In this document: positions 1-64,000 of the stretch, piece after piece | How the letters are laid out: each line of letters begins with the position of its first letter | Position numbering within the stretch: position 1 is the stretch's first letter | NCBI GenBank assembly: GCA_964437095.1 | Contig: CAYTFH010000001.1 | Span: forward strand, 119,072-183,071 | Direction: 5' to 3' | Source: an uncultured bacterium | GTDB lineage: Bacteria > Sysuimicrobiota > Sysuimicrobiia > Sysuimicrobiales > Sysuimicrobiaceae | Length of the DNA: 64,000 bases | Made by a program: the position numbers and the translations under genes | Notes under the pieces: generated by a model | Seen by the model: only the letters and a program-made list of their open reading frames with translations | Databases searched by the model: none | What the model was told of the DNA's origin: nothing

Positions 1-186
1 GCGGACCGGGAGGGGATTGTGGCGGAACTCGAGGCGGTGAGCAAGCGACTCCACCGTCCCAAGAACGAACTGGTCCTGGAGGCGCTGGAGCGGTTCCTGC
101 GGAAGCTGCGCCCGTCCCTCGGCCGCTACCACCTCGGTGCGGTCCGGGAGTGGAAGCGGGCCGACCTGTACGGGCGTCGGCGGTGA
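1..186 (+). CDS. RHH/CopG-like antitoxin (VapB-type), 5' partial at window edge
   Basis: Frame-1 ORF runs off the window start and reads ...KNELVLEALERFLRKL...; its TGA (184-186) overlaps the GTG of the downstream PIN toxin by 4 nt. Confidence 0.5.
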   Translation, partial: ADREGIVAELEAVSKRLHRPKNELVLEALERFLRKLRPSLGRYHLGAVREWKRADLYGRRR

Positions 187-629
187 TCCTCCTCGATACC
201 AACGTCCTCGTCTACGCGCTCAACGCCGACTCCCCGCATCACCCCCAAAGCCGCGCCGTTGTGGAGGTAGCCCTGGGAGGTCGCCTCCCGGGTGTGCTCG
301 TGCCCCAGGTGCTCCTGGAGGCGTTCGCGGTCCTCACGGACCGGCGTAGGGTCGAACGCCCGCTGACTCCGGAGGAGGCGTGGGACGCGCTTGAGCTGTT
401 GCGGGTCGGCTTGCGGGTGTTCCCGGCGGACCTCCAGGCCCTGGAGGCGCTCACGGAACTCGTCGCCCTCCACAAGCCCGTTGCCCAGGAAGTGTCCCAC
501 GTGTTCCTGGTGGCGCAAATGCGGGCCCACGGCATCGCAACGCTGTGCACGTACGATGTCGAGGACTTCCGAAGGTACCCTGGCCTGGCCGCGCTGACTC
601 CTCCGGAAGTCCTCAGACGCCTCCCTTGA
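183..629 (+). CDS. vapC: PIN-domain toxin VapC
   Basis: VILLDTNVLVYAL...TYDVEDF has the PIN acidic residues. GTG at 183 overlaps the antitoxin stop (GTGA). Confidence 0.6.
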   Translation: MILLDTNVLVYALNADSPHHPQSRAVVEVALGGRLPGVLVPQVLLEAFAVLTDRRRVERPLTPEEAWDALELLRVGLRVFPADLQALEALTELVALHKPVAQEVSHVFLVAQMRAHGIATLCTYDVEDFRRYPGLAALTPPEVLRRLP

Positions 630-648
630 GTTCAACCCCTTTTGGACG

Positions 649-1332
649 TCACTCCGCCTCCAGCAACCTCCGCGCCTGCTGCAGGTCCACCCACACCCGC
701 CGTCGGGCCGTCCGGACCACCCCCAGCCGCGCCAGCTCGCCGAGCGTCAGGGTCACCGTCTCCCGGCTGGCGCCCACCATGTCCGCCAGCTCCTGCTGGC
801 TCAGCCCCACGTCCAGCCGCCAGAACCGGCCGTCCGGTGTCCCGTAGCGCTCCGCCAGCTTGGCCAACAGGTGCACCAGCCGGGTCCGCACGGTGGACAG
901 CGCCAGCCGTTCCAGCAGGTCCTCCAGCTCCCGCAGCCGCGCGGACAGAACCCGCACCATGCGGAGCGCCACCTCGGGGTAGGCACGCATCAACCGCTCC
1001 AGGTCGGCCTCCCGCAGGGTGCACACCAGCACGTCCGTGAGGGCCTCCGCGAAGCTGTGCCGCGTTCCCGTGGACAACCCCTCCAGCTCCCCGAACACGT
1101 TCCCGGGCCCCAACAGGCTCACCGTCAGCTGCCGCCCTTCCGGGCTCACCCGGTAGAGCCGCACGTACCCCTGCTTCAGCAGGTACAGCACCGGCTCCCA
1201 GCGCGCGGGGTCCAGCAACACGCTTCCCCGCGGGAACGCGTTGAGGGCCGCTAGGCGGTCCACCGCCTGCAGCTCCTCCGCGGACAGCTGCCGGAACAGG
1301 TCGATCTGGTTCAGGTACGCGGTCTTGTCCAC
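649..1332 (-). CDS. Crp/Fnr-family transcriptional regulator
   Basis: N-terminal cNMP-binding region (IDLFRQLSAEELQAV...GELEGLSTG) and C-terminal HTH (SQQELADMVGASRETVTLTLGEL). Start is ambiguous: GTG at 1332 has an SD, GTG at 1362 is the alternative. Confidence 0.6.
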   Translation of the reverse strand: MDKTAYLNQIDLFRQLSAEELQAVDRLAALNAFPRGSVLLDPARWEPVLYLLKQGYVRLYRVSPEGRQLTVSLLGPGNVFGELEGLSTGTRHSFAEALTDVLVCTLREADLERLMRAYPEVALRMVRVLSARLRELEDLLERLALSTVRTRLVHLLAKLAERYGTPDGRFWRLDVGLSQQELADMVGASRETVTLTLGELARLGVVRTARRRVWVDLQQARRLLEAE

Positions 1333-1346
1333 GGCCTCCGGCCCGT

Positions 1347-2417
1347 TCAGCCTCCCCTCCACGTGGGCGGGGCGCTCACGGGCGCGGGGCAGTTCACCAC
1401 GAACAGCTCGCCCTTGGTGTCCGGCGTCCCCGGCCACCGCTTGAGCCGCCCCGCCTGCTCCTCCGCCACGATCTCCCGCTCGCTGCGCAGGACCCGGGGC
1501 CGGGCGCCGGCCTCCCACGTGAAGGTGTAGTGGTCCCAGAAGGGGCTCCAGATGGCGTCGCCGGGGTTGGAGTCGAACACGGACGGCTGGAAGCCCATGG
1601 GCCCCGGCCCCTTGATCCCGTTCCCGAACACCAGGATCTTCGCGGTCGCCCCTGCCTTGGTCAGGGCCGCCGTCTTGGGTGAGGCCGCGACCTTCATCAT
1701 GGGCGCCATGGGGGCCGCGGAGGTGTCCGTGACGATGTACCAGTGGTTGGGGAAGCACTGGTGCAGTTTGAACGTCACCTCGCGGCGGTCCACCTTGGGG
1801 TCCTCCAACAGCTGTCCGTCCCCCAGGTACTCGGTGCGCCGCCGGTCCACGGCCAACTGCCCGTCCGGCCACCGCACCATGGGGTAGTTCACCACCACCG
1901 GCGTGGACTCCACCTCCACCTGGCCCGCGCTCTGCGCGTCCCGTACCTGCTCCGCGGACCGGAGCAGCCGCGGGGAGGTCTTCCAGGTCACCCAGTGGAC
2001 CCGGTACGCGGGCGTGAAGTCGTCCCGCCCCGGGACGGTGCTGACCACCGGCAGCTGGCCCGGAGCGCCGCCTCGGAACAGATAGTAGTCCACGGTGGCG
2101 TCCTGGCGCACCGCCAAGGCCAGCTTCGGCACGAACACCAGCCCGCGCGCCTGGGCGAAGGCTTGGTCCGAGGCGTCGGTGCGGATGTGGTAGGCGAGCT
2201 TCCCGTCGAAGAAGACCGGGTGCAGGCGGAACGTCACGAAGCCGAACAGCCCCCTCCACCCCTGGGGCCGGGTGGAGAACCGCAACACGTCGCCCACGTT
2301 CTTGCGGGCTGCGGGTGCACCCCACGCCGCACCCCCTGGGAACCGGCCGCCCACGAGCGCAGCCCCGGCCAGGGCGGACCACCGCAGGAACTCCCGGCGG
2401 GTCATCCCGTACTCCAT
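1347..2417 (-). CDS. Tat-signal (twin-arginine) secreted hypothetical protein; alternative upstream in-frame GTG start at 2639
   Basis: MEYGMTRREFLRWSALAGAALVGG is a classic RR leader, preceded by a strong SD (GGGAGGAGGGGAG). The ORF continues in frame upstream to a second SD+GTG at 2639 (see finding). C-terminal domain not recognised. Confidence 0.5.
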   Translation of the reverse strand: MEYGMTRREFLRWSALAGAALVGGRFPGGAAWGAPAARKNVGDVLRFSTRPQGWRGLFGFVTFRLHPVFFDGKLAYHIRTDASDQAFAQARGLVFVPKLALAVRQDATVDYYLFRGGAPGQLPVVSTVPGRDDFTPAYRVHWVTWKTSPRLLRSAEQVRDAQSAGQVEVESTPVVVNYPMVRWPDGQLAVDRRRTEYLGDGQLLEDPKVDRREVTFKLHQCFPNHWYIVTDTSAAPMAPMMKVAASPKTAALTKAGATAKILVFGNGIKGPGPMGFQPSVFDSNPGDAIWSPFWDHYTFTWEAGARPRVLRSEREIVAEEQAGRLKRWPGTPDTKGELFVVNCPAPVSAPPTWRGG

Positions 2418-2792
2418 GGCTCCCCTCCTCCCTTCGCGCACTCGCCCGCGGTCACGCACCTTCGGTCGGTCCGCTCCGGCGTGCGCCTGCCGGTGCTCCT
2501 CGAGCCCTCGTGCGGTGAAAAACTGCACGCCGCAGCAGGACCCCACGGGTTCCCGCACGGCTCCGTGGGCTTCCACGTCGTGCCGGATCAGCTCCTCTTC
2601 GCTGGCGAACTCCCTGCCGCAGCACTGCCACTTGGCCACGTTCTCCCCTCCTTTCGGTCCACGGCTGCGCCACCCGCGTGTCGGGACGGAAGACCGCCCA
2701 CCAGGAGCCCCCAACACCACCACGGACAGCCAGAGAACCCGCATCCCCTCCTCCACCTTGCCCCGTCTCCCGCCACCGGTCCGTGAGGGACC

Positions 2793-3224
2793 TCACACAC
2801 CGGCCACCCACCCGTAGACCCAGGCCACCACCAACCCGTACACCGCGTGTCCCAGCACGATCCCCATGGCGGGGGCGGGGCCGGTGGGGAGTTCAGGGCG
2901 TCGCGGGTGCATGGCCCGCATGGCGGGCATGACGGCCGCCGCCAGGATCCCGTGCACCACGCCGAAGACCAAGCCCCAGCCCGGAGAGACCGTGCCGACG
3001 CCAGAGCGCCACAGCAACCCGTACACCGCCGTGAACACCACCCCCATCCCGAAGTGCAGCACCCCGCCCAGGGTCCTGGCCGCGGCGCCCTCGGGGACGA
3101 ACATGGTCCCCAGCGTCCCGAGCATGTCCATCCGCGGCATCCCCATGCTCGGTCCGAGGGCCATGAGGAGCGTCATGACCCCGGTCCCCACCAACCCGGC
3201 ACCCACCACCCCGCTCCAGGACAT
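2793..3224 (-). CDS. hypothetical integral membrane protein
   Basis: Strong SD (GGAGGTCGGGG) + ATG at 3224; about four predicted TM helices rich in G/A/V/L. Confidence 0.45.
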   Translation of the reverse strand: MSWSGVVGAGLVGTGVMTLLMALGPSMGMPRMDMLGTLGTMFVPEGAAARTLGGVLHFGMGVVFTAVYGLLWRSGVGTVSPGWGLVFGVVHGILAAAVMPAMRAMHPRRPELPTGPAPAMGIVLGHAVYGLVVAWVYGWVAGV

Positions 3225-3348
3225 CCCCGACCTCCGCGTACGTTGTCCAGGCCCCATGCTCGCCGCCCCGCTGTCCCGCGTCTGTAAGGTCCCTCACCGA
3301 AAGTCCCGGCGGCCCCCTCTAACCTCGGAGAGGAGGAGGTGATACGGG

Positions 3349-3708
3349 ATGCCGGATTCGAAGTACGTGGTGTTCGTGCACGCGGGGCCTCAGGAGCTGG
3401 CGCGGGCGCTCCACGCATTGCTGTACGCGCAGGAGCTGCAGCGGTCGGGAATCCCCGCCAAGGTGGTGTTCGACGGCGCCGGGACGGTGTGGTTGCGGGA
3501 GTTCAGCAACCCCGAGCACAAGTACCACGCCGTGTTCCGGCAGGTTCTGGACGCCGGACTCGTGGACGCCGCCTGCGCTTACTGCGCCAACGCCTTCGGC
3601 GTCGCGGAGGCGGTGCGGGCCGCAGGCGTCCCCCTGGTGGGCACCGCAGAAGGGCACCCGAGCCTCGCCGCGTACCTGCGGGACGGCTGGACGCCCATCA
3701 CGCTATAA
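3349..3708 (+). CDS. DsrE/DsrF(YchN)-like sulfur-relay family protein
   Basis: SD GAGGAGGAGGTGA + ATG. Sequence MPDSKYVVFVHAGP...DAACAYCANAF is typical of DsrE-like small proteins. Confidence 0.6.
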   Translation: MPDSKYVVFVHAGPQELARALHALLYAQELQRSGIPAKVVFDGAGTVWLREFSNPEHKYHAVFRQVLDAGLVDAACAYCANAFGVAEAVRAAGVPLVGTAEGHPSLAAYLRDGWTPITL

Positions 3709-3741
3709 TTCCCGCCAGCAGCGTTCGTGGGAGGTGAGGGA

Positions 3742-4239
3742 GTGCCCGGTCCGGGCGCGTACGAGGTTACCTTCGAAGCAGAGGCACACGCCCTTGAGGG
3801 GATGCGCAAGCTGGCGGTGGTCCGGGTCCGCCGGACCGGGGGCGCTGCGGAAGCGTACACCCTCGTCTGCGACGAGGGCGCGCACCTCGGGGGGGAAGGC
3901 AGCGCCCCCACCCCCCTCACCTACTTCGTGGCCGGCGTGGCCTTCTGAATCCTGACCCAGCTCTCGCGGTGCGCGAGAGACCTCAAGGTACCGCTGGAGG
4001 ACGCCCGGGCGCAGGTGGTGGCACGGTTCCGCCGCACCGGGTCCGTCCTGCAGGGCACCGCCCGGGGGGAGTGCGCGGGCTTCGAGATCCGGGTCCGGCT
4101 GCGGTCTGAGGCCAAGCCCGAGGCCGTGCGTCGGGTGCTGCAACTCGCCCACGCCACCTGCTACACGGAGGCGTGCCTGCGCTCGGAGGTCCCCTTGGCG
4201 GTCCACCACGAGCTCAACGGGGAACCCCTGGCCCTGTAG
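3742..4239 (+). CDS. OsmC/Ohr-family peroxiredoxin-like protein with in-frame TGA (3946-3948) at the peroxidatic-Cys position; candidate selenoprotein
   Basis: Two same-frame ORFs (3727-3948 and 4015-4239) form one OsmC-like protein: ...TYFVAGVAF[TGA]ILTQLSRCARD... and ...LAHATCYTEAC... SD GGAGGTGA + GTG at 3742. Confidence 0.5.
3961..3979 (+). promoter_or_regulatory. perfect 8-bp stem/3-nt loop hairpin 12 nt downstream of the in-frame TGA (bacterial SECIS-like)
   Basis: CTCTCGCG-GTG-CGCGAGAG, read directly from the sequence; the apical loop contains G and U. Confidence 0.4.
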
Positions 4240-4249
4240 CGCGCCCGCG

Positions 4250-5095
4250 TCACCACAGGGCTTCCACCGGGCCCCGCTCCGGGTCTCCGAGCCGGGGGTT
4301 GGCGCGGACCCACTGCTCCGCACAGCCCGCGCCGCAGAACAGGTTGTTCACCCCGCAGCCTCCGCCCCGCACGTGCCACACGCCGGTCGGTTCGGCGCCC
4401 ACCAGCCTCCCGTCCGTCACGATCAGGCGGATCCGCCGCATGCACTGGGCACAGGCGTCGTACAGGTGGACGGTTCCCCGGTCGTAGGTCCGCCGGAAGA
4501 GGTCTTCGGGCCGCAGGCTCGCCAGGAACGCGAGCATCTTCGGGGTCATGCCGGGCGCGTCCGGGGCACCGCGCGAAGGCCTCTGGAGGCGCCTGGCCCG
4601 GTAGGTGGGGCTTGTGAGCAGCGCGAAGTCGTGGAAGCAGTTCATGTTGAACCGCTCCTTTCCGGCTACCACCTCGTGGAAGTAGAACCCTACGCCCTCC
4701 AGGAACCGCGGCGCTTCCGGGCTTAGGTGCACGTGGCTCCTGTCCCGCTCCAGGAACCCGATCCAGATCAGGGCGTCGAGGGCGGCCCGGATCCCCGCTT
4801 CCGGGAGCAAGAGGGTCTCCGAGACCCCACGGGCGAGGCGATCCTCCTCCGCCGAGCCCTGCAGGGTTCGGAGCACCCCGCGGGCCACGAGGCGCTCGTC
4901 GTTGGTGAGGAAGTAGGCCGAGGGGTGCCACCGCAGGAGGTCCGCCAGGCGAGGGTCTTCCAGGATCGCCCGGGCGATCCGGCGACGGTCGGCGTCCCGG
5001 AACGGGAGCCCCGCACGGTCCATCGCCTGCTCGAGGTTCGTGCACCGGAAGGGCTCCTGCCAGTCCGCCTCCAGGATCCGCAGCACCGCCTCCAT
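4250..5095 (-). CDS. hypothetical protein; possibly organomercurial-lyase (MerB)-like plus a C-terminal Cys cluster
   Basis: NCFHD (Cys-x2-Asp) and DACAQC about 61 aa later mirror the MerB Cys96/Asp99/Cys159 spacing. C-terminal CGVNNLFCGAGC. Weak homology, start uncertain (ATG 5095 or GTG 5122). Confidence 0.35.
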   Translation of the reverse strand: MEAVLRILEADWQEPFRCTNLEQAMDRAGLPFRDADRRRIARAILEDPRLADLLRWHPSAYFLTNDERLVARGVLRTLQGSAEEDRLARGVSETLLLPEAGIRAALDALIWIGFLERDRSHVHLSPEAPRFLEGVGFYFHEVVAGKERFNMNCFHDFALLTSPTYRARRLQRPSRGAPDAPGMTPKMLAFLASLRPEDLFRRTYDRGTVHLYDACAQCMRRIRLIVTDGRLVGAEPTGVWHVRGGGCGVNNLFCGAGCAEQWVRANPRLGDPERGPVEALW

Positions 5096-5106
5096 ACCCA
5101 CGCCCC

Positions 5107-5295
5107 TTAGCAGAAGGGACACCCGCCCCGGCGGGCTACGGCGGTTCCTTCCTCGGTGCCCGCCTCGGGGACATCCGCTTCAGGGGTCGCAGGCTCGCTC
5201 GACCCCGCCCGGGCGGCGAGGAGGAGGGCCAGGAGCTTCCCCCCGCAGCACAGCGCGATCACCCCCACGATCCCCAAACTGGTAAGCCAGTCCAT
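5107..5295 (-). CDS. small membrane protein with vicinal Cys pair in its TM helix and C-terminal CPFC (MerT/MerF-like?)
   Basis: Strong SD GGAGGTGAGAACG + ATG. MDWLTSLGIVGVIALCCGGKLLALLL...GGCPFC. Confidence 0.4.
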   Translation of the reverse strand: MDWLTSLGIVGVIALCCGGKLLALLLAARAGSSEPATPEADVPEAGTEEGTAVARRGGCPFC

Positions 5296-5309
5296 CGTTC
5301 TCACCTCCC

Positions 5310-6410
<1,101 letters not shown>

Positions 6411-6466
6411 TTATGCGGGGGTTCCGGTGCCCGGTTGGACGGTGTATCCTCGAGGAGGGGTAAGTC

Positions 6467-7043
6467 ATGGAGTCTGGCACCGGGCCGCCTGCACCGGAAG
6501 GGTCCCGCCACACCCGAGAGTTCCTCCAGCGGATGATCGAAGAGCACAGCGCGGCCCTGTACCGGGCAGCCGACCACATGACCGGTCGGGCCGACGACGC
6601 CGAGGACCTCGTCCAGAAGACGTTCATCCGGGCCTGGCGCTTCCTCCACAGCTTCGATCCAGCCGGCAACGCCCGCCGTTGGCTCTTGAGGATCCTGCTG
6701 AACCTGTACGTCGACTCCCTGCGTCGCGGGAAGCGCCGGCCCGAGAGCCTCGACCTATCGGAGGGAAATCCGTAGATGACCTGTACCTTTACCGTCATAT
6801 CGTGAGCTCCCAGGACCTGGAGACCTCCGGCGATCCCGCTGTGGTGTTCTTCGACCGTCTGGTGGGCGATGAGATCCAGGCCGCCCTGCGCGGATTGCCC
6901 ACAGACTACCGGAAGGTGCTCCTCCTCTTTGCGAGGGGTTTTCCTACCACGAGATCGCCGAGATCCTGAACCTCCCCATCGGGACGGTGATAAGCCGCTC
7001 CCATCGGACCAGGACCCTCCTGCAGAAGAGCCTGTGGGAGTAC
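6467..7043 (+). CDS. ECF (sigma-70 family) sigma factor interrupted by two -1 frameshifts (near 6770 and 6940)
   Basis: Region 2 (DLVQKTFIRAWRF) in frame A; region 3/4.1 (LPTDYRKVLLLFA) in frame B; region 4.2 (EGFSYHEIAEILNLPIGTV) in frame C. Both shifts fall at short homopolymers. Good SD GGAGGAGGGG + ATG. Confidence 0.55.
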
Positions 7044-7088
7044 TGCGTCCGCACCGGCCGCTGCCGACCCCAGCCCACGCCTGCCGTC

Positions 7089-7307
7089 GTGCCCGCCCCG
7101 TGTGCGGAGGCGTGCCGACACCTGTACGGCTACCTGGACCCAGCCAGCCTCACCGCGGTCGAGCAACACCTCGCCGTGTGCCGCCGGTGCTGCGACCGGC
7201 TGGAGTTCTACCGGCGTCTGGAAGCCACCATCCGTGAAACCCTCCAGCGCACCCGCCTCCCCCGTTCCCTGCGGTCCCGCCTGAACCGCCTGGCCCAGCT
7301 CCTCTGA
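7089..7307 (+). CDS. anti-sigma factor, ZAS zinc-finger (HxxxCxxC) domain; reads in frame with sigma region 4.2
   Basis: CAEACRHLYGYLDPASLTAVEQHLAVCRRCCDRLEF is the zf-HC2 anti-sigma signature. No stop separates it from the sigma frame-C segment; GTG 7089 is a possible independent start. Confidence 0.45.
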   Translation: MPAPCAEACRHLYGYLDPASLTAVEQHLAVCRRCCDRLEFYRRLEATIRETLQRTRLPRSLRSRLNRLAQLL

Positions 7308-7421
7308 GGGGACGACCCTTGCCCCCCGGGAGTCGCGGAGTAGTTAACATACGGTTTTCCGTAATTTGACCTTGGAAACGGGTGCAGCCGGGGGTCCCGG
7401 GCGCCGGGCCGGGGGTGGACC

Positions 7422-8438
7422 GTGGAGTGGATCTGGTGGGCTGTCCTGCTCGTCCTCGCGAACCTCCCCATCGCCACGCTCCTCCTGGACCGCATCTTCG
7501 GCGTTCCTGCACCCCAGCTCATCCGGTTCGGCTGGCTGCCCGGCGCGTTCGTACTGGCTGGGGTTTTGGCTTGGTCCGCCGCCACACGTCAGCCGGTTCT
7601 CGACCTCGTGGTGTGGGGCGCGGTGGGCGGGTTCGTCGCCACGGTGGCTTTGGACGTCGTCCGGTTCACGGGGCTCCATGTCTTCCGCGCGTTTCCCGTG
7701 GACATGCCTCAGGTCTTCGGCGTGCTCGCCCTCGGTCTGGGTCCGCACCTGCAAAAGAACGTGATCGCCATGGTGCGCCACCTCGCCGGCCAGGACCCTG
7801 AAGCACAGCAGGAGCTCCTGGCAGAGCGCCTGGTGGGCCTTGGGCGGCTCCCTGAGCCCGTGCGGGTGGCCGTCATCCGTGCCATGCGCAAGGGCCTCGC
7901 ATCTTTCCCTGAACCCCAGCGCCACGAGCTCATGGCCACCCAGATGTCCCTCCTCACAACGCTCCCGTCGGAGGCCCGCCAGACGGTGATGCGGGTCATG
8001 GACCTGGCCATGGCCGACCGCGCCCAACCCGTGTACCAGCAGCCCCGCGGCATGCCCAAGGTCCCCATGTACACCGCGAGGGAGCTGCTGGCGGAGGCCC
8101 TGCCCCAGACTCTCGCCGAAGCGGGCGTCCCTCGCGCCGCCGTCCTGTTGGCGGGGTACGGCTGGCACCTCCTGAACGGCTTGGGGTTCGGGGTGACGTA
8201 CACCCTGCTCTTCGGGCATGGGACCTGGGCGCTGGCGCTGGCCTGGGGGCTATTTATCTGGGCGGGGATGATGGTCACCATGCCCATCATGATGCCCACC
8301 ATCCGGTTCCCCATGCCGCGCTTCCTGGTGGTCCTGTTTATCGCCCACGTGGTCATGGCCGGCCCCATCGGGTACTTCGCGTTCCTCGTATCGCGGGAGG
8401 CCCACCGCGCGAGCCTGGTGGGGAGGGTGCTCCCGTGA
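7422..8438 (+). CDS. membrane protein with internal ~19-aa PExxR..M repeats (repeat-family member A)
   Basis: N- and C-terminal TM helices; central LPEPVRVAVIRAMRKGLASF / PEPQRHELMATQMSLLTTL / PSEARQTVMRVMDLAMADRA repeats. Confidence 0.55.
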   Translation: MEWIWWAVLLVLANLPIATLLLDRIFGVPAPQLIRFGWLPGAFVLAGVLAWSAATRQPVLDLVVWGAVGGFVATVALDVVRFTGLHVFRAFPVDMPQVFGVLALGLGPHLQKNVIAMVRHLAGQDPEAQQELLAERLVGLGRLPEPVRVAVIRAMRKGLASFPEPQRHELMATQMSLLTTLPSEARQTVMRVMDLAMADRAQPVYQQPRGMPKVPMYTARELLAEALPQTLAEAGVPRAAVLLAGYGWHLLNGLGFGVTYTLLFGHGTWALALAWGLFIWAGMMVTMPIMMPTIRFPMPRFLVVLFIAHVVMAGPIGYFAFLVSREAHRASLVGRVLP

Positions 8439-8559
8439 AGCTCCTGCCCGGTCGGGGAGGCTCGTGCGCACGCGGGGCACAAGCCAAGCCGCCCCTGACG
8501 GCTTTGCCTCCCCGGCCGGCGCGTCTCGTGGAACGGGCCTGCGCTCGGAGGTGAGAACC

Positions 8560-9970
8560 ATGGCAACTGACCACGTTGTGCCAACGACCCGCGTGGGTCG
8601 GCCCCCGATCCTCCCGCCGGGTTTGTCGATCCTCGTGGGGTTCGCGGACGAGCTCCTGCTCGTGCTCGTGGCGTTGTGGCTGGCGCTCCTCGGCGCTTGG
8701 CTGGGGGCGGTCGTGAGTGGGGGTGGCGGTGGCCATCTGGGCCACGGTGACCACCATCATGCTCTGGCCGGTCGGCCGGCGGCTGGGTCGTCCTTACGTT
8801 TCGTACCGTACCGCCCTGTTCATCCTCGGGGTGCTCAGCATGGCCTACACCCCTGCCATCGGCTTCATCCTCCAGTCGGGTCTTCCGTACACCCCGAAGC
8901 TCATCCTGTGGCTGTTGCTCCCCCTGGACCTCACGGTGTTCGCCATCCTGCCGAGCCTGCGGGCGGCCATGGGCCGCCCCATCCGCATGTTCTTCCGGCC
9001 CGATCTCCTCTTCGGTGACGGCCGGGTCCTGTGCTGCGGGACCGTGGCGCTCCTGTTCGGGATCCGGTACCTCATCGGGCCGCACCCGCCCGAGGGTGTT
9101 CCCGTGGCCCCGCCCCGGTGGAACTGGTGGGGGATCGCCTTCGCCATGGCCTTCGGCTTCATCCCCCTGATCCCCCTCCGGGGGATGACCAAGCTCCTCA
9201 TGCGCACGGCGCGGCTCATCCGCGATGAGGGGTACGGCTGGTGGGGCGTCATCCTGAAGGAGACGTTCCTGGTGGTCACCATCCTGGGGATCGCCCTGGG
9301 GTTCCACCACGCGTTCAAGGGGTGGGTACCCTTCGATGCGCGGTTCTGGGAGGAAGCCCGCAAGGCCATCGAGCACCGCGGGGTGTGGCGGGGTCTCCTC
9401 CTCATGGCCTTCGGGTACGTCTGGCTCGTCTTCGTCCGGGGCGGCTACAAGATGCGCATCGGCGAGCCGTTCCTCCGCGAGACCGTCCTCCAGACGTGGA
9501 TCAAAGAACTGCTGTACGTGCCCGGCGTGGTCGCCCTCGTGCCCGGCGTGATGTTCCTCGTGGAGGAGCACTTCGGGCAGCTGAACCGTGGCGCCATGCT
9601 GGCGGTGGGTATCCCCTTCTTCCTGTGGGGTCTTGTCTGCGTCACCGCCTTCCGGGTCCTAGCCCAGGTCAACCAGCGCCGGGCCCTTGTCCAGCAGATG
9701 GCGGCGGTGGTCCTGCCGGCCCACAGCCCCGAGGTTCGGCGCAAGGTGCTCCGGAAGGTAATGGACGCCCTCGCCGGGATGCCCGGAGATCAGCGGCTGT
9801 TCTACATGCACGCCATGCAGGAGGCCATCGCCCAGTCGCCGGAGGAGGTGCGGGAGGTCATGACCGACGACCGGCTCGCGGTGCTCGCGGAGCTGCCGCC
9901 GGAGAAGCGGCAGGTGATCCTCGCGTCCATGGACCGGATCCTTCTGGATCCGGCTCCCTCGGGAGCTTGA
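8560..9970 (+). CDS. polytopic membrane protein with C-terminal ~19-aa repeats (repeat-family member B); apparent frameshift at the GGGGG run near 8717
   Basis: SD GGAGGTGA + ATG at 8560 gives a TM helix in frame 1. GC3 coding signal switches to frame 2 at about 8717. C-terminal repeats SPEVRRKVLRKVMDALAGM / PGDQRLFYMHAMQEAIAQS / PEEVREVMTDDRLAVLAEL / PPEKRQVILASMDRILLD. Confidence 0.5.
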
Positions 9971-9990
9971 TCACAAAAGAGGTGATCCAC

Positions 9991-10498
9991 ATGAAGGGAT
10001 GGGCATGGGTGAACGTAGTTCTGGGTGCGTGGCTCGTGGTGGCTCCCTGGATCCTCGGGTACGGGCGGGGGGGAGCCGTGGCCAACGACGTGGTCCTCGG
10101 CGTCGCGGTGGGTGTTGCGGCCATTGGCCGCGGCACTCGCCCGCATGCCGGACGCCCAGCGCAAGGTGATGATGGGCGAGCGGCTCCGGATGTTCGCCCG
10201 GATGCCGGAGGCGGAGCGCAAGCGGGCCATGGCCGCCATGATGGAGGGGGTCGCCGCTCTCCCGGACGACGACAGGAAGAAGCTCTTTCAGACCCGCTTC
10301 GAGGTCCTGGCGGAGCTCAGCGACTCGGAGCGCAAGAGCCTCATGAGCACCCACATGGCCATCGTGATGGAAAAAGGGATGGACATGATCCAGACGGAGA
10401 TGCGACTTACGGAGGCCGTTCTCCCTCAGCTGGCCCCGCCGGTCCGCCAGATGGTGCAGACGATGATGGAGAGCATGAGAACGGGCGGGATGCACTGA
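9991..10498 (+). CDS. SPW-repeat-like two-TM anchor fused (via apparent frameshift near 10125) to a Met-rich four-repeat domain (repeat-family member C)
   Basis: SD GAGGTGA + ATG. WVNVVLGAWLVVAPWILGY matches the SPW-repeat type. Downstream frame B encodes MPDAQRKVMMGERLRMFAR / MPEAERKRAMAAMMEGVAAL / PDDDRKKLFQTRFEVLAEL / SDSERKSLMSTHMAIVMEKGM ...MVQTMMESMRTGGMH, about 16% Met. Confidence 0.45.
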
Positions 10499-10541
10499 GC
10501 GCAGCCGGCGGGCGGGTCCCTGGCCGACGCTCCGAGGGGAA

Positions 10542-10952
10542 TCAGGAGCGGCGGCCGGCGCGCCGCCTGCCCTGCCGGGCGCCGCGGGCGCGCACCCTGC
10601 GGTCGATGATGGTGCAGCTGCGGATGCGGTCCGTGTGGTCCCGGAGCATGTCCGCGGCCATCTCCAGGATCCGGCGGACCCGCGGGTCGGTGACCCGGTA
10701 GTACACCCGCCGGCCCTCCCGACGGGCGGTGACGTACCCGCACCACCGTAGGCAGGCGAGGTGGCTCGACACGCGCCCCTGAGGGGAACCGGTGAGGGCC
10801 ACCAGCTCGCTCACGTTCTTCTCCTCGTCCAGCACCGCCTGCAGGATCCGCAGGCGCGTGGGATCCCCCAGCGCCCGGAAGAACTTGGCCATGAGGACCT
10901 CGTCCGACAGGTTCGGCAGCACGAAGGGCGGCGTCATCAGCTCGGCGCGCAT
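10542..10952 (-). CDS. ArsR/SmtB-family metalloregulator
   Basis: HTH KFFRALGDPTRLRILQAVL...VSELVALTGSPQGRVSSHLACLRWCGYV; SD GGAGGTG + ATG. Confidence 0.75.
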   Translation of the reverse strand: MRAELMTPPFVLPNLSDEVLMAKFFRALGDPTRLRILQAVLDEEKNVSELVALTGSPQGRVSSHLACLRWCGYVTARREGRRVYYRVTDPRVRRILEMAADMLRDHTDRIRSCTIIDRRVRARGARQGRRRAGRRS

Positions 10953-10970
10953 TCCTCACACCTCCAGGGT

Positions 10971-10984
10971 CGCACACGTGTTCA
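10971..10984 (-). promoter_or_regulatory. imperfect palindrome TGAACACGTGTGCG upstream of arsR (candidate operator)
   Basis: ACACGTGT core palindrome about 20 nt upstream of the arsR SD. Confidence 0.25.
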
Positions 10985-11031
10985 AGGATACGTGAGCATC
11001 TGGCGGCCCGCAAGCCCGCAGCGGCCGGGCT

Positions 11032-12762
11032 TCATCCGCCCTCCCGGGCGAGCCGGACCAAGCCGGCGGCCAGGCCGTCCAGCAAGGCCTCCCACGACGC
11101 CCGCGGCACCTCGTCCCACCCGGGGAGCTCACACCAGGCCCGCTCGCGGGACGGCTCCTTAGGCCTGCCCACCAGCACCGTGCGGTGCGCGGGGTGCTGG
11201 AAGCCTTCCACCACCACCACGTCCGGTGCGGCTACGCCGTCCGGCCGGCACAGGGCCACCGCCTCCTGCAACGTCAGCGGGTGGTCGGGGAAGGCCCGTA
11301 CCGCCGCCTCCGCGTCACCGGCCAGGACCACGGCGGCAGCACCCGCCCGAGCCGCCCGCTCGCTGTCGCTGCCCTCGCGGTCCAGCTGGAACCCGTGGGG
11401 GGCGTGCTTCACTACCCCCACCTTCAGGCCCAGATCCCTCAGCCTGCGCACCAGTCCCTCCACCACCGCGGTCTTGCCCGCCCCCGACTCTCCCACCACG
11501 CCCACCACCAGGGGTGCCGGACAGGCGTCCGGGATCTCCAGAGCGTCGCCGGTCTCTGGGTGGTCCAGCAGCAGCGCGGGGACCCCGGAACCGGCCCGCA
11601 GGTACGGCGTTTTCGACTTCAGCAACAGCAGGGCCTGCGCCCGCGCCAGGCTTTCCAGCACGGGGCCCGACAACGGCTGTACCGCCATCCGGGAGCCCGC
11701 GGGGGCCAACGCGGCCCACACGGCCCGCATGCGGTCCGTGGCCGGCAACTCCCCTTGCAGGGGAACGACCACCAGGGGCCGCACCACGTGCCGCCGCCCG
11801 CCCAAGCGCAGCAGCAGCGGCCGCACCAACAGGTGATAGGCCGCAAGACACGCGGCGGGGCTGCCGGACAGCGCCACCGCCCACCGCCTGCCTACCACAC
11901 CGGCGAAGAAGGGGCCGCCGGGCTTGAGGTCCACGCGCCCGGCCACCTTCTCCGCCCCCAGGTCCAGCCACACCCTGGGAACCCGGTCGTAACGTCCCAC
12001 GGAAACCGCCCCGGTGGTCAGCACCACGTCGTAAGGACCGGCCAGAGCCCTGTGAAAGGCGGCCCGCAAGGCCTCGGGACGGTCCGGCAGGGTGCCCCCG
12101 TAGTCCACCTCGCAGCCGGCCCGGGAAAGCTCCGCGGCCAACGCGAACGCGTTGGTGTTGAACACGCGGCCCGGCGCCGGCGGTCCAGGGGGCTCGGTGA
12201 GCTCGTCCCCCGTGCAGAACAGCACCATCCGCGGCCTGCGGTACACCCGGAACTCGGACACACCCCCTGCGATCAGGGCCGCCACCGCTCCGGGGCTGAC
12301 GGCCTCACCCTCGCGCACGATGATGGCGCCCTCGGGTAGCTCCTCGTCCGGGCGTACCACGTGCCGCTTTCGAGGCGGTGCCTCCGCCAGCACCACCGCC
12401 GCGCCCTCCCGCCGCACCAGCTCCAGCGGCAGGACGCGGTCTCCCCGGAGGGGCATGGCGGCACCCGTGCTGATGACCCACGCTTCGCCGCGGCCGGGCC
12501 CCGCAGCAGGCGGCTTGCCGGGCCGGCACTCCCCGGTGACCACCAGGCGCACCGGGTTTTCCGAGGACGCCTGCCGCACGTCCTCGTGGTGGCACACGTA
12601 GCCGTCCATGGCGGCCCGCGGGAACCCCGGGGCGTTGCGGGTACTACGCACTTCCTCCGCGCTCACCCGGCCGGCCGCCTGCGCGGAGGGGACCCACTCC
12701 ACACCCACCGGCCGCGCGCGCTCCAGCAGGCTCCTGAGGACCTGTTCCACCGGCTCCGCCAT
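11032..12762 (-). CDS. moeA: molybdopterin molybdotransferase MoeA fused to MobB
   Basis: MoeA N-terminal and central domains. C-terminus has the P-loop GVVGESGAGKT and VVKH of MobB. SD AAGGAGGG + ATG. Confidence 0.8.
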   Translation of the reverse strand: MAEPVEQVLRSLLERARPVGVEWVPSAQAAGRVSAEEVRSTRNAPGFPRAAMDGYVCHHEDVRQASSENPVRLVVTGECRPGKPPAAGPGRGEAWVISTGAAMPLRGDRVLPLELVRREGAAVVLAEAPPRKRHVVRPDEELPEGAIIVREGEAVSPGAVAALIAGGVSEFRVYRRPRMVLFCTGDELTEPPGPPAPGRVFNTNAFALAAELSRAGCEVDYGGTLPDRPEALRAAFHRALAGPYDVVLTTGAVSVGRYDRVPRVWLDLGAEKVAGRVDLKPGGPFFAGVVGRRWAVALSGSPAACLAAYHLLVRPLLLRLGGRRHVVRPLVVVPLQGELPATDRMRAVWAALAPAGSRMAVQPLSGPVLESLARAQALLLLKSKTPYLRAGSGVPALLLDHPETGDALEIPDACPAPLVVGVVGESGAGKTAVVEGLVRRLRDLGLKVGVVKHAPHGFQLDREGSDSERAARAGAAAVVLAGDAEAAVRAFPDHPLTLQEAVALCRPDGVAAPDVVVVEGFQHPAHRTVLVGRPKEPSRERAWCELPGWDEVPRASWEALLDGLAAGLVRLAREGG

Positions 12763-12842
12763 CCCTCCTTAGCATGGCGCAACCCGGCCCCGGTTGTCCC
12801 GGGTTGCTGCAGCGCCGAAGTCCAGCGCACCATGGGGGCAGG

Positions 12843-13451
12843 TTGCGGCTGGCTGGGGTGGTCCTGGCAGGGGGCAAGAGCCGGCGCATGGGCACGGACA
12901 AGGCGGCCCTGCGCCTCGGTAACGTTAGCCTGCTGGAATGGGTGGTGGAGCGGGTCCAGGCCTGCTGCGACCCGGTGTTCGTGGTCGCCTCCCGGCCCGA
13001 CGCTTATCCAGATCTAAGGGTCCCGGTGTTGGTGGACCGGTGGCCGGGGCTGGGGCCTCTGGCGGGCCTAGATGCAGGCCTGCGCGCGTGCCCCGGGGAG
13101 TACGCGGTGGTGGTGGCCTGCGACCTGCCGTTCGTCAGGCCGGAGCTATTGTGCGGGCTCGCACAGGAGGCGCAGGGCATCGACGCCGCGGTCCCCGTCA
13201 CCGACCGGCCCCACCCGCTGTGCGCGGTGTACCACCGCCGGGCGGCGGACGCGGCGGAGTTGCTCCTCCGCGCGGGCGGAGGGTCCTTGCGCGACCTGCT
13301 GGACCGTCTGCAGGTGCGCTACGTTCCGGAGGCCGTGCTCCGCCGGTGGGATCCCCACCTGGACAGCCTGGTGAACGTGAACACCCCGCAGGACTACGCC
13401 CGGGCCCTGGCCCGGCTTCGGGCCGCGGGCGAACACCGCCGTTCTCCGTAA
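12843..13451 (+). CDS. mobA: molybdenum cofactor guanylyltransferase MobA (start uncertain: ATG 12774, TTG 12843 or GTG 12858)
   Basis: GVVLAGGKSRRMGTDKAAL...VVACDLPFV motifs. Confidence 0.65.
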   Translation: MRLAGVVLAGGKSRRMGTDKAALRLGNVSLLEWVVERVQACCDPVFVVASRPDAYPDLRVPVLVDRWPGLGPLAGLDAGLRACPGEYAVVVACDLPFVRPELLCGLAQEAQGIDAAVPVTDRPHPLCAVYHRRAADAAELLLRAGGGSLRDLLDRLQVRYVPEAVLRRWDPHLDSLVNVNTPQDYARALARLRAAGEHRRSP

Positions 13452-13482
13452 CCGCACGCTCACCGCATGCCACGGTGGGTGT

Positions 13483-14187
13483 TCACCGGCCCGCCGCTGC
13501 TGCGTCCACCCACCACACCAGCACGCCGTCCCGCGGGCGGATCGCGCTGGCGGGACAGCTCAGGGCATCCACCGGCCCTTCCAGGGCCCGCCGCTTCTCC
13601 TCCCCAGCCACCAACACGTCTACCCGGCGCGCCCGGTTGAGCACGGGCAGGGTCAGGGTGAGGCGCACCGTGGGCGGGGTCCCGCCCCACACCGCCACCA
13701 CCCACCGCTCGGTCTCGAGGACCGCCGGCGAGCCGGGAAAGAGGGAGGCCACGTGCCCGTCCGCTCCCATCCCCAACAGGACCAGGTCGAAGGCGGGGTC
13801 GTCCGGCCCCAGCTCCGCCCGCAGGCGGTCTGCGTACGCGGCCGCCGCCTCATGGGGATCTGCCAGGTGAGTGGGCATGGGGTGGACGTTGTCCTGGGGG
13901 ATGGCGACCCGATCCAGGAGCGCGGTCCGCACCATGCGGTAGTTGCTGGCCGGGTGGTCCCGGTCCACGTACCGCTCGTCCCCCCACCACAGGCGGACCG
14001 CCCTCCACGGCACGTCCCGGTCTTGCGCCAGCAGTTCGTACATCCGCCTCGGCCTGCGGCCTCCGGCCAGGGCCACCACGCACCGGCCGGACCGCGCCAC
14101 GGCCTCCCGGATGCAGGCGGCGACGCTAGCCGCGGCGGCGGCGCTGAGGGTTTCCAGGTCCGGGTGGACCCGGACTTCCCCGGTCAC
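13483..14187 (-). CDS. pgl: 6-phosphogluconolactonase
   Basis: VALAGGRRP...WGDERYV...SNYRMVRTALLDRVAIP motifs; GTG overlaps the zwf stop (GTGA). Confidence 0.75.
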   Translation of the reverse strand: MTGEVRVHPDLETLSAAAAASVAACIREAVARSGRCVVALAGGRRPRRMYELLAQDRDVPWRAVRLWWGDERYVDRDHPASNYRMVRTALLDRVAIPQDNVHPMPTHLADPHEAAAAYADRLRAELGPDDPAFDLVLLGMGADGHVASLFPGSPAVLETERWVVAVWGGTPPTVRLTLTLPVLNRARRVDVLVAGEEKRRALEGPVDALSCPASAIRPRDGVLVWWVDAAAAGR

Positions 14188-15625
14188 GTGGTGAACCAGC
14201 TCCGGTGGTCGCGCCGCAGGAGCTCCCAGGCTTCTCCGGGACCCCAACTGCCCGCGGGGTACGGGTGGACCGGTGGTGGGTCCTCGAGCAGCCCAGCGTA
14301 CACGCGCCACGCCTCCTCCACCTCGTCCGCCCGCACGAACAAGGACGGGTCCCCCCACAGGACGTCCGGCAGAAGGGTGTCGTACGCGTCCGGGAGCACC
14401 CCGAAGGCCTGCCCATACCCGAAGTGCAGCCGCTCCGTGGTGAACCGAATCGGCTGACCGGGGTGCTTCACGGAGAAGTACAGGTCGAACCCCTCGTCCG
14501 GCTGGAGGGTTATGACCAGGGCGTTGGGGTCCAGAGAACAGCCGGGGCCGAAGAGGGCCACGGGCGCCGGCCGGAACACCACCACCACCTGGCTTCGCTG
14601 CTGCCCCATGCGCTTGCCCGTGCGCAGGTAGAAGGGCACCCCTTGCCACCTCCAGTTGGACACCTGCACCCGCAGGGCGACGAAGGTCTCGGTCTGGGAG
14701 CGGGCGCCGAGCTCCTCCGGGTACCCGGGGACGTCCCGCCCCTGGACCCGGCCGCGGCGGTACTGGCCGAACACCGCGTCCTCCCGCCGCACCGGGGCCA
14801 CGGACCGCAGCACCTTCACCTTCTCGTTCCGGATGGACTCGGCTTCGAAGCTCGCGGGCGGTTCCATGGCCACCAGGGTCAACAGCTGCGTCAGGTGGTT
14901 CTGCACCATGTCCCGGAGGGCGCCCACCTGGTCGTAGTACTCCAGCCGCCCTTCCACCCCGATGGTCTCCGCCACGGTGATCTGCACGTGGTCCACCCGG
15001 TCCCGGTTCCACAGGGACTCGAAGATGGGGTTGGCGAACCGGAAGGTGAGCAGGTTCTGCACCGTTTCCTTCCCGAGGTAGTGGTCGATGCGGTACACGT
15101 GTCCTTCGTCAAAGGAAGAGTGGACCAGGGCGTTCAGGTGGCGGGCGGAGGCGAGGTCCAGCCCGAAGGGCTTCTCCACCACGAGGCGGGTCCAGCCGGA
15201 ACTCCGGTTCAGGTCGCTGCGCCCCAACCCTTCCACTGCAGGGGCGACCGCGCGCGGGGGGGCGGCCAGGTAGAACACGCGGTGGGGCGGCAGGCCGAAC
15301 TGTTGCTCAGGCCTTCCACCCGGGCCCTCAGGGACTCGTAGTCCGCGGGGGTTCCTGGGCCGAGGGGGTGGAAGAACAGGCAGGCCTCACACCACGCCCG
15401 GAGCGCTTCGCAGGGGAGTCCAGCCTCCGCTAGGGCATCCCGCGCCCACGCCCGGAACCGTTCGTCGTCCCAGGGCGAGCGGGCGACCCCCACGACCACC
15501 TGGCGCCGCAGCGTCCCCTTGGCGCCCAGCCGCGCCAGAGCGGGGAGAAGCTTGCGGCGCATGAGGTCCCCGGTGGCCCCGAACACCACGAAGACGTGCG
15601 GCGGGATCTCAGCGCGCGTCGCCAC
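14184..15625 (-). CDS. zwf: glucose-6-phosphate 1-dehydrogenase, apparent frameshift near 15300-15340
   Basis: N-terminus VFVVFGATGDLMRRKLLPAL (15209-15625 frame). Remainder (FYLAAPP...RIDHYLGKE...) lies in the 14184-15278 frame. Confidence 0.7.
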
Positions 15626-16523
15626 GGCGCTTGAGGGGGTGCCCGCCGAACTGCGCCCGCATCACGGCCAGCAGCCGGTCCGCGTAGGACTCCAGGTCCC
15701 GGGAGCGGAGCCGCTGCAGCAGCGACAGGGTGATCACGGGCGCGGGCACGTCCAGATCCACGGCCTCCGCCACCGTCCACCGCCCCTCTCCGGAGTCCTC
15801 CACGTAGGGCGCCACGTCCGTCAAGTCCGGGTCCTGCTCCAACGCACGCGCGGTGAGGTCCAACAGCCAGGACCGGATGACGCTGCCGTGCCGCCACAGC
15901 TCTGCCACCTGGCGCAGGTCCAGACCGAACTCCCGCTTCCGCCGCAGGATGGCGAACCCCTCCGCGTACGCCTGCATGAGGCCGTACTCGACGCCGTTGT
16001 GCACCATCTTCACGAAGTGACCCGCGCCCACGGGCCCCACCCTCGCCCAGCCGCGGTCGGGCGCGGGGGCCAGGGCCTCCAACAGCGGCCTCAGGCGCTC
16101 CACCGCCGCGGGCGCACCCCCCACCATGAGGCAGTACCCGTTCTCCTCACCCCAGACCCCGCCGCTGGTGCCCACGTCCACCAGGTGGATGCCCTTCTCC
16201 CGCAGGGACTCGGCCCTGCGTAGTGTGTCCCGGTAGAAGGAGTTGCCGCCGTCCACCACCACGTCGCCCGGCGACAGGTGTGGCGCAAGCTCGTGGATGA
16301 CGCTGTCCACCGCTCCCGCGGGCACCATCAGCCACACCACCCGGGGGGCCGCCACACTCTTCGCCAGCTCTTCCAGAGAGGAGACCGCGCGCACCCCCGC
16401 CTGCTCCGCCCGACTCCGGGTCTCCTCCTGACGCGCGTACCCCAGCGCGCGGTGGCCGGCGCGCACCCAGCGCCGCGCCATCCCCCCTCCCATGCGGCCC
16501 AGTCCCACCAGCCCGACGTCCAC
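15609..16523 (-). CDS. gnd: 6-phosphogluconate dehydrogenase (short NAD-binding GndA/YqeC type)
   Basis: MDVGLVGLGRMGGGMARR Rossmann N-terminus; central ...MVHNGVEYGLMQAYAEGF... Confidence 0.75.
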   Translation of the reverse strand: MDVGLVGLGRMGGGMARRWVRAGHRALGYARQEETRSRAEQAGVRAVSSLEELAKSVAAPRVVWLMVPAGAVDSVIHELAPHLSPGDVVVDGGNSFYRDTLRRAESLREKGIHLVDVGTSGGVWGEENGYCLMVGGAPAAVERLRPLLEALAPAPDRGWARVGPVGAGHFVKMVHNGVEYGLMQAYAEGFAILRRKREFGLDLRQVAELWRHGSVIRSWLLDLTARALEQDPDLTDVAPYVEDSGEGRWTVAEAVDLDVPAPVITLSLLQRLRSRDLESYADRLLAVMRAQFGGHPLKRRGDAR

Positions 16524-16528
16524 GACGC

Positions 16529-17965
16529 TCAGTACGCCCGGGCGAAGTACACCAGGGCCACGGCGGGCTGACCGCACACCACACACGGTCCTGCGCCCTC
16601 CTCCTCCGGGATCACCCGGGGGGAGCCGCCCGTGTCCTCCCGCAGGCGGTCCTCGCAGGACGGGCTGCCGCACCAGGACACGCCCACGAAGCCCCGGCGC
16701 TGCCGGATGAGCTCCACCGCCTCCCCGTGGTCCCGGGCGCGCAGGGTGTGCTCTGTCAGGTAGGCCCGGGCGCGGTCCAGCATGCGGCGTTGGATGGCCT
16801 CCAGCTCCGCGCCCACCCGAGCCACGAGCCCGTCCAACGGCACGGCAAGCCGGCCACCCTCCGCGTCCCGAGGCACCAGCACGGCCTGGACCTGCTGCAG
16901 GTCCCGCGGCCCCAGCTCTACCCTCAGGGGAACCCCCCGCATCTCCCACTCGTTGAACTTCCAGCCTGGCGTGTACTCCTCGCGGTCGTCCAGCCTCACC
17001 CGGAAGTACTCCTCCAGCTGTGCGGTGATCAGGCGCGCCCGCTCCAGCACCGCGGGCTCCCGCTCCCCCCGCACGGGCACCACCACCACCTGCACGGGCG
17101 CCACCCGGGGTGGCAAGAACAGGCCGCGGTCGTCCCCGTGGGCCATCACCAGGGCCCCCACCAGGCGGGTGGTGACCGCCCACGAGGTGGTCCACACGTA
17201 CTTCTCCGTGTTGTCCCGGTCGAGGAACTTGACGTCGAAGGCGCGGGCGAAGTTCTGGCCGAGGAAGTGGGAGGTGCCCGCCTGGATGGCCTGGCCGTCC
17301 GGCATGAGGGCCTCCAACGTGTAGGTCCAGTCCGCGCCCGCGAACTTCTCGCTCTGGGGCTTGCGGCCCACCAGCACGGGCATAGCCAGCTGTTCTTCCA
17401 GCAGCCGCCGGTAGATATCCAGGATGAGACGGCACTCCTCGTCCGCCTCCTCCGCGGTGCGGTGCGCGGTGTGCCCCTCGTGCCAGAAGAACTCGGTGGT
17501 CCGCAAGAACGGCCGGGTGGCCTTCTCCCACCGGACCACGCTGCACCACTGCAGGATCTTCACCGGCAGGTCGCGGTAGGACCGGATCCACCGCGCGTAC
17601 ATGGGCATGATGATGGCTTCCGACGTGGGCCGCACCGCCAGGCGCTCGGCCAGTTCCTCGTCCCCGCCGTGGGTCACCCACGCCACCTGCGGGGCGAACC
17701 CCTGCACGTGCTCCGCTTCCTTCCGGAGCAGGGACTCGGGGACGAACAGGGGGAAGGCCGCGGTCTGGTGGCCGGTGCGGCGGAACTCCGCGTCCAGCCA
17801 CCGCTGGATGGCCTCCCACACCGCCCAGCCGTAGGGCCGGATCACCATGCAGCCGCGGACGGGGGAGTAGTCCACCATCTCCGCCTTCAGCAGGACCGCC
17901 GTGTACCAGTCGGACAGGCTGTCCTGCTTGCGGGGGATCTCCCGGACCCAGGTCTTGGCTCCCAT
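16529..17965 (-). CDS. proS: prolyl-tRNA synthetase (archaeal/eukaryotic-like class II type)
   Basis: 478 aa with class II motifs (...FLRTTEFFWHEGHT..., ...QAGTSHFLGQNF...) and a C-terminal zinc CxxC. Confidence 0.85.
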   Translation of the reverse strand: MGAKTWVREIPRKQDSLSDWYTAVLLKAEMVDYSPVRGCMVIRPYGWAVWEAIQRWLDAEFRRTGHQTAAFPLFVPESLLRKEAEHVQGFAPQVAWVTHGGDEELAERLAVRPTSEAIIMPMYARWIRSYRDLPVKILQWCSVVRWEKATRPFLRTTEFFWHEGHTAHRTAEEADEECRLILDIYRRLLEEQLAMPVLVGRKPQSEKFAGADWTYTLEALMPDGQAIQAGTSHFLGQNFARAFDVKFLDRDNTEKYVWTTSWAVTTRLVGALVMAHGDDRGLFLPPRVAPVQVVVVPVRGEREPAVLERARLITAQLEEYFRVRLDDREEYTPGWKFNEWEMRGVPLRVELGPRDLQQVQAVLVPRDAEGGRLAVPLDGLVARVGAELEAIQRRMLDRARAYLTEHTLRARDHGEAVELIRQRRGFVGVSWCGSPSCEDRLREDTGGSPRVIPEEEGAGPCVVCGQPAVALVYFARAY

Positions 17966-18110
17966 GTCCCCTCCGGAGGCGCCGCCGCCCCGGCGCTGCG
18001 TTCCGAGTTCGCCCGCATTCTACGACACGCTCCCCCGGCGCACAACGCGGCGAAGAGGGCCGGACAGCACCGGCAGCGAACCCACTCCCCGGAACCCTGA
18101 GGAGGTGGCC

Positions 18111-18515
18111 ATGGTCGGCTACTTGTACCACCCGCCCGTCACGGACTTCCCCATCGCCCTGTGGGTCACCGCCCTACTGTTCGACCTGCTGTACTGGCGC
18201 CGGCCCTCGGAGCTGTACCGGTCCATGGGGACGTGGCTGGTGGCCCTGGGGCTGGTGGCCGCGCCGGTGGCGGTGGCCACGGCCTTCTACGACTTCGTTC
18301 GGCTGCAGCGGGAGGGTGTGGGTGCCGCGTTCGTCGCGCGCCACACCGCCCACAGCCTCCTCGCGTACGCCGCCACAGGCACCTACGCGGCCAACCTACT
18401 CGTCCGCCTGAAAGCGCCCCGGGCCTGGGGCTGGGTTTTGGCCACGTCCGTGCTGGGAGCTGCCCTGGTGGCGGCGGTGGGCTACCTCGGAAACCAGGTC
18501 CGGCAGGTGATGTGA
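18111..18515 (+). CDS. DUF2231-like membrane protein
   Basis: SD GGAGGTGG + ATG; HPPVTDFPIALWVTALLFDLLY. Confidence 0.5.
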   Translation: MVGYLYHPPVTDFPIALWVTALLFDLLYWRRPSELYRSMGTWLVALGLVAAPVAVATAFYDFVRLQREGVGAAFVARHTAHSLLAYAATGTYAANLLVRLKAPRAWGWVLATSVLGAALVAAVGYLGNQVRQVM

Positions 18516-18527
18516 GGTCAGCCCGTG

Positions 18528-18932
18528 CTACGCTCCGGCCCGCGCCTGCGCGGCGTAAGCCCGGGCGCCCAGCTGCCGGAGGAGCTTGACCTCGTCCGCG
18601 AAGCCGTGGTTGAAGGCCACCACCCGCCCGTGGGGCCCCACCACCACCGTGGACGGGACGGTGAAGATCCCGAACCGCCGTGCCACGTGCGGCTGCTGCT
18701 CCACGTCCACCACCTCCACCCGCACCCCGGGGCCCGCCAGCTGGCGCAGCCGCTGGAGCGCGGGCAGCTGCTGGGTGCGGCAGGGCGCGCACAGCCGGTG
18801 GGTGAAGGCGATCACCGCGGGGCCTTCGGGAAGCCGCAGCCGCTGACGCAGCCGGCGGTCCCGCCACCGCACCCACCCCACGGCGGCCGCCACCGCCAAG
18901 GCCACCACCAGCAACGCCACCAGCCGGTCCAT
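18528..18932 (-). CDS. membrane-anchored thioredoxin-like protein (CAPC motif)
   Basis: N-terminal TM helix followed by AFTHRLCAPCRT; thioredoxin-fold length. Confidence 0.65.
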   Translation of the reverse strand: MDRLVALLVVALAVAAAVGWVRWRDRRLRQRLRLPEGPAVIAFTHRLCAPCRTQQLPALQRLRQLAGPGVRVEVVDVEQQPHVARRFGIFTVPSTVVVGPHGRVVAFNHGFADEVKLLRQLGARAYAAQARAGA

Positions 18933-18935
18933 TCG

Positions 18936-19382
18936 CTAGCCCCCGTGCGCGGATGGCCGGCGGATCAGGCCGCGGCGGGTGAGCTGGTAGAAGGCGAAGC
19001 AGCCCGCGCAGAAGCCGAACAGCAAGTTCACCGCGGCCAGCACCACCACCAGCCAGGCCAGCACCCAGCCGAGGACGGTGTACCCGCCCCACAGGCTCAC
19101 GGAGGCCAGCAGCAGGACGCTCCCCCCCAGGCCCTGGGCGAAGCGGTGCGGGGCCGGGTCGTCCTCGCGCTCATCGGGTTGCAACACCCGACCCTTGAGC
19201 CACCGGTGGTACACCTGCTGGAACAGGGCCAGGCGTGGGTCCGCGGTACCCGCCAGGAGCACCAGGGCCACCGCGGCCACCAGCCACCGCCAGTCCAGGA
19301 GGAAGGCCAGCACCGTGAACAGCACGATGCCCGCCTGGTTGGTCCGCAGGGCGTTGTGGTCTACCCGTCTCAAGCCCCTCAC
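18936..19382 (-). CDS. DUF4395 family membrane protein (C-terminal CxGC)
   Basis: Four TM helices, C-terminal FGFCAGCFAFY. Commonly paired with thioredoxin-like or rhodanese genes. Confidence 0.55.
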   Translation of the reverse strand: MRGLRRVDHNALRTNQAGIVLFTVLAFLLDWRWLVAAVALVLLAGTADPRLALFQQVYHRWLKGRVLQPDEREDDPAPHRFAQGLGGSVLLLASVSLWGGYTVLGWVLAWLVVVLAAVNLLFGFCAGCFAFYQLTRRGLIRRPSAHGG

Positions 19383-19386
19383 CCCC

Positions 19387-20250
19387 CTACGGCTTGGCGT
19401 CCACGGGTGCGGTGCGCTCGATGGGAGCCCCCACGAGGCTGCCCCACTCCGTCCAGCTGCCGTCGTAGTTCTTCACCTTCGGGTAGCCCAGCAGGTACCT
19501 CAGGGTGAACCACGTCAGGCTGCTGCGCTCCCCGATGCGGCAGTACGCGATCACGTCCTTGTCCGGCGTCACCCCATGCGACTCGTACAGCTGTCGCAGC
19601 TCCTCGGCAGGTTTGAACGTCCCGTCCTCCCGCACGTTCAACGTCCACGTGATGTTGCGGGCGCCCGGGATGTGCCCCGGCCGCTGGGCGCCTTCCTGAG
19701 GGTACGCGGGCGGGGCCAGGAGCTCGCCCGTGTACTCCTGCGGGGACCGCACGTCTACGAGAGCCAAGTTCGGGTCCTGCAGCCGCTGGAGGATCTCGTC
19801 CCGGAAGGCCCGCAGGGCGGGGTCAGGGTCCTTGGCCCGGAAGGTGGTGGGCGGGTACTGGGGTACGTCGGTGGCCAGGGGCCTTCCCTCCGCCACCCAC
19901 TTCTGCCGGCCGCCGTTCAGGATCTTCAGGTTCCCCACCCCGTAGTAGCTGAGCAGCCAGAAGGTGTACGTGGCGAACCAGTTGTTCTTATCCCCGTACA
20001 GGACGATGGTGTGCTCGTTGCCGATGCCCCGGGACCCCAGCAGGTGCTCCAGCTGCTCCCGGGAGATCCAGTCCCGCCGCACCGGGTCCTGCAGGTCCGT
20101 CTTCCAGCGGATGTGGATCGCACCCGGGATGTGTCCCTGGGCATACAGGTCCGGGTCCTCGTTGGACTCCACGATCCGCAGCCCCGGGTCCCCCAGGTGC
20201 TGCTCAAGCCACTGCGTCTCCACCAGCACGTCGGGGCGCGCGTAACCCAT
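19387..20250 (-). CDS. thiosulfate/3-mercaptopyruvate sulfurtransferase (tandem rhodanese)
   Basis: Two rhodanese domains; active-site [21 protein letters not shown] + ATG. Confidence 0.85.
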
Positions 20251-20450
20251 GCTCTCTCCCTCCTTCCGGTATGCGACTCACCGGTGCCGGGCCCTGGACA
20301 CACGGCACCCGGTGGCGACGGGGAGCGGAGACAGGGCTGGACTTCGCGGGCTAGCTAGCTCAAGGTGGGGCGCAGCGAAGGCAGACCCTGCCTCCGCCAC
20401 GGACAGATACAGCTGCGGGGTGCGTACCGGTAGCCTTTCATGCTGATCTG

Positions 20451-20479
20451 TTTGTACCACCTCACCTCCCCAGAGTCAA
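20451..20479 (-). promoter_or_regulatory. sigma-A-like promoter TTGACT-N17-TACAAA upstream of the rhodanese/thioredoxin block
   Basis: Read on the minus strand; leaves a ~180-nt leader before the rhodanese ATG. Confidence 0.35.
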
Positions 20480-20532
20480 CCAACCCCTGCCATGCGGCTT
20501 CCCGGGTCCCGCGCGGGTGGCCGGATTCAACG

Positions 20533-21282
20533 TCACCCGCCGCGGCCCGACACCAGCGCCACTAGCCCCAGGCACACGGTGGCGCCTGCCACCCAGCCCC
20601 GCAAGCGCGCGGAGCTCACCTCCCGTACGGTGCGGGTGCCCAGGGGGACTGCCAGCACCGCGCCGCCGGTCACCGCCAGCAACAGGTCCCACCTCCACGC
20701 ACCGGGGAACCACCACGCGTAGCTGGCCACGGCGGCTAGGGAAACCACGGCTTCCGCCAGGTTGGTGATGGCCACCGCGGCTTTGGGTTCAAGGCCCGAG
20801 ACGATCTGCCCGGCCGCGATGAGGGGGCCGTACCCGCCGCCCGTGAGTCCTTTGTTCACCGAGGCCAGGGCACCCAGGGCCACCAGCCGCCGCCACGAAA
20901 AGGCCCGGGCGGCGGGGCCCAGCAGCAGCCACACGCCCAGGGCCACGATCATGCCGGCCATGTAGGCCCGCACCGCACCTTCACCCACCTGCCGGGCCAG
21001 CCAGGGGCCGGCCAGGCCGCCCGCGAGGCCCGCGGCCACCAGCACCGCGGCGACCCGGCAGTGCGCGGAGTCCCGGCTGAAGGAGGCGTTGCCGTTCGCG
21101 TGGTGGAACCGGGCGCCCACCAGGCCCGCCATTACCTGGGAGAGGAGGAGGGCAGGGACCACCTCGGGGAGCCGGTAGCCCGCGGCCAGCAACAGCGGGC
21201 CCAGGACCGTGCCGTAGCCCATCCCCAGGGCCGTGTCCAGAAACCCCGCGGCGAACGCCAGGCCCACCAGCACCAACAGCAC
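20533..21282 (-). CDS. TauE/SafE-family sulfite/anion exporter
   Basis: Eight TM helices with the two-fold repeat typical of TauE; SD GGTGAGGGAGGAG + GTG. Confidence 0.7.
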   Translation of the reverse strand: MLLVLVGLAFAAGFLDTALGMGYGTVLGPLLLAAGYRLPEVVPALLLSQVMAGLVGARFHHANGNASFSRDSAHCRVAAVLVAAGLAGGLAGPWLARQVGEGAVRAYMAGMIVALGVWLLLGPAARAFSWRRLVALGALASVNKGLTGGGYGPLIAAGQIVSGLEPKAAVAITNLAEAVVSLAAVASYAWWFPGAWRWDLLLAVTGGAVLAVPLGTRTVREVSSARLRGWVAGATVCLGLVALVSGRGG

Positions 21283-21295
21283 GCAGGCTCCTCCC

Positions 21296-22048
21296 TCACC
21301 GCACGCCCTCCGCAGCGCGCACCGATGCCGTCTGGTCGCACAGGTCCACCACCCGTCCCACCACCAGCGTGGCGGGGGGTTCGAGCTGTGCTTCGGCCAC
21401 CCGGGGCGCGATGGTGCGCAGCGTCCCTACCACTACCCGCTGGTCCGGCAACGTCCCCCGGGAGATCACGGCCGCGGGCAGGTCCGGGTCGGCTCCTGCC
21501 TCCACCAGCTGCGCCACCACGTAGGCCAGCCGCCGCAGGCCCATGAGCACCACCAGGGTGGGCATGCGCGCCAGGACCGGCCAGTCCACCGCGGGGGAGA
21601 GGTCGCACGACTGGCCCGTGACCACCGCGAAGGCGGAGGCGTACGCCCGGTGGGTCACGGGGATCTCCGCGGACGCGGGGACCGCCACCGCCGCGGTGAC
21701 CCCGGGGATCACCTCGTACGGTACGCCCGCAGCCCGCAGGGCCTCCACCTCCTCACCACCACGGCCGAACACGAAGGGATCGCCTCCCTTCAGCCGCACC
21801 ACGCGGAGGCCGCGGCGGGCCCGGTCCACCAAGAGCCGCACGATCTCTTCCTGGGGAGTGCGGGGGCCGGAAGGGTGCTTGCCCGCGAAGATCCTCTCGG
21901 CCCGGACGGGTGCTTCTGCCACCAACGCAGGGTGCACGAGCCGGTCGTACACCACCACGTCGGCGGTCCGCACCGCCCGGAGTCCCCGCACGGTGATAAG
22001 CTCGGGGTCTCCGGGCCCCGCACCCACCAGGAACACCTTGCCCGTCAC
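21296..22048 (-). CDS. cobA: uroporphyrinogen-III C-methyltransferase (SUMT)
   Basis: GKVFLVGAGPGDPELIT...LKGGDPFVFGRGGEE; GTG overlaps the sirC stop. Confidence 0.85.
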   Translation of the reverse strand: MTGKVFLVGAGPGDPELITVRGLRAVRTADVVVYDRLVHPALVAEAPVRAERIFAGKHPSGPRTPQEEIVRLLVDRARRGLRVVRLKGGDPFVFGRGGEEVEALRAAGVPYEVIPGVTAAVAVPASAEIPVTHRAYASAFAVVTGQSCDLSPAVDWPVLARMPTLVVLMGLRRLAYVVAQLVEAGADPDLPAAVISRGTLPDQRVVVGTLRTIAPRVAEAQLEPPATLVVGRVVDLCDQTASVRAAEGVR

Positions 22049-22674
22049 GCCTCCTCCGCCAGCTCCGCGACCCGCTGCCGAGCCCGGTCCACGTGTCCCG
22101 CCCGCAGATCGTCCAGGACGCCGGAGTCCAAGATCCGGTACCACAGCGCCCGGCGGCGGTTGAAGTCCGGCACCCGGCGGGCCAGCTGCTCCCGGACCTC
22201 ACCCGCCAGCTCCAGGAAGGCCGCGTGCTCCGGGCCCAGCTGGGCCGCGAACCGGTCCCGGAGCCGCACCGCGAGAGCCGGCGCCTTGCCCGAGGTGCAC
22301 ACGGCCACCACGAGGTCCCCGTCCCGGTGCACCGCTGGCGCGATGAAGCTACAGTGCGCGGGGTCGTCCACGGCGTTGACCCAGATCCGCCGCTGCTGCG
22401 CTTCCTGCCACACCGCGTGGTTGGTCTTTCGGTCCTCGGGTGCGGAGATGACCAGCCACGCGCCCTCCAGGTCGCCTGGGCGGTACGGGCGGGACAGCCA
22501 CTGCAGCTTGCCCTCTGCGGCCCACGCCCGCAGCCGTTCGGTCACCTGACCGCTCACCACCACCACCTCCGCCCCGCACTCCAGCAGGGCTGCTACCTTG
22601 GCTTCCGCCACCGGGCCGCCGCCCACCACCACGCACCGCCGGACGCGCAGGTCCACGAACAGCGGGTAGTACAC
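22045..22674 (-). CDS. sirC: precorrin-2 dehydrogenase / sirohydrochlorin ferrochelatase
   Basis: YYPLFVDLRVRRCVVVGGGPVAEAKV Rossmann N-terminus typical of CysG-N/SirC. Confidence 0.75.
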   Translation of the reverse strand: MYYPLFVDLRVRRCVVVGGGPVAEAKVAALLECGAEVVVVSGQVTERLRAWAAEGKLQWLSRPYRPGDLEGAWLVISAPEDRKTNHAVWQEAQQRRIWVNAVDDPAHCSFIAPAVHRDGDLVVAVCTSGKAPALAVRLRDRFAAQLGPEHAAFLELAGEVREQLARRVPDFNRRRALWYRILDSGVLDDLRAGHVDRARQRVAELAEEA

Positions 22675-22684
22675 GGCTAGACCA

Positions 22685-22721
22685 CCCCAACAATCGCTCA
22701 AGCGATCTTTGGGGACCCCGG
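22685..22721. repeat. 37-nt palindromic repeat element, copy 2 (intergenic hemD-sirC)
   Basis: CCCCAACAATCGC-TCAA-GCGATCTTTGGGGACCCCGG; near-identical to the element inside the FMN reductase gene. Confidence 0.6.
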
Positions 22722-22756
22722 TCCCTTCAGCCGCCAGGGTCTTCCCGCACACGCTC

Positions 22757-23563
22757 CTACTCCCGGGCCCTGACCTGGTAGGCTCGCAGGGCATCCACCA
22801 GGGGAGCCATCTTCGGGTGGTCCGGGCTCACCGCCACCCGCACCCCACAGGCCTCCACGGCCGCGCGGCTTGTGGGCCCCACCGCGGCCACCACCACTCT
22901 CGTGTTGAGGGCCTCCCGCAGCGCTGCCGTGAGCCCCTCGTGTTCGGCCACCGCGAACAGGTGCAGGACCTGGGGCCGGCTGGTGACCAGCAGCGCGTCC
23001 ACTCGTCCTTCCACCACCGCGTGCGCGGCTCGCCCCAGGGGGCCGACGTCCTGGGGGAGCGCCCACCGGTACGGAAGCGCCTCCACCGCCTCGGCGCCGC
23101 GGCGGGCCAGGTAGTCCCGCAGGGCCGGGTTGGGCTCCCCGTAGTGCTGCACCAACACCCGCCGGCCCTCCAGCGGGACCGTGTCCAGGGCGCGGCACAG
23201 CTCCGCGGTGGTGTGGGGGCTGGGTGCCTGCACCTGCGGCCGCACGCCCCAGCGGCCCAGCACCGCCACCGGCTTGGGGCCCCGCACGGCCACGGGGATC
23301 TCCCGCAGAGCCTGGACGAAGGCTTCACCCAAGCCCAAGGTCACCGCGGCCTCGTACAGCCGCTGCACCCCCACGCCCGTGAGGAACACCGCCCAGTCCA
23401 CCTCCCGGGAGCACAGGCGCTGCAGGGGCTGAGCCACTTCGGACGCCGGCACCGCCACCTCCTCCACCGCGGGCGCGCACACGGGCTCCCAGCCCTGCTG
23501 CCGCACCAGGTCCGCCAGGACCTGCGGCCAGCGCGACTCCAGGACCAGCACCGTCCAGCTCAC
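22757..23563 (-). CDS. hemD: uroporphyrinogen-III synthase
   Basis: HemD-like two-lobe sequence; GTG overlaps the cysC stop (GTGA). Confidence 0.7.
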   Translation of the reverse strand: MSWTVLVLESRWPQVLADLVRQQGWEPVCAPAVEEVAVPASEVAQPLQRLCSREVDWAVFLTGVGVQRLYEAAVTLGLGEAFVQALREIPVAVRGPKPVAVLGRWGVRPQVQAPSPHTTAELCRALDTVPLEGRRVLVQHYGEPNPALRDYLARRGAEAVEALPYRWALPQDVGPLGRAAHAVVEGRVDALLVTSRPQVLHLFAVAEHEGLTAALREALNTRVVVAAVGPTSRAAVEACGVRVAVSPDHPKMAPLVDALRAYQVRARE

Positions 23564-24576
23564 GCCTCTCCCGAGCCCGCCTGCACGTACCCGCGCTCCG
23601 CGAGCAACCGGAGGACCTGCGCCGCACCCTCCTCGGGCGCGGTGCGGTGGGTGTCCACCACCAAGTCGGGGGACTCGGGCTCCTCGTACGGGTCGCTCAC
23701 CCCGGTGAAGTTGGGCACCTCGCCCCGCAGGGCGCGGGCGTACAGCCCCTTGGGGTCCCGCTGGACCAGGACCTCCAGGGGGCATCGCACGTACACCTCC
23801 AGGAAGTCGCCCACCAGCTCCCGCGCCTGCGCCCGTGCCTCCCGGTATGGGGAGATGAGGGCGACCAGGACCACCACGCCGTGGCGCACCAGCAGCCCCG
23901 CCACGTACGCCACCCGCCGCACGTTCTCCAGCCGGTCCTCCCGGGAGAACCCCAAGCCCTTCGAGAAGTGGCGGCGGACTTCGTCGCCGTCCAGCACCTC
24001 CACCGGCACGCCCTGGCCGCGGAGGGCCTCCGCCACCCGGTGCGCCAGGGTACTCTTGCCCGCTCCGGAAAGCCCCGTGAGCCACACGCACACCCCGCGC
24101 GCGGCCCGGGGACTCCCCTCCGTGGACAGGCTCTCCACCTCCACCCCGTCCGCCCGCGCCGCGAGGGTGACCACCAGGCCGTCTGCCCGCAGCGCCACGG
24201 TGTAGTCGCCGAGGGTGCGGGCAGCCACCCGCACTCCCTCCAGCCGGCGGCCGCGCAAGGCCTGCAGGGCGCGGTTGGTGGCTTCCAGCCTCGCCCGCAG
24301 CGCCTGGCCCCGCGGCGTGTGCCACAGCACCTCCGTGAGCAGCCGCTCACCCTCCGCCCGGTGCCGGCGCCGCGCGCGGCCGGTCTGCAGGGAAAGGGCC
24401 ACCGCGGACTCCACCACGTCCACGAACTCCGTCGCGAGCTCCCCGCGGCGGACGAGCTCCGCCGCTTGCACCGCGCGCTGCTGCTGTGGGTCGGGGAGGA
24501 CCTGGGCCAACGCCAGGACCTCCTCCGCCACCAGCGCCGCGGACTCCGGGTCCAGCTGCAAGGGCAACTCCGTCAC
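23560..24576 (-). CDS. cysC: adenylylsulfate kinase with ~150-aa N-terminal extension of unknown function
   Basis: C-terminal 190 aa: VWLTGLSGAGKST...DGDEVR...SPYREAR APS kinase. GTG at 24576 overlaps the cysH TGA (GTGA). Confidence 0.75.
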   Translation of the reverse strand: MTELPLQLDPESAALVAEEVLALAQVLPDPQQQRAVQAAELVRRGELATEFVDVVESAVALSLQTGRARRRHRAEGERLLTEVLWHTPRGQALRARLEATNRALQALRGRRLEGVRVAARTLGDYTVALRADGLVVTLAARADGVEVESLSTEGSPRAARGVCVWLTGLSGAGKSTLAHRVAEALRGQGVPVEVLDGDEVRRHFSKGLGFSREDRLENVRRVAYVAGLLVRHGVVVLVALISPYREARAQARELVGDFLEVYVRCPLEVLVQRDPKGLYARALRGEVPNFTGVSDPYEEPESPDLVVDTHRTAPEEGAAQVLRLLAERGYVQAGSGEA

Positions 24577-25370
24577 CGCCGGACCTCCTCCACGGCGTGC
24601 CCCAGGATGGCGTGCGCCTCGTGCTCGAACCCACCGGTCTCGATGGGGCAGTGGATGCCGCACTCCTTGGGCGCGCCCACCTCCCACCACCACCGGCCCG
24701 CGCGGTCGTCCTCGCCGGGCTGGATGGGGCGCGTGCACGGGTCGCACCCGATGCTGGTGTACCCGTGCTCGTACAGGGGGTGGGTGGGGACCCCGTGGGT
24801 GCGCAGGTACTCCCACACCTCCTCCTTGGTCCAGTCCGCCAAGGGGTTGGCCTTGACAATGCCGTCGTGGTCGTGGTCCAGCTCCACCTTGCGGATGTTG
24901 GCCCGCGACGCCCACTGCTCCCGGCGCAGGCCCGTGATCCACGCGTCCAGCTGTTCCAGGCCGCGCACCAGGGGCCGGACCTTCCGGACCTGGCAGCACA
25001 GCAGCCGCAGGGGCACGGACTTGTAGAACAGGTTCACCCCGTGCCGCTGGACCATGGCCTCCACCTCCCGGTGGTCCGGGAACAGCACCTGGAAGCGTGC
25101 GTGGGGGTAGTGCTCCCGCACCTGGTCCAGGAAGGCGTAGGTGGCCTGGGGCAGCCGTCCGGTGTCCACGGTGAGCACCCGGACGTCCGGGCGGATCCGG
25201 GTGGCCATGTCCAGGATGGCCATCCCTTCCGCCTGCAAGGCGGTCACCACCGCCACTCGGTCGCCGAAGGTGTCCAGGGCCCAGGCGATGACCTCCTGGG
25301 GCTCCCGGTCATCGAGCTCCACCGCGATCTCGCCGATCTCCAGGTCGTCGAACACCACCGTCCGCGCCAT
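24573..25370 (-). CDS. cysH: phosphoadenosine phosphosulfate / APS reductase (thioredoxin-dependent, C-terminal Cys cluster)
   Basis: PAPS_reduct fold, C-terminal CC...ECGIHC cluster; strong SD GGAGGAGGGAGG + ATG. Confidence 0.85.
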   Translation of the reverse strand: MARTVVFDDLEIGEIAVELDDREPQEVIAWALDTFGDRVAVVTALQAEGMAILDMATRIRPDVRVLTVDTGRLPQATYAFLDQVREHYPHARFQVLFPDHREVEAMVQRHGVNLFYKSVPLRLLCCQVRKVRPLVRGLEQLDAWITGLRREQWASRANIRKVELDHDHDGIVKANPLADWTKEEVWEYLRTHGVPTHPLYEHGYTSIGCDPCTRPIQPGEDDRAGRWWWEVGAPKECGIHCPIETGGFEHEAHAILGHAVEEVRR

Positions 25371-25435
25371 GCCTCCCTCCTCCGCCTTGGACCATCCCGG
25401 TCGTGGTGCTTTCGGGCGGTTCTTCGGACCCGCTC

Positions 25436-27358
25436 CTAGCCCGCGCCTCCCGACAGGGCGGGCAGGATGGTGAGTTCCTCGCCGGGCCGCAGGGGCGCGT
25501 CCAGGCCTCCTAGGCCCCGCACGTCCTCCTCGCCCACGAACAGGTTGATGCTGGGGTGCACGCCGCCGTCCGGCGCCAGCACGTGGGCCACCAGCTCCGG
25601 GTACTGTCGCCTGAGCGCCTCCAGAGCCTCCCGCACCGTGCGGGCGTCCACCTCCACCCGGTCCGCGCCCCCGCTGTAGGGCAGCAGCATGCCGGGGATT
25701 CGCACCACCGGGCGGCGCGGCGTCTCCTCTTCCCGTACCGCCTCGCCCAGGGCCAGGGCCCGCAGCTGGTCGTCCGTGCGGGCGTCCACGAAGTCCCGGA
25801 AGGTGCAGCCACCCTCCCGCTGCGCCCGCTCCCGCAGCCAGCCCTCCACCAGCCGGCAGACCACCTCCGTGATCCGGTCCTCCGGGATGCGGCGCAAAAG
25901 GGGCTTCCCGATGGCGGCCCGGGTGCCCAACCCGCCTCGCAGGCACACGTCGTAGGCCTCCACCCGCACGCCCTTCTCCGGGTGCACCACGGTGGTGCCC
26001 TGCAGGCCGATGTCCCCCACCCAGTGGTGGGCGCAGGCGTGGGGGCAGCCGTCGGTGTAGATCCGCAGGTCCGCCACCGCTTCCCCGAAGCGCCGCTCGA
26101 GCTCCTCCAGGATCTCCTTGAGCTTGCCCTTGGTCTCCGCCACGGAGTAGTTGCAGAACCGGTGGTCGGTGCACGCGGTGGATCGGCCGTACACCGGGTT
26201 GCGGGAGGGGTCCAGCCCCATGCGGGCGAGCTCCCGGCGCACCTCCTGCACCCGCTCCTCGGGAACCCCCGTGACGATGAGGTTCTGCATGCGGGTGAAC
26301 CGCACGTCCCCTCCGAAGGACCCCACCAGCTCCCCCAGGGCCACCAGCTGGCCACCCGTGATCCAGCCCATGGGCACGGGCACGCCCACGTACACCAGCC
26401 CCGGCTGCTTCTGCGGGTGCACGCCCAAATGGTCGGTGTCGTGGGTGGGCTCCGGCGCACGGCCATCCGCCAGCCGCCGGCCCAGGCGGGCTTCCACCCG
26501 AGCCCGTACGCCCTCGGGGCCGTAGTCGTCCACCATGAACTTGATGCGGGCCTTGGCGCGGCTGAGGCGGTAGCGCAGGTCGTCCTGCCACGTATCCGTC
26601 ACCGCCCGCAGCACCTCCACCACGCCCTCCACGGGCTCTGCGGGCACGAACACCCCCAGATCCCGGCTCAGGCGGGGCGTGGCGGAAAGCCCCCCGCCCA
26701 CCCGCACCGCGAACCCGGGGACCCCGTCCAGCACCACGCCCACCAGGGCCACGTCGTGGATCTCCGGAGCGTTGCACTGGGCGGGGCAGGCGCTGATGGT
26801 GTACTTGTGCTTGCGGGGGAGGTTGCTGTAGGCGCGGTTGCCGTAGAAGAACCGCGCCACCGCTTCTACCACGGGCCGCACGTCGAACAGCTCCGCCCGG
26901 TCCACGCCCGCCACCGGGCAGCTGGTCACGTTGCGTACCGTATCCCCTTCCCCGCCCACGGTGGTGAGTCCCGTGGCCTGCACCGCGGCCAGCACCTCCG
27001 GCAGCTGCTCCAGCCGGACCCAGTGGAGCTGAATCCCCTGGCGGGTGGTGAGCTCGCCGTAGTTGCGCCCGTACCGCCGGGCGATCTCGCCCACCCCTAC
27101 CAGCTGCGCCGGGGTAATGCGGCCTCCGGGCACCTTGATGCGCACCATGAAGGTCCCCACCTTGGGCTTGTCGTGGGTGAGGCCCCACCAGTTGAGGCGC
27201 ACGATGTCCTCCTCCGGGATGGCCTCATACCCCCGCGCGATGAGGCTTGGGAGCTCGTCCACGATGTCCAGGGGGAACTTCTCCTGCTTGAGCCGCTCGA
27301 TGGAGTTCCGCTTCAGCACCAACTCCCAGGTGGGCTCCAAGGTCACCGTCTGTGCCAT
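25436..27358 (-). CDS. sir: ferredoxin-dependent sulfite reductase (NirA/SirA type) fused to C-terminal CysO/MoaD-like sulfur-carrier domain (ends ...SGGAG)
   Basis: Two NIR_SIR ferredoxin-like and 4Fe-4S/siroheme domains (TDGCPHACAHH). Final ~88 aa RIPGMLLPYSGGADRVEV...SINLFVGEEDVRGLGGLDAPLRPGEELTILPALSGG+AG resemble M. tuberculosis CysO. Confidence 0.8.
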   Translation of the reverse strand: MAQTVTLEPTWELVLKRNSIERLKQEKFPLDIVDELPSLIARGYEAIPEEDIVRLNWWGLTHDKPKVGTFMVRIKVPGGRITPAQLVGVGEIARRYGRNYGELTTRQGIQLHWVRLEQLPEVLAAVQATGLTTVGGEGDTVRNVTSCPVAGVDRAELFDVRPVVEAVARFFYGNRAYSNLPRKHKYTISACPAQCNAPEIHDVALVGVVLDGVPGFAVRVGGGLSATPRLSRDLGVFVPAEPVEGVVEVLRAVTDTWQDDLRYRLSRAKARIKFMVDDYGPEGVRARVEARLGRRLADGRAPEPTHDTDHLGVHPQKQPGLVYVGVPVPMGWITGGQLVALGELVGSFGGDVRFTRMQNLIVTGVPEERVQEVRRELARMGLDPSRNPVYGRSTACTDHRFCNYSVAETKGKLKEILEELERRFGEAVADLRIYTDGCPHACAHHWVGDIGLQGTTVVHPEKGVRVEAYDVCLRGGLGTRAAIGKPLLRRIPEDRITEVVCRLVEGWLRERAQREGGCTFRDFVDARTDDQLRALALGEAVREEETPRRPVVRIPGMLLPYSGGADRVEVDARTVREALEALRRQYPELVAHVLAPDGGVHPSINLFVGEEDVRGLGGLDAPLRPGEELTILPALSGGAG

Positions 27359-27373
27359 CCCCCTCCCCTCCCT

Positions 27374-28534
27374 TCAGCCGGCCTGCTCCGCGGGCGGGGC
27401 CGCGAAGTACGTCCGCAACACCTCCGCCACCTCGGGCCGCATCACCTGTGGGGGCGGCAGCTGGCCGCTTCGCAGGAGCTTGCGCACCCAGGTCCCGCTG
27501 GGGTTCACCCGCGCGTCCGCGGGGTGAGGGCAGCTGCGCTCGGTGGCCATGCCGTCGCACCGGCGGCAGTAGAACGCCTCCCCGAAGAACACCGGGGTAA
27601 TCCCCAGTTCGGCCGCGTCGAAGCGGTCGAAGATGCGGTGCGCCGCGTACGGGTCGTAGAACCCGCCCACGCCCGCGTGGTCCCGCCCGATGAGGATGTG
27701 GGTGCACCCGTAGTTCTTGCGGACCACCGCGTGGAACACCGCCTCCCGCGGCCCCGCGTAGCGCATGGCGGCGGGGAACACCGCCAGGAGCACGCGGTCC
27801 TTGGGGTAGTACAGGTCCACCAACACCTCGTACGCCCGCATGCGCACGTCCGCGGGCACGTCGTCCTTTTTGGTCTCCCCCACCAGGGGGTGCAGGAACA
27901 GCCCGTCCGTGGTCTCCAGGGCGACCTTGTGCAGGTACTCGTGGGCGCGGTGGATGGGGTTACGGGTCTGGAAGGCCGTCACCGTCCGCCACCCGGCCCG
28001 CTGGAACCGCTCCCGGGTCTGGGCTGGGTCCAGCTCCCGGTCCGCCCACGGACCCCGGGGCCGGTCCACCAGCCACACCGGCCCCGCCACGGCCCACGGG
28101 GACTCCTGCAGGAGCCGCGCCACGCCCGGGTGCGCAGGGTCCGTGGTGCCGAACACCCATTGCGCTTCCTCTTCCAGGTCCCGCCGGTAGACCTCCGTGA
28201 CCTCCACCACCGCCAGAAGACCCTGCCCCCGCACGGCCAGCCGGTCCCCGCGGCCGAGCTGCCGCGCGCGGTCCGCGGGCAGCTGCAGGGTCACGGGGAT
28301 GGTCCACGGCAGGCCTCCAGGCAGCCGCAGGGTGTACAGCACCGACCGGTACGTCTCCCGGTCCATGAAGCCCTCGAGCGGACTGTACGCACCGGTGGCC
28401 AGCAGGACCGCGTCCGCGGCCTCCTTGGCGCTGGTCAGCACGCACGGCAGCCGTTGCGCTTCCGCTCTCCATGCGTCCGCTTGTTTGCCATCCACCACCC
28501 GGTGCACCAAGCGACCCCCGTGGGGTGCGACCAT
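27374..28534 (-). CDS. sat: sulfate adenylyltransferase (ATP sulfurylase)
   Basis: QTRNPIHRAHE and GRDHAGVG motifs; SD GGGAGGTG + ATG. Confidence 0.9.
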   Translation of the reverse strand: MVAPHGGRLVHRVVDGKQADAWRAEAQRLPCVLTSAKEAADAVLLATGAYSPLEGFMDRETYRSVLYTLRLPGGLPWTIPVTLQLPADRARQLGRGDRLAVRGQGLLAVVEVTEVYRRDLEEEAQWVFGTTDPAHPGVARLLQESPWAVAGPVWLVDRPRGPWADRELDPAQTRERFQRAGWRTVTAFQTRNPIHRAHEYLHKVALETTDGLFLHPLVGETKKDDVPADVRMRAYEVLVDLYYPKDRVLLAVFPAAMRYAGPREAVFHAVVRKNYGCTHILIGRDHAGVGGFYDPYAAHRIFDRFDAAELGITPVFFGEAFYCRRCDGMATERSCPHPADARVNPSGTWVRKLLRSGQLPPPQVMRPEVAEVLRTYFAAPPAEQAG

Positions 28535-28725
28535 AGCACACCTCCCACGCGCTCGCCCATGCGCTGCGCGGCGCGTCGTTCGTCTTGGAACCTTGGCTAG
28601 GGAAAAACCGGAAGCCGCGGAAGGAGCCCCGCCCGGTTCAGGCCAGGGCTACCTCCCGCCGAGGACAGATGCACTGCCGAGGGCGGGCCAGCAGGAGCGG
28701 ACGTACGACTCCGGACTCCATGGCT

Positions 28726-28754
28726 TCGCGTGACACTTTAGCCCCGCGGACGTG
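28726..28754 (-). promoter_or_regulatory. sigma-A-like promoter TTGACG-N17-TAAAGT upstream of the sat operon (~190-nt leader)
   Basis: Read on the minus strand. Leader 28535-28719 contains a GGTTTTTCC tract after GC-rich sequence. Confidence 0.4.
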
Positions 28755-29086
28755 GCGCGTCAAGAGGGGAGGCGTCGGTCCGCGAAAGCACTTCAGCCCG
28801 CGGACCGCACAGCCCGGGCCCAGTCCCGCAGCGCGGCCAGCAACTCCCGCACCCGGGCGCGGGTGGCCTCGTCCACCAGGCGCCCCTGCGCGTCGAACTT
28901 GTCCCGGGCGTGGGTAACCAGGACCTCCGGACGGTGCAGCTGCCGGGCCTCCAGCGACGCCAGCACCTGCCGCAGGTGCAGCTGCGCCCGCAGCGTGCCC
29001 CAGGCCCCCATCGTTCGGAGCACATCCGGCCATCCCCCGCGCCCACGGGGACCGGCGTCGGACGTCGTACGACTTCTCCCTGCAAA

Positions 29087-29136
29087 CCGGGGTCCCCAAA
29101 AATCGCGCCAGCGATTTTTGGGGCGCTCTAGCGCCC
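29087..29136. repeat. palindromic repeat element, copy 1 (inside the FMN reductase gene)
   Basis: CCGGGGTCCCCAAAAATCGC-GCCA-GCGATTTTTGGGG plus adjacent GGGCGCTCTAGCGCCC palindrome; AT-rich core. Confidence 0.6.
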
Positions 29137-29566
29137 ATCACCGCCACGGGCTTGCCCCGGAAGGGGTTGTCCCCCGCGGGGCGGGTGGCCCAGTCCAGCG
29201 CGTTCTTCAGCACCCCCGGGAAGGACCAGTTGTACTCCGGGGTGACCACCAGCACCGCGTCCGCGTCGCGGATTTCGCGCTTGAAGGCCACCACCGCCTC
29301 CGGGAGCCCTCGCTGCTCCACGTCCCCGTCGTACAGGGGGATGCCCCTCAGGTCGAAGGCCACCACCTCCACGTCTTCGGGGGCCACCTCCGCCGCCGCC
29401 CGCAGCAAGGCGCGGTTGTAGGATCCCTCCCGCAGGCTGCCCGCGAACCCCAAGATCTTCACTGATCCCTCACGCACGCGTGCCCCCTTCCGATTCGGGT
29501 TTACGGCGCAGCAGTGTACGCGGCTCCGCCGGGCGCGTCAAACCCTCTTGACAATTCCACGAGCTC

Positions 29567-29584
29567 TGCCGTAAACAAACGGCA
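29567..29584 (+). promoter_or_regulatory. inverted repeat TGCCGT-AAACAA-ACGGCA overlapping a putative TTGACA(29548)-N18-TAAACA promoter upstream of nirA
   Basis: Perfect 6-bp inverted repeat with 6-nt spacer, read from sequence. Confidence 0.3.
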
Positions 29585-29727
29585 AGACCACGCAGTCCGT
29601 CTGGGCCCCGCAGTTCCCTCTTCCCTGCCCCGCCGCAGTCCACCCAATAGCCGCGGAGCTCTTTCCGGCCGCGTCGCCGTGGGAACCCCGTCGTTCCCGG
29701 ACACCCCATCCGGGAAAGGAGGTCACC

Positions 29728-31608
29728 ATGGCCGAAAACAGCTCGGCGCCCAACTTCGTGGAAAGCCTCAAGGCCGCCCGGGACGGGCTGGACGTGGGCG
29801 AGGACATCCCCCGCTACGCGCGTCTGGGCTGGCAGGCCATCCCCAAGGACGACGTGGAGCGGCTCAAGTGGTGGGGGGTCTTCCTCCGCCGCCAGAGCGA
29901 GGGGGAACCCGGGTACTTCATGCTCCGGATCCGCATCCCCAACGGTATCGCCACCGCCGCCCAGGCCCGGGAGATGGGCCGCCTCAGCCGCGACCTGGGT
30001 CGCGGGGTGCTGGACGTCACCACCCGGCAGCAGGTGCAGATGCGGTGGATCCGTATGGAGAACGTCCCGGAGGTCCTGGACCGGCTGCGGGGGGCGGGTC
30101 TCACGACCCTTCAGACGGGCATGGACAACGTGCGCAACGTGGTGGGCTGCCCCCTCGCAGGGCTGCTGTCCACCGAGCTCCTGGACGCCTCCCCGGTGGT
30201 GCGGGAGCTCACCGCTCGCATCGTGGGGAACCGCGCCTACACCAACCTGCCCCGGAAGTTCAACGTGACCGTCACCGGCTGCGTGCAGAACTGCACCCAC
30301 GCGGAGACCCAGGACCTCGCCCTGGTGCCCGCCACGCGATCCCACCGCGGGTACCGTCAGGTGGGGTTCAACGTCCTCGTGGGCGGCAAGATGGGCTCCG
30401 GCGGATACCGCGTGGCCTCCCCCTTGGACGTCTTCGTCACCGAGGGAGAGGCCGTGGAGCTGTGCGTGGCCGTGGTGGAGGTCTTCCGGGACTGGGGGCC
30501 GAGGGAAGCTCGCGGCCGGGCCCGCTTGAGCTTCCTGCTGGACGCCTGGGGGGTCAACCGGTTCCGGGAAGCCGTCCAGAGGCGCCTGGGCCGTCCCCTG
30601 CTACCGGCCGGGGAAGACGCCCGTCGACCCGCTGCGTGCGACCACCTGGGCGTGATCCGGCAGAAGGAGCCCGGGCTGTACGCGGTGGGCCTGCTGGTCC
30701 CCGTGGGCCGGCTCAGGGCTGAGCAGCTGCTGGAGCTAGCGCGCCTGGCGGAGGTGTACGGAGCGGGAGAAGTCCGGTTCACCACAGGCCAGAACGTGGT
30801 GCTGCCCCACGTGCCCGAAAGCCAGCTGCAGCGGCTCTTGGAAGAACCCCTGCTGCGCGAGCTCCGGCCCGACCCTCCGCCCGCGCTGCGCGGGCTGGTG
30901 AGCTGCACCGGCACGGACTACTGCAACTTGGCCCTGATCGACACCAAACGGCGTGCCCTGGACTTGAGCCGGAAGCTGGAACCCCGAATCCACCGCCCCG
31001 TCACCGTGCACTGGTCGGGATGTCCCGCGGGCTGCGGCAACCACGGGGTGGCGGACGTGGGGCTGGTGGGCAAGAGGGTCCGGGTGGACGGCCGGGTGGT
31101 GGAGGCGGTGGACGTGTACGTGGGCGGCTGTTCTGGCCCCGAGCCGCTGCCTGCCTTGAAGCTCCTGGAGGACGTGCCGTGCGACGCCCTGGAGCCCATC
31201 CTGGAGGCCCTGATGCGGTACGGCGACTTCGAGGGGCTGCGCGCGCAGCTGCGGGCCTGGCTCCCGGGAAAACTTCTTCGATCAGGGCCCGCACCGCTTC
31301 GCGGCCCCACCGTCCCCGTATCGGAGCTCCCCGACGGGAAGGGAGTCCGGGTGCGCCTGGGGGGCGAGGAGGTGGCGGTGTTCCGATGCAACGGGACGGT
31401 GTACGCGGTGCAGGACCGTTGCCCCCACGCCGGAGCCTCCCTGGCCGAAGGCGTGGTGGACGGTACGGAGGTGATCTGTCCCGAGCACGGCTACCGCTTC
31501 TGTCTGCGCACCGGGCGCGGGCTCACGGACCCGAGCCTCTCCGTCCGGACCTTTTTCGTGCGACGGGAAGGGGAAGCCGTGGTGGTGGAAGAGTCGGAGG
31601 AGGGTTGA
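29728..31608 (+). CDS. nirA: ferredoxin-nitrite reductase fused to C-terminal Rieske-type NirD small-subunit domain
   Basis: NIR_SIR domains and siroheme/4Fe-4S Cys (SCTGTDYC, SGCPAGC). C-terminal CPHAGASLAEG...CPEHGYRF Rieske motif. SD GGAAAGGAGG + ATG. Confidence 0.85.
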   Translation: MAENSSAPNFVESLKAARDGLDVGEDIPRYARLGWQAIPKDDVERLKWWGVFLRRQSEGEPGYFMLRIRIPNGIATAAQAREMGRLSRDLGRGVLDVTTRQQVQMRWIRMENVPEVLDRLRGAGLTTLQTGMDNVRNVVGCPLAGLLSTELLDASPVVRELTARIVGNRAYTNLPRKFNVTVTGCVQNCTHAETQDLALVPATRSHRGYRQVGFNVLVGGKMGSGGYRVASPLDVFVTEGEAVELCVAVVEVFRDWGPREARGRARLSFLLDAWGVNRFREAVQRRLGRPLLPAGEDARRPAACDHLGVIRQKEPGLYAVGLLVPVGRLRAEQLLELARLAEVYGAGEVRFTTGQNVVLPHVPESQLQRLLEEPLLRELRPDPPPALRGLVSCTGTDYCNLALIDTKRRALDLSRKLEPRIHRPVTVHWSGCPAGCGNHGVADVGLVGKRVRVDGRVVEAVDVYVGGCSGPEPLPALKLLEDVPCDALEPILEALMRYGDFEGLRAQLRAWLPGKLLRSGPAPLRGPTVPVSELPDGKGVRVRLGGEEVAVFRCNGTVYAVQDRCPHAGASLAEGVVDGTEVICPEHGYRFCLRTGRGLTDPSLSVRTFFVRREGEAVVVEESEEG

Positions 31609-31609
31609 G

Positions 31610-32431
31610 ATGGCGTACGTGAAGCCGGACGAGGTGGTGCGGAGGCTGGTGGACGCAGGGGTGGCCAAGGCAGCCCTGGCAGACCGTGACCTGCTGGTGC
31701 GCGGCTTCTTCTCGGGCGCGCTGCTGGGGTTCGCCACCACCCTGGCCGCCAGTGCTTCCCTGCAGACCGGCTTCCCCCTGGTGGGAGCGGCCCTGTTCCC
31801 CGCGGGGTTCGTGATGGTGGTGCTCCTGGGCATGGAGCTGGTGACGGGGAACTTCGCCGTCCTGCCCCTGGCGGCGTGGGAACGGCGCATCGCACCCGCG
31901 CGGGTATGGAGGAACTGGGGCTGGGTCTACGCGGGGAACCTGCTGGGCGCGGCGACCTACGCCCTCCTGCTCACCGCGGCCGTGGCCCCGGACTCGGGGC
32001 TCGCGCGGCAGCTGGCCGCGGTGGCCGAGGCGAAGACGGCGGGCTACGCGAGCGTGGGAGTTGCGGGGCTGCGGGCGGCGTTCGTCAGGGCCGTGCTGGG
32101 CAACTGGATGGTGACCCTCGGTGTGGTGCTGTCCCAGAGCTCGGAGTCCACGGGCGGGAAGATGGCCGCCATGTGGCTGCCCATCCTGACCTTCTTCGCC
32201 CAGGGGTTCGAGCACGCAGTGGTCAACATGTTCGTGATCCCCGCGGGGATGTTGCTCGGCGCTCGCGTCACGGTGGCGGACTGGTGGCTGTGGAACCAGC
32301 TGCCCGTGACCCTGGGCAACCTGGTGGGCGGACTCGTGTTCACGGGGCTGGGCTTGTACGTGACCCACCGCCCCCGAGAGGCGGACGCGCGGGCACGGGC
32401 CGCGGGGCTGGGCCCCGTGGCGACCCCGTAG
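31610..32431 (+). CDS. formate/nitrite transporter (FNT) family channel
   Basis: FNT-like topology and motifs (GMELVTGNF, FEHAVVNMF); ATG immediately follows the nirA stop. Confidence 0.75.
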   Translation: MAYVKPDEVVRRLVDAGVAKAALADRDLLVRGFFSGALLGFATTLAASASLQTGFPLVGAALFPAGFVMVVLLGMELVTGNFAVLPLAAWERRIAPARVWRNWGWVYAGNLLGAATYALLLTAAVAPDSGLARQLAAVAEAKTAGYASVGVAGLRAAFVRAVLGNWMVTLGVVLSQSSESTGGKMAAMWLPILTFFAQGFEHAVVNMFVIPAGMLLGARVTVADWWLWNQLPVTLGNLVGGLVFTGLGLYVTHRPREADARARAAGLGPVATP

Positions 32432-32434
32432 TCC

Positions 32435-33109
32435 TCACGGGGGTCCTTGTTCCCGCAGGGCCAACAGGGCGGACCGCAGCCGGCTCAAGAGCTCCTCCTC
32501 GCTCTCCTGGCCCGGCCACACGGGCGGCCCGAAGCGCACCCCCACCCTTCGCGGCCGCGGTATGACCTTGCCCAGGGGCAGGGCGCGGTCGGTGCCGTAC
32601 AGCCAGGCGGGCAGGATGGGCGCGCCGCTGCGGAGGCTCAGGGCCGCCACGCCGCGGCGCAGGGGTGCCAGGGGGTGCTCGGTGCGGTTTACGCCGCCTT
32701 CCGGGAACAGCGCCAGCACCCCTCCCGCCCGCAGCACGTCCAGCGCCGCGCGGAACCCACCGCCGGTGTACGCGCCCGGGTCCAGCTCCGTGCGCCGCAC
32801 GGGCAAAAACCCGTACCACCGCACCACGGGGGCGATGACGCGGATGAGGGGCTCCCACGGCACGAACCCCGGGGTGAGGCGGCGGCCCAACAGCTCCTCC
32901 GCTCCCAGGAACACCGCCCGGCGGGGCAGGGCCGCGGCCAGCACCACGGGGTCCAGCCACGACCGGTGGTTGGCGGCCACCACCACGCGACCCGCCACCG
33001 GGCAGAACTCCTGGCCCGCGGTGCGGAATCCGAACACCCACCACAACAGGGCCCGCACCGCGTGCCGCACCGCCCGGTAGTCCCAGGCCTCGCCGGGCAG
33101 CTCCTTCAT
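32435..33109 (-). CDS. plsC: 1-acyl-sn-glycerol-3-phosphate acyltransferase
   Basis: AANHRSWLD (HX4D) and FPEGG motifs. Confidence 0.75.
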   Translation of the reverse strand: MKELPGEAWDYRAVRHAVRALLWWVFGFRTAGQEFCPVAGRVVVAANHRSWLDPVVLAAALPRRAVFLGAEELLGRRLTPGFVPWEPLIRVIAPVVRWYGFLPVRRTELDPGAYTGGGFRAALDVLRAGGVLALFPEGGVNRTEHPLAPLRRGVAALSLRSGAPILPAWLYGTDRALPLGKVIPRPRRVGVRFGPPVWPGQESEEELLSRLRSALLALREQGPP

Positions 33110-33131
33110 GCCGCCGAGCGCTGCTGCTGGC

Positions 33132-34406
33132 TCAGGGCCGGCGCGCCAGCTCCAGCACCAGGGGGAGGACGTCCACGCCCCGGAGCTTCCCGAGCCCGCC
33201 CGCGGTCGCCGCGGACTCCCCGAAGCCGCCCGCTCCGTCCGGGTCCAACCCGGGGCTCCACACCAGCAAGGGCACGGGGTCGTCGCTGTGGGCGTGCAGT
33301 TCGCACACGGTGGCGTGGTCCGCGGTCACGGCCACCACCACGTCCTGCCGTCCCGCCAGCCCCTGGCGCAGCGGCCCGAAGAAGTGCTGGTCGATGCCCT
33401 CCACCACCGCCCGCTTACCCTCCCAGTCGCCGTCGTGGCCGGGTTCGTCCGGGCCCTTCAGGTGCACGTACAGCCCGTCCCACCGGTCCAGTTGGCGCAG
33501 GGCCTCCTCCGCCCACGCCCCGTACACCTGAGGGTCGCGGCGGCTGGGCGGGACTTCCACCACGCCCATCCCCAAGAGCCGCGCGATGCCCCGCTCCACG
33601 GGCATCTCCACGAAGCACGCGAAACGCGCTCCGAACCGCTCCGAGAAGGACGGCAGGTGCGGGACGTGGTCGCTGGCGTCCCGGAGCAGGACCAGGTTGG
33701 CGGGAGGCTCGCCACGGCGGCGGCGGCCCTCGTTCACGGGATGGTCTTCCAGTACCCGCCGGCTGAGCTCCGTGAACTCGTTCACCAGCTCCGCGGCCCG
33801 CACCGCCCCGGGTTCGCCGTCCACGGGCACGCAGGGCTCCACCTCGTCCGTCACCACGGTTTTCGCCACGCCCAAGGCCCCCACGCGGCCGTAGGCGGGG
33901 TCGGTGTTGGAGATGCGGGCGGAAAGCCGGACTTGCGGGTCGTACAGCACCAGCACGCAGCGGTGCCCCACGCTGGCCTCGAACCGGAAGGTGGCACCCG
34001 AAAGCCGCACGTGCTCCTGCACCGCCCGGGCCAGCTCCCTGGCCTCCTCGCTGCGGAGGCTGCGTCCCACCCGCCGGTCCACGATGCGCCGGCCCTCCCC
34101 GGCCGTGGCGAAGTTCCCCCTCAGGGCCAGGTTGCCGTCCTGGAAGGGGATGTCCATGCCCAGGGCTTCCAGCAGGCCGCGACCCGCGTGGTACTGGAAG
34201 GGGTCGTAGCCCAGGATGGCGGTCACCGCCACGTCGGACTCCGGGGCGATGCCCGCACCCACCGTCACCACCAGCCCCTGCCGCCCTTCCGCCGCCAGGC
34301 TGTCCAGGTGCGGGGTGTGCGCCGCTTCCAAGGGTGTGCGCCCGCCGAGCGCCGCCACCGGCCGGTCCGCCAGGCCGTCCAGGATCAGGTACAGGACCTT
34401 CCGCAC
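33132..34406 (-). CDS. apgM: cofactor-independent phosphoglycerate mutase, archaeal type
   Basis: VLYLILDGLADRP...metalloenzyme/alkaline-phosphatase-like core; SD GAGGAGGTGG + GTG. Confidence 0.7.
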   Translation of the reverse strand: MRKVLYLILDGLADRPVAALGGRTPLEAAHTPHLDSLAAEGRQGLVVTVGAGIAPESDVAVTAILGYDPFQYHAGRGLLEALGMDIPFQDGNLALRGNFATAGEGRRIVDRRVGRSLRSEEARELARAVQEHVRLSGATFRFEASVGHRCVLVLYDPQVRLSARISNTDPAYGRVGALGVAKTVVTDEVEPCVPVDGEPGAVRAAELVNEFTELSRRVLEDHPVNEGRRRRGEPPANLVLLRDASDHVPHLPSFSERFGARFACFVEMPVERGIARLLGMGVVEVPPSRRDPQVYGAWAEEALRQLDRWDGLYVHLKGPDEPGHDGDWEGKRAVVEGIDQHFFGPLRQGLAGRQDVVVAVTADHATVCELHAHSDDPVPLLVWSPGLDPDGAGGFGESAATAGGLGKLRGVDVLPLVLELARRP

Positions 34407-34417
34407 CGTCCACCTCC

Positions 34418-35200
34418 TCAACCCGCCTGCAGGAGGCGCAGCAGCTCCCCCAGGTCCCGGGCCACCAGGTCCGGCCGCACGTCCCCGGCCCGGGCGTCCT
34501 CTTCGGAGGCCACCCCCGTGAGCACCAGGGCCGTGGGCATGCCCATCCTGCGGGCGCCCACTACGTCCGTGGCCATTTGGTCTCCCACCATGAGGGTCTC
34601 CTGCGGCCGCGTGCCCAGCCGCTCCAGGGCCATCTGGAAGGGGTAGGGTTCCGGCTTGCCCACGCAGACCGGGTCGCGGCCCGTGGCCGTGCGGATGGCC
34701 GCCACGATGGCCCCCGCGCCCGGCCACAGCTCCCCCTCCACGGGCAGGTTGGCGTCCAGGTTGGTGGCCACGAAACGCGCCCCGCGCCGGAGCGCCGAGC
34801 AGGCCGCGCGGAGCCGCGCGTACGTGAGTTGGGTGTCCAGCCCCACCACCACGGCCTCCGCCTCCCCTTCGTCCACGAGTGCGTAGCCCGCCTGCCGCAC
34901 CGCCTGCCGCAGGCCCTCCCCGCCCACCACCAGGACCCGCCCCCGCAGCTCCCACCGCCGCAGCAGGGCGGCGGCGCACAGGGCGGAGGTGATCACCTGC
35001 GCTTCCTCCGCGGCGATCCCCAACCTCCGCAGGTACTCCACGTACTGCCCGGGGGTGCGGGTGGAGTTGTTGGTGACGAAGGCGAACGGCAGCTCCCGCT
35101 GCCGAAGCCACGCGAGGAACTCCGCGGCCCCGGGCAACAGCTCCCTGCCCCGGTAGACCACACCATCCAGGTCCAAAACCACGCCGCGGAGTTGGATCAT
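34418..35200 (-). CDS. HAD-IIA family hydrolase (NagD-like)
   Basis: LDLDGVVY...FVTNNS...GKPEP...MVGDQMATDV HAD motifs I-IV. Confidence 0.75.
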   Translation of the reverse strand: MIQLRGVVLDLDGVVYRGRELLPGAAEFLAWLRQRELPFAFVTNNSTRTPGQYVEYLRRLGIAAEEAQVITSALCAAALLRRWELRGRVLVVGGEGLRQAVRQAGYALVDEGEAEAVVVGLDTQLTYARLRAACSALRRGARFVATNLDANLPVEGELWPGAGAIVAAIRTATGRDPVCVGKPEPYPFQMALERLGTRPQETLMVGDQMATDVVGARRMGMPTALVLTGVASEEDARAGDVRPDLVARDLGELLRLLQAG

Positions 35201-36066
35201 GCGGGGCTTTCCCACGGCAGCCGTTCCACGAACTCCAAGGCCAGCTGTCCCGCGTACACCTCCGAGGCGGGACCCGTCATCCGCAACCGGTACTGCCCGT
35301 CCACGGACACCCGCAGCACGCCGCCCTCCATCTCCACCCACAGACTCCGGCCCGTCACCCCCCGGCGGACGCACGCGGCGGCCACCGCGCACGCGCTGGA
35401 GCCCGACGCCAGGGTGTGCCCCGCCCCCCGCTCCCAGATCCGGATCCGCACCCGGTCCGGGCCGAGCACCTGCGCGAACTGCACGTTGGTGCGCTGGGGG
35501 AACAGGGAGTGCCGCTCCAAAGCCGGCCCCAGGCGCGGGAGGTCCACGCGTCCGAGGTCCTCCGTGAACACCACACAGTGGGGGTTGCCCACGTTCACCG
35601 CGGTGACGGCCAACCCGACCCCGTCCACCTCCACGGGCTCGTCCACCACCTCCCGCGGGGGTCCCGCCACCGGGATGCGATCGCTGCGGAAGGTGGCCTC
35701 CCCCATGTCCACCGTCACCTCCACCACCCGGCCGTCCCGCACCTCCAGGTCGCACCGCACCACTCCCCCCACCGTCTCCACGGTGAAGGTACGGCTGCGG
35801 GTGTACCCGTGCTCGTACAGGTACTTGGCGAAGATGCGCAGCCCGTTGCCGCTCTTCTCCGCTTCACTTCCGTCCGGGTTGTAGATCCGCACGCCGAAGT
35901 CCGCCCGCGCGGACCGCGCTCGGGCCAGCACCCCGTCGGAGCCGACCCCGAAGTGGCGGTCGCACAACCGCCGCACCACCTCCGGGGTCAGGGGGAAGTC
36001 CAGGTCCGCGGGGTCCACCACGATGTAGTCGTTGCCCAGGGCGTGGGACTTCACGAACCGGTTCAT
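35197..36066 (-). CDS. dapF: diaminopimelate epimerase
   Basis: FVKSHALGNDYIVVD...GNPHCVVF...SGSSACA catalytic Cys motifs; ATGA overlap with the HAD gene. Confidence 0.85.
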   Translation of the reverse strand: MNRFVKSHALGNDYIVVDPADLDFPLTPEVVRRLCDRHFGVGSDGVLARARSARADFGVRIYNPDGSEAEKSGNGLRIFAKYLYEHGYTRSRTFTVETVGGVVRCDLEVRDGRVVEVTVDMGEATFRSDRIPVAGPPREVVDEPVEVDGVGLAVTAVNVGNPHCVVFTEDLGRVDLPRLGPALERHSLFPQRTNVQFAQVLGPDRVRIRIWERGAGHTLASGSSACAVAAACVRRGVTGRSLWVEMEGGVLRVSVDGQYRLRMTGPASEVYAGQLALEFVERLPWESPA

Positions 36067-37142
36067 CCCTGCGCACCCTCCATGCGGATCCGGCGGCCGC
36101 CCTCGTACGTGGTGCACAGCGCGTTGCGCCGACGCCACCGTTCCAGGGCCAAGTCCACCAGCCGGCTCACCAGCTCCCGGTAGGGGATCCCGGAAGCCTC
36201 CCACAGTTTGGGGTACATGCTGATGGGGGTGAACCCCGGGATGGTGTTCACCTCGCTCACGTAGGTGGCCCCGTTCCTCTCCAGGAGGAAGTCCACCCGG
36301 GCCATCCCGCACAGCCGCAGGACCCGGTACGCTTGGAGAGCCAGGCGGCGGACCTGCTCCGCCCGTCCCGGGGGGATGTCCGCGGGGATCACGAGGTCCG
36401 CCCCATGCGGGTCCACGTACTTGGCCTCGTAGTCGTAGAACGCGCGCCTGGGCCGGATCTCGCCGGGCACGGAGGCGATGGGGTGGTCGTTGCCCAGCAC
36501 GCTCACCTCCACCTCCACGGGCTCGGGGACTGCCCGCTCCACGATCACCGCGAGGTCGTACCGCAAAGCGTCGGCCACCGCCCCCGCCAGCTCGGTGGGG
36601 CCGTCCACCCGGTGCACGCCCACGGAGGAGCCCAGGCGCGTGGGCTTGACGAAGCACGGGTAGCCCACGGAGGACGCCACCCGGGCCCCTACCGCCGCCG
36701 GGTCCCGTTCCCACTCAACTGCCTCCACCACCACGAAGGGCACCACGGGCAGCCCGCCGTCCCGCAACAGGGCCTTCTGCACCCCCTTGTCCATGCCCAC
36801 CGCGGAGCCCAGCACGTCCGCTCCCACGTACGGCACGTTCACCACCTCCAGCAAGCCCTGCACCGTGCCGTCCTCCCCATAGGTCCCGTGCAGCACGGGG
36901 AAGACCACGTCGCACACCACCTCGCGGCCGTCCACCACCAGGTTGGCTTTGCCCACGCGATCCAGGCGCAGCCACACGGGCTTGCCCTCCACCCACCAGC
37001 GGCCGTCCCGGTCGATGAACACCTCCACCACGGAGAACCGCTCGGGGTCCGCGGCGCGGATCACGTGGCGAGCCGAAACACAGGACACCTCGTGTTCGCC
37101 CGAACGGCCGCCGTACAACACCGCCAGAGTTAGCTGGGCCAC
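36063..37142 (-). CDS. ddl: D-alanine--D-alanine ligase
   Basis: LAVLYGGRSGEHEVS...ATP-grasp...EVNTIPGFT; SD GGAGG + GTG. Confidence 0.85.
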   Translation of the reverse strand: MAQLTLAVLYGGRSGEHEVSCVSARHVIRAADPERFSVVEVFIDRDGRWWVEGKPVWLRLDRVGKANLVVDGREVVCDVVFPVLHGTYGEDGTVQGLLEVVNVPYVGADVLGSAVGMDKGVQKALLRDGGLPVVPFVVVEAVEWERDPAAVGARVASSVGYPCFVKPTRLGSSVGVHRVDGPTELAGAVADALRYDLAVIVERAVPEPVEVEVSVLGNDHPIASVPGEIRPRRAFYDYEAKYVDPHGADLVIPADIPPGRAEQVRRLALQAYRVLRLCGMARVDFLLERNGATYVSEVNTIPGFTPISMYPKLWEASGIPYRELVSRLVDLALERWRRRNALCTTYEGGRRIRMEGAQG

Positions 37143-37203
37143 CCTGTCGCCTCCGGTCGCAGTGTGACCATAGGCGGAAGCGAAGACGGCGTCAAGGAGC
37201 CCG

Positions 37204-38115
37204 TCACGCTGCGAGGGGCGCGCGGCGGAGGGAGGCCCACACGCTGGCCGCCAGCAGCGCCGCGGAGGCCACGGCGAACAACCCTCCCACCTCCTGCTCC
37301 GTCCACCGCCACCCGCTGCGCCGGGCCAGGTGGCGGTAGGCGCGGCGCAGCTGCGCCGCGTTGGTGGTGCGGTAGTACCTGCCGCCGGTGCGCTCCGCGA
37401 TGCGCTGCAGGGTCGGTTCGTCCAACAGCCCCCAGGTGCCGCTGCGGAGCAGGTGCGCGGGCCGGGTGGTGGCGACGCCCACCGTGTACAGCCGCACCTT
37501 TGCCTGCACCGCCCGCTCCGTGGCCTCCTCCGGCGTGGGGCCGTCGCTGTAGCGGCCATCCGACAGCAGCACCGCCACCCCCCGCACCTCCCCGTGCAGC
37601 GGTTCCGCCTCCACCAGGCGGACCGCCTCCAGCAGCCCCGCCCCCAGTTGGGTGCGCAGCTGGGTGGTGAGCGCGGACACCGCCCGCGCTACCCTGTCCC
37701 GGTCCGCGGTGAGGGGGACCACCACGCTGGCGAAGTTGCCGAAGGTGACCAACCCCACCCGCACGCCGCGGGGCAAGCGCTGCAGGAACTCCACCGCCGC
37801 CCGCTTGGCGGCCTCTAGGCGGGAGGGCTCCACGTCCGTCTCCTCCATGCTCCGGCTCACGTCCACCACCAGGACCACGGGCCAGCCTGCGGGCGCGGGC
37901 CACGGGGAGGTGGGCCGCGCGGCACCCAGGGTGGCCAGGGCCAGGGCCGCCAGGAACGGGCCCATGGCGCCCCGCGGGGCTTCCCGCGGCAACCACGCCA
38001 CCTGCGGGAAGGTGAACGCCCGGGCGGCCCTGCGGCGCACCACGGCACGGACGCCTAGGGCCAAGAAGGGCCACAGGGCCAGAGCCCACAGCACCTCGGG
38101 CCACCGGAAGCTCAC
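37204..38115 (-). CDS. VWA-domain membrane protein (BatA-like)
   Basis: N-terminal TM helices, VLVVDVSRSM MIDAS motif; GTG overlaps the HK stop. Confidence 0.65.
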   Translation of the reverse strand: MSFRWPEVLWALALWPFLALGVRAVVRRRAARAFTFPQVAWLPREAPRGAMGPFLAALALATLGAARPTSPWPAPAGWPVVLVVDVSRSMEETDVEPSRLEAAKRAAVEFLQRLPRGVRVGLVTFGNFASVVVPLTADRDRVARAVSALTTQLRTQLGAGLLEAVRLVEAEPLHGEVRGVAVLLSDGRYSDGPTPEEATERAVQAKVRLYTVGVATTRPAHLLRSGTWGLLDEPTLQRIAERTGGRYYRTTNAAQLRRAYRHLARRSGWRWTEQEVGGLFAVASAALLAASVWASLRRAPLAA

Positions 38116-39359
38116 GGAGGGTCCGCTCCACGGCGTGGCGCGGGGAGGCGGACCACGAACCGGCTCCCGCCCTGCGGCCGGCGTTCCGCGCGCACCGTCC
38201 CGCCGTGGGCCAACACCAGGTGCTTCACCACCGCCAGCCCCAGGCCGCTTCCCCCGCTCTGCCGGCTGCGGGAAGGGTCCGCACGGTAGAAGGGCTCGAA
38301 GACCCGCTCCAGGTCCTCCGCGGGGATTCCGGGGCCCTGGTCCTCCACCGCCAGCTCCGCCCACTCACCCCGGGCGGCCACCACGAGCCGCACGGTGCCC
38401 GCGGGCGGGCTGAACCGCACCGCGTTGTGCACCAGGTTCTGCACCACCTGCCGCACCCGCTGGGGGTCCGCCCACGCCCACACCGGTCCTTCAGCCTCCA
38501 GCTGCGCCCGGAGCTGCCGCTCATCCAGCCACGGCTGCAGCGCCTCCACCACCTCCCGGCACACCGCGGCCAGGTCCACCCGCGACCGCTGCAGGGGCAA
38601 CGCTCCCGCTTGAGCGAGGGTGAGGTCCCGCAGGTCGCTCACGAGGCGGCTCAGCAGGACCGTCTGGGTGTGCAGAGCCGCCACCCGCTCCGGGGTCGGT
38701 TCCGCCACGCCGTCCAGGATGGCCTCCAGGTGGGCCTGCACGTTGGCGAGAGGCGTGCGCAGCTCGTGCGCCACCGCGGCCAAGAACTCCCGCCGCAGGC
38801 GCTCGTCCGCCTCCAAGCGGGCCGCCATGGAGTTGAACGCCTCCGCCACCTCCCCGATCTCCCCTCCCGAGACCCGCACGCGGTAGTCCAGCCGTCCGGA
38901 CGCGATGGCCCGGGCCGCGGCCTGCAGCTCCGCCAGGGGCCGCGCCATGCGGCCGGCCAGCCACAGACCGGCCAGCACCGCCACCCCGGCCGCGGTGAGG
39001 CCGCCCAACCACAGGGACTGGTTGAAGGCCGCGAGGAACTTCCGCTGGGAGGCGCGGAACAGGCGGGCGCTGGGCTTGAGGCTCTGCATCCACAGCTCCC
39101 GTACCTGCGGAGGCTGCTCGGACACCCACGGGACCTCGCCGCGCCGCACCCGCTCCATGTACGCGTGGAACCGTACCGCGGTCAGGTGCTGGGCCCACAG
39201 CCCCACCGCCGCCACCGCCAGCACCGCCACCACCGCAAAGGACAGGGCCAGCTGGGCGCGCAGTCCTTGCAAACGGCCCCACGGCCCGCGGCCCCTGGCG
39301 GTCCCCGCGCCGCCGGGCTGCCGTGCGGTGCCCGGGGGGCCTTCAGGGTTCGGGGCCAT
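38112..39359 (-). CDS. sensor histidine kinase (two TM, HAMP, HisKA, HATPase_c)
   Basis: AAVAHELRTPL H-box; N/G1/G2 boxes (LVHNAVRFS, DQGPGI, GGSGLGLAVV). Confidence 0.85.
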   Translation of the reverse strand: MAPNPEGPPGTARQPGGAGTARGRGPWGRLQGLRAQLALSFAVVAVLAVAAVGLWAQHLTAVRFHAYMERVRRGEVPWVSEQPPQVRELWMQSLKPSARLFRASQRKFLAAFNQSLWLGGLTAAGVAVLAGLWLAGRMARPLAELQAAARAIASGRLDYRVRVSGGEIGEVAEAFNSMAARLEADERLRREFLAAVAHELRTPLANVQAHLEAILDGVAEPTPERVAALHTQTVLLSRLVSDLRDLTLAQAGALPLQRSRVDLAAVCREVVEALQPWLDERQLRAQLEAEGPVWAWADPQRVRQVVQNLVHNAVRFSPPAGTVRLVVAARGEWAELAVEDQGPGIPAEDLERVFEPFYRADPSRSRQSGGSGLGLAVVKHLVLAHGGTVRAERRPQGGSRFVVRLPAPRRGADPP

Positions 39360-40050
39360 GGGTGGGCCTCGCGAACTTGTAGCCGACCCCGTGCACCGTG
39401 AGGATGTAGCGGGGCTGCTGGGGCTCCGGCTCCAGCTTCTGCCGCAGGTTCTTCACGTGCACGTCCACGGTGCGCTCGAACCCCTCGAAGGACTCCCCGT
39501 AGACCCGGTCGATGATCTGCCACCGGGTCAGCACGTGGCCGGGCTGGCTGGCCAGGGCCTCCAGCACCTTCCACTCCGTGGCCGTGAGCTGGACGGCCTT
39601 GCCACCCCTGCGGACCCTCCTGCGGCGGAAGTCCACCACCAGGTCGCCCACCCGCAGGGTCTCCCGCCCGCCCCAGCGCTGCCGCCTCAGCACCGCCCTC
39701 ACCCGCGCCACCAGCTCCCTGGGGCTGAAGGGCTTGGTGACGTAGTCGTCCGCGCCCAGCTCCAGGCCCGCCACCCGGTCCTCCACCGCGTCCCGGGCGG
39801 TGAGCATCACCACCGCGGTGGGTGGCCCTTCCCGGATCCTCCGGCAAACCTCCCAGCCGTCCAGGCCCGGCAGCATCAGGTCCAGGACCACCACGTCCGG
39901 CCGCAGCCGCCCGAACAGCTCCAGGGCCTGCGGGCCGTCGGACGCCAGGGCCACGTGGAAGCCGTCCCGCTCCAGGTACTGCTGCACCAGCCGCGCGATG
40001 TCGGGCTCGTCCTCCACCACCAGGGCGGTGGCCACAGGGGCCTTCTTCAC
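39343..40050 (-). CDS. OmpR/PhoB-family response regulator
   Basis: ALVVEDEPDIA...VVLDLMLPGLDG receiver; winged-helix C-terminus ...YILTVHGVGYKF. Confidence 0.85.
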   Translation of the reverse strand: MKKAPVATALVVEDEPDIARLVQQYLERDGFHVALASDGPQALELFGRLRPDVVVLDLMLPGLDGWEVCRRIREGPPTAVVMLTARDAVEDRVAGLELGADDYVTKPFSPRELVARVRAVLRRQRWGGRETLRVGDLVVDFRRRRVRRGGKAVQLTATEWKVLEALASQPGHVLTRWQIIDRVYGESFEGFERTVDVHVKNLRQKLEPEPQQPRYILTVHGVGYKFARPTHGPEP

Positions 40051-41018
40051 GGCCGGACTCCCAGGACCACGTCCACCTCCCACACCCCCCCGCCCCTCAC
40101 CACCCGCACCCGCACCCGGTCCCCGGGTTGGTGTTCTGCGAGGAGGGCCAGAAGATCCTCCATGGTGTCCACGGGCCGACCGTTCACGGCCACGATGACG
40201 TCCCCCGGGATGCCGTTGGCGGAGTCCGGCCGCAGCCCTGCCCGGTCCGCGGGCGCCTCCGGGACCACGTCCACCACCAGCACTCCCCGCTGCACCGAAA
40301 GTCCCCTTTCCCGCGCCAGCTCCGGGGTAACGGTGGTGCCGACGATGCCGAGCCACGCCCGCTCGATCCGCGCCCCCGCCATGAGGCTGGGGAGCGCCTG
40401 CGCCACCGCGGCGCTGCTCACCGCCAGCCCGCCCTCTGCGCCGGGACGGGCGGACACCGCCACCACCACGCCGATCACCTCGCCGCGGCTGTTCAGCACG
40501 GGCCCTCCCGAGCTGCCGGGGGCCACCAGGGCGCTCACGCGGATGAGGATGCCCGGCACCAGGCCCGGCAGGGTGAGCCCCACGTCCAGCAGGACGCCCG
40601 TGGTGAGCACCTTCGGTCGGCCCCGCGGGTTTCCGATCACCGCCACGGGCTCTCCCACCTGCAGGGCAACAGGCTCCGCCAACCGCAGGAAGGGCAGGTC
40701 TCGTGCGTCTACCCGCAGCAGGGCCACGTCGCGGCGGGCGTCGTAACCCACCACCCGGGCGGGGTGGCGCCTGCCGATCTCCAGCTCCACCGTCACCCGC
40801 TCCGCGCGCCGAACCACGTGGGCCGCGGTCACCAACAGACCGTCCCGCGCCACCGCGAAGGCGCTGCCCGTGCCCTGCCGGTCGTCCTGGACGGTGCGGA
40901 CCAGGCCCACCGCCGGCGCCGCCCGCTCGTACAGGGCCTGAGGGGAGAAGGCCTGGGAGGCCGCCGCAGAGGCGGCGGCCAGCACCGCCACCGCAGCGAG
41001 GAGCACCGCCCGCTTCAT
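40047..41018 (-). CDS. htrA: secreted trypsin-like serine protease with PDZ domain (HtrA/DegP family)
   Basis: Signal peptide, catalytic triad context (TAAHVV, DVALLRV, GSSGGPV), C-terminal PDZ. Confidence 0.8.
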   Translation of the reverse strand: MKRAVLLAAVAVLAAASAAASQAFSPQALYERAAPAVGLVRTVQDDRQGTGSAFAVARDGLLVTAAHVVRRAERVTVELEIGRRHPARVVGYDARRDVALLRVDARDLPFLRLAEPVALQVGEPVAVIGNPRGRPKVLTTGVLLDVGLTLPGLVPGILIRVSALVAPGSSGGPVLNSRGEVIGVVVAVSARPGAEGGLAVSSAAVAQALPSLMAGARIERAWLGIVGTTVTPELARERGLSVQRGVLVVDVVPEAPADRAGLRPDSANGIPGDVIVAVNGRPVDTMEDLLALLAEHQPGDRVRVRVVRGGGVWEVDVVLGVRP

Positions 41019-41500
41019 AGGTACGCCAGCAGCCGGCCGCACGCTACCGCGGCCACCCACACCACCAGAGATACCGCCCCCGCCAGGCGGGCCGCCAGGG
41101 GAGGCCGGCCCACGTCCCAGGAGTCCACGGACCGGTACACGCCGCGGTGGAAGGCCCACACGTTCAGCCCGCCCGCGGCCACCAAACTCATCTTCACGGG
41201 GAACAGGGGGTTCTCCCACCACTGCGACGCGTGGGCGACGAACATGGGGATCCCGGTGCCCACCACCAGGACGAACCCGCGCCACGCCCACGGGAGGAGG
41301 TGCACCGCCAGCTTCCGGACGGGCACGTGAGGGGAAAGCCCCAGCAGCCGCAGGTCGAAGGCCACCGCGGACCCCACGAGCAGAACCACGCCCACCACGT
41401 GGCCCACCTCCACCGCGGGGTATGCCCACAGGGCCTGCCGCATCCACACCGCGAAGGGCGTGCGCTCCAACTCCGCGGCCCAGCCGGTGCCGTGGCTCAC
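41015..41500 (-). CDS. hypothetical integral membrane protein
   Basis: Five hydrophobic helices; GTG overlaps the stop of the upstream small secreted protein. Confidence 0.4.
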   Translation of the reverse strand: MSHGTGWAAELERTPFAVWMRQALWAYPAVEVGHVVGVVLLVGSAVAFDLRLLGLSPHVPVRKLAVHLLPWAWRGFVLVVGTGIPMFVAHASQWWENPLFPVKMSLVAAGGLNVWAFHRGVYRSVDSWDVGRPPLAARLAGAVSLVVWVAAVACGRLLAYL

Positions 41501-41853
41501 CGCAGCCGGAAGGTACGCCCGCCCACGGTCAGCCGGACCGCCCGCAGCTCGCCGGCCTGCTGCCGGTGCGGGTGGCCCGTGGCCACCACCGCCAGTCCGG
41601 CCCGCAGCAGTTGAGGAGTGAGACCCATGCCCACCGCGCGGGTGGGTGGCGGCAGGACCACCAGCCACACGCGGTCCTCCCCCCGCACCCGCAGGGTGGC
41701 GTGGGGGTGCTCGAAACTCACCTCCTCTGCGGGCCCTGAGACGGTCACCGTCTGGTCCTCGTCGTACCAGGACCACCCGTGGTGGGCGTCCGCCAGGCCC
41801 GTAGAGACCAGCACCGCGAGCGCCAGCCAGCTGGCGACCACCGTTCCCCTCAT
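41497..41853 (-). CDS. small secreted hypothetical protein (signal peptide, His-rich N-terminus)
   Basis: Strong SD GGGGGAGGAG + ATG; MRGTVVASWLALAVLVSTGLADAHHGWSW. Confidence 0.5.
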   Translation of the reverse strand: MRGTVVASWLALAVLVSTGLADAHHGWSWYDEDQTVTVSGPAEEVSFEHPHATLRVRGEDRVWLVVLPPPTRAVGMGLTPQLLRAGLAVVATGHPHRQQAGELRAVRLTVGGRTFRLR

Positions 41854-41964
41854 TCCCTGCTCCTCCCCCCTCCGCCCCCAGCATCCGCGGGGCTCGTCAC
41901 CCGACTGTGAAGCCCAAGGAGCGTATCCGGGAACCCCTCCCGACTCTGGGAGAAACCGGGCTGC

Positions 41965-42660
41965 CTAGTGCAGGTCGTCCAGGCCGCTGCGCCGCATCAG
42001 CCTGCGGAACTCGCGCCGGCGCCGCCAGCGCCGGTAGGCGGCCCAAGGGTCGGGAAGGCGTACGGCGCGCGGACCGCGGAACCCGTAGCGGCCCCCGGAA
42101 GCGTACCACCAGGCCACCCCGCAGCCCGCCAGGGCGAAGACACCCAGGGGGAAGGGGAACGAGAAGAACACCAAAGCCGCGGCCAGCCAGCCCATCCACC
42201 GACCCTCCACGGGGACGGCGAAGTACACCAGGAGCCGCTGCCCCGGGTGGATCACCGACCACGCCACCGCGCACGCGGCCACGGGCAGCCACAGGCCCGA
42301 AAGTCCCGAGTCACGCCCCACCAGGCCCTGTGCCACCCACAGGCTCAAGGCCGGCGCGGGTGTGGTCAACAGCAGGAACCGGACGTAGTCGCGAACCAGC
42401 CAGGCTCGCTCCAGGCTCCCCCCGAACAGCCACAGGGCGTAGCTGGACAGGAGCAGGGACACCACCGAGCCGCTTCCGTCCAGGGCGTACGTGAGCACGG
42501 TCCACGGCCACCTGGGGAAGGCGTACGAGAAGAACGCGAGCGGCAGGGGAAACCCGAGGAAGGAGGCGAGGAAGGTCCCCGCGTTGGCCGCCATCAGCCC
42601 CCACGTCACCGGGCAATTGCCGGGCAAGGATGCCCACCCCCTCCAGGTGAAGCCCCTCAT
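41965..42660 (-). CDS. rhomboid-family intramembrane serine protease
   Basis: Six TM helices; GLSGL (GxSG) active-site Ser, downstream His in a TM segment. Confidence 0.65.
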   Translation of the reverse strand: MRGFTWRGWASLPGNCPVTWGLMAANAGTFLASFLGFPLPLAFFSYAFPRWPWTVLTYALDGSGSVVSLLLSSYALWLFGGSLERAWLVRDYVRFLLLTTPAPALSLWVAQGLVGRDSGLSGLWLPVAACAVAWSVIHPGQRLLVYFAVPVEGRWMGWLAAALVFFSFPFPLGVFALAGCGVAWWYASGGRYGFRGPRAVRLPDPWAAYRRWRRRREFRRLMRRSGLDDLH

Positions 42661-43091
42661 AGCTCTCCCCGGGCCCGGAGGAGGCGGTGCACCACCGCCA
42701 TGCAGGCGTCCATCACCACCCGCAGGCCCGCCTCCCGGGCCCGCCGGGCCGCCTCCTCGTGCCGCACGCCCAGCTGCATCCACACCGCCCGGGCCCCCAC
42801 GGCCAGGGCCTCCTCCACCACCGCGGGCACGTGCTCGCTCCTGCGGAACACCTGCACCACGTCCACGGGACCAGGGACGTCCCGGAGCCTCGGGTAGCTG
42901 CGCAGCCCCAGGACTTCCCGCACGTGGGGGTTCACGGGCACGATCTCGTAGCCTTGATCCCGCAGGTACCGCGCCACCCCGTGGCTGGGCCGGTGCGGCT
43001 TGTCCGAAAGGCCCACCACCGCGATCCTGCGCGCGGACCGCAGGATGGCCCTGGCTTCTTCCAACAGTACCACGTCCGCCTCCCGAGCCAT
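42657..43091 (-). CDS. CoA-binding domain protein (YccU-like)
   Basis: RRIAVVGLSDKPHRPSHGVARYLRDQGYEIVPVNP matches the CoA_binding_2 pattern. Confidence 0.65.
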   Translation of the reverse strand: MAREADVVLLEEARAILRSARRIAVVGLSDKPHRPSHGVARYLRDQGYEIVPVNPHVREVLGLRSYPRLRDVPGPVDVVQVFRRSEHVPAVVEEALAVGARAVWMQLGVRHEEAARRAREAGLRVVMDACMAVVHRLLRARGEL

Positions 43092-43099
43092 GGGTCTCC

Positions 43100-43582
43100 T
43101 CACCCGCGGTCTTCCGGCCGGTCCAACGGCCGGGGAACCACGGCCATTCCCTGCGCGCACTCCCGCACCAGGGTTTCCAGGACCTCGCGGGCCCGCTCCA
43201 CGTCCGACTCCCGGACCAGGAGGTGGTCGCGGTGGAAGGTGGAGATCACGGACACGGGAACGCCCGCCTCCGCCAGCCGCTGCGTCACTACCTTCAGGTA
43301 CCCCACCACCTCCAAGTCCAGCTCCACGTCCAGGGTGACCATGCGGTACCCGCGCTCCACCGCCCGCGCCCGCAGCCCTTTGCCCGCCCGGTCCCACTCC
43401 ACCTCCCGGCAGACCAGGGACACCTCCTGCGGGGTGAAGGTGAGGCAGAAGGGCGAGTGGAACTGGTCCGCCCGGCGCTGCAACCGCCCCCGCTCGGAGG
43501 GCGGCAGGCTCACCACCACCAGGGGCTCGGGCTGCAGCACCACCCGCATCCGGGCCAGGACTTCGGCCAGCTTGGGGTCCAT
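43100..43582 (-). CDS. ACT-domain-containing protein
   Basis: ~160 aa with ACT-like beta-alpha-beta-beta-alpha-beta pattern; overlaps the stop of the upstream PLP enzyme (TGATG). Confidence 0.45.
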   Translation of the reverse strand: MDPKLAEVLARMRVVLQPEPLVVVSLPPSERGRLQRRADQFHSPFCLTFTPQEVSLVCREVEWDRAGKGLRARAVERGYRMVTLDVELDLEVVGYLKVVTQRLAEAGVPVSVISTFHRDHLLVRESDVERAREVLETLVRECAQGMAVVPRPLDRPEDRG

Positions 43583-44748
43583 CACGCCAGAGCCTGCTGC
43601 AGGTCCTCCAACAGGTCCTCGGGGTCCTCGATGCCCACCGCGATGCGGATGAGGCCGTCGGAGATCCCCGCCCGAAGGCGTTCCTCCCGGGGCACGTGCA
43701 CGTGGGTGGTGCTGGCCGCGTGGGTCACCAGGGTGTGCACCCCGCCCAGGCTCACCGCCAGCTTCATCCACCGCAGGCGTTCCACCACCCGCCGGCCCGC
43801 CTCCAGCCCGCCGGCGACCTCGAAGCTCAGCACGCCGCCGAACCCCCGCATCTGCCGGCGCGCCACCTCGTGCCCCGGGTGGTCCGAAAGCCCCGGGTAG
43901 TACACCCGCTGCACCCCGGGATGGTCCCGTAGGAACTCCGCCAGCCGCTGGGCGGTGGCGTTCTGCCGCTCGACGCGGAGGCCCAGGGTCTGAACCCCCG
44001 TGAGGAGGAGCCACGCGGAGAAGGGGTCCGCACACCCGCCCACCACCCGAAGCTGCTCCCTCCACGCGGGCAACCACCGCTCGGAGCCCGCCACCGCTCC
44101 CAGGACGAGGTGGTGGTGGCCTCCCAGGTACTTGGTGGCGCTGTGCACCACCACGTCCACGCCCAGCTCCAGGGGCTGCGTGTTGTACGGCGTGGCGAAG
44201 GTGTTGTCCGCCACGCACACCGCCCCGGCCGCGTGGCTCACCTCCACCACCGCCCGGAGGTCGGTCACCGTGAGCACGGGGTTGGCGGGAGTCTCTACGT
44301 ACACCAGGCGGGTGTTGGGGCGCATGGCCCGCGCGAAGTTGTCGGGGGCCGTGGGGTCCACGAAGGTGGTCTGTACCCCGAACCGCGGTAAGGTCTTTTG
44401 GAACAGCTCGAAGGTGCCGGAGTACACGCAGTCCGCACACACCACGTGGTCCCCCGATCCCACCGCGGACAGCACCGCCACCGCCACCGCGGCCATGCCG
44501 GAGGAGGTGAGCACGCAGGCCTGTGCACCCTCCAGGGCCGCCACGCGCTGCTCCGCCAGCCGCACCGTGGGGTTCCCCCAGCGGGTGTAGAACGCCTCCG
44601 AGTAGGAGCTGGCCCTCCGGGCGCCCTCCTCCACGGTGGGAAAGGCAAAGGTAGACGTCTGGTAGATGGGCGGCGAGACGGCCCCGTACGGGTCCTGCAG
44701 TTCGCCGGCATGGGCCGCGAGCGTGTTGAATCCAGGCTTCCTGGACAC
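43582..44748 (-). CDS. Cys/Met-metabolism PLP-dependent enzyme (O-acetylhomoserine sulfhydrylase / cystathionine gamma-synthase family)
   Basis: SRKPGFNTLAAHAG...SATKYLGGHHHLV (PLP-Lys)...; SD GAGGAGGGG + GTG. Confidence 0.8.
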   Translation of the reverse strand: MSRKPGFNTLAAHAGELQDPYGAVSPPIYQTSTFAFPTVEEGARRASSYSEAFYTRWGNPTVRLAEQRVAALEGAQACVLTSSGMAAVAVAVLSAVGSGDHVVCADCVYSGTFELFQKTLPRFGVQTTFVDPTAPDNFARAMRPNTRLVYVETPANPVLTVTDLRAVVEVSHAAGAVCVADNTFATPYNTQPLELGVDVVVHSATKYLGGHHHLVLGAVAGSERWLPAWREQLRVVGGCADPFSAWLLLTGVQTLGLRVERQNATAQRLAEFLRDHPGVQRVYYPGLSDHPGHEVARRQMRGFGGVLSFEVAGGLEAGRRVVERLRWMKLAVSLGGVHTLVTHAASTTHVHVPREERLRAGISDGLIRIAVGIEDPEDLLEDLQQALA

Positions 44749-44797
44749 CACCTTCCCCTCCTCAACCACCCCGGTCTCCTCCTTCTCGGACACCCTC

Positions 44798-45676
44798 CTA
44801 CCGTCCGGCCACCTCCACCGCGGCGCGGGGGGAGCCCAACTGCGCCACGCTGATGCCCGCGAGGATGAGGACCGCGCCGGCCGCCTGCGCCGGCGTGAGC
44901 ACTTCTCCCAGCCACCAACGGGCCACCAACGCCGCGGCCACAGGCTCCGCGGTGAACACCAAGCCCACGTGGGTGGGCGGGGTGAACCGCTGCGCCCACG
45001 ACTGCACGGAGAACGCGACCGCGCTCGCCACCAGCCCCATGGCGGCCACCGCGCCCCACACCGTCCACCCCACCCCCGCGGGGGGTGTCTCCGCCGCCGC
45101 CAACCCGCCCAGCACCGCGGTGACCGTGGCCATCTGGAGGGCCCCCAGGGCCAAGGGCGGGAGGTGGGAGGTGGCCACGTCCACGAGGAGGATGTGCAGG
45201 GCGAAGCTGGCCGCACACCCCACCAGCAGTACCTCAGCCCTCCCCATCCCGGCGACCCCGCCCGTCAGCAGGGCTAGGCCCGCGGTACCCGAAGCCACCC
45301 CCAACCACTCCCACCGCGTGGGCCTCCGGCCTGCCAGGGATGCCAGCACGGGAGTCAGGACCACGAACAGGCCAGTGATGAAGGCGGCGTTGGTGGCGGG
45401 CGAGGTCAGCAGGGCTAGGGTCTGGAGGCCGTACCCCGCGGCGAGGGCCAGCCCCGCCAGGCCGCCCCACACCCAGACCCGGGCACGCAACCGCGACAGC
45501 TCCGTCCAGGCGAAGGGGGCGAGCGCGCAGGAAGCCACCGCGAACCGGACCGCCAGGTACCAGAAGGGCGGTACCTCTTCCAGGATCCGCTTAGCCAGGG
45601 GGAAGGTGGTCCCCCAAACCGCGGCCACCCCGATCAGGGCCAGGTCCGCCAGGAGTCTGCGTAGGGCTGCGGGCAC
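44798..45676 (-). CDS. EamA/DMT-family transporter
   Basis: Ten TM helices, two EamA repeats. Confidence 0.65.
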   Translation of the reverse strand: MPAALRRLLADLALIGVAAVWGTTFPLAKRILEEVPPFWYLAVRFAVASCALAPFAWTELSRLRARVWVWGGLAGLALAAGYGLQTLALLTSPATNAAFITGLFVVLTPVLASLAGRRPTRWEWLGVASGTAGLALLTGGVAGMGRAEVLLVGCAASFALHILLVDVATSHLPPLALGALQMATVTAVLGGLAAAETPPAGVGWTVWGAVAAMGLVASAVAFSVQSWAQRFTPPTHVGLVFTAEPVAAALVARWWLGEVLTPAQAAGAVLILAGISVAQLGSPRAAVEVAGR

Positions 45677-45717
45677 GGCACCAGGATACCGCGCCCCGGG
45701 TCGAGTACAGTAGGACC

Positions 45718-46560
45718 GTGCGGTTCGGCGCCCACGTGTCCATCCGCGGACACATCTACGAGGCCGCGGACCGGGCGGCCCGGCTGGGGTGCGAGTGCCT
45801 GCAGATCTTCGTGGGCAGCCCCCGCACCTGGCGTGCGGTCCCATACGCCGCGGACGATCTCCGGGAGCTGCGGCGGCGGTGCCGCGCCTACGGACTTCGG
45901 CCCCTGGTGGCCCACGCCGCCTACCTGGTGAATTTGGCCGCGGAGGGCGACGTCTACGAGAAGTCCGTCGTCCACCTGGCCCACGCCCTTCGGACCGTGG
46001 AAGAAGCCGGCGGGTTGGGGGTGGTCACTCACCTGGGGAGCCGCGGGCACCTGCCTTTGCCGCAGGCCGTGCAGCGGGTGGCGCGGGCGGTGCGGCGCTC
46101 CCTGGAGGCGTGCCAGCGCGCGTGGGTGTTGCTGGAGGGGAGTGCGGGCCGAACCCTGGGAGGGACGTTCGAGGAGCTGCGCATGGTCCTGGACGCCATG
46201 GACGGACACCCTCGGGTGGGGGTCTGTCTGGATACCGCGCACCTGTTCGCCACGGGTTGGGACCTCCGGACTCCGGAAGGTGTGGACGTCACCCTGTCCG
46301 CGTTCGACGAGTGCGTGGGGCTCAGCCGGCTGAAGCTGGTGCACCTGAACGACTCCCGGGCGGAGCTGGGGAGTGGGGTGGACCGGCACGAGAACATCGG
46401 CCAGGGACGCATCGGCCTCGAGGGATTCGCCGCGTGGGTCCAGCACCCCAGGCTCCGCAGGCTGGCGGGGGTCATCGAGACCCCGGGGTTCGACCGCCGG
46501 GGCCCGGACAGGGCCAACCTGCGGCGGCTGTTCGCCCTGCGGGACGGAGGATCCAGGTGA
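45718..46560 (+). CDS. nfo: endonuclease IV (AP endonuclease family 2)
   Basis: Endonuclease IV metal-ligand context: HAAYLVNLA...VVTHLGS...LDTAHLFATG...VHLNDS. Confidence 0.85.
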   Translation: MRFGAHVSIRGHIYEAADRAARLGCECLQIFVGSPRTWRAVPYAADDLRELRRRCRAYGLRPLVAHAAYLVNLAAEGDVYEKSVVHLAHALRTVEEAGGLGVVTHLGSRGHLPLPQAVQRVARAVRRSLEACQRAWVLLEGSAGRTLGGTFEELRMVLDAMDGHPRVGVCLDTAHLFATGWDLRTPEGVDVTLSAFDECVGLSRLKLVHLNDSRAELGSGVDRHENIGQGRIGLEGFAAWVQHPRLRRLAGVIETPGFDRRGPDRANLRRLFALRDGGSR

Positions 46561-46793
46561 GCCCCATCCGCTGTGCGTACCACCCGGACCGGGACGCCCT
46601 CCACTACTGCAACCGGTGCGGCAAGCCCGTGTGCAGCGGGTGCGTGGTGCGGGCCGCGGCGGGGAACCTGTGCCGGTCCTGCGCGGAAGGAGCGTCCCGC
46701 CCTGCCCGAGGGCGGTCGGTGCAGACCTGGATGTGGGTGGCCGCGGGCGCCGTCCTCCTGCTGCTGTGGCTGCTGCCGCGGCTGGCGCGCTGA
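46557..46793 (+). CDS. small zinc-ribbon protein with C-terminal TM helix
   Basis: GTG overlaps the nfo TGA. CAYHPDRDALHYCNRCGKPVCSGC...CRSC, then WMWVAAGAVLLLLWLL. Confidence 0.45.
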   Translation: MSPIRCAYHPDRDALHYCNRCGKPVCSGCVVRAAAGNLCRSCAEGASRPARGRSVQTWMWVAAGAVLLLLWLLPRLAR

Positions 46794-46808
46794 ATTCCCG
46801 GTGGCACC

Positions 46809-47897
46809 TCAGTCGCGATCCACGAGCCAGGCCGCCACGGCCATCAGGCCGCACGCAGCCAGAGCGGAGGACACCACCGTGGTGAAGCCGTCCCAGAGCT
46901 CCGGTGGGCCGTGGACCGCCTGCTGGGCCAACAGGAAGGCGTTGAGGACGGGGACGTACGGTGCCGGAACCCAGCCTCGTGCTGCGTCCGCCCCGGAGGC
47001 CGTGGCCAGCGCCGCCAGATACAGGGGCAGAGACCACTGGTTGGCCTCCCGGGCGCTGCGGCTCGCGAGCCCCACCACCAGCGCCGCCGCGGCGGCCACC
47101 GCGCTGGCGCTCGCCGCGGACGCCATTAGACCCGCCCCCTGCGCCCATCCCAACGACAGATTCCTGGAAAACGCCAACTGCGCCGCCATCCCCAAGGAAG
47201 CGAGGGCAACACCCGCGGCCCAGCACGCCACCCACTTCCCCCCCACCAGCTGCAGCCTGGCTACGGGCGCGGAGCGCAGGACGTCCCACGTGCCCCGCTC
47301 CTTCTCGCCCGCGGTGAGGTCCGCGGCTACCAGGGCGGCACCCGCGAAGCTCCACACCACCGCGAACAGCGGGATGGCCATGCCCGCCCACCCGCCATCC
47401 CCCGGTACCGTTTCTTCCCGAAGCCGCACGGGAGTCAGCGCCTCGCGGTCCAGCCCGCGCGCGTGCAGGGTGCGGTCCACCAGGGGCAGGGTGTACCGCG
47501 CCACCAGCTGCACCACCTTCTGCCGGGCCAACAGCCCCTCGGGGTCGTCGCTGCGGTACCGCAGCACCACCTCCGCACCGCCACGCTCCGCTCGCCGGTC
47601 CAAATCCTCCGGCACTTCCAGGATCGCAGCCACCCGCCCGGTCCTGAGGGCCCCGCCGGGGTCGGGAACCCGCACGGGATCCAGGAGGCCTTCCGCGTGG
47701 CGCAACAGGGAGTGCGCGTCCCGGCCCACCACGGCTACCCGGGCGGGAGCGTGGAGCCGGCGGGTGGTGTTGGCCTCCAGCAAAAGCGAAATGGCGGGTA
47801 CGGCCAGGACGGGCAGCAAGAACCCCAGCACCAGAGCCCGGCGGTCCCGCGCTAGGTCCACGAGTTCTTTGGTCGCCACCGCCCAAAGGGGTCTCAA
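46809..47897 (-). CDS. ABC-2 type transporter permease
   Basis: Six TM ABC-2 permease topology; TTG overlaps the ATPase stop (TTGA). Confidence 0.6.
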   Translation of the reverse strand: MRPLWAVATKELVDLARDRRALVLGFLLPVLAVPAISLLLEANTTRRLHAPARVAVVGRDAHSLLRHAEGLLDPVRVPDPGGALRTGRVAAILEVPEDLDRRAERGGAEVVLRYRSDDPEGLLARQKVVQLVARYTLPLVDRTLHARGLDREALTPVRLREETVPGDGGWAGMAIPLFAVVWSFAGAALVAADLTAGEKERGTWDVLRSAPVARLQLVGGKWVACWAAGVALASLGMAAQLAFSRNLSLGWAQGAGLMASAASASAVAAAAALVVGLASRSAREANQWSLPLYLAALATASGADAARGWVPAPYVPVLNAFLLAQQAVHGPPELWDGFTTVVSSALAACGLMAVAAWLVDRD

Positions 47898-48577
47898 CCC
47901 CTCGTTCCCTCCGCCGCCAGTTCCTCCGCGGCAGCCTCCGCCCAAACCCTCCCGTCCCGCAGGAGCACCACCCGGTCGCAGAGTTGGCGGGCCTCGGAGG
48001 GGGAGCAGGTAGCCACCAGCACGCAGCGGCCGTCCTTCGCCAGGGAGCGCACCACATCCCGCACCGCTCGCACGGTGGGCGCGTCCAGACCGGAGGTGGG
48101 CTCGTCCAACAGGAGGACCGCGGGGTCGTGCAACAGCGCCCGGGCCAGGTGCAGCCGCTGCCGCATCCCCCTGGAGTACGTGGAGGTGGGTTTGCGGCAG
48201 AAGCTCTCCATGCCGAGCCACCGCACCAGCTCGTCGGTGCGGCGCTCCACCTCCTCGGGGTCCAGGCCGTACAGCGCGCCGAAGTACCGCAAGGTCTCCA
48301 CCGCGGAAAGCCGTCCGTACGTGCCGGCCTGCTCCAACACCACGCCCACGCACCTGCGGACCCGCTGCGGGTGCGCGGCCACGTCCCACCCGCACACCCG
48401 GACCTGCCCGCCCGTGGGGCGGGTCAGCCCCGCGGCCACCCGCAGGGTGGTGGTCTTCCCGGCGCCGTTGGGGCCCAGCAGGCCCACCACCTCTCCCGCC
48501 CGGGCGTGGAAGCTGACCCCCCGGAGCACCTCCGCGGCGCCGTAGCGCTTGCGGACCTGCACCAGCTCCACGCTCAC
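47894..48577 (-). CDS. ABC transporter ATP-binding protein
   Basis: Walker A GPNGAGKTT, signature YSRGMRQR, Walker B LLLDEPTSGLD. Confidence 0.85.
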   Translation of the reverse strand: MSVELVQVRKRYGAAEVLRGVSFHARAGEVVGLLGPNGAGKTTTLRVAAGLTRPTGGQVRVCGWDVAAHPQRVRRCVGVVLEQAGTYGRLSAVETLRYFGALYGLDPEEVERRTDELVRWLGMESFCRKPTSTYSRGMRQRLHLARALLHDPAVLLLDEPTSGLDAPTVRAVRDVVRSLAKDGRCVLVATCSPSEARQLCDRVVLLRDGRVWAEAAAEELAAEGTRG

Positions 48578-49755
48578 CACAGTTGGCCGAACAGCTCCGT
48601 GAGGACCCGCACCAGCAGGAGGAAGTTGCTCCAGGGCAAGGACAGGAGGAACACGCCCGCCAGCGCCACGCCGGCCCACCGTCGGACGGTAGAAGGCGGG
48701 GTGACGTCGTCCATGGGGCCGGGGTGGCCGCGGGACAGGAGGAACAGGAGCAGCACCGCCATCAGCCACAACCCCATGAGGAACAGCAACACCACCGCCA
48801 GGTAGGAGCCCCACCGGTGCCAGCGCTCGCCCAGCAGGGCGCGGGTGACGTGGCCGCCGTCCAGGGAGCTGGCGGGCAACAGGTTCACCGCGGTGACGAA
48901 CACGCCGATGACCGCGGCGTCCAGCAGCGGGTCCAGGTACGCCACCACCTCCGGGGACGCGCCGAACCGCCAGCTCACCACGCGGTCCACCACCCAGGGG
49001 AGCCCGAAGGGGAAGCGCGGAAGGGCCAACAGCGGCTCGCAGCTCTCCGGCCTCAGGCCCGGGCAGAGGGCGTGCAGGTCCAGCAGCACGGTGCGCTCCA
49101 GCCCCAGCCACAGCACCGCCGCGGCCACCAGCAGTCCCGCGATGGGCCCTGAAGCCCCCAGGTCGAACAGCCCGTCCCGGTCCGGGGCAGGTTCCCTGGA
49201 GAAGATGACCGCGCCCATGGTCCCCAGGGACATCTCGCCACCCACCAGCAGGGGAGGGAACGGGATGAAGTAGGGCCCGCTGGCCTCGATGCCGTGGACC
49301 TGCGCCGCCAGCTTGTGCCCCAACTCGTGCACCAGCAGGATGGCCATGAGGGCCGCGCTGAAGGTCAGGCCGTCCAGCCACGGGTTGGGCCAGTAGCCCG
49401 CCCGCAGCACCGCGTGGGGCACCTCCCGCAGGACCTGGCTGAACCGCTGCGAGGCCAGGTAGCCCGTGGCGAAGGTGGTGGCCACGGTGGCCAAGAACAG
49501 CGCGGCCACCAGCCACCGGTGGTCCCCGCCCGCCCGGGGCCGGGGAACCAGGTGCAACCACAGCCGCCCCTGGCGGCGGCGCAACAGGGGCGAGTAGCCG
49601 AGGGTCCCCAGCTCCCGGCGCAGGGCCCTGAAACTGGCGCTCACGTGGGGCCCGTCGGAGACCACGAAGCCCACCGCCCCGTCCGCGCGGTGCACTTCCC
49701 GGACGGGGAAGTGGCGCCGCACCACCAGCTCCAGGGGGTCGTCCGCGTACGTCAC
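48574..49755 (-). CDS. site-2 protease family (M50) membrane metalloprotease
   Basis: HELGHKLAA HExxH motif in a TM helix and downstream LDGG motif. Confidence 0.75.
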   Translation of the reverse strand: MTYADDPLELVVRRHFPVREVHRADGAVGFVVSDGPHVSASFRALRRELGTLGYSPLLRRRQGRLWLHLVPRPRAGGDHRWLVAALFLATVATTFATGYLASQRFSQVLREVPHAVLRAGYWPNPWLDGLTFSAALMAILLVHELGHKLAAQVHGIEASGPYFIPFPPLLVGGEMSLGTMGAVIFSREPAPDRDGLFDLGASGPIAGLLVAAAVLWLGLERTVLLDLHALCPGLRPESCEPLLALPRFPFGLPWVVDRVVSWRFGASPEVVAYLDPLLDAAVIGVFVTAVNLLPASSLDGGHVTRALLGERWHRWGSYLAVVLLFLMGLWLMAVLLLFLLSRGHPGPMDDVTPPSTVRRWAGVALAGVFLLSLPWSNFLLLVRVLTELFGQLW

Positions 49756-49807
49756 GTTGCCTCCCGCGGCGCGCGGGTCCGCGCCGCCGGTCCCGTGGTG
49801 CGCCGGC

Positions 49808-50883
49808 TCAGCGCTTGCGCAGGAAGGCCGGCACGTCCAGGTCGTCGATGAACATCTTCACGGGCACCTCCGCGGCCTGGGAAGGCCCGCTGACCGCCCG
49901 TTCGGGGGCCTCCGGGGCGCGCTTGGGCCGGGCCGCGTCGAAGCCCGTGGCGATGACGGTGATCCGCACCTCGTCCCGCAGGCCCTCGTCGATGACCGCG
50001 CCGAAGATGATGTTGGCGTCGGGGTCCGCGGCCTCCGCGATGATCTGAGCCGCTTCGTTCACTTCCACCAGGCCCAGGTCCAGCCCGCCCGTGACGTTCA
50101 GCAGGACGCCCCGGGCGCCGTCCATGGACGTCTCCAGCAACGGGCTGCTGATGGCGGTCCGGGCCGCCCGCACCGCGCGGTCCTCCCCGGAGGCCACGCC
50201 GATGCCGATGAGGGCGGAGCCCGCCTCCGCCATGACCGTGCGCACGTCCGCGAAGTCCAGGTTGATGAGCCCGGGGACGGTGATGAGGTCCGCGATGCCC
50301 TGGACCCCCTGCCGGAGCACGTCGTCGGCCACCCGGAAGGCCTCGATCATGCTCACGCTGCGGTCCACCAGCTGCAGCAACCGGTCGTTGGGGATGGTGA
50401 TGAGGGTGTTGACCTGCTCTTTTAGGTTGCGGATGCCCTCCTCCGCCGCCGCCGCCCGGCGACGCCCCTCGAAGGAGAAGGGCTTGGTCACCACCCCGAT
50501 GGTGAGGGCGCCCTGCTCCCGGGCGATGCGGGCCACCACGGGCGCTCCCCCCGTGCCCGTGCCCCCGCCCATCCCGGCGGTGACGAACACCATGTCCGCG
50601 CCTTCCAGGGCGTCGTAGAGCTCGTCCTTGGTCTCCTCCGCCGCCTGGCGTCCCACCTCGGGGTTCCCTCCGGCCCCGAGGCCGCGGGTGAGCTTGGCCC
50701 CGATGTGGATCTTGCGCTCGGCCTGGGACAGGGCCAGGGCCTGCACGTCGGTGTTGATGGCGATGAACTCCACCCCGCGCAGGCCCGCGGCGATCATGCG
50801 GTTCACCGCGTTGCTCCCGGCCCCGCCCACCCCCACCACCTTGATGGAGGCGAACCGCCGCAGGTCTCGGTCCAAGTGCGCCA
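49808..50883 (-). CDS. ftsZ: cell division GTPase FtsZ
   Basis: [17 protein letters not shown] tubulin signature; SD GGAGGGGGTC + ATG. Confidence 0.95.
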
Positions 50884-50945
50884 TGACCCCCTCCTCGCCT
50901 GCCGTGTTCACCACCCCTCCTTCGGAGGCGTCGCCCTGCCCTCCT

Positions 50946-52181
50946 TCACTCCCCGTGCAACACGCCGCGCACCCACGCCCGCAGCCGGCCCCACAGGGCG
51001 CCGTTCCGCTCCGGCCGCGTGCTCCCGCGCCGGTCCTGGCGGGCGCCGTACAGCACCAGCCCCACCGCGGTGGCGAAGGCGGGGCTGGCCACCGCGTCCG
51101 CCAGGCCCACCACACCCGCGGGGTAGCCCACCCGGGCGGGCAGCCCCAGCCGCTCGCTGGCCAGCTCGGGGAAGCCCCGCAGCAGCGCGGTCCCGCCCGT
51201 GAGCACCACCCCCGCGGGCACCCGCCGTGCCAGCTCGGGACGTCCCAGCTGCGCGGCCACCAGGCTCAGGATCTCCTCCACCCGGGGCTGGATGATCTCG
51301 CACAGGTGGCGGCGGGGCAGCACCCGCGGCTCCCGCTCGCCCACCCCCAGGACCTCCACCAGCTCACCCTCGCTGGCGGCGTGCACGGAAGCGGCTCCGT
51401 GCCGCACCTTCAGCTTCTCCGCCTCGGGCAGGGGGGTGCGCAGGCCGAAGGCGATGTCGTGGGTGATGTGGTTTCCGCCCACCGGCAGCACCACCGTGTG
51501 GACCAGACCGCCCGCGTGGAACACCCCCAGGCTGGTGGTCCCCCCTCCCACGTCACACACCACCACTCCCAGCTCGCGTTCCGCGGGGGACAGCACCGCC
51601 TCCGCGGACGCCAGGGGTTCCAGCACCATCTCCTCCACTTCCAGCCCTGCCCGGTGCACGCACTTCACCAGGTTGGCGAGGAAGGTGCTGGTGCCCGTGA
51701 CGATGTGCGCCTCCACCTCCAGGCGCGTGCCGTACATGCCCACGGGGTTGCGCACCCCGTCCTGGCCGTCCACCACGAAGCCCCGGGGCAACAGGTGGAT
51801 GATCTCCCGGTCGGGCGCGGGAATGGCGGCCATCCGCGCGGCTTCCACCACCCGCTCCACGTCCTGCGGGCTGATCTCCCGGTCGCTGCGGGAGACCGCC
51901 ACCACCCCGCGGCTGTTCTGGGAAGCGATGTGCTCCCCCGAGACCGACAGGTAGACGGACCGGATCGTCTGGCCCGACATGCGCTCCGCGCGCTCCACCG
52001 CTTCCGTCAGGGCGCGGGTGGTGGCGTCCAGGTCCGTCACCACCCCGCGGCGCACGCCCGCGCACGGCACGGTGCCCACGCCCGCCACGTGCACCTCGCC
52101 ATCCTCGTCCACCTCACCCACCAGGGCGCACACCTTCGTGGTGCCGATGTCCAGCCCCACCAGGGAACCCTTCTTCGGCAC
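50946..52181 (-). CDS. ftsA: cell division protein FtsA
   Basis: Actin-like ATPase: [26 protein letters not shown] + GTG. Confidence 0.9.
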
Positions 52182-52299
52182 CTCCGACCTCCCGTCCCCG
52201 CGCAACTTCGTGCAAGGAAATGGCCGTTTGCTTCTCCAAGGTCTTCTGCGGTGGGCTGCCGACTCCTGCCGGGAACGTGCGGAGTCCCCGGACTTCCCT

Positions 52300-53070
52300 T
52301 CACGGTGCCGGGTGCACCACCGCCCGGTCCCGGAACCGCACGTCCACCACCGCCGCCCGTACCCCCCGGACGTGCAGGGCGCGGGCCACCTCCCGCGCCG
52401 CGGGCAGGCCCCACGCCAGGTCGCCCGCCAAGACCCGCACCACCAGCCCCTGCTGGGTCCCCACCGCGTAGTCCCCGCCCGGGAGCCACCGCGCCCACCG
52501 GATCTGGGCCCGTTCTCCTTCCGGGAGGGCTGCGAGTTCCGCCACCAGCTGCACCACCCCGGCCGAGGGAACCGCTTCCCCGGGCAGCACCCACGGCAGT
52601 GGAGGGGCGAAGACCACGGGCAGGTTCCACGGGCGGGAAGTCCTCTCCAGGACCACGCCCCTGCCGTCCACCAGGACCTGGGTGTGGTCCTGCAGGCGCA
52701 GCACCGCCCGAGGTGTCCGCTCCCAGACCCGCACCACCACCCGGGACGGCCACCGCACCTCCACCTGAGCTTCCTCCACCCACGGCCAGCGCAGCAGCCG
52801 CCTTCGGGCGTGTTCCGGATCCACCGACGCCAGGGGCACGCCCGGCGCGAGCCCTGCGGAGGCCAGCAGCCTCTGCGGGTCCAACGCGCGCGCGCCGTGC
52901 ACCTCCAGCTCCCGCACGGAGAGGGCGGAGGAGGCCGGCAGGCTCGCCACGGCGCACAGGGCGCTGGTGAGGGTCCAAAGCCGCAGCACCCGCACCCACG
53001 GCAGGACCCCGTCCTCCCGCGGGCCTCCGCCGGCGCCCCCGCGTGTGGGCAGGTTCCGCTCGGTACCCAC
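52300..53070 (-). CDS. ftsQ: cell division protein FtsQ/DivIB (POTRA)
   Basis: N-terminal TM helix then POTRA-like region; sits between murB and ftsA as in conserved dcw clusters. Confidence 0.7.
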   Translation of the reverse strand: MGTERNLPTRGGAGGGPREDGVLPWVRVLRLWTLTSALCAVASLPASSALSVRELEVHGARALDPQRLLASAGLAPGVPLASVDPEHARRRLLRWPWVEEAQVEVRWPSRVVVRVWERTPRAVLRLQDHTQVLVDGRGVVLERTSRPWNLPVVFAPPLPWVLPGEAVPSAGVVQLVAELAALPEGERAQIRWARWLPGGDYAVGTQQGLVVRVLAGDLAWGLPAAREVARALHVRGVRAAVVDVRFRDRAVVHPAP

Positions 53071-53994
53071 TCAGAACTCCCCCACCAGCTGCACTTCCAA
53101 CTCCAGCTCCACCTGGAAGGTCCGCCGCACCCGCTCCCGGATCCGTTCCACCAGGCGCAGCACGTCCTCCGCCCGCCCATCCCCCGTGTTCACCACGTAG
53201 TTGGCGTGCAGGGTGGACACCTCCACCCCGCCCTCCCGCATGCCCTTGGCCCCGCACAGCTCGATCAGCCGCCCCGCCGCGTCCCCCGGCGGGTTTCGGA
53301 ACACGCACCCGGAGGACGGGAGCTTTACGGGCTGCGTGGCGCCCCGCTGCTCCAGCCAGCGCTGGGTGCGCTCCAGGACCTCCTGCGCCGAAGCCGCCCC
53401 CAGCTCCAGCTCCACCTCCACCACCACGCCCGCTTCCCGCTGCAGCCTGCTGGTCCGGTACCCGAACCCCAGCGCCTCCGCGGGCCATCGCTCTTCTCCC
53501 CGGGGCCGCACCACCCGCACCGCCCGCACCACCTCCGCCAGGCTGTGGCCGTGGGCGCCCGCGTTCATCACCACGCCGCCGCCCACCGAGCCCGGAATCC
53601 CCGCGGCGAACTCCAACCCGGCGAGGCCCCGGCTGGCGGCCCGCAGGCTCAGCCTCGGCAGGCCCGCGCCCGCCTCCGCCACCACGCGGCTTCCGTCCCA
53701 CCGGACGCGGTCCAGCCCTCCCGCCACCTTCACCACCACCCCGCGCACGCCCCGGTCGGACACCAACACGTTGGAGCCGCGTCCCAGCACCACGAAGGGT
53801 TCTGCGCGCTCGTACAGCCACGCCGCCACCGCTCGCAGCTCGTCCCCGCTGCGCGGGACCACCAACACGTCCGCGGGGCCGCCGATGCGGAAGGTGGTGT
53901 GGCGGCGCAGGGGCTCACCGCACCGCACGTCGCGGCAGAGTCTACGCAGGGCCTGGGCCAAGCGTTCCACGGACGCGGACGCCGCGGCCTTCAC
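53071..53994 (-). CDS. murB: UDP-N-acetylenolpyruvoylglucosamine reductase
   Basis: FAD-binding TTFRIGGPAD...GRGSNVL...; C-terminal ...SGCVFRNP. Confidence 0.9.
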   Translation of the reverse strand: MKAAASASVERLAQALRRLCRDVRCGEPLRRHTTFRIGGPADVLVVPRSGDELRAVAAWLYERAEPFVVLGRGSNVLVSDRGVRGVVVKVAGGLDRVRWDGSRVVAEAGAGLPRLSLRAASRGLAGLEFAAGIPGSVGGGVVMNAGAHGHSLAEVVRAVRVVRPRGEERWPAEALGFGYRTSRLQREAGVVVEVELELGAASAQEVLERTQRWLEQRGATQPVKLPSSGCVFRNPPGDAAGRLIELCGAKGMREGGVEVSTLHANYVVNTGDGRAEDVLRLVERIRERVRRTFQVELELEVQLVGEF

Positions 53995-55337
53995 CCGCCC
54001 ACCTCCTCCGCCAGCCGCCGGGCCACCCGCCACACGTCGCCCGCACCCAAGGTGGCCACCACGTCCTCCGGCCCCACGGACCGCAGCAGCAGGGGGACCA
54101 CGTCGTCCAGCTCCGGGACCCACCGCACCCGGGGGTGGCGCAGGCAGTCCGCGATGAGTTTGCCCGTAACCCCTGGCTCCGGCGGCTCGTCCGCGGGGTA
54201 CAGCTCCGTCACCACCACCTCGTCCGCGTCCGCGAAGGCGTCCGCGTACTGGCGGTACGTGGTCCGGGTCCGGGAGTACCGGTGCGGCTGGAACACCGCC
54301 ACGATGCGCCGGCCCGGCCACGCCTCCCGCAGCGCCCGCAGAAGGGCGCGGATTTTCACGGGGTTGTGGGCGTAGTCGTCCACCACCAGGGGCGCGTGGC
54401 AGACGACCTCGAACCTCCGCCGCACCCCCAAAAACCGCTCCAGGGCTTTCGCCATGGCCTCGAAGGGCGCGCCCAGCTCCAGCCCCACGGCCACCGCGGC
54501 GGTGGCGTTGGCCACGTTGTGCCGGCCCGGCAGCTGCAACCGCACTTCGCCCACGGGGCGGCCGAAGCGTTCCAACACGAACGTGCAACCGGCACCGTGC
54601 ACCCGGACATCTCGGCCTCGGTAGTCCCCCGCCTCCAGCCCGTAGGTGAGGACCTTGCCGGGAGCGCAGCCGCGCAGGCGGCGGGCGTTGGGGCAGTCCG
54701 CGCACAGCAGCACCACACCCTGCGGGTGGGTCCGGGACAGGAAGCGGCCGAAGGTCACCAGCAAGGAGTCCAGGTCCGCGTAGTGGTCCGCGTGGTCGGT
54801 GAGGTCCAGGCTGGTGACCACCGCGGAGCGTACCTGGACGTGCACCAGGGACCCGTCGCTTTCGTCCACCTCCGCCACCGCCACCCCGCGGCCCACCCGC
54901 GCACCTCCTCCGAACTCCCTCACCTCCCCACCCACCACCGCGGTGGGATCCAACCCCGCGGCCTCCAGGGCCACGGCCAGCAGGGCGGTGGTGGTGGTCT
55001 TGCCGTGGGTGCCGGCCACGCCCACGGAGTCCCGCTCACCCGCCAACAGCTCCGACAGCACCTCCGCCCTGTGGGACACGGGGATCCCGCGGCCCCGCGC
55101 GGCTGTCAGTTCCTCGGTGGTGGGCGGCACCGCGCGGGAGACCACCAGCCGCCGCACCCCGGCCAGGTGGTCGGGGGAGTGCCCCAACGCCACTTCCACG
55201 CCCAACCATCTCAGCCGCCGCACTCCGCCGCCGTCCCTCCGGTCGCAGCCGGACACCCGCGCCCCGCGCCGCGCGTACACCTCCGCCAGGGGAGCCATGC
55301 CTGAGCCGCCCGCGCCCACGAAGTGCAGGTCAGCCAC
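53991..55337 (-). CDS. murC: UDP-N-acetylmuramate--L-alanine ligase
   Basis: HFVGAGGSGM, GTHGKTTTT Mur ligase motifs; SD AGGAGG + GTG. Confidence 0.9.
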   Translation of the reverse strand: MADLHFVGAGGSGMAPLAEVYARRGARVSGCDRRDGGGVRRLRWLGVEVALGHSPDHLAGVRRLVVSRAVPPTTEELTAARGRGIPVSHRAEVLSELLAGERDSVGVAGTHGKTTTTALLAVALEAAGLDPTAVVGGEVREFGGGARVGRGVAVAEVDESDGSLVHVQVRSAVVTSLDLTDHADHYADLDSLLVTFGRFLSRTHPQGVVLLCADCPNARRLRGCAPGKVLTYGLEAGDYRGRDVRVHGAGCTFVLERFGRPVGEVRLQLPGRHNVANATAAVAVGLELGAPFEAMAKALERFLGVRRRFEVVCHAPLVVDDYAHNPVKIRALLRALREAWPGRRIVAVFQPHRYSRTRTTYRQYADAFADADEVVVTELYPADEPPEPGVTGKLIADCLRHPRVRWVPELDDVVPLLLRSVGPEDVVATLGAGDVWRVARRLAEEVGG

Positions 55338-56415
55338 GGGTGCCCTCCTGGGCCGCCTCCAGGACGTGCCCCCACACCGCCCGGGCCGCGTCCGGACGGC
55401 CCAGGAACCGGGCCGCCTCGGCCATGCGAAGCAGGCGCGGCCGGTTGTCCAACAGCTGTTCCAGCACATCCGCCAGACGTTCTCCCGTGAGCTGCTCCTC
55501 TTCCAGCACCACCGCGGCACCGGCTTCCTGCAGGGCCTGAGCGTTGTGGCGCTGGTGGCCGGACGCCAACCGGAGGGGGACCAACACCGAGGGCAGCCCG
55601 TTGGCCAACAGCTCGGCGCAGGTGGAAGCGCCGGCCCGCGCCACCACCAGGTGCGCCGCGGCGTACGCGTCCCCCACGGGGTCCAGGTAGTCCACCGCGC
55701 GGTACAGCACGGATCCCGAGGGCGCGGTGCCGTTCAACCCCGCCCGCGCCCGGCCGGTGGCGTGGAGCACCTGCAGGTCCTGGCGGTGCGCCAGGCGCGC
55801 CACGGCCTCCTGCACCGCGCGGTTCAGGGCCCGCGCGCCCTGGCTTCCGCCCACCACCAGCACCGTGGTACGTTCTGCCTCCAGCCCGTAGGCCTTCCGG
55901 GCCCGCTGGGGGTCTCCTCCCAGGGCTGCGCGGCGCACCGGGGCTCCGGTCCACACCGCCTTGCTCCCCAGGAGGTCCACCGTTTTGGAGAAGGCCACGC
56001 ACACCAGCCGGGCCCGGTGCGCCAGAGCGCGGGTGGCCAGACCCGGAACCAGGTTCGGCTCCACCAGCACCACGGGCACTCCGAGGCTCTGGGCCGCCCG
56101 GGCCGCGGGGTAACCCGCGTACCCGCCCGTGGACAGCACCGCGTGGGGCCGCAGAGCGCAGAGCAGGCGGCGCGCCCGCACCACGCCCGCCGCCACCCGG
56201 AGCAGGTTGCGGGCACCCCCCAAGGGCCCCTTGCCCACCACCCCCCCTGCGGGGACGCGGTGGAAGGCGATCCCACACCGAGGCACCAGTTCCCGTTCGA
56301 GACCATCCGAACCGATGAACACGAACTCCGCCTCCCCGCCGGCCACCTCCGCCACCGCCAGCAGCGGGTACACGTGGCCGCCCGTGCCGCCTCCCGCCAG
56401 CACCACCCGCGGCAT
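55330..56415 (-). CDS. murG: undecaprenyldiphospho-muramoylpentapeptide beta-N-acetylglucosaminyltransferase
   Basis: GGTGGHVYP N-terminus; GT-B C-terminus ...GGSQGA... Confidence 0.9.
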   Translation of the reverse strand: MPRVVLAGGGTGGHVYPLLAVAEVAGGEAEFVFIGSDGLERELVPRCGIAFHRVPAGGVVGKGPLGGARNLLRVAAGVVRARRLLCALRPHAVLSTGGYAGYPAARAAQSLGVPVVLVEPNLVPGLATRALAHRARLVCVAFSKTVDLLGSKAVWTGAPVRRAALGGDPQRARKAYGLEAERTTVLVVGGSQGARALNRAVQEAVARLAHRQDLQVLHATGRARAGLNGTAPSGSVLYRAVDYLDPVGDAYAAAHLVVARAGASTCAELLANGLPSVLVPLRLASGHQRHNAQALQEAGAAVVLEEEQLTGERLADVLEQLLDNRPRLLRMAEAARFLGRPDAARAVWGHVLEAAQEGTRG

Positions 56416-57596
56416 CACCCTGCCCCCCGGGGCGCGGGGGAAGCGGGCCAGCGGGCGTACACGTCCGCCGGACGCACCGCCCGCGCGTACTGGGACAGGT
56501 TCAGGCAAACGCCCGAGGCGGCCATGAGGACCACCAGGGAAGAACCGCCGAAGCTCACGAAGGGGAGCGGCACCCCCGTGACGGGCAGGAGGCCCGTGGC
56601 CACGCCCATGTTCAACACCGCCTGCCCCGCCACCCAAGACCCCACACCCGTGGCCAGGAGGGCGCCGTACCGATCCGGAGCCCGCAGGGCGGCACGGAAG
56701 GTGCGCGCCACGAACACGCCATACAGGGCCAGCACCACGGCCACGCCCACCAGGCCCAGCTCCTCCGCGAGGATGGCGAAGATGAAGTCCGTGTGCCGCT
56801 CGGGCAGGTAGAAGAACTTCTGCCGGCTCTGGCCCAAGCCCACGCCCACCACACCCCCGGAGGCCACGGCCACCAAGGACTGGATGATGTGGAAGCCGCT
56901 GCCCAGGGCGTCCCGCCAGGGGTCCAGGAAGGCCAACAGCCGCTGGCGCCGGTACGCCTCCCCCAGGGCCACCCACAGGGCCACGGGCGCGGCGGCCGCC
57001 GCCACGGCCACCAGGTGCAGCAGCCGAGCCCCCGCACCGAACAGCACGGCTCCGGTGACGCCCGCCAGCACCACGGCGCTGCCCATGTCCGGTTGCCGCA
57101 GCGCCAGGGCGGAAAACCCCGCGGTGACCAGCAAGGGCGGGCCGAGCCCCTGCAGGAACCGGCCCACGCGCTCGCCGCGGTTGGCCAGGAAGTGCGCCAG
57201 GTACAGGACCAGGCTGAACTTGGCCAGCTCCACGGGCTGCACGCTCAACGGACCCACCACGATCCACCGCCGCGCGCCCCCCGCCACGTCCCCCACCCCG
57301 GGGACCAGCACCGCCGCCATGAGCACCAGGGCGGTGCCCAAAAGAGGCAGGGCCAAGGTTCGCCAGGCGGTGTAGTGGATGCGGGAGGCCACGGTCATGG
57401 CGCCGCAGCCCAACACGAACCACACCAGCTGCCTCTTCAGGAAGTACGCGGCGTCGCCGAACCGCTCGAAGGCCACCACGGAACTGGAGCTGTACACCAT
57501 CACCAACCCCACACCGCACAGACCCAGCACACTGGCCACCAGCCAGCCGTCCGGCCATCCCCGGTGGATCTCGTGGGGAGGAGCCTGCCGCGTCAA
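56415..57596 (-). CDS. ftsW: SEDS-family lipid II flippase / peptidoglycan polymerase FtsW
   Basis: Ten TM SEDS topology; TTG overlaps the murD TGA. Confidence 0.85.
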   Translation of the reverse strand: MTRQAPPHEIHRGWPDGWLVASVLGLCGVGLVMVYSSSSVVAFERFGDAAYFLKRQLVWFVLGCGAMTVASRIHYTAWRTLALPLLGTALVLMAAVLVPGVGDVAGGARRWIVVGPLSVQPVELAKFSLVLYLAHFLANRGERVGRFLQGLGPPLLVTAGFSALALRQPDMGSAVVLAGVTGAVLFGAGARLLHLVAVAAAAAPVALWVALGEAYRRQRLLAFLDPWRDALGSGFHIIQSLVAVASGGVVGVGLGQSRQKFFYLPERHTDFIFAILAEELGLVGVAVVLALYGVFVARTFRAALRAPDRYGALLATGVGSWVAGQAVLNMGVATGLLPVTGVPLPFVSFGGSSLVVLMAASGVCLNLSQYARAVRPADVYARWPASPAPRGAG

Positions 57597-59059
57597 CGCC
57601 TCCGCCTCCCGTGCTGGGCCACCAGCGCCGCGAACACCTCCGCGCGCTCCCGGTAGTCCGCGAACTGGTCGAAGGACTCGCAGCCCGGGGACAGGAGCAC
57701 CGCCTCCCCGGGCCGGGCCAGCTGGACCGCGCGCCGGAAGGCCTGGGTCAGGGTCTTGGTCTCCAGGACTTCCGCGGGGATGCCCCGCAGGGCTTCCCGC
57801 AGGAGGGGGGCGCACTCTCCGATGAGGTACACGGCCCGCACGGGGCTCGCGGCCAGCGCCTCCCGCATGGGCGAGAAGTCGTCGGTTGTGGCCCGGGGCC
57901 TGCGCCCGCCCGCGATGAGCACGAAGGGTCGGTCCATGGCCCGCACCGCGGCTGCGGCGGCCGCGGGGTTGGTGGCCAGGGAGTCCTCGTAGAAGCGCAC
58001 GCCCGCCACCTGGTCCACCAGCCACAGCCGGTGCGGAAGGCCCCGGAACTCCCTCAGCACCCGCGCCATGGCCTCCACCGTGGCACCCGCCACGCCCGCG
58101 GCCGTACACGCCGCCAGGGCGTTGGCGACCGTGTGGGGCCCGGGGACTTGCAGCTCGCCCACGTTCACCACGGTCTGGTCCCGCCAGCGGATCCACCCCC
58201 CGTCCAGCCACGCGCCCTCCCGGGCCGCGCGGCCGAAGGGCACCACCCGGGAGGGCGCCTGCCGCGCCAGCGCCCACACCACGGGGTCATCCGCGTTGGC
58301 CACCAGCACGTCCTGCGGCCTTTGGTGGCGGAACACGTTGGCCTTACAGGACACGTACGCTTCGAAGCTGCCGTGGTCGTCCAGGTGGTGGGGGCTGAGG
58401 TTGGTGATCACCGCCACGTGAGGGCTGCGCCAGACGCCCAGCAGCTGCCGGTTGCTGAGCTCCAGGACCAGCCGGTCTTCCGGGGTGAGGTGGTGCAGGA
58501 AGTACACCGCGGGGACGTGGCTGCGGTCGTTGCCGCTGGCGTACGCCCGCAGTCCTGAGGCGGCCAGCATGCGGTGCACCAACGTCACCACGGTGAACTT
58601 GCCGTTGGTGCCGGTGACCCCCACCACGGGGCACGGGGCCAACTCCAGGACCAGCTGGGTGAGGCTGTGGCCGCGGACCCCTCGGCCCAGGACGTCCTTT
58701 ACGGCTGCGTTCTCCGGCCTGCGGAACCACGCCTGGGGGAGGAACACCACCTGGGCGTCCCCGATCCCCTCCAGGTACCGGTCCCGCCACCGCACGGGCT
58801 GTTGGAGCCACCACCGGATCCGTTCGGCCTGCTGGGAGGGCTCCATCCACGGGTGCGTGCGGCGGAAGGTCTCCGGGAACGACTCGGGGGTCTGCAGGTC
58901 GTGGCAGGCGGGCTGCATTCCCTGAGCCACCAAGAACTCCGCCACCGCGGACCCCTCGGTGCCGCTGATCCCCAGCACGTGCACCGCTCGACCCCGCAGC
59001 GCCTCCACGGCGGGGTGGTGGATCCGGGCCGGCCAGAGCGTTCCGTCCGCCACCTTCAC
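57593..59059 (-). CDS. murD: UDP-N-acetylmuramoylalanine--D-glutamate ligase
   Basis: GVTGTNGKFT P-loop, Mur ligase middle and C-terminal domains; GTG overlaps the mraY TGA. Confidence 0.9.
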   Translation of the reverse strand: MKVADGTLWPARIHHPAVEALRGRAVHVLGISGTEGSAVAEFLVAQGMQPACHDLQTPESFPETFRRTHPWMEPSQQAERIRWWLQQPVRWRDRYLEGIGDAQVVFLPQAWFRRPENAAVKDVLGRGVRGHSLTQLVLELAPCPVVGVTGTNGKFTVVTLVHRMLAASGLRAYASGNDRSHVPAVYFLHHLTPEDRLVLELSNRQLLGVWRSPHVAVITNLSPHHLDDHGSFEAYVSCKANVFRHQRPQDVLVANADDPVVWALARQAPSRVVPFGRAAREGAWLDGGWIRWRDQTVVNVGELQVPGPHTVANALAACTAAGVAGATVEAMARVLREFRGLPHRLWLVDQVAGVRFYEDSLATNPAAAAAAVRAMDRPFVLIAGGRRPRATTDDFSPMREALAASPVRAVYLIGECAPLLREALRGIPAEVLETKTLTQAFRRAVQLARPGEAVLLSPGCESFDQFADYRERAEVFAALVAQHGRRRR

Positions 59060-60000
59060 CACCACACTCCCAACCCGGCTAGGGCGGCCAGGCACGCCAC
59101 CAGCCACGACCGGGTCACGATCTTCGGCTCCTCCCAGCCCACCAGCTCGAAGTGGTGGTGGAGGGGCGAGCTGCGGAACACCCTGCGACCGCCCGTGGCA
59201 TTGAAGTACGCCACCTGCACTACCACGGAGGCCGCCTCCACCACGAACACCACACCCACCAGCACCAGCAGCAGCTCCGTGCGGGTGAGCACGGCCAGGG
59301 TGGCCACCGCGGCGCCCAGGGCCTGAGAGCCCACGTCGCCCATGATCACCTGGGCCGGGTGGGCGTTGAACCACAGAAAGCCCAGGCAGCTGCCCGCCAG
59401 GGCCGCGGCCAACGCGGCCAGCTCCGGCCGTCCGCTCCGGAGGGCTACCACCGTGTACGTCCCGAACGCCACCGCCCCGCAGCCCGCGGCCAGGCCGTCC
59501 AGGCCGTCGGTGAGGTTGACGCCGTTGGCGAAGCCCACCACGAACACCGCGGCGAAGGCCACGTACAGCCAGCCCAGCTCCCAGCTGCCACCCCACGGCA
59601 GCGCCAGGGCGGTCCCCTGCGGCGTGGTGCGGGCCGCGTACCAGCCCACGCCCAAGGCCACGGGCACCTGCAGGGCCAGCTTCTCTCGGGCGCGCAGGCC
59701 AAGGTTGCGGCCGCGGCGCAGGCTCAGCCAGTCGTCCACGAGGCCGATGGCCCCGTACGCCACGGTGGCGGCCACCGCCACCGCCAGGGCCGGCTCCCGG
59801 GAGGTCACCACCGCCGGCAACACCCCCCCGGCCAGGATGGCGAGCCCTCCCAGGGTGGGCGTGCCGGCCTTCTGCCTGTGCCGCGGTGGAGCGTCCTCCC
59901 GGATGGGTTGCCGGGCCGCCCGCCGCAGCCAGGGCAGCAGCAACCTCACCGACCCCGCGCACACCGCCGCACCCGCCAGCGCGTTCCACACCACGCTCAC
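59056..60000 (-). CDS. mraY: phospho-N-acetylmuramoyl-pentapeptide transferase
   Basis: GTPTLGG, DDWLSL, NGVNLTDGLDGLA motifs; GTG overlaps the murF TGA. Confidence 0.9.
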   Translation of the reverse strand: MSVVWNALAGAAVCAGSVRLLLPWLRRAARQPIREDAPPRHRQKAGTPTLGGLAILAGGVLPAVVTSREPALAVAVAATVAYGAIGLVDDWLSLRRGRNLGLRAREKLALQVPVALGVGWYAARTTPQGTALALPWGGSWELGWLYVAFAAVFVVGFANGVNLTDGLDGLAAGCGAVAFGTYTVVALRSGRPELAALAAALAGSCLGFLWFNAHPAQVIMGDVGSQALGAAVATLAVLTRTELLLVLVGVVFVVEAASVVVQVAYFNATGGRRVFRSSPLHHHFELVGWEEPKIVTRSWLVACLAALAGLGVWW

Positions 60001-61361
60001 CGCCGCGCCACCGCCTCCGCCACGCGCTCCAGCTGCAGAGCCCGGGAGCCTTTGACCAGCACCAGGTCGCCCGGGCGGACCCGGCCCGCCACCCAGCGGG
60101 CGGCGGCCTCCGCGTCCGGGCACCACACCACGGAGGATTCCGGCAGGCCCGCCTGCTGCGCGGCTTCCGCCAGCTCCCGCGCCCCTTCCCCCACCGCCAC
60201 CAGCACGTCCACGCCCTGCTCCGCGCACCTCCGCCCCACCAGCTGGTGCGCCTCGTGGTGCAGGGGGCCCAGCTCCCGCATCTCCCCCAACACGGCCACC
60301 ACCCGGCGGCTTGCCCGCAAGGCCCGCACGGCCTCCAGCGCCGCCTCCACGGACAGGGGGCTGGCGTTGTACGCGTCGTTGAGCAGCAGCACGTCACCCG
60401 CGAGATACACCACCTGCAACCGCATGGGCGGAGGGGTGAAGCCCTCCAGGGCTTCCACCGCGTCCTGCAAGGGGACCCCTTCCGCCAGCCCCACGGCCAA
60501 CGCCGCCAGGGCGTTGAGCACCAGGGACGCGGACGGCACCCGCAACAAGACCGGGGCGGAGCCTGCGGGCGTGCAGACCCGGAACCGTACTCCCTCGGCG
60601 CTCGCGGCCACGTCCTCGGCGCGCACGTGGGCGTCCCCACAGGTCCCGTAATACACCACCCGCGCCACGGTCAGGCTGGCCATGGCGCGTACCCTGGGGT
60701 CGTCCGCGTTCAGCACCGCCACCCCATCCCGGGGCAAAGCGGCCACCAGCTCGGCCTTCGCCCGCGCCACCTGGTCGAGGGATCCCAGCTGCTCCGTGTG
60801 GGCCGCGCCCACGCGGGTCACCACGCCCACCGCGGGCCGGGCCACCTCGCACAGGGAGGCGATCTGGCCCAGCCCCCGCATGGCCATCTCCAGCACCGCG
60901 TAGCGGTGCTCACCTCCCAGACTGAACACCGCCAGGGGGACGCCCAGTTCCGCGTTCCACTCGGGCCGGGAAGCGGCGGTGGGGTAGCGGGTCTTCAGGA
61001 CCGCGGCCACCATCTGCACGGTGGTGGACTTGCCCACGCTGCCCGTCACGCCCACCACCCTCACCGGGAGTTTCCGGCGCCACGCCGCGGCCAGGGGCAG
61101 CAGCGCCCTCCGGGTCGCCGGGACCTGCACTTGGGCGGCCGCGCAGTCCACGGGACGCTCCACCAGCACCGCGGAAGCCCCACGCCGGGCGGCGTCCGCG
61201 GCGAAGTCGTGCCCGTCGTGCCGGGGACCCCGTAAGGCCACGAACAGGGCGTCCGGGCCACACCGCCGGCTGTCGGTACACACGTGGGTCACCACCGCGT
61301 GCGGCTCGCCCGCCACCACCCGGCCTCCCACCGCCTGGGCCACCTCGGCCACGGTCAGCAC
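59997..61361 (-). CDS. murF: UDP-N-acetylmuramoyl-tripeptide--D-alanyl-D-alanine ligase
   Basis: GVTGSVGKSTT P-loop. Start ambiguous among three in-frame GTGs at 61361, 61376 and 61388. Confidence 0.85.
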   Translation of the reverse strand: MLTVAEVAQAVGGRVVAGEPHAVVTHVCTDSRRCGPDALFVALRGPRHDGHDFAADAARRGASAVLVERPVDCAAAQVQVPATRRALLPLAAAWRRKLPVRVVGVTGSVGKSTTVQMVAAVLKTRYPTAASRPEWNAELGVPLAVFSLGGEHRYAVLEMAMRGLGQIASLCEVARPAVGVVTRVGAAHTEQLGSLDQVARAKAELVAALPRDGVAVLNADDPRVRAMASLTVARVVYYGTCGDAHVRAEDVAASAEGVRFRVCTPAGSAPVLLRVPSASLVLNALAALAVGLAEGVPLQDAVEALEGFTPPPMRLQVVYLAGDVLLLNDAYNASPLSVEAALEAVRALRASRRVVAVLGEMRELGPLHHEAHQLVGRRCAEQGVDVLVAVGEGARELAEAAQQAGLPESSVVWCPDAEAAARWVAGRVRPGDLVLVKGSRALQLERVAEAVARR

Positions 61362-62842
61362 GGGCGCCCGCTGCACGGGGCCTCCCACCCCAGCTCCCGC
61401 AGCGCCTCCCGCGCCACCTCCCGGTCGTCGAAGGGGACGCTGCGGTCCGCGAAGATCTGGACGGTCTCGTGTCCCTTGCCGCAGATGAGCACCGCGTCCC
61501 CGGCTTTCGCCAGGCTCACGGCCCGGCGGATGGCCGCGGCCCGGTCCGGCTCCACCTCGTAGGTGGCGTGCGCGCCCGGCGCGCGCACGCCCTCCACGAT
61601 CTCCTGCACGATGCGCAGGGGGTCCTCACTGCGGGGGTTGTCGGAGGTGACCACCACGTGGTCGGCCAGCTGCGCGGCGACCCGGCCCATCAACGGCCGC
61701 TTGCCCCGGTCGCGGTCCCCGCCGCACCCGAACACCGCGATCACCCGGCCGCGGCTGATCTCCCGAGCCGTGCCGAGCACGTGCGCCAGACCGTCCGGGG
61801 TGTGGGCGTAGTCCACCACCACCAGGAAGGGCTGCCCTGCGTCCACCCGCTCGAACCGGCCAGGGATGGCGGAAACCTGCGCCAACGCCTCCGCCGCCTG
61901 CTCCGGAGGGATCCCCCAGTGCAGGCCTACGGCCATGGCGCACAGGGCGTTGTACACGTTGAACCTGCCCGAAAGCCGCAGTCGCACCGTGGCCCGCCCG
62001 GCGGGGGTGATGGCCTGGAACCGGCACCCCTCAGGGTCCACCCTCACGTCCTCGGCCCGGACCGCGGCTTGCGGCCGCAGGCCGTAGGTCACCACGGGAG
62101 CCCTGCTGCGGGACGCCATGTACGCGCCGTGGGGGTCGTCCCGGTTCACCACCGTGAGCCCCCCGGGATCTACACGCTCGAACAGCTTGGCCTTGGCGTC
62201 CCGGTACGCCTCCCACGTCCCGTGGAAGTCCAGGTGGTCCTGGGTGAGGTTGGTGAACGCCGCCACCCGGAAGTGCACCCCGCCCACCCGTTCCTGCGCG
62301 AGGGCGTGGGACGCCACCTCCACCGCTGCGGCCCGCCGGCCGGAGCGCACCATGCGGGCCAGGAGGGCGTGCAGGTCGGGGGCCTCCGGGGTGGTGCGCT
62401 CCAGTGGCTGCCAGCCGTCCCCGGTCCACGCGCCCAGGGTGCCCACCAGTCCGCACCGCACCCCCGCGGCTTCCAGGACCGCCCGCACCAGAAAGGTCAC
62501 CGTACCCTTGCCGTTGGTGCCCGTGACCCCCACCACCTCCAGCTTCCGGGAAGGGTGGCCCCAAAAGGCGGAGGCCACGGGCCCCATGGCCCCGCGCACG
62601 GACGGGACCACCACCTGCGGGACCGGGACGTCCACCGCCCGTTCCACCAACACCGCGCTCGCTCCCCGCTCACACGCCTCGCCCACAAACGCGTGGCCGT
62701 CGTGCTTGCCGCCCGGTACCGCGCAGAACAGGTCCTGCGGCCGCACCCGGCGGGAGTCGTAGGCGATGCCGCACACCTCCACGTCGTCTCGGCCGCGCAC
62801 CTGGTAAGCGGAGAGGTGGGACAGAAGCTCCCGAAGACGCAA
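61355..62842 (-). CDS. murE: UDP-N-acetylmuramoyl-L-alanyl-D-glutamate--2,6-diaminopimelate ligase
   Basis: GVTGTNGKGT, DNPR (meso-DAP type); SD GGGAGG + TTG. Confidence 0.9.
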   Translation of the reverse strand: MRLRELLSHLSAYQVRGRDDVEVCGIAYDSRRVRPQDLFCAVPGGKHDGHAFVGEACERGASAVLVERAVDVPVPQVVVPSVRGAMGPVASAFWGHPSRKLEVVGVTGTNGKGTVTFLVRAVLEAAGVRCGLVGTLGAWTGDGWQPLERTTPEAPDLHALLARMVRSGRRAAAVEVASHALAQERVGGVHFRVAAFTNLTQDHLDFHGTWEAYRDAKAKLFERVDPGGLTVVNRDDPHGAYMASRSRAPVVTYGLRPQAAVRAEDVRVDPEGCRFQAITPAGRATVRLRLSGRFNVYNALCAMAVGLHWGIPPEQAAEALAQVSAIPGRFERVDAGQPFLVVVDYAHTPDGLAHVLGTAREISRGRVIAVFGCGGDRDRGKRPLMGRVAAQLADHVVVTSDNPRSEDPLRIVQEIVEGVRAPGAHATYEVEPDRAAAIRRAVSLAKAGDAVLICGKGHETVQIFADRSVPFDDREVAREALRELGWEAPCSGRPC

Positions 62843-62891
62843 CGCGGCCTCCCAGCGCGTGACAGACCGTTCCCATTATAGGCGTCCGTCT

Positions 62892-64000
62892 TCAGTCCCC
62901 GCCCCGGTGCCGGACGACCTGGGGGCCGGACTCCGTGGGCGGGATCCCCAGGACCCACAGGGCCTGGGAAGCGATGCGGCTGAAGACGGGTGCGGCCACC
63001 ACACCTCCGTAGTACGCACCCTGAGCTTCGTCCACCACCACCAGGATCGCCAGCCTGGGTCGATCCGAGGGGACCACGCCCACGAAGGACGCCACGTACC
63101 GGCCGGACTGGTAGCCGCCCGACGGCGACGGTTTCTGCGCGGTGCCCGTCTTGCCGGCCACCCGGTAGCCCTGGACCGCGGCCGCGGTGCCCGTGCCGTC
63201 GGTGACCACGCCCTCCATCATGCGCAGCATGGCCACGGCCACGGAACCCGACAACACCCGCACCCCAGCCTCCTGGCCCAGCTGGCGGACGGTCCCGTCC
63301 GGCTGGCGTAACGCCGCGGCCACGTGGGGCCGCACCAGGAACCCTCCGTTGGCCACCGCCGCCGCGAACCGCACCAGCTGCAGGGGTGTCACGGCCACGC
63401 CCTGGCCGATGGCCACCACGTACGGGTCCGTGAGGGACCACTCGGGGGTTGGCCGGAGGATCCCCGGGGACTCCCCCGGCAGGTCCACCCCGGTGGGGCG
63501 GCCGAACCCGAACCGCACCAACGCCCGGTACAGCCGCTGCGGCCCCAGGGCCGCGCCCACCTGCGCGGAGGCCACGTTGCACGACAGCCGGACCACGTCG
63601 GCCACGCCCACGCGGCCGTGGGCCTGCCCGTGTGCGTCCCGGATAGTGTAACCACCCGGGATCGAAAGGGTACCCTGGCACAGGAAGCGCGAACGCTCGT
63701 GCACCACGCCCTCTTCCAGCGCCGCGGCCAGCACCGCCAGCTTCAGGGTGGACCCCGGCTCGTAGGCTTCCAGGACACGGTTGCGCCACGCCTGGGGCGC
63801 CTCCGCGAAGCGGTTGGGGTCGAAGCCCGGCACGCTGGCTGCGGCCAACAGCTCCCCGGTGTGGACGTCCATGACCACCGCCGCGCCGCCCTTCGCTCGG
63901 TGCTCCTGGACCGCGCGCGCCAGCTCCCGCTCCGCCACGTACTGCACCACGCTGTCCAGGGTCAGAACCAGGTCCGCCCCCGGCCGCGCAGGGGAGAGGA
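62892..64000 (-). CDS. ftsI: penicillin-binding protein 2/FtsI transpeptidase, 5' partial (continues beyond window)
   Basis: STLK, SCN, KTGT transpeptidase motifs; reading frame stays open to the window end. Confidence 0.85.
   Translation of the reverse strand, partial: LSPARPGADLVLTLDSVVQYVAERELARAVQEHRAKGGAAVVMDVHTGELLAAASVPGFDPNRFAEAPQAWRNRVLEAYEPGSTLKLAVLAAALEEGVVHERSRFLCQGTLSIPGGYTIRDAHGQAHGRVGVADVVRLSCNVASAQVGAALGPQRLYRALVRFGFGRPTGVDLPGESPGILRPTPEWSLTDPYVVAIGQGVAVTPLQLVRFAAAVANGGFLVRPHVAAALRQPDGTVRQLGQEAGVRVLSGSVAVAMLRMMEGVVTDGTGTAAAVQGYRVAGKTGTAQKPSPSGGYQSGRYVASFVGVVPSDRPRLAILVVVDEAQGAYYGGVVAAPVFSRIASQALWVLGIPPTESGPQVVRHRGGD

Follow-up and report, generated by a model that had tools for sequence, protein, structure and literature searches.

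The sulfate-assimilation operon described here encodes what is, judged by its sequence, probably an assimilatory sulfite reductase of the ferredoxin type that bears a tethered sulfur carrier of the CysO class. In our main reading, to which we assign a probability of roughly 60%, the tethered carrier would be charged with the sulfide made by the reductase and would feed PLP-dependent cysteine or homocysteine synthesis. Within the window—the whole stretch of 64 kb that was analyzed—the gene is a single ORF of 640 aa on the minus strand (25436..27358), whose translation ends in TILPALSGGAG directly before the stop codon according to the ORF list. Its product combines a four-domain siroheme/[4Fe-4S] enzyme of the sulfite/nitrite reductase type with a C-terminal domain of 88 residues and can be divided as follows:

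25748..27358, minus strand: reductase catalytic part, residues 1-537 (Pfam NIR_SIR_ferr/NIR_SIR, twice; cysteines C396, C402, C438, C442)
25709..25747, minus strand: flexible linker, residues about 538-550, EAVREEETPRRP (low pLDDT; variable in homologues)
25445..25708, minus strand: CysO/MoaD-like β-grasp sulfur-carrier domain, residues 551-638, ending in Gly-Gly (Pfam ThiS; PDB profile; Foldseek)
25439..25444, minus strand: Ala-Gly tail after the Gly-Gly (direct reading of the sequence; stop codon at 25436-25438)

The reductase and its carrier domain

The reductase part bears the two NIR_SIR_ferr + NIR_SIR repeats of NirA/Sir-type enzymes (Pfam on the 640-aa ORF: NIR_SIR 1.4e-47, NIR_SIR_ferr 7.2e-42), and the siroheme/[4Fe-4S] ligand cysteines C396, C402, C438, and C442 in their C-x5-C...C-x3-C arrangement are invariant in 50 homologues. 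A full-length AlphaFold2 model of the protein reaches a pLDDT of 87.6 and a pTM of 0.83. The structure closest to the modeled reductase part is that of NirA/SirA from Mycobacterium tuberculosis (1zj8, TM 0.88), whose Tyr69-Cys161 cross-link residues are not kept, with a gap/Thr and Glu137 at the aligned positions. The enzyme scores below the NCBIfam equivalog cut-offs for nitrite and sulfite reductases alike: its top matches are nitrite-reductase models (341 versus a cut-off of 594), and the "sir" model is matched with 125 versus 731. The context favors sulfite rather than nitrite as substrate—with sat upstream, cysH and cysC downstream, and a separate NirA-Rieske paralogue elsewhere. This second NirA paralogue adjoins a nitrite/formate transporter gene and would account for nitrite reduction.

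For the C-terminus, the initial annotation had proposed a CysO/MoaD-like carrier domain, and the profile searches and structure prediction that it suggested bear this out. Pfam ThiS (PF02597) covers residues 565-638 with 34.6 bits versus a gathering cut-off of 22.5, the domain ending two residues from the stop. A profile built from the C-terminal 125 residues of 31 homologues matches CysO chains of the PDB from end to end (4n6e_B, E 1.6e-21; M. tuberculosis 3dwg_C, E 2.9e-19) and also the Thermus MoaD-related protein 1v8c (E 2.7e-14). In the same search, chains deposited as MoaD are weaker (1vjk and 3rpf, E 4.7e-3 and 0.88), and no ThiS chain appears at E<=1. The AlphaFold2 model of the domain (pLDDT 86.7) shows, together with the Pfam match, the β-grasp fold of about 90 residues of the ThiS/MoaD/CysO family. 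Foldseek aligns it to CysO structures with TM values of 0.89-0.91 (3dwm_A, TM 0.90-0.91, rmsd 1.3 Å; 4n6e_B, TM 0.90-0.91), whereas those to MoaD are 0.66-0.76. From profile E values and Foldseek TM, the nearest kin of the domain are the carriers of thiocarboxylate Cys/Met pathways, and its sequence places it in the CysO/MetO clade and not with MoaD or ThiS. The "motif for motif" likeness to CysO claimed originally is true for the three quoted motif blocks, which do align, but is generous overall, as the pairwise identity to M. tuberculosis CysO amounts to 34% over 90 aa (E 7e-18).

The two parts are joined by a linker of ~13 residues, which has a block mean pLDDT of 64—below 50 at residues 541-543—in the AlphaFold2 model and differs in length and sequence among homologues. 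At the other end of the carrier, the C-terminal Gly-Gly is found on a flexible tail as in other members of this family, with residues 635-640 below a pLDDT of 50 and predicted to be disordered. Gly637-Gly638 is invariant in 119 fused homologues while linker and post-Gly-Gly tail vary freely, which points to selection on the Gly-Gly. The two extra residues noted before are a direct reading of the sequence: in the 640-aa protein, the Gly-Gly is followed by Ala-Gly, and processing would hence be needed for its exposure. The same 119 homologues carry no residue beyond the Gly-Gly in 74 cases, one in 4, and two in 41, and these 45 tails nearly always start with Ala, Cys, Ser, or Gly. Even among relatives that are ~85% identical, the tail toggles between zero and two residues. 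Both the toggling and the choice of first residue fit a cleaved tail, which thus resembles a propeptide that is taken off. In at least one homologue (P0069, 925 aa), a Sir-CysO-CysH triple fusion, the chain runs past the Gly-Gly into CysH; as its Gly-Gly is internal, the C-terminus of its carrier would not be free unless the protein is processed.

The initial annotation had also raised the possibility of an artefact—a stop codon lost between sir and a separate cysO gene—whose probability we regard as negligible. Contigs of two other sequencing runs/assemblies encode the identical 640-aa protein, and a genome scan with a 7-sequence alignment finds the reading frame uninterrupted in 27 species-representative genomes. 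Among the best 120 database matches, drawn from NCBI, JGI, ENA, and Logan, 119 show the same continuous architecture, with 62-89% identity and from at least seven phyla. The covalent fusion is hence genuine, and the survey of homologues proposed along with it returns the same arrangement nearly throughout. A start codon or Shine-Dalgarno sequence for separate translation of the domain is likewise not conserved. The sir/carrier junction reads GAGGAG and then GTG GTG here; other lineages have GTC, CTC, CTG, CAG, or ATC and do not retain the purine-rich motif, so that an internal start is not a conserved feature and was rejected. NCBI and JGI records already annotate such proteins as sulfite reductase-ThiS fusions, and at least one cultured organism, Pyrinomonas methylaliphatogenes, carries the fusion.

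The operon around the fused gene

The gene context is that of sulfate assimilation, namely a sat-sir~cysO-cysH-cysC-siroheme operon, and the Pfam calls confirm the sat-sir-cysH-cysC order given in the initial annotation. The operon comprises the following features besides the fused gene:

27374..28534, minus strand: sat, ATP sulfurylase, 386 aa, first operon gene (Pfam PUA_2 and ATP-sulfurylase, E 7.7e-96)
24573..25370, minus strand: cysH, APS/PAPS reductase (Pfam PAPS_reduct; CC...CxxC and ECGIH motifs)
24112..24576, minus strand: N-terminal half of the "cysC" ORF, domain of a ~157-aa unannotated family (HMM/identity to stand-alone proteins)
23560..24081, minus strand: APS kinase (CysC) domain, C-terminal half of the same ORF (Pfam APS_kinase)
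21296..23563, minus strand: siroheme supply genes, made up of the next three
22757-23563, minus strand: hemD (Pfam HEM4)
22045-22752, minus strand: sirC/cysG-N (Pfam NAD_binding_7/CysG_dimeriser)
21296-22048, minus strand: cobA (Pfam TP_methylase)
18528..21282, minus strand: distal operon genes, made up of the next four (Pfam; sequences)
20533-21282, minus strand: TauE-family permease (Pfam)
19387-20250, minus strand: two-domain rhodanese, CRIGERS active site (Pfam; sequence)
18936-19373, minus strand: DUF4395 membrane protein, CAGC motif (Pfam; sequence)
18528-18932, minus strand: membrane-anchored thioredoxin-like protein, CAPC (Pfam; sequence)

The sat gene lies 15 nt upstream of sir and is preceded by a promoter-like site at 28763-28735, which is a consensus match only; riboswitches or other known RNA elements were not found in the 64 kb by Rfam at gathering thresholds. 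On the downstream side, cysH comes directly after the fused sir, as it does in each of 33 related loci.

Two features of the operon had been missed before. One is the trio of rhodanese, DUF4395, and thioredoxin-like genes, which is also present in classical cysM-mec-cysO-moeZ clusters. The DUF4395 and thioredoxin-like proteins are homologous to the pair that separates mec (JAB) from cysO in Anaerolineae clusters (E 1e-31 and 1.6e-14), and a rhodanese homologue is found in four such clusters (L055 and L065 of Anaerolineae, L067 of Aggregatilineales, and L073 of Anaerolineaceae).

The other is the ~157-aa family, which follows cysH in all fused loci examined and is fused to APS kinase in this operon. 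The domain is 42-54% identical to stand-alone proteins of 155-173 aa in four other phyla, and Fervidibacter sacchari encodes a linked member. An HMM of the family has matches in 24 of 24 informative fused loci and in none of 53 stand-alone cysO loci; this protein and cysH are the only neighbors kept in every fused locus examined. One locus (L089) has the order cysH-(~157-aa)-cysC without an adjacent sir, so that the association of the ~157-aa protein with cysH is no looser than that with the fusion. No match above threshold came from profile searches of Pfam, NCBIfam, and PDB. Doublecortin, the most recurrent candidate (10 of 37 members, best E 0.003), was rejected as sub-threshold noise, and the family has no invariant Cys, His, or Asp pointing to catalysis.

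Partner enzymes and the proposed fate of the sulfur

For the main reading, we infer the chemical steps and the identities of all partners as follows. Sat and CysH would provide sulfite, which the siroheme enzyme would reduce to sulfide. A JAMM-type peptidase encoded elsewhere would cut the Ala-Gly tail off the carrier, and an E1 of the MoeZ/MoeB type—likewise encoded elsewhere—would adenylate the exposed Gly-Gly carboxylate. Sulfide from the adjacent active site might then attack the acyl-adenylate to yield the protein thiocarboxylate, and such a capture by the tethered carrier is plausible. With this thiocarboxylate, a PLP-dependent sulfhydrylase of the CysM, MetY, or MetM type would form cysteine or homocysteine, which the JAMM peptidase would free while regenerating the carrier. 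The fusion might raise the local sulfide at the carrier and limit the loss or oxidation of free sulfide—a protection that is plausibly useful to the aerobic, often thermophilic lineages bearing it. Burns et al. are said to have obtained CysO thiocarboxylate in vitro from MoeZ, ATP, and sulfide in 2005.

The enzymes of this scheme were sought with profile HMMs from 34 JAB and 38 ThiF-rhodanese proteins and with single-seed phmmer, run on six-frame ORFs of at least 50-60 aa. The earlier statement that the window holds no E1 or JAMM gene stands: no six-frame ORF of the 64 kb has a JAB or ThiF domain at E<1, nor is there a CysM-type PALP at this threshold. A single candidate for a hidden E1 or JAMM, the rhodanese gene, was rejected, as it matches the rhodanese half of MoeZ. 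Likewise, at 27 related fused loci, the profile HMMs find no ThiF-type E1 or JAB/JAMM peptidase within 10 kb, and E1/JAMM/CysM-type genes are not listed in the Pfam tables of six further ones. The sole PLP-partner match among the 27 loci is a CysM-like gene 8.5 kb from the fusion (L023). With this exception, the clustering of the carrier with a PLP enzyme and a JAMM peptidase that marks the CysO/HcyS/MetO pathways is seen neither in the window nor in the 27 fused loci; in about 30 stand-alone cysO loci, all three partner genes are adjacent. Since the E1, JAMM, and PLP partners are absent nearby, the pathway would depend on unlinked genes. A MetY-family enzyme and an ACT protein had been placed 16 kb away by the initial annotation. 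The MetY-like gene is indeed found there (43582-45216), within an unrelated neighborhood, but the adjacent gene (42657-43397) encodes CoA_binding_2 instead of ACT.

Several observations speak for the main reading. Besides the kinship of the domain with the Cys/Met carriers, its invariant Gly-Gly, and the disordered, propeptide-like tail, the operon supplies both sulfite and siroheme to the reductase; its rhodanese, DUF4395, and thioredoxin-like genes are, by homology, common to the classical cysM-mec-cysO-moeZ clusters; and in one Acidimicrobiales genome with the fusion, a MetM-like/MetO-like pair is linked to it at a distance of 9 kb—a MetM/MetO/Mec/MoeZ thiocarboxylate pathway has been described (10.1101/2024.10.14.618325). 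Counting against it are the lack of partner genes nearby, the unlinked MetY-like gene, and the buried Gly-Gly of P0069.

Near the fusion, conserved genes for CysM, MetY, or MetM are lacking, and a true thiocarboxylate carrier charged by Sir sulfide might also pass its sulfur to a destination other than Cys/Met, such as molybdopterin, tRNA thiolation, a thio-cofactor, or a protected sulfide buffer. In line with this, MoeA-MobB and MobA genes lie within the window 12-14 kb from the fused gene, the Amycolatopsis CysO that gives the best PDB match (4n6e_B) is recruited with BexX for thiosugar biosynthesis, and Thermus 1v8c is a good match as well. We consider such a destination unlikely, because the operon serves bulk sulfate assimilation, whereas cofactor pathways need trace sulfur only, and because CysO resembles the domain much more closely than do the chains deposited as MoaD. 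In addition, a MoaE, TtuA, or ThiG partner is present in none of the fused neighborhoods examined.

The lack of an E1 or JAMM gene near any fused gene might instead indicate that the β-grasp domain is a module for structure, regulation, or docking that is not charged at all—for example by gating the substrate channel, by attaching to CysH or to the ~157-aa protein, or by helping ferredoxin to dock—with an inherited Gly-Gly. The conserved neighbors would agree with this, being cysH and the ~157-aa protein and not thiocarboxylate enzymes, as would the internal Gly-Gly of the Sir-CysO-CysH triple fusion. However, a terminal Gly-Gly that stays invariant in at least seven phyla, with a tail beside it that varies freely, would be difficult to account for if this site underwent no chemistry or processing, and the tail is predicted to be disordered and not docked. 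The carrier E1 of M. tuberculosis (MoeZR) is reportedly unlinked from cysO, too, which makes a missing nearby E1 weak evidence for an uncharged module. Overall, we regard such a module as quite unlikely.

Lastly, the carrier might be a swinging arm in a complex of CysH and Sir—possibly with the ~157-aa protein—which passes on sulfur intermediates in a DsrC-like manner and is perhaps activated without a classical ThiF-type E1. The strictly conserved module of sir~cysO, cysH, and the ~157-aa gene and the natural Sir-CysO-CysH fusion are compatible with such an arm. CysH moreover has the adenine-nucleotide α-hydrolase fold, whose relative TtuA works with ThiS-like carriers (5gha is among the fold matches), and the DsrAB-DsrC complex 2v4j is structurally related to the Sir part. 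DsrC uses a flexible C-terminal arm to enter the active-site channel of DsrAB and take up reduced sulfur. In both systems, a siroheme sulfite reductase is accompanied by a small partner, but the likeness is conceptual only: the fold of DsrC is unrelated, its sulfur is bound to cysteines, and it is a separate protein. A swinging arm is very unlikely in our view, as its support is purely circumstantial, CysH retains the canonical ECGIH motif of a thioredoxin-dependent APS reductase, and the ~157-aa protein is devoid of invariant Cys, His, or Asp; we also know of no precedent for E1-independent thiocarboxylate formation. Similarly, we consider it very unlikely that sir~cysO, cysH, and the ~157-aa gene encode a self-contained machine. 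In such a machine, the carrier would ferry sulfur among APS reductase, sulfite reductase, and a downstream acceptor, its charging would need no neighboring and possibly no ThiF-type E1 at all, and the ~157-aa protein would add a new player to assimilatory sulfate reduction.

Relation to known systems and meaning

The fusion is a new example of a known and widespread arrangement that was first reported in 2006, and its novelty had been overstated in the initial annotation. Iyer, Burroughs, and Aravind (Genome Biol 7:R60, PMC1779556) described sulfite reductase-ThiS/MoaD fusions in Nocardioides and Acidothermus cellulolyticus and already inferred that sulfate-derived sulfur ends on the carrier. 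As in the present case, the carrier is C-terminal to the sulfite reductase, and genes for PAPS reductase, ATP sulfurylase, and APS kinase lie around it. Their class 4e fusion operons were reported with a JAB, an E1-like protein, and a SirA/CCD1 protein. In contrast, profile HMMs detect neither JAB nor E1 in the window or the 27 fused loci, and the Pfam tables of the window and the fused loci examined—by which SirA was judged—contain no TusA/SirA-like match, so that the gene set of class 4e is not found here. The 2006 comparative-genomics study is the only paper on the fusion found in the full-text literature searched, where mass-spectrometric or enzymatic data on fused proteins were not found.

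The CysO-CysM-Mec+-MoeZ system of M. tuberculosis (3dwg, 3dwm) has a homologous carrier, which likewise ends in Gly-Gly and superimposes with a TM of 0.9. There, CysO is a free protein of 93 aa and its gene adjoins cysM and mec, whereas the present carrier forms part of the reductase polypeptide and lacks cysM/mec neighbors. For Wolinella succinogenes, Krishnamoorthy and Begley, whose work is cited in PMC5764234, reportedly described an HcyS-HcyD-HcyF-MetY methionine pathway in 2011, in which the thiocarboxylate is said to donate its sulfur to the PLP sulfhydrylase. An extra residue after the Gly-Gly of HcyS is reportedly removed by the JAMM peptidase; sulfite reductase and sulfate-activation genes are said to lie in the same cluster, and sulfite reductase to have been suggested as the enzyme that provides HcyS with sulfide. 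The hcyS gene encodes a separate protein and is clustered with E1, JAMM, and MetY genes; here, none of these is clustered with the carrier, and the only MetY-like gene is found at 16 kb. The Anaerolineae-type cysM-mec(JAB)-[DUF4395-Trx]-cysO-moeZ clusters share homologous carriers as well as DUF4395 and thioredoxin-like genes with the operon. Their carrier, on the contrary, is free-standing and flanked by all three partner enzymes, and they bear no sulfite reductase.

As the architecture has been known since 2006, the gain from this window is modest. It adds two refinements, namely the consistent absence of the classical partner genes nearby and the unannotated ~157-aa protein that consistently comes after cysH. 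In vitro work on protein-thiocarboxylate carriers has simply added free sulfide. The covalent reductase-carrier fusion, kept at 62-89% identity over at least seven phyla, constitutes comparative-genomic evidence for direct sulfide uptake from the reductase and offers a convenient single-polypeptide system for testing such an uptake by the carrier.

A CysO-type domain at the C terminus of a probable sulfite reductase

The gene at 25436–27358 (−) is a single unbroken ORF of 640 aa with the C terminus ...TILPALSGGAG. In Pfam, two NIR_SIR_ferr and two NIR_SIR matches form the full sulfite/nitrite reductase architecture, joined by a ThiS-family match at residues 565–638 (34.6 bits; curated threshold 22.5) that is also obtained with the last 94 residues alone (E 6.3e-9). 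NCBIfam matches to SAMP1 and archaeal MoaD stay below threshold and likewise end at residue 638. A carrier profile built from the last 125 residues of 31 diverse homologues matches CysO of Amycolatopsis (4n6e_B, E 1.6e-21) and of Mycobacterium tuberculosis (3dwg_C, E 2.9e-19) over the full length, with chains deposited as MoaD being far weaker. The window domain itself shares 34% pairwise identity with M. tuberculosis CysO (E 7e-18); it also aligns with CysO in all three motif blocks that the initial annotation had likened to it.

The AlphaFold2 model of the whole protein (pLDDT 87.6, pTM 0.83) has low-confidence stretches at 541–543, within the linker, and 635–640, the tail. Using Foldseek, its N-terminal 540 residues resemble M. 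tuberculosis NirA/SirA (1zj8, TM 0.88)—the Tyr–Cys cross-link residues of SirA are unconserved—and the C-terminal domain resembles CysO (TM 0.88–0.91, rmsd 1.3–2.3 Å), a match that recurs when the domain is modeled by itself. Since the models superpose on CysO, the main objection foreseen initially, absence of a β-grasp fold, is decided in favor of the finding.

The other objection, an assembly artefact at the junction, does not hold: the identical protein lies on contigs assembled from two further sequencing runs, the frame is continuous in 27 loci of a scan with one genome per species, and the same domain ends 119 of the 120 best matches (597–753 aa, 62–100% identity) in a collection of 5.8 billion proteins. 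The sole exception among these, protein P0069, carries a PAPS-reductase domain beyond the Gly-Gly. A separate carrier made from an internal start codon was ruled out as a conserved feature, as this codon is not kept among relatives.

Groups named in the sources are Armatimonadota/Sysuimicrobiota, Pyrinomonas (Acidobacteriota), Tectimicrobiota, Actinomycetota (Acidimicrobiales, Egibacteraceae, Nitriliruptorales, Euzebyales) and Chloroflexota (including Dehalococcoidia and Ardenticatenia); further searches add Longimicrobiales (Gemmatimonadota) and Fervidibacter. Many are already labeled "MoaD/ThiS family protein" at NCBI, or [quoted passage not shown] at JGI. At species level, the window (G+C ~72%) is closest to MAGs from hot springs that belong to Candidatus Sysuimicrobiota, some of which were submitted under Armatimonadota. 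Identity to the window protein is 62–89% for the fused proteins of Acidobacteriota, Actinomycetota, Chloroflexota, Sysuimicrobiota/Armatimonadota, Tectimicrobiota and Gemmatimonadota—unusually high across phyla, which suggests horizontal spread of the sir~cysO–cysH module.

The sulfate-assimilation operon and its surroundings

The fused gene lies in a minus-strand sulfate-assimilation operon with tight spacing or overlaps, in the gene order initially described.

Genes of the operon and the divergent nitrite-type genes
27374–28534 (−): sat, first in order, followed by sir~cysO
24573–25370 (−): cysH, with Fe-S-type CC/CxxC and ECGIH motifs
23560–24576 (−): two-part ORF after cysH, unannotated domain and APS kinase (cysC)
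24112–24576 (−): the unannotated domain (unk157), N-terminal ~160 residues of this ORF
(−), after the APS kinase ORF: hemD, sirC, cobA, then a TauE-family permease
18528–20250 (−), operon end: two-domain rhodanese (CRIGERS), DUF4395 membrane protein (CAGC), membrane-anchored thioredoxin-like protein (CAPC)
29728–31608 (+), divergent from the operon: NirA paralogue with C-terminal Rieske [2Fe-2S] domain, 626 aa
29728–32431 (+): the NirA–Rieske gene, then a formate/nitrite transporter gene

Sequence models alone leave the substrate of the fused enzyme unsettled. The NirA–Rieske protein, with the transporter gene behind it, probably handles nitrite and probably serves as an assimilatory nitrite reductase containing its own NirD-like domain; this separate paralogue supports the fused enzyme being the sulfite reductase.

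The ~157-aa family of unk157 (members of 155–175 aa), fused N-terminally to APS kinase in the window lineage, follows cysH in all 24 fused species genomes whose contig reaches far enough and directly follows it in six further fused loci from five phyla, across six or more phyla overall (e.g., L083:12779–13246, L084:12864–13385, L086:12762–13238, L087:3240–3713 and L088:5233–5721 among the compared loci). It is absent from 53 of 53 free-carrier loci. Members share the motifs RAR..AEGE..T, P.G, N.AL and R(T).G..T, with no invariant Cys, His or Asp and no relative in Pfam, NCBIfam or the PDB. One locus, L089, reads cysH–unk157–cysC without an adjacent sir; hence, unk157 is linked to cysH no less tightly than to the fusion.

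Other genes nearby were also recorded. An NADPH-dependent FMN reductase ORF (28638–29477, −, 279 aa) appears frameshifted: FMN_red covers profile positions 1–116 of 152, the remainder has no further Pfam match, and a 72-aa ORF without Pfam match (28793–29011) overlaps its 3′ half in another frame; either a pseudogene or misassembly could account for this. A MoeA–MobB fusion (576 aa, −) beside a divergent MobA-like gene (11032–13451) places molybdenum-cofactor genes 12–14 kb from the fused reductase; MoaD, MoaE and MoeB are not present in the window. A DsrE/DsrF-like gene lies near three ORFs, one of 417 aa, with strong coding signature (third-position G+C 0.88–0.92) and no Pfam match (3349–3708 (+), 4250–5122 (−), 7422–8438 (+), 8717–9970 (+)).

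Partner enzymes and the Gly-Gly tail

Stand-alone carrier relatives commonly sit with their partners. An Anaerolineales locus reads cysM (PALP), JAB peptidase, DUF4395, thioredoxin-like, cysO, moeZ (ThiF and rhodanese), and a cysM–JAB–cysO–moeZ-type arrangement occurs in about 30 of 53 free-carrier loci, mostly Chloroflexota. In 11 of the 53, all actinobacterial, the carrier is paired with a threonine-synthase-like gene, resembling the MetM–MetO homocysteine route listed in GapMind 2026. Variants of the carrier clade are CysO at the N terminus of a MoeZ-like E1 and tandem double CysO proteins (loci L055:9875–11506, L065:9890–11629 and L080:9920–11512; proteins P0244 and P0247). In an Acidimicrobiales genome with the fusion, a MetM-like PLP enzyme of threonine-synthase type and a free 91-aa ThiS-family (MetO-like) protein are encoded at L084:1–809, upstream of the fused sir by 9 kb, so that fused and free carriers coexist in one genome.

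Profile HMMs for JAB, ThiF–rhodanese and CysM, seeded from the free-carrier loci, found no match in the 64-kb window, bearing out the initial statement that no E1 or JAMM gene is present there. All three are absent within 10 kb of the 27 fused loci, except for one CysM-like gene 8.5 kb off, and from the Pfam annotation of six further fused neighborhoods; thus, the absence of E1 and JAMM generalizes to the fused family. Of the partners proposed initially, the MetY-like gene (43582–45216) is real, in a neighborhood unrelated to the operon; the gene beside it encodes a CoA_binding_2 protein rather than an ACT protein. This consistent lack of linked partners keeps three other readings alive: sulfur on the carrier might be bound for another destination, which is rather unlikely; the domain might play a non-chemical, structural role, an idea we find doubtful; or it might be a swinging arm within a CysH–Sir complex, which seems highly improbable.

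The Gly-Gly is invariant among fused homologues. It is followed by no residue in 74, one in 4 and two in 41, the first being Ala (35), Cys (7), Ser (2) or Gly (2) and the second varying freely. The ten closest relatives (87–89% identical) all have two-residue tails of differing sequence; the next group (82–85%) has none. Such variation is as expected for a short cleaved propeptide and fits JAMM-type processing, although we infer this trimming, as no processing enzyme was found. P0069 (925 aa) is a natural triple fusion of sulfite reductase, CysO and CysH, whose internal Gly-Gly, followed by a ~25-residue linker, would call for proteolytic release unless the carrier acts without a free C terminus. 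The position of the carrier match in P0330 (879 aa; residues 537–624) suggests the same architecture.

At the operon end, the genes for DUF4395 and the thioredoxin-like protein are homologous to the pair within cysO clusters of Chloroflexota (E 1e-31 and 1.6e-14)—in ~20 cysM–mec–cysO–moeZ clusters it sits between mec and cysO—and the rhodanese has homologues in four such clusters. These shared genes, of which DUF4395 is scarcely mentioned in the literature searched, tie the operon independently, if indirectly, to thiocarboxylate systems; a thiosulfate-utilization module is an equally possible identity for the trio.

A tethered domain as a proposed carrier for sulfide

Architecture, fold, conservation and context were observed directly. 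The conventional reading is best supported, with a probability of about 0.6: the reductase would make sulfide, enzymes whose genes lie elsewhere would first trim the tethered CysO-like domain and then adenylate it, and the activated carrier would capture this sulfide as a C-terminal thiocarboxylate feeding a PLP sulfhydrylase. Each chemical step would follow the precedents of CysO, HcyS and MetO. The initial observation of the fusion is confirmed and its interpretation as a sulfide-channeling route partly supported. In Wolinella, a sulfite reductase was reportedly proposed as sulfide source for the free carrier HcyS.

The window is a new lineage for an architecture already known and annotated in public databases and biochemically uncharacterized, no biochemical work on any fused protein being found in the searchable literature. 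It differs from the Sir–ThiS fusions of Iyer, Burroughs and Aravind 2006 (PMC1779556) in lacking clustered E1, JAB and SirA genes. For the question of where carrier thiocarboxylate sulfur originates in vivo, the fusion offers a useful point of entry.

Follow-up and report, generated by a model that had tools for sequence, protein, structure and literature searches.

A short hairpin-bearing repeat, probably mobilised by an IS1182-family transposase, interrupts an FMN reductase gene in an uncultured bacterium

Results

A 118-nt insert breaks an FMN reductase gene at a CTAG

In the stretch of DNA analysed here (64,000 nucleotides from an uncultured bacterium, hereafter the window), the minus strand carries a gene for an NADPH-dependent FMN reductase that is spread over two reading frames (Table 1). 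By comparison with an intact allele, 118 nt at 29010-29127 replace 3 nt, which makes the gene 115 nt longer on balance and throws it out of frame. Beyond the insert, the C-terminal part of the protein, GAWGTLRAQLHLRQV...SAG-stop, is encoded at 29009-28793. The homologues were assigned to Pfam FMN_red and Flavodoxin_2, and with the two joined gene halves as the query, thousands of NADPH-dependent FMN reductases were matched. All of the 11 closest orthologues, including those of 'bacterium HR32' and of one Armatimonadota MAG, carry VMGA-(S/T)TGxWGTLRAQ uninterrupted, and the position of the insert corresponds to a nearly invariant MGA-(S/T)TGxWGT loop. As every one of these orthologues lacks the segment, the possibility named in the preliminary description of this locus, that a lineage-specific insertion in the protein had been mistaken for a disruption, is refuted.

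The best match (P0001, 96% identical) was found in the Logan assembly of run SRR11582170, a sister sample, in which the gene is intact (L018). The flanking DNA of the window and of this intact allele is 97.8-98.8% identical on both sides, and the sole difference is the insert. The empty site reads GTGATGGGCG-CTAG-CAC-GGGGGCC (also written GGGCG-CTAG-CACGGGGG), and the window reads GTGATGGGCG-CTAG-(118 nt)-GGGGGCC, the CTAG falling within GCT AGC, the codons of the reductase for Ala and Ser. The disruption by an insertion that had been proposed before is thus supported both by an existing empty allele and by the 11 orthologues without the segment. The octamers ATGGGCGC and ATGGGGGC (coding strand), which had been taken for a target-site duplication, are present, but ATGGGCGC already occurs in the intact allele, where TAGCACGGGGGCC comes next; the octamers were therefore rejected, and the target is the tetranucleotide CTAG.

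Because the 115-nt net gain shifts the frame, the FMN reductase gene is a pseudogene in the window's strain. The intact gene persists in the strain of the sister sample, and the insertion is therefore recent and polymorphic among strains. The reading frame of the reductase crosses the element without a stop, and the 279-residue ORF at 28638-29477 is a chimera that passes through the element and then continues out of frame.

Table 1. Positions of the repeat copies, their junctions and the interrupted gene in the window.
Feature	Position	Strand	Remarks
MITE-like element, copy A	22677..22760	-	full length, about 84 nt; profile match 22678-22759
Hairpin of copy A	22685..22714		stem with one mismatch and one wobble pair
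FMN reductase, C-terminal fragment	28793..29009	-	GAWGTLRAQ...SAG, stop; other frame than the N-terminal part
Scarred far junction of copy B	29010..29017		ATCGTTCG on the plus strand; second CTAG and GTG (7 nt) expected
MITE-like element, copy B, body	29018..29127	+	110 nt; absent from the intact allele (L018)
Hairpin of copy B	29094..29123		perfect; 13-bp stem, A5/T5 core, 4-nt loop
CTAG target tetranucleotide, near junction of copy B	29128..29131		in the gene read as GCT AGx; from the empty-site comparison
FMN reductase, N-terminal fragment	29132..29477	-	residues 1 to about 116, VREGSVKILGF...KPVAVMGA; gene start 29477
Unoccupied CTAC target	41044..41047		orthologous site in related metagenome contigs filled, CTAG on both sides

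The broken gene lies at the edge of a sulfate-assimilation and sirohaem cluster on the minus strand (20533-28534), for which Pfam calls from an identical Logan contig gave ATP sulfurylase (27374-28534), a NIR_SIR sulfite reductase, PAPS reductase, APS kinase, hemD, sirC, TP_methylase and TauE. On the plus strand, 29728-31608 encode a 626-residue NIR_SIR-type reductase, whose C-terminus resembles a Rieske/NirD-type domain (CPHAGASL...CPEHGYRF) and which is a paralogue of the minus-strand sulfite reductase; this paralogy accounts for the inverted repeats I1, I2 and I5 (26786-27225 vs 29834-30282). Two sigma-70-like promoter matches (9/12; 0.1 expected by shuffling) were found on the minus strand, one at 29513-29541, just upstream of the FMN reductase start, and the other at 28735-28763, between the FMN reductase stop and the ATP sulfurylase gene.

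The hairpin of the insert recurs between hemD and sirC

The insert (copy B) contains the hairpin CCCCAAAAATCGC-GCCA-GCGATTTTTGGGG, and the single-stranded DNA fold of 29086-29138 has a free energy of -18.4 kcal/mol (z = -4.8). When the hairpin pattern was searched with three mismatches allowed, the window gave two matches, at 29094-29123 and 22685-22714, as against 0 in 100 shuffles. Supportively, the repeat finder paired 22676-22722 with 29086-29132 over 47 nt at 85% complementarity (repeat I3). The palindrome of the insert and its second copy between hemD and sirC, both pointed out previously, were hereby confirmed, the second copy proving longer than described and of full length (copy A). 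On the minus strand, copy A reads GTAG-GAGCGTGTGCGGG...hairpin...TGGT-CTAG, and it fits exactly between the stop codon of hemD, contained in the flanking GTAG, and the probable GTG start of sirC at 22674, two bases past the other flanking CTAG. A gene call on the identical Logan contig placed the sirC start at a GTG inside copy A (22674-22752), adding 27 codons from the element, and the start supported by homology (VYYPLFVDL) is the one at 22674.

The element belongs to a dispersed family with one conserved hairpin end

When species-representative genomes were scanned with a loose hairpin pattern, one Armatimonadota MAG and 8 bacterium HR32 contigs proved to carry the element, and the same pattern matched at least 120 stretches of metagenomes of hot-spring type. 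After orientation and removal of duplicates, 125 unique copies remained among the matches listed, from metagenomes, HR32 and Armatimonadota MAGs, so that the additional copies anticipated in the preliminary description do exist. The host lineage of the family is thermophilic bacteria related to 'bacterium HR32' and the Armatimonadota MAGs, with at least 8 copies in the fragmented HR32 MAG and 2 in the window.

An 85-nt consensus was derived from 76 standard copies among the matches listed and reads CtAG-GAGCgTGTCCcgGAAAa-(variable, ~20 nt)-GACCGGGGT-CCCCAAAAATCGC-gca-GCGATTTTTGGGG-TGGT-CtAG. It consists of a left end, GAGC(G/C)TGTCCCGGAAAAAC, which equals the inverted repeat at the right terminus of an insertion sequence (IS) of the IS1182 family, described below; a variable middle; the conserved GACCGGGGT with the 13-bp hairpin CCCCAAAAATCGC-N3/4-GCGATTTTTGGGG; and a short conserved right end, TGGT. 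Among the copies listed, conservation is 90% or more at both ends and in the hairpin, and the middle is free. The two ends appear unlike each other: when GAGCGTGTCCCGG of the left end was compared with ACCACCCCAAAAA, the reverse complement of the right end, no similarity was seen in register, and 8 of 16 positions agreed with a 4-nt shift. The element is non-coding, short even against the limit of about 300 bp for bacterial MITEs (consensus 85 nt, copy B 110-118 nt), and too short to encode a transposase. RNAalifold, applied to 48 copies, gave no structure besides the main hairpin and an outer stem of 4 bp; the covariation was uninformative, in part since the stem had been fixed by the search pattern.

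With a profile built from the standard copies, 220 elements were found in 1.11 Mb of fetched loci, and in the window the profile gave two matches, copy A at full length and copy B in part. The copies are often stacked head to tail with one common CTAG. In a rare symmetric form (L113), the hairpin has an IS-type repeat on either side. Hairpin-only units flanked by CTAG occur in L024 (5032), L010 and L140, those of L024 and L010 having the form CTAGACCA-hairpin-TGGTCTAG; hairpin-less units resemble deletions between the GGGGT repeats that flank the hairpin. As a conjecture, an exchange across the palindrome could yield the symmetric and the hairpin-only forms. In a crude test of coding frames, 2 of the 69 evaluable copies among the matches listed were genic; a genic position such as that of copy B is thus unusual for this mostly intergenic family, which fits a recent insertion. 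The intervals of 0.7-2.9 kb between left and right ends of elements contained housekeeping genes (pgk/tpiA, lexA, RNase Y, ndk and others) and no transposase. At L076 1494-2597, between two copies of the short element, an ORF fragment judged by eye to resemble an IS21-family transposase was noticed.

Copy B is atypical and its far junction is scarred

The family profile matches copy B over 29084-29131 only, i.e. its right 47 nt, and no match to its left 70 nt was obtained by BLAST against all fetched loci. The body of copy B runs from a diverged left end, GAGCACATCCGG... at 29018, to a right end, ...GGGGCGCT at 29127. Its left part, starting with GGAGCACATCCGG, aligns loosely to the left end of the family and includes GGGGACCGGCGTC, which agrees with GGGGACCGGGGTC of the family in 12 of 13 nt; about 33 nt of extra sequence come after this, and the interior also holds a second GACCGGCGTC motif. 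The near end is unique in having GGGG-CGCT where the family has TGGT, and it is this change that gives rise to the small palindrome GGGCGC-TCTA-GCGCCC at 29121-29136; the second palindrome noted earlier is therefore real and spans the junction between element and gene. As judged from its sequence, copy B is an atypical member of its repeat family.

At the far junction, the gene strand has the 8 nt CGAACGAT where 7 (CTAGCAC) were expected, and the second CTAG is missing. With the expected junction, ...GCTC-CTAG-CAC, the gain would be 114 nt, or 38 residues in frame. Three independent Logan assemblies reproduce 28996-29115 exactly, the far junction included. These window-identical contigs, from runs SRR11582145, 147 and 148, all begin at 29115 inside the hairpin, because repeated sequence interrupts short-read assembly.

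The flanking tetranucleotide is at least partly a duplicated target

Of 82 copies among the matches listed, 30 had CTAG at either side. The flanks also agreed in some copies without CTAG: in three of these they were CTCG, and in a single copy each CTAC, CTTC, CTCA and CCAG. The same variant on both sides indicates that the tetranucleotide is at least partly a duplicated target and not element sequence. When the flank variants were counted by position, both sides agreed in 0 of 4 at position 1, 1 of 8 at position 2, 5 of 10 at position 3 and 4 of 5 at position 4; agreement at positions 3 and 4 and almost none at positions 1 and 2 would be compatible with a duplication of 2-4 bp. A pure 2-bp TA duplication of the IS630 type was tried as a candidate and is disfavoured by the matched variants at flank position 4. 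Among the right flanks of the family in the matches listed, the degenerate forms CCAG (5) and CTGG (4) recur; very-short-patch-type repair would be expected to turn CTAG into these, which is an idea only.

The duplications that the preliminary description had anticipated at other copies were accordingly found, as CTAG or as matched variants on both sides, and two pairs of filled and empty sites are now available. At the FMN reductase site the empty form has one CTAG. At the second site, 41044-41047, the window is empty and reads GCACG-CTAC-CGCGG, and two orthologous VAPR01 contigs (L097, L068) read GCACG-CTAG-(full element)-CTAG-GGTCG, both terminating inside their element. In addition, one copy is nested in an older copy, with CGAG on both sides. 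An intergenic stretch of the window at about 52990-53075 aligns to the left part of the element at an orthologous site in L081 (flanks 84% identical) and may be a decayed, hairpin-less remnant, which the family profile does not detect.

The window holds 25 CTAG sites in 64 kb, about six-fold fewer than the 158 expected from base composition (for comparison, GATC occurs 199 times and GTAC 269 times), so that the GCT AGC of the reductase was among a small number of targets on offer.

The element has one terminal repeat in common with an IS1182-family insertion sequence

An orphan left end led to a 1.57-kb IS at L045 953-2524, bounded as CTAG, GAGCCTGTCC...GGACAGGCTC, CTAG, also written as CTAG, GAGCCTGTCCAAGAAATCC...GGATTTCCGAGACAGGCTC, CTAG. 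It contains one ORF of 454 residues with the Pfam domains DDE_Tnp_1, DUF772 and DDE_Tnp_1_6, which matched the NCBIfam model NF033551 (IS1182 family) with 397.9 bits against a cut-off of 270. Homologues of this transposase are very numerous, and two of them are named 'IS1182 family transposase [Armatimonadota bacterium]'. Seven more contigs, including L140, L141 and L145-147, have the same IS inverted repeats and CTAG flanks. In L145-147, the right repeat of the IS, GAGCCTGTCCCGGAAAAAC, agrees in 22 of 23 nt with the left end of the short-element consensus, and this agreement is limited to that one end. The right end of the element (hairpin and TGGT) could only loosely be aligned to the left repeat of the IS and its subterminal hairpin, AAATCCCTGC-NNN-GCAGGGATT.

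The IS copies of L145-147 come from Logan runs SRR11582149, 150 and 164, of the same run series as the window-identical contigs and the intact allele, and one HR32 contig breaks off in this IS left end, beside a short element. The window has no transposase gene, and in a tblastn search of the loci fetched first the L045 transposase matched L045 only. Co-occurrence of the IS1182-family IS with the short element was shown for samples and not for a single genome. Three of the flanked IS copies (L045 2521-2655; L140 at about 3040-3110; L145, downstream of the IS) have a hairpin element directly next to their right end, with a common CTAG, and CTAGs that arise at the ends of elements seem to serve again as targets. 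A 4-bp duplication is on record for ISPse1, an IS1182-family element of Paracoccus (PMC3281130). In the papers searched, a strict CTAG preference and stacking at common CTAGs were not found described for the IS1182 family, and the repeat family itself was not found in the literature on IS1182 with CTAG or MITEs or on MITEs of Armatimonadetes.

Discussion

The insertion in the FMN reductase gene, the dispersed family, its CTAG flanks, the end in common with an IS and the empty sites are probably best explained if the insert is a copy of a non-autonomous, MITE-like family that was moved in trans by an IS1182-family transposase and landed on the CTAG of the gene. According to this explanation, an IS1182-family DDE transposase supplied in trans would move the short element, staggered cuts would be made at CTAG-like sites with the tetranucleotide duplicated in part or whole, and copy B would have landed on the CTAG of the Ala-Ser codons GCT AGC, thereby breaking the reductase. 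The element resembles IS1182-family ISs and IS-derived bacterial MITEs: its left end equals the terminal repeat of the IS, the flanking tetranucleotide is the same, and the family is short, non-coding, multi-copy and insertion-polymorphic. In contrast to the IS, however, the common 85-nt form has a single IS-like end, the other being a hairpin followed by TGGT, so mobilisation by the transposase would also entail recognition of this hairpin-bearing right end, both of which we infer.

These asymmetric ends weaken the explanation, since a DDE transposase normally needs two matching ends, and the unique left 70 nt of copy B together with its missing second CTAG also count against it, as do flank variants that match at positions 3 and 4 but not at position 1, the lack of a transposase gene in the window, and a co-occurrence with the IS that was seen for samples only. 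An enzyme other than the IS1182-family transposase might instead move the family by recognising the hairpin end, in which case the IS likeness would reflect the origin of the element or a co-targeting of CTAG. The asymmetry itself, the conservation of the TGGT end and the hairpin at 90% or more, and the CTAG-flanked hairpin-only units all speak for such an enzyme. We nevertheless regard it as rather unlikely, because no other candidate enzyme was seen near the copies, the hairpin-only units are few and, like the symmetric form of L113, explicable by exchange across the palindrome, and the left end corresponds to the IS repeat nearly throughout with the same CTAG beside it. A Y1 (HUH) transposase such as RAYT, acting on a REP or REPIN palindrome or on an IS200/IS605-derived element, is a far weaker candidate and very improbable. 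The family does share with REP/REPIN sequences its abundance as short, mostly intergenic palindromes with a strong hairpin near one end, and with IS200/IS605-derived PATEs the subterminal hairpin and a specific tetranucleotide at the junctions, but co-varying flanks together with a single CTAG at the empty site indicate that the target was duplicated, and Y1 elements leave no such duplication. Furthermore, the conserved hairpin stands at one end only and is headed by GGGGT and not by a GTAG-type head, and the left end is the terminal repeat of a DDE IS. Between 10 inverted or close pairs of copies, inspected by eye and not by HMM scan, no Y1 or RAYT ORF was seen, which leaves the cognate IS200/IS605 TnpA or RAYT that had been proposed at the outset unsupported. 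Of the earlier view that the insert is a small non-autonomous mobile element of REP or MITE kind, the mobile, MITE-like part therefore stands, as a dispersed family, whereas the REP-like part does not, the left end being an IS1182-family DDE repeat.

Like the Rickettsia palindromic elements (RPE), copy B is a palindromic repeat inside a coding gene with the frame open through it, and with an unscarred junction the insertion would have stayed in frame, so that a tolerated protein insertion with the gene still working might be envisaged; this is highly improbable given that the real gain is 115 nt and puts the conserved C-terminal 72 residues out of frame, that the same junction recurs in three further assemblies, and that the insert sits within the nearly invariant loop. 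The rarity of genic copies (2/69, by the crude test) is a further difference from RPE. That contigs were falsely joined through the repeated hairpin can hardly be believed: the Logan contigs of three runs do all break in it at 29115, but the flanks are the two halves of one gene meeting exactly at the CTAG of the intact allele, which a chance join would not produce, and the far junction was reproduced independently. Just as little credence is left for a fixed structured RNA or a terminator, in spite of the stable hairpin and of the fact that copy A lies inside an operon, with hemD on one side and sirC on the other. Mobility is shown by the filled and empty sites, covariation is not informative, an Rfam search of 22000-30000 gave no match at E <= 1, and in a terminator scan neither hairpin was terminator-like, with no T-run after the stem.

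Among other small dispersed repeats, the Correia elements of Neisseria and the MITEs of IS630/Tc1 type have a TA-centred target and sometimes disrupt genes or are co-transcribed with them, and IS630 prefers CTAG and duplicates TA. The present family differs from these in that its partner is an IS1182-family enzyme of the DDE_Tnp_1 type and its ends do not appear to be mutual inverted repeats. It is possible, though we think it doubtful, that the 85-nt form represents a MITE of a separate kind, in which a canonical IS1182-type end is paired with a hairpin end. If so, the IS1182-family DDE transposase, or another enzyme, would recognise a structured end that is not a repeat, and the hairpin would drive an exchange between copies that yields symmetric and hairpin-only forms, and would favour stacking at common CTAGs. 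Otherwise, this is an ordinary case of an IS-derived MITE disrupting a gene.

For the uncultured thermophilic lineage concerned, the finding means a recently active mobile element and a natural knock-out polymorphism. The hairpin repeat explains breaks of short-read assemblies in these genomes, and it is a trap for annotation, as gene callers extend sirC into copy A and read the 279-residue chimeric ORF through copy B. To our knowledge, the mechanism of the IS1182 transposase family has been little studied, and the short element and the IS offer a defined pair for this family, in which the asymmetric ends pose a small question.
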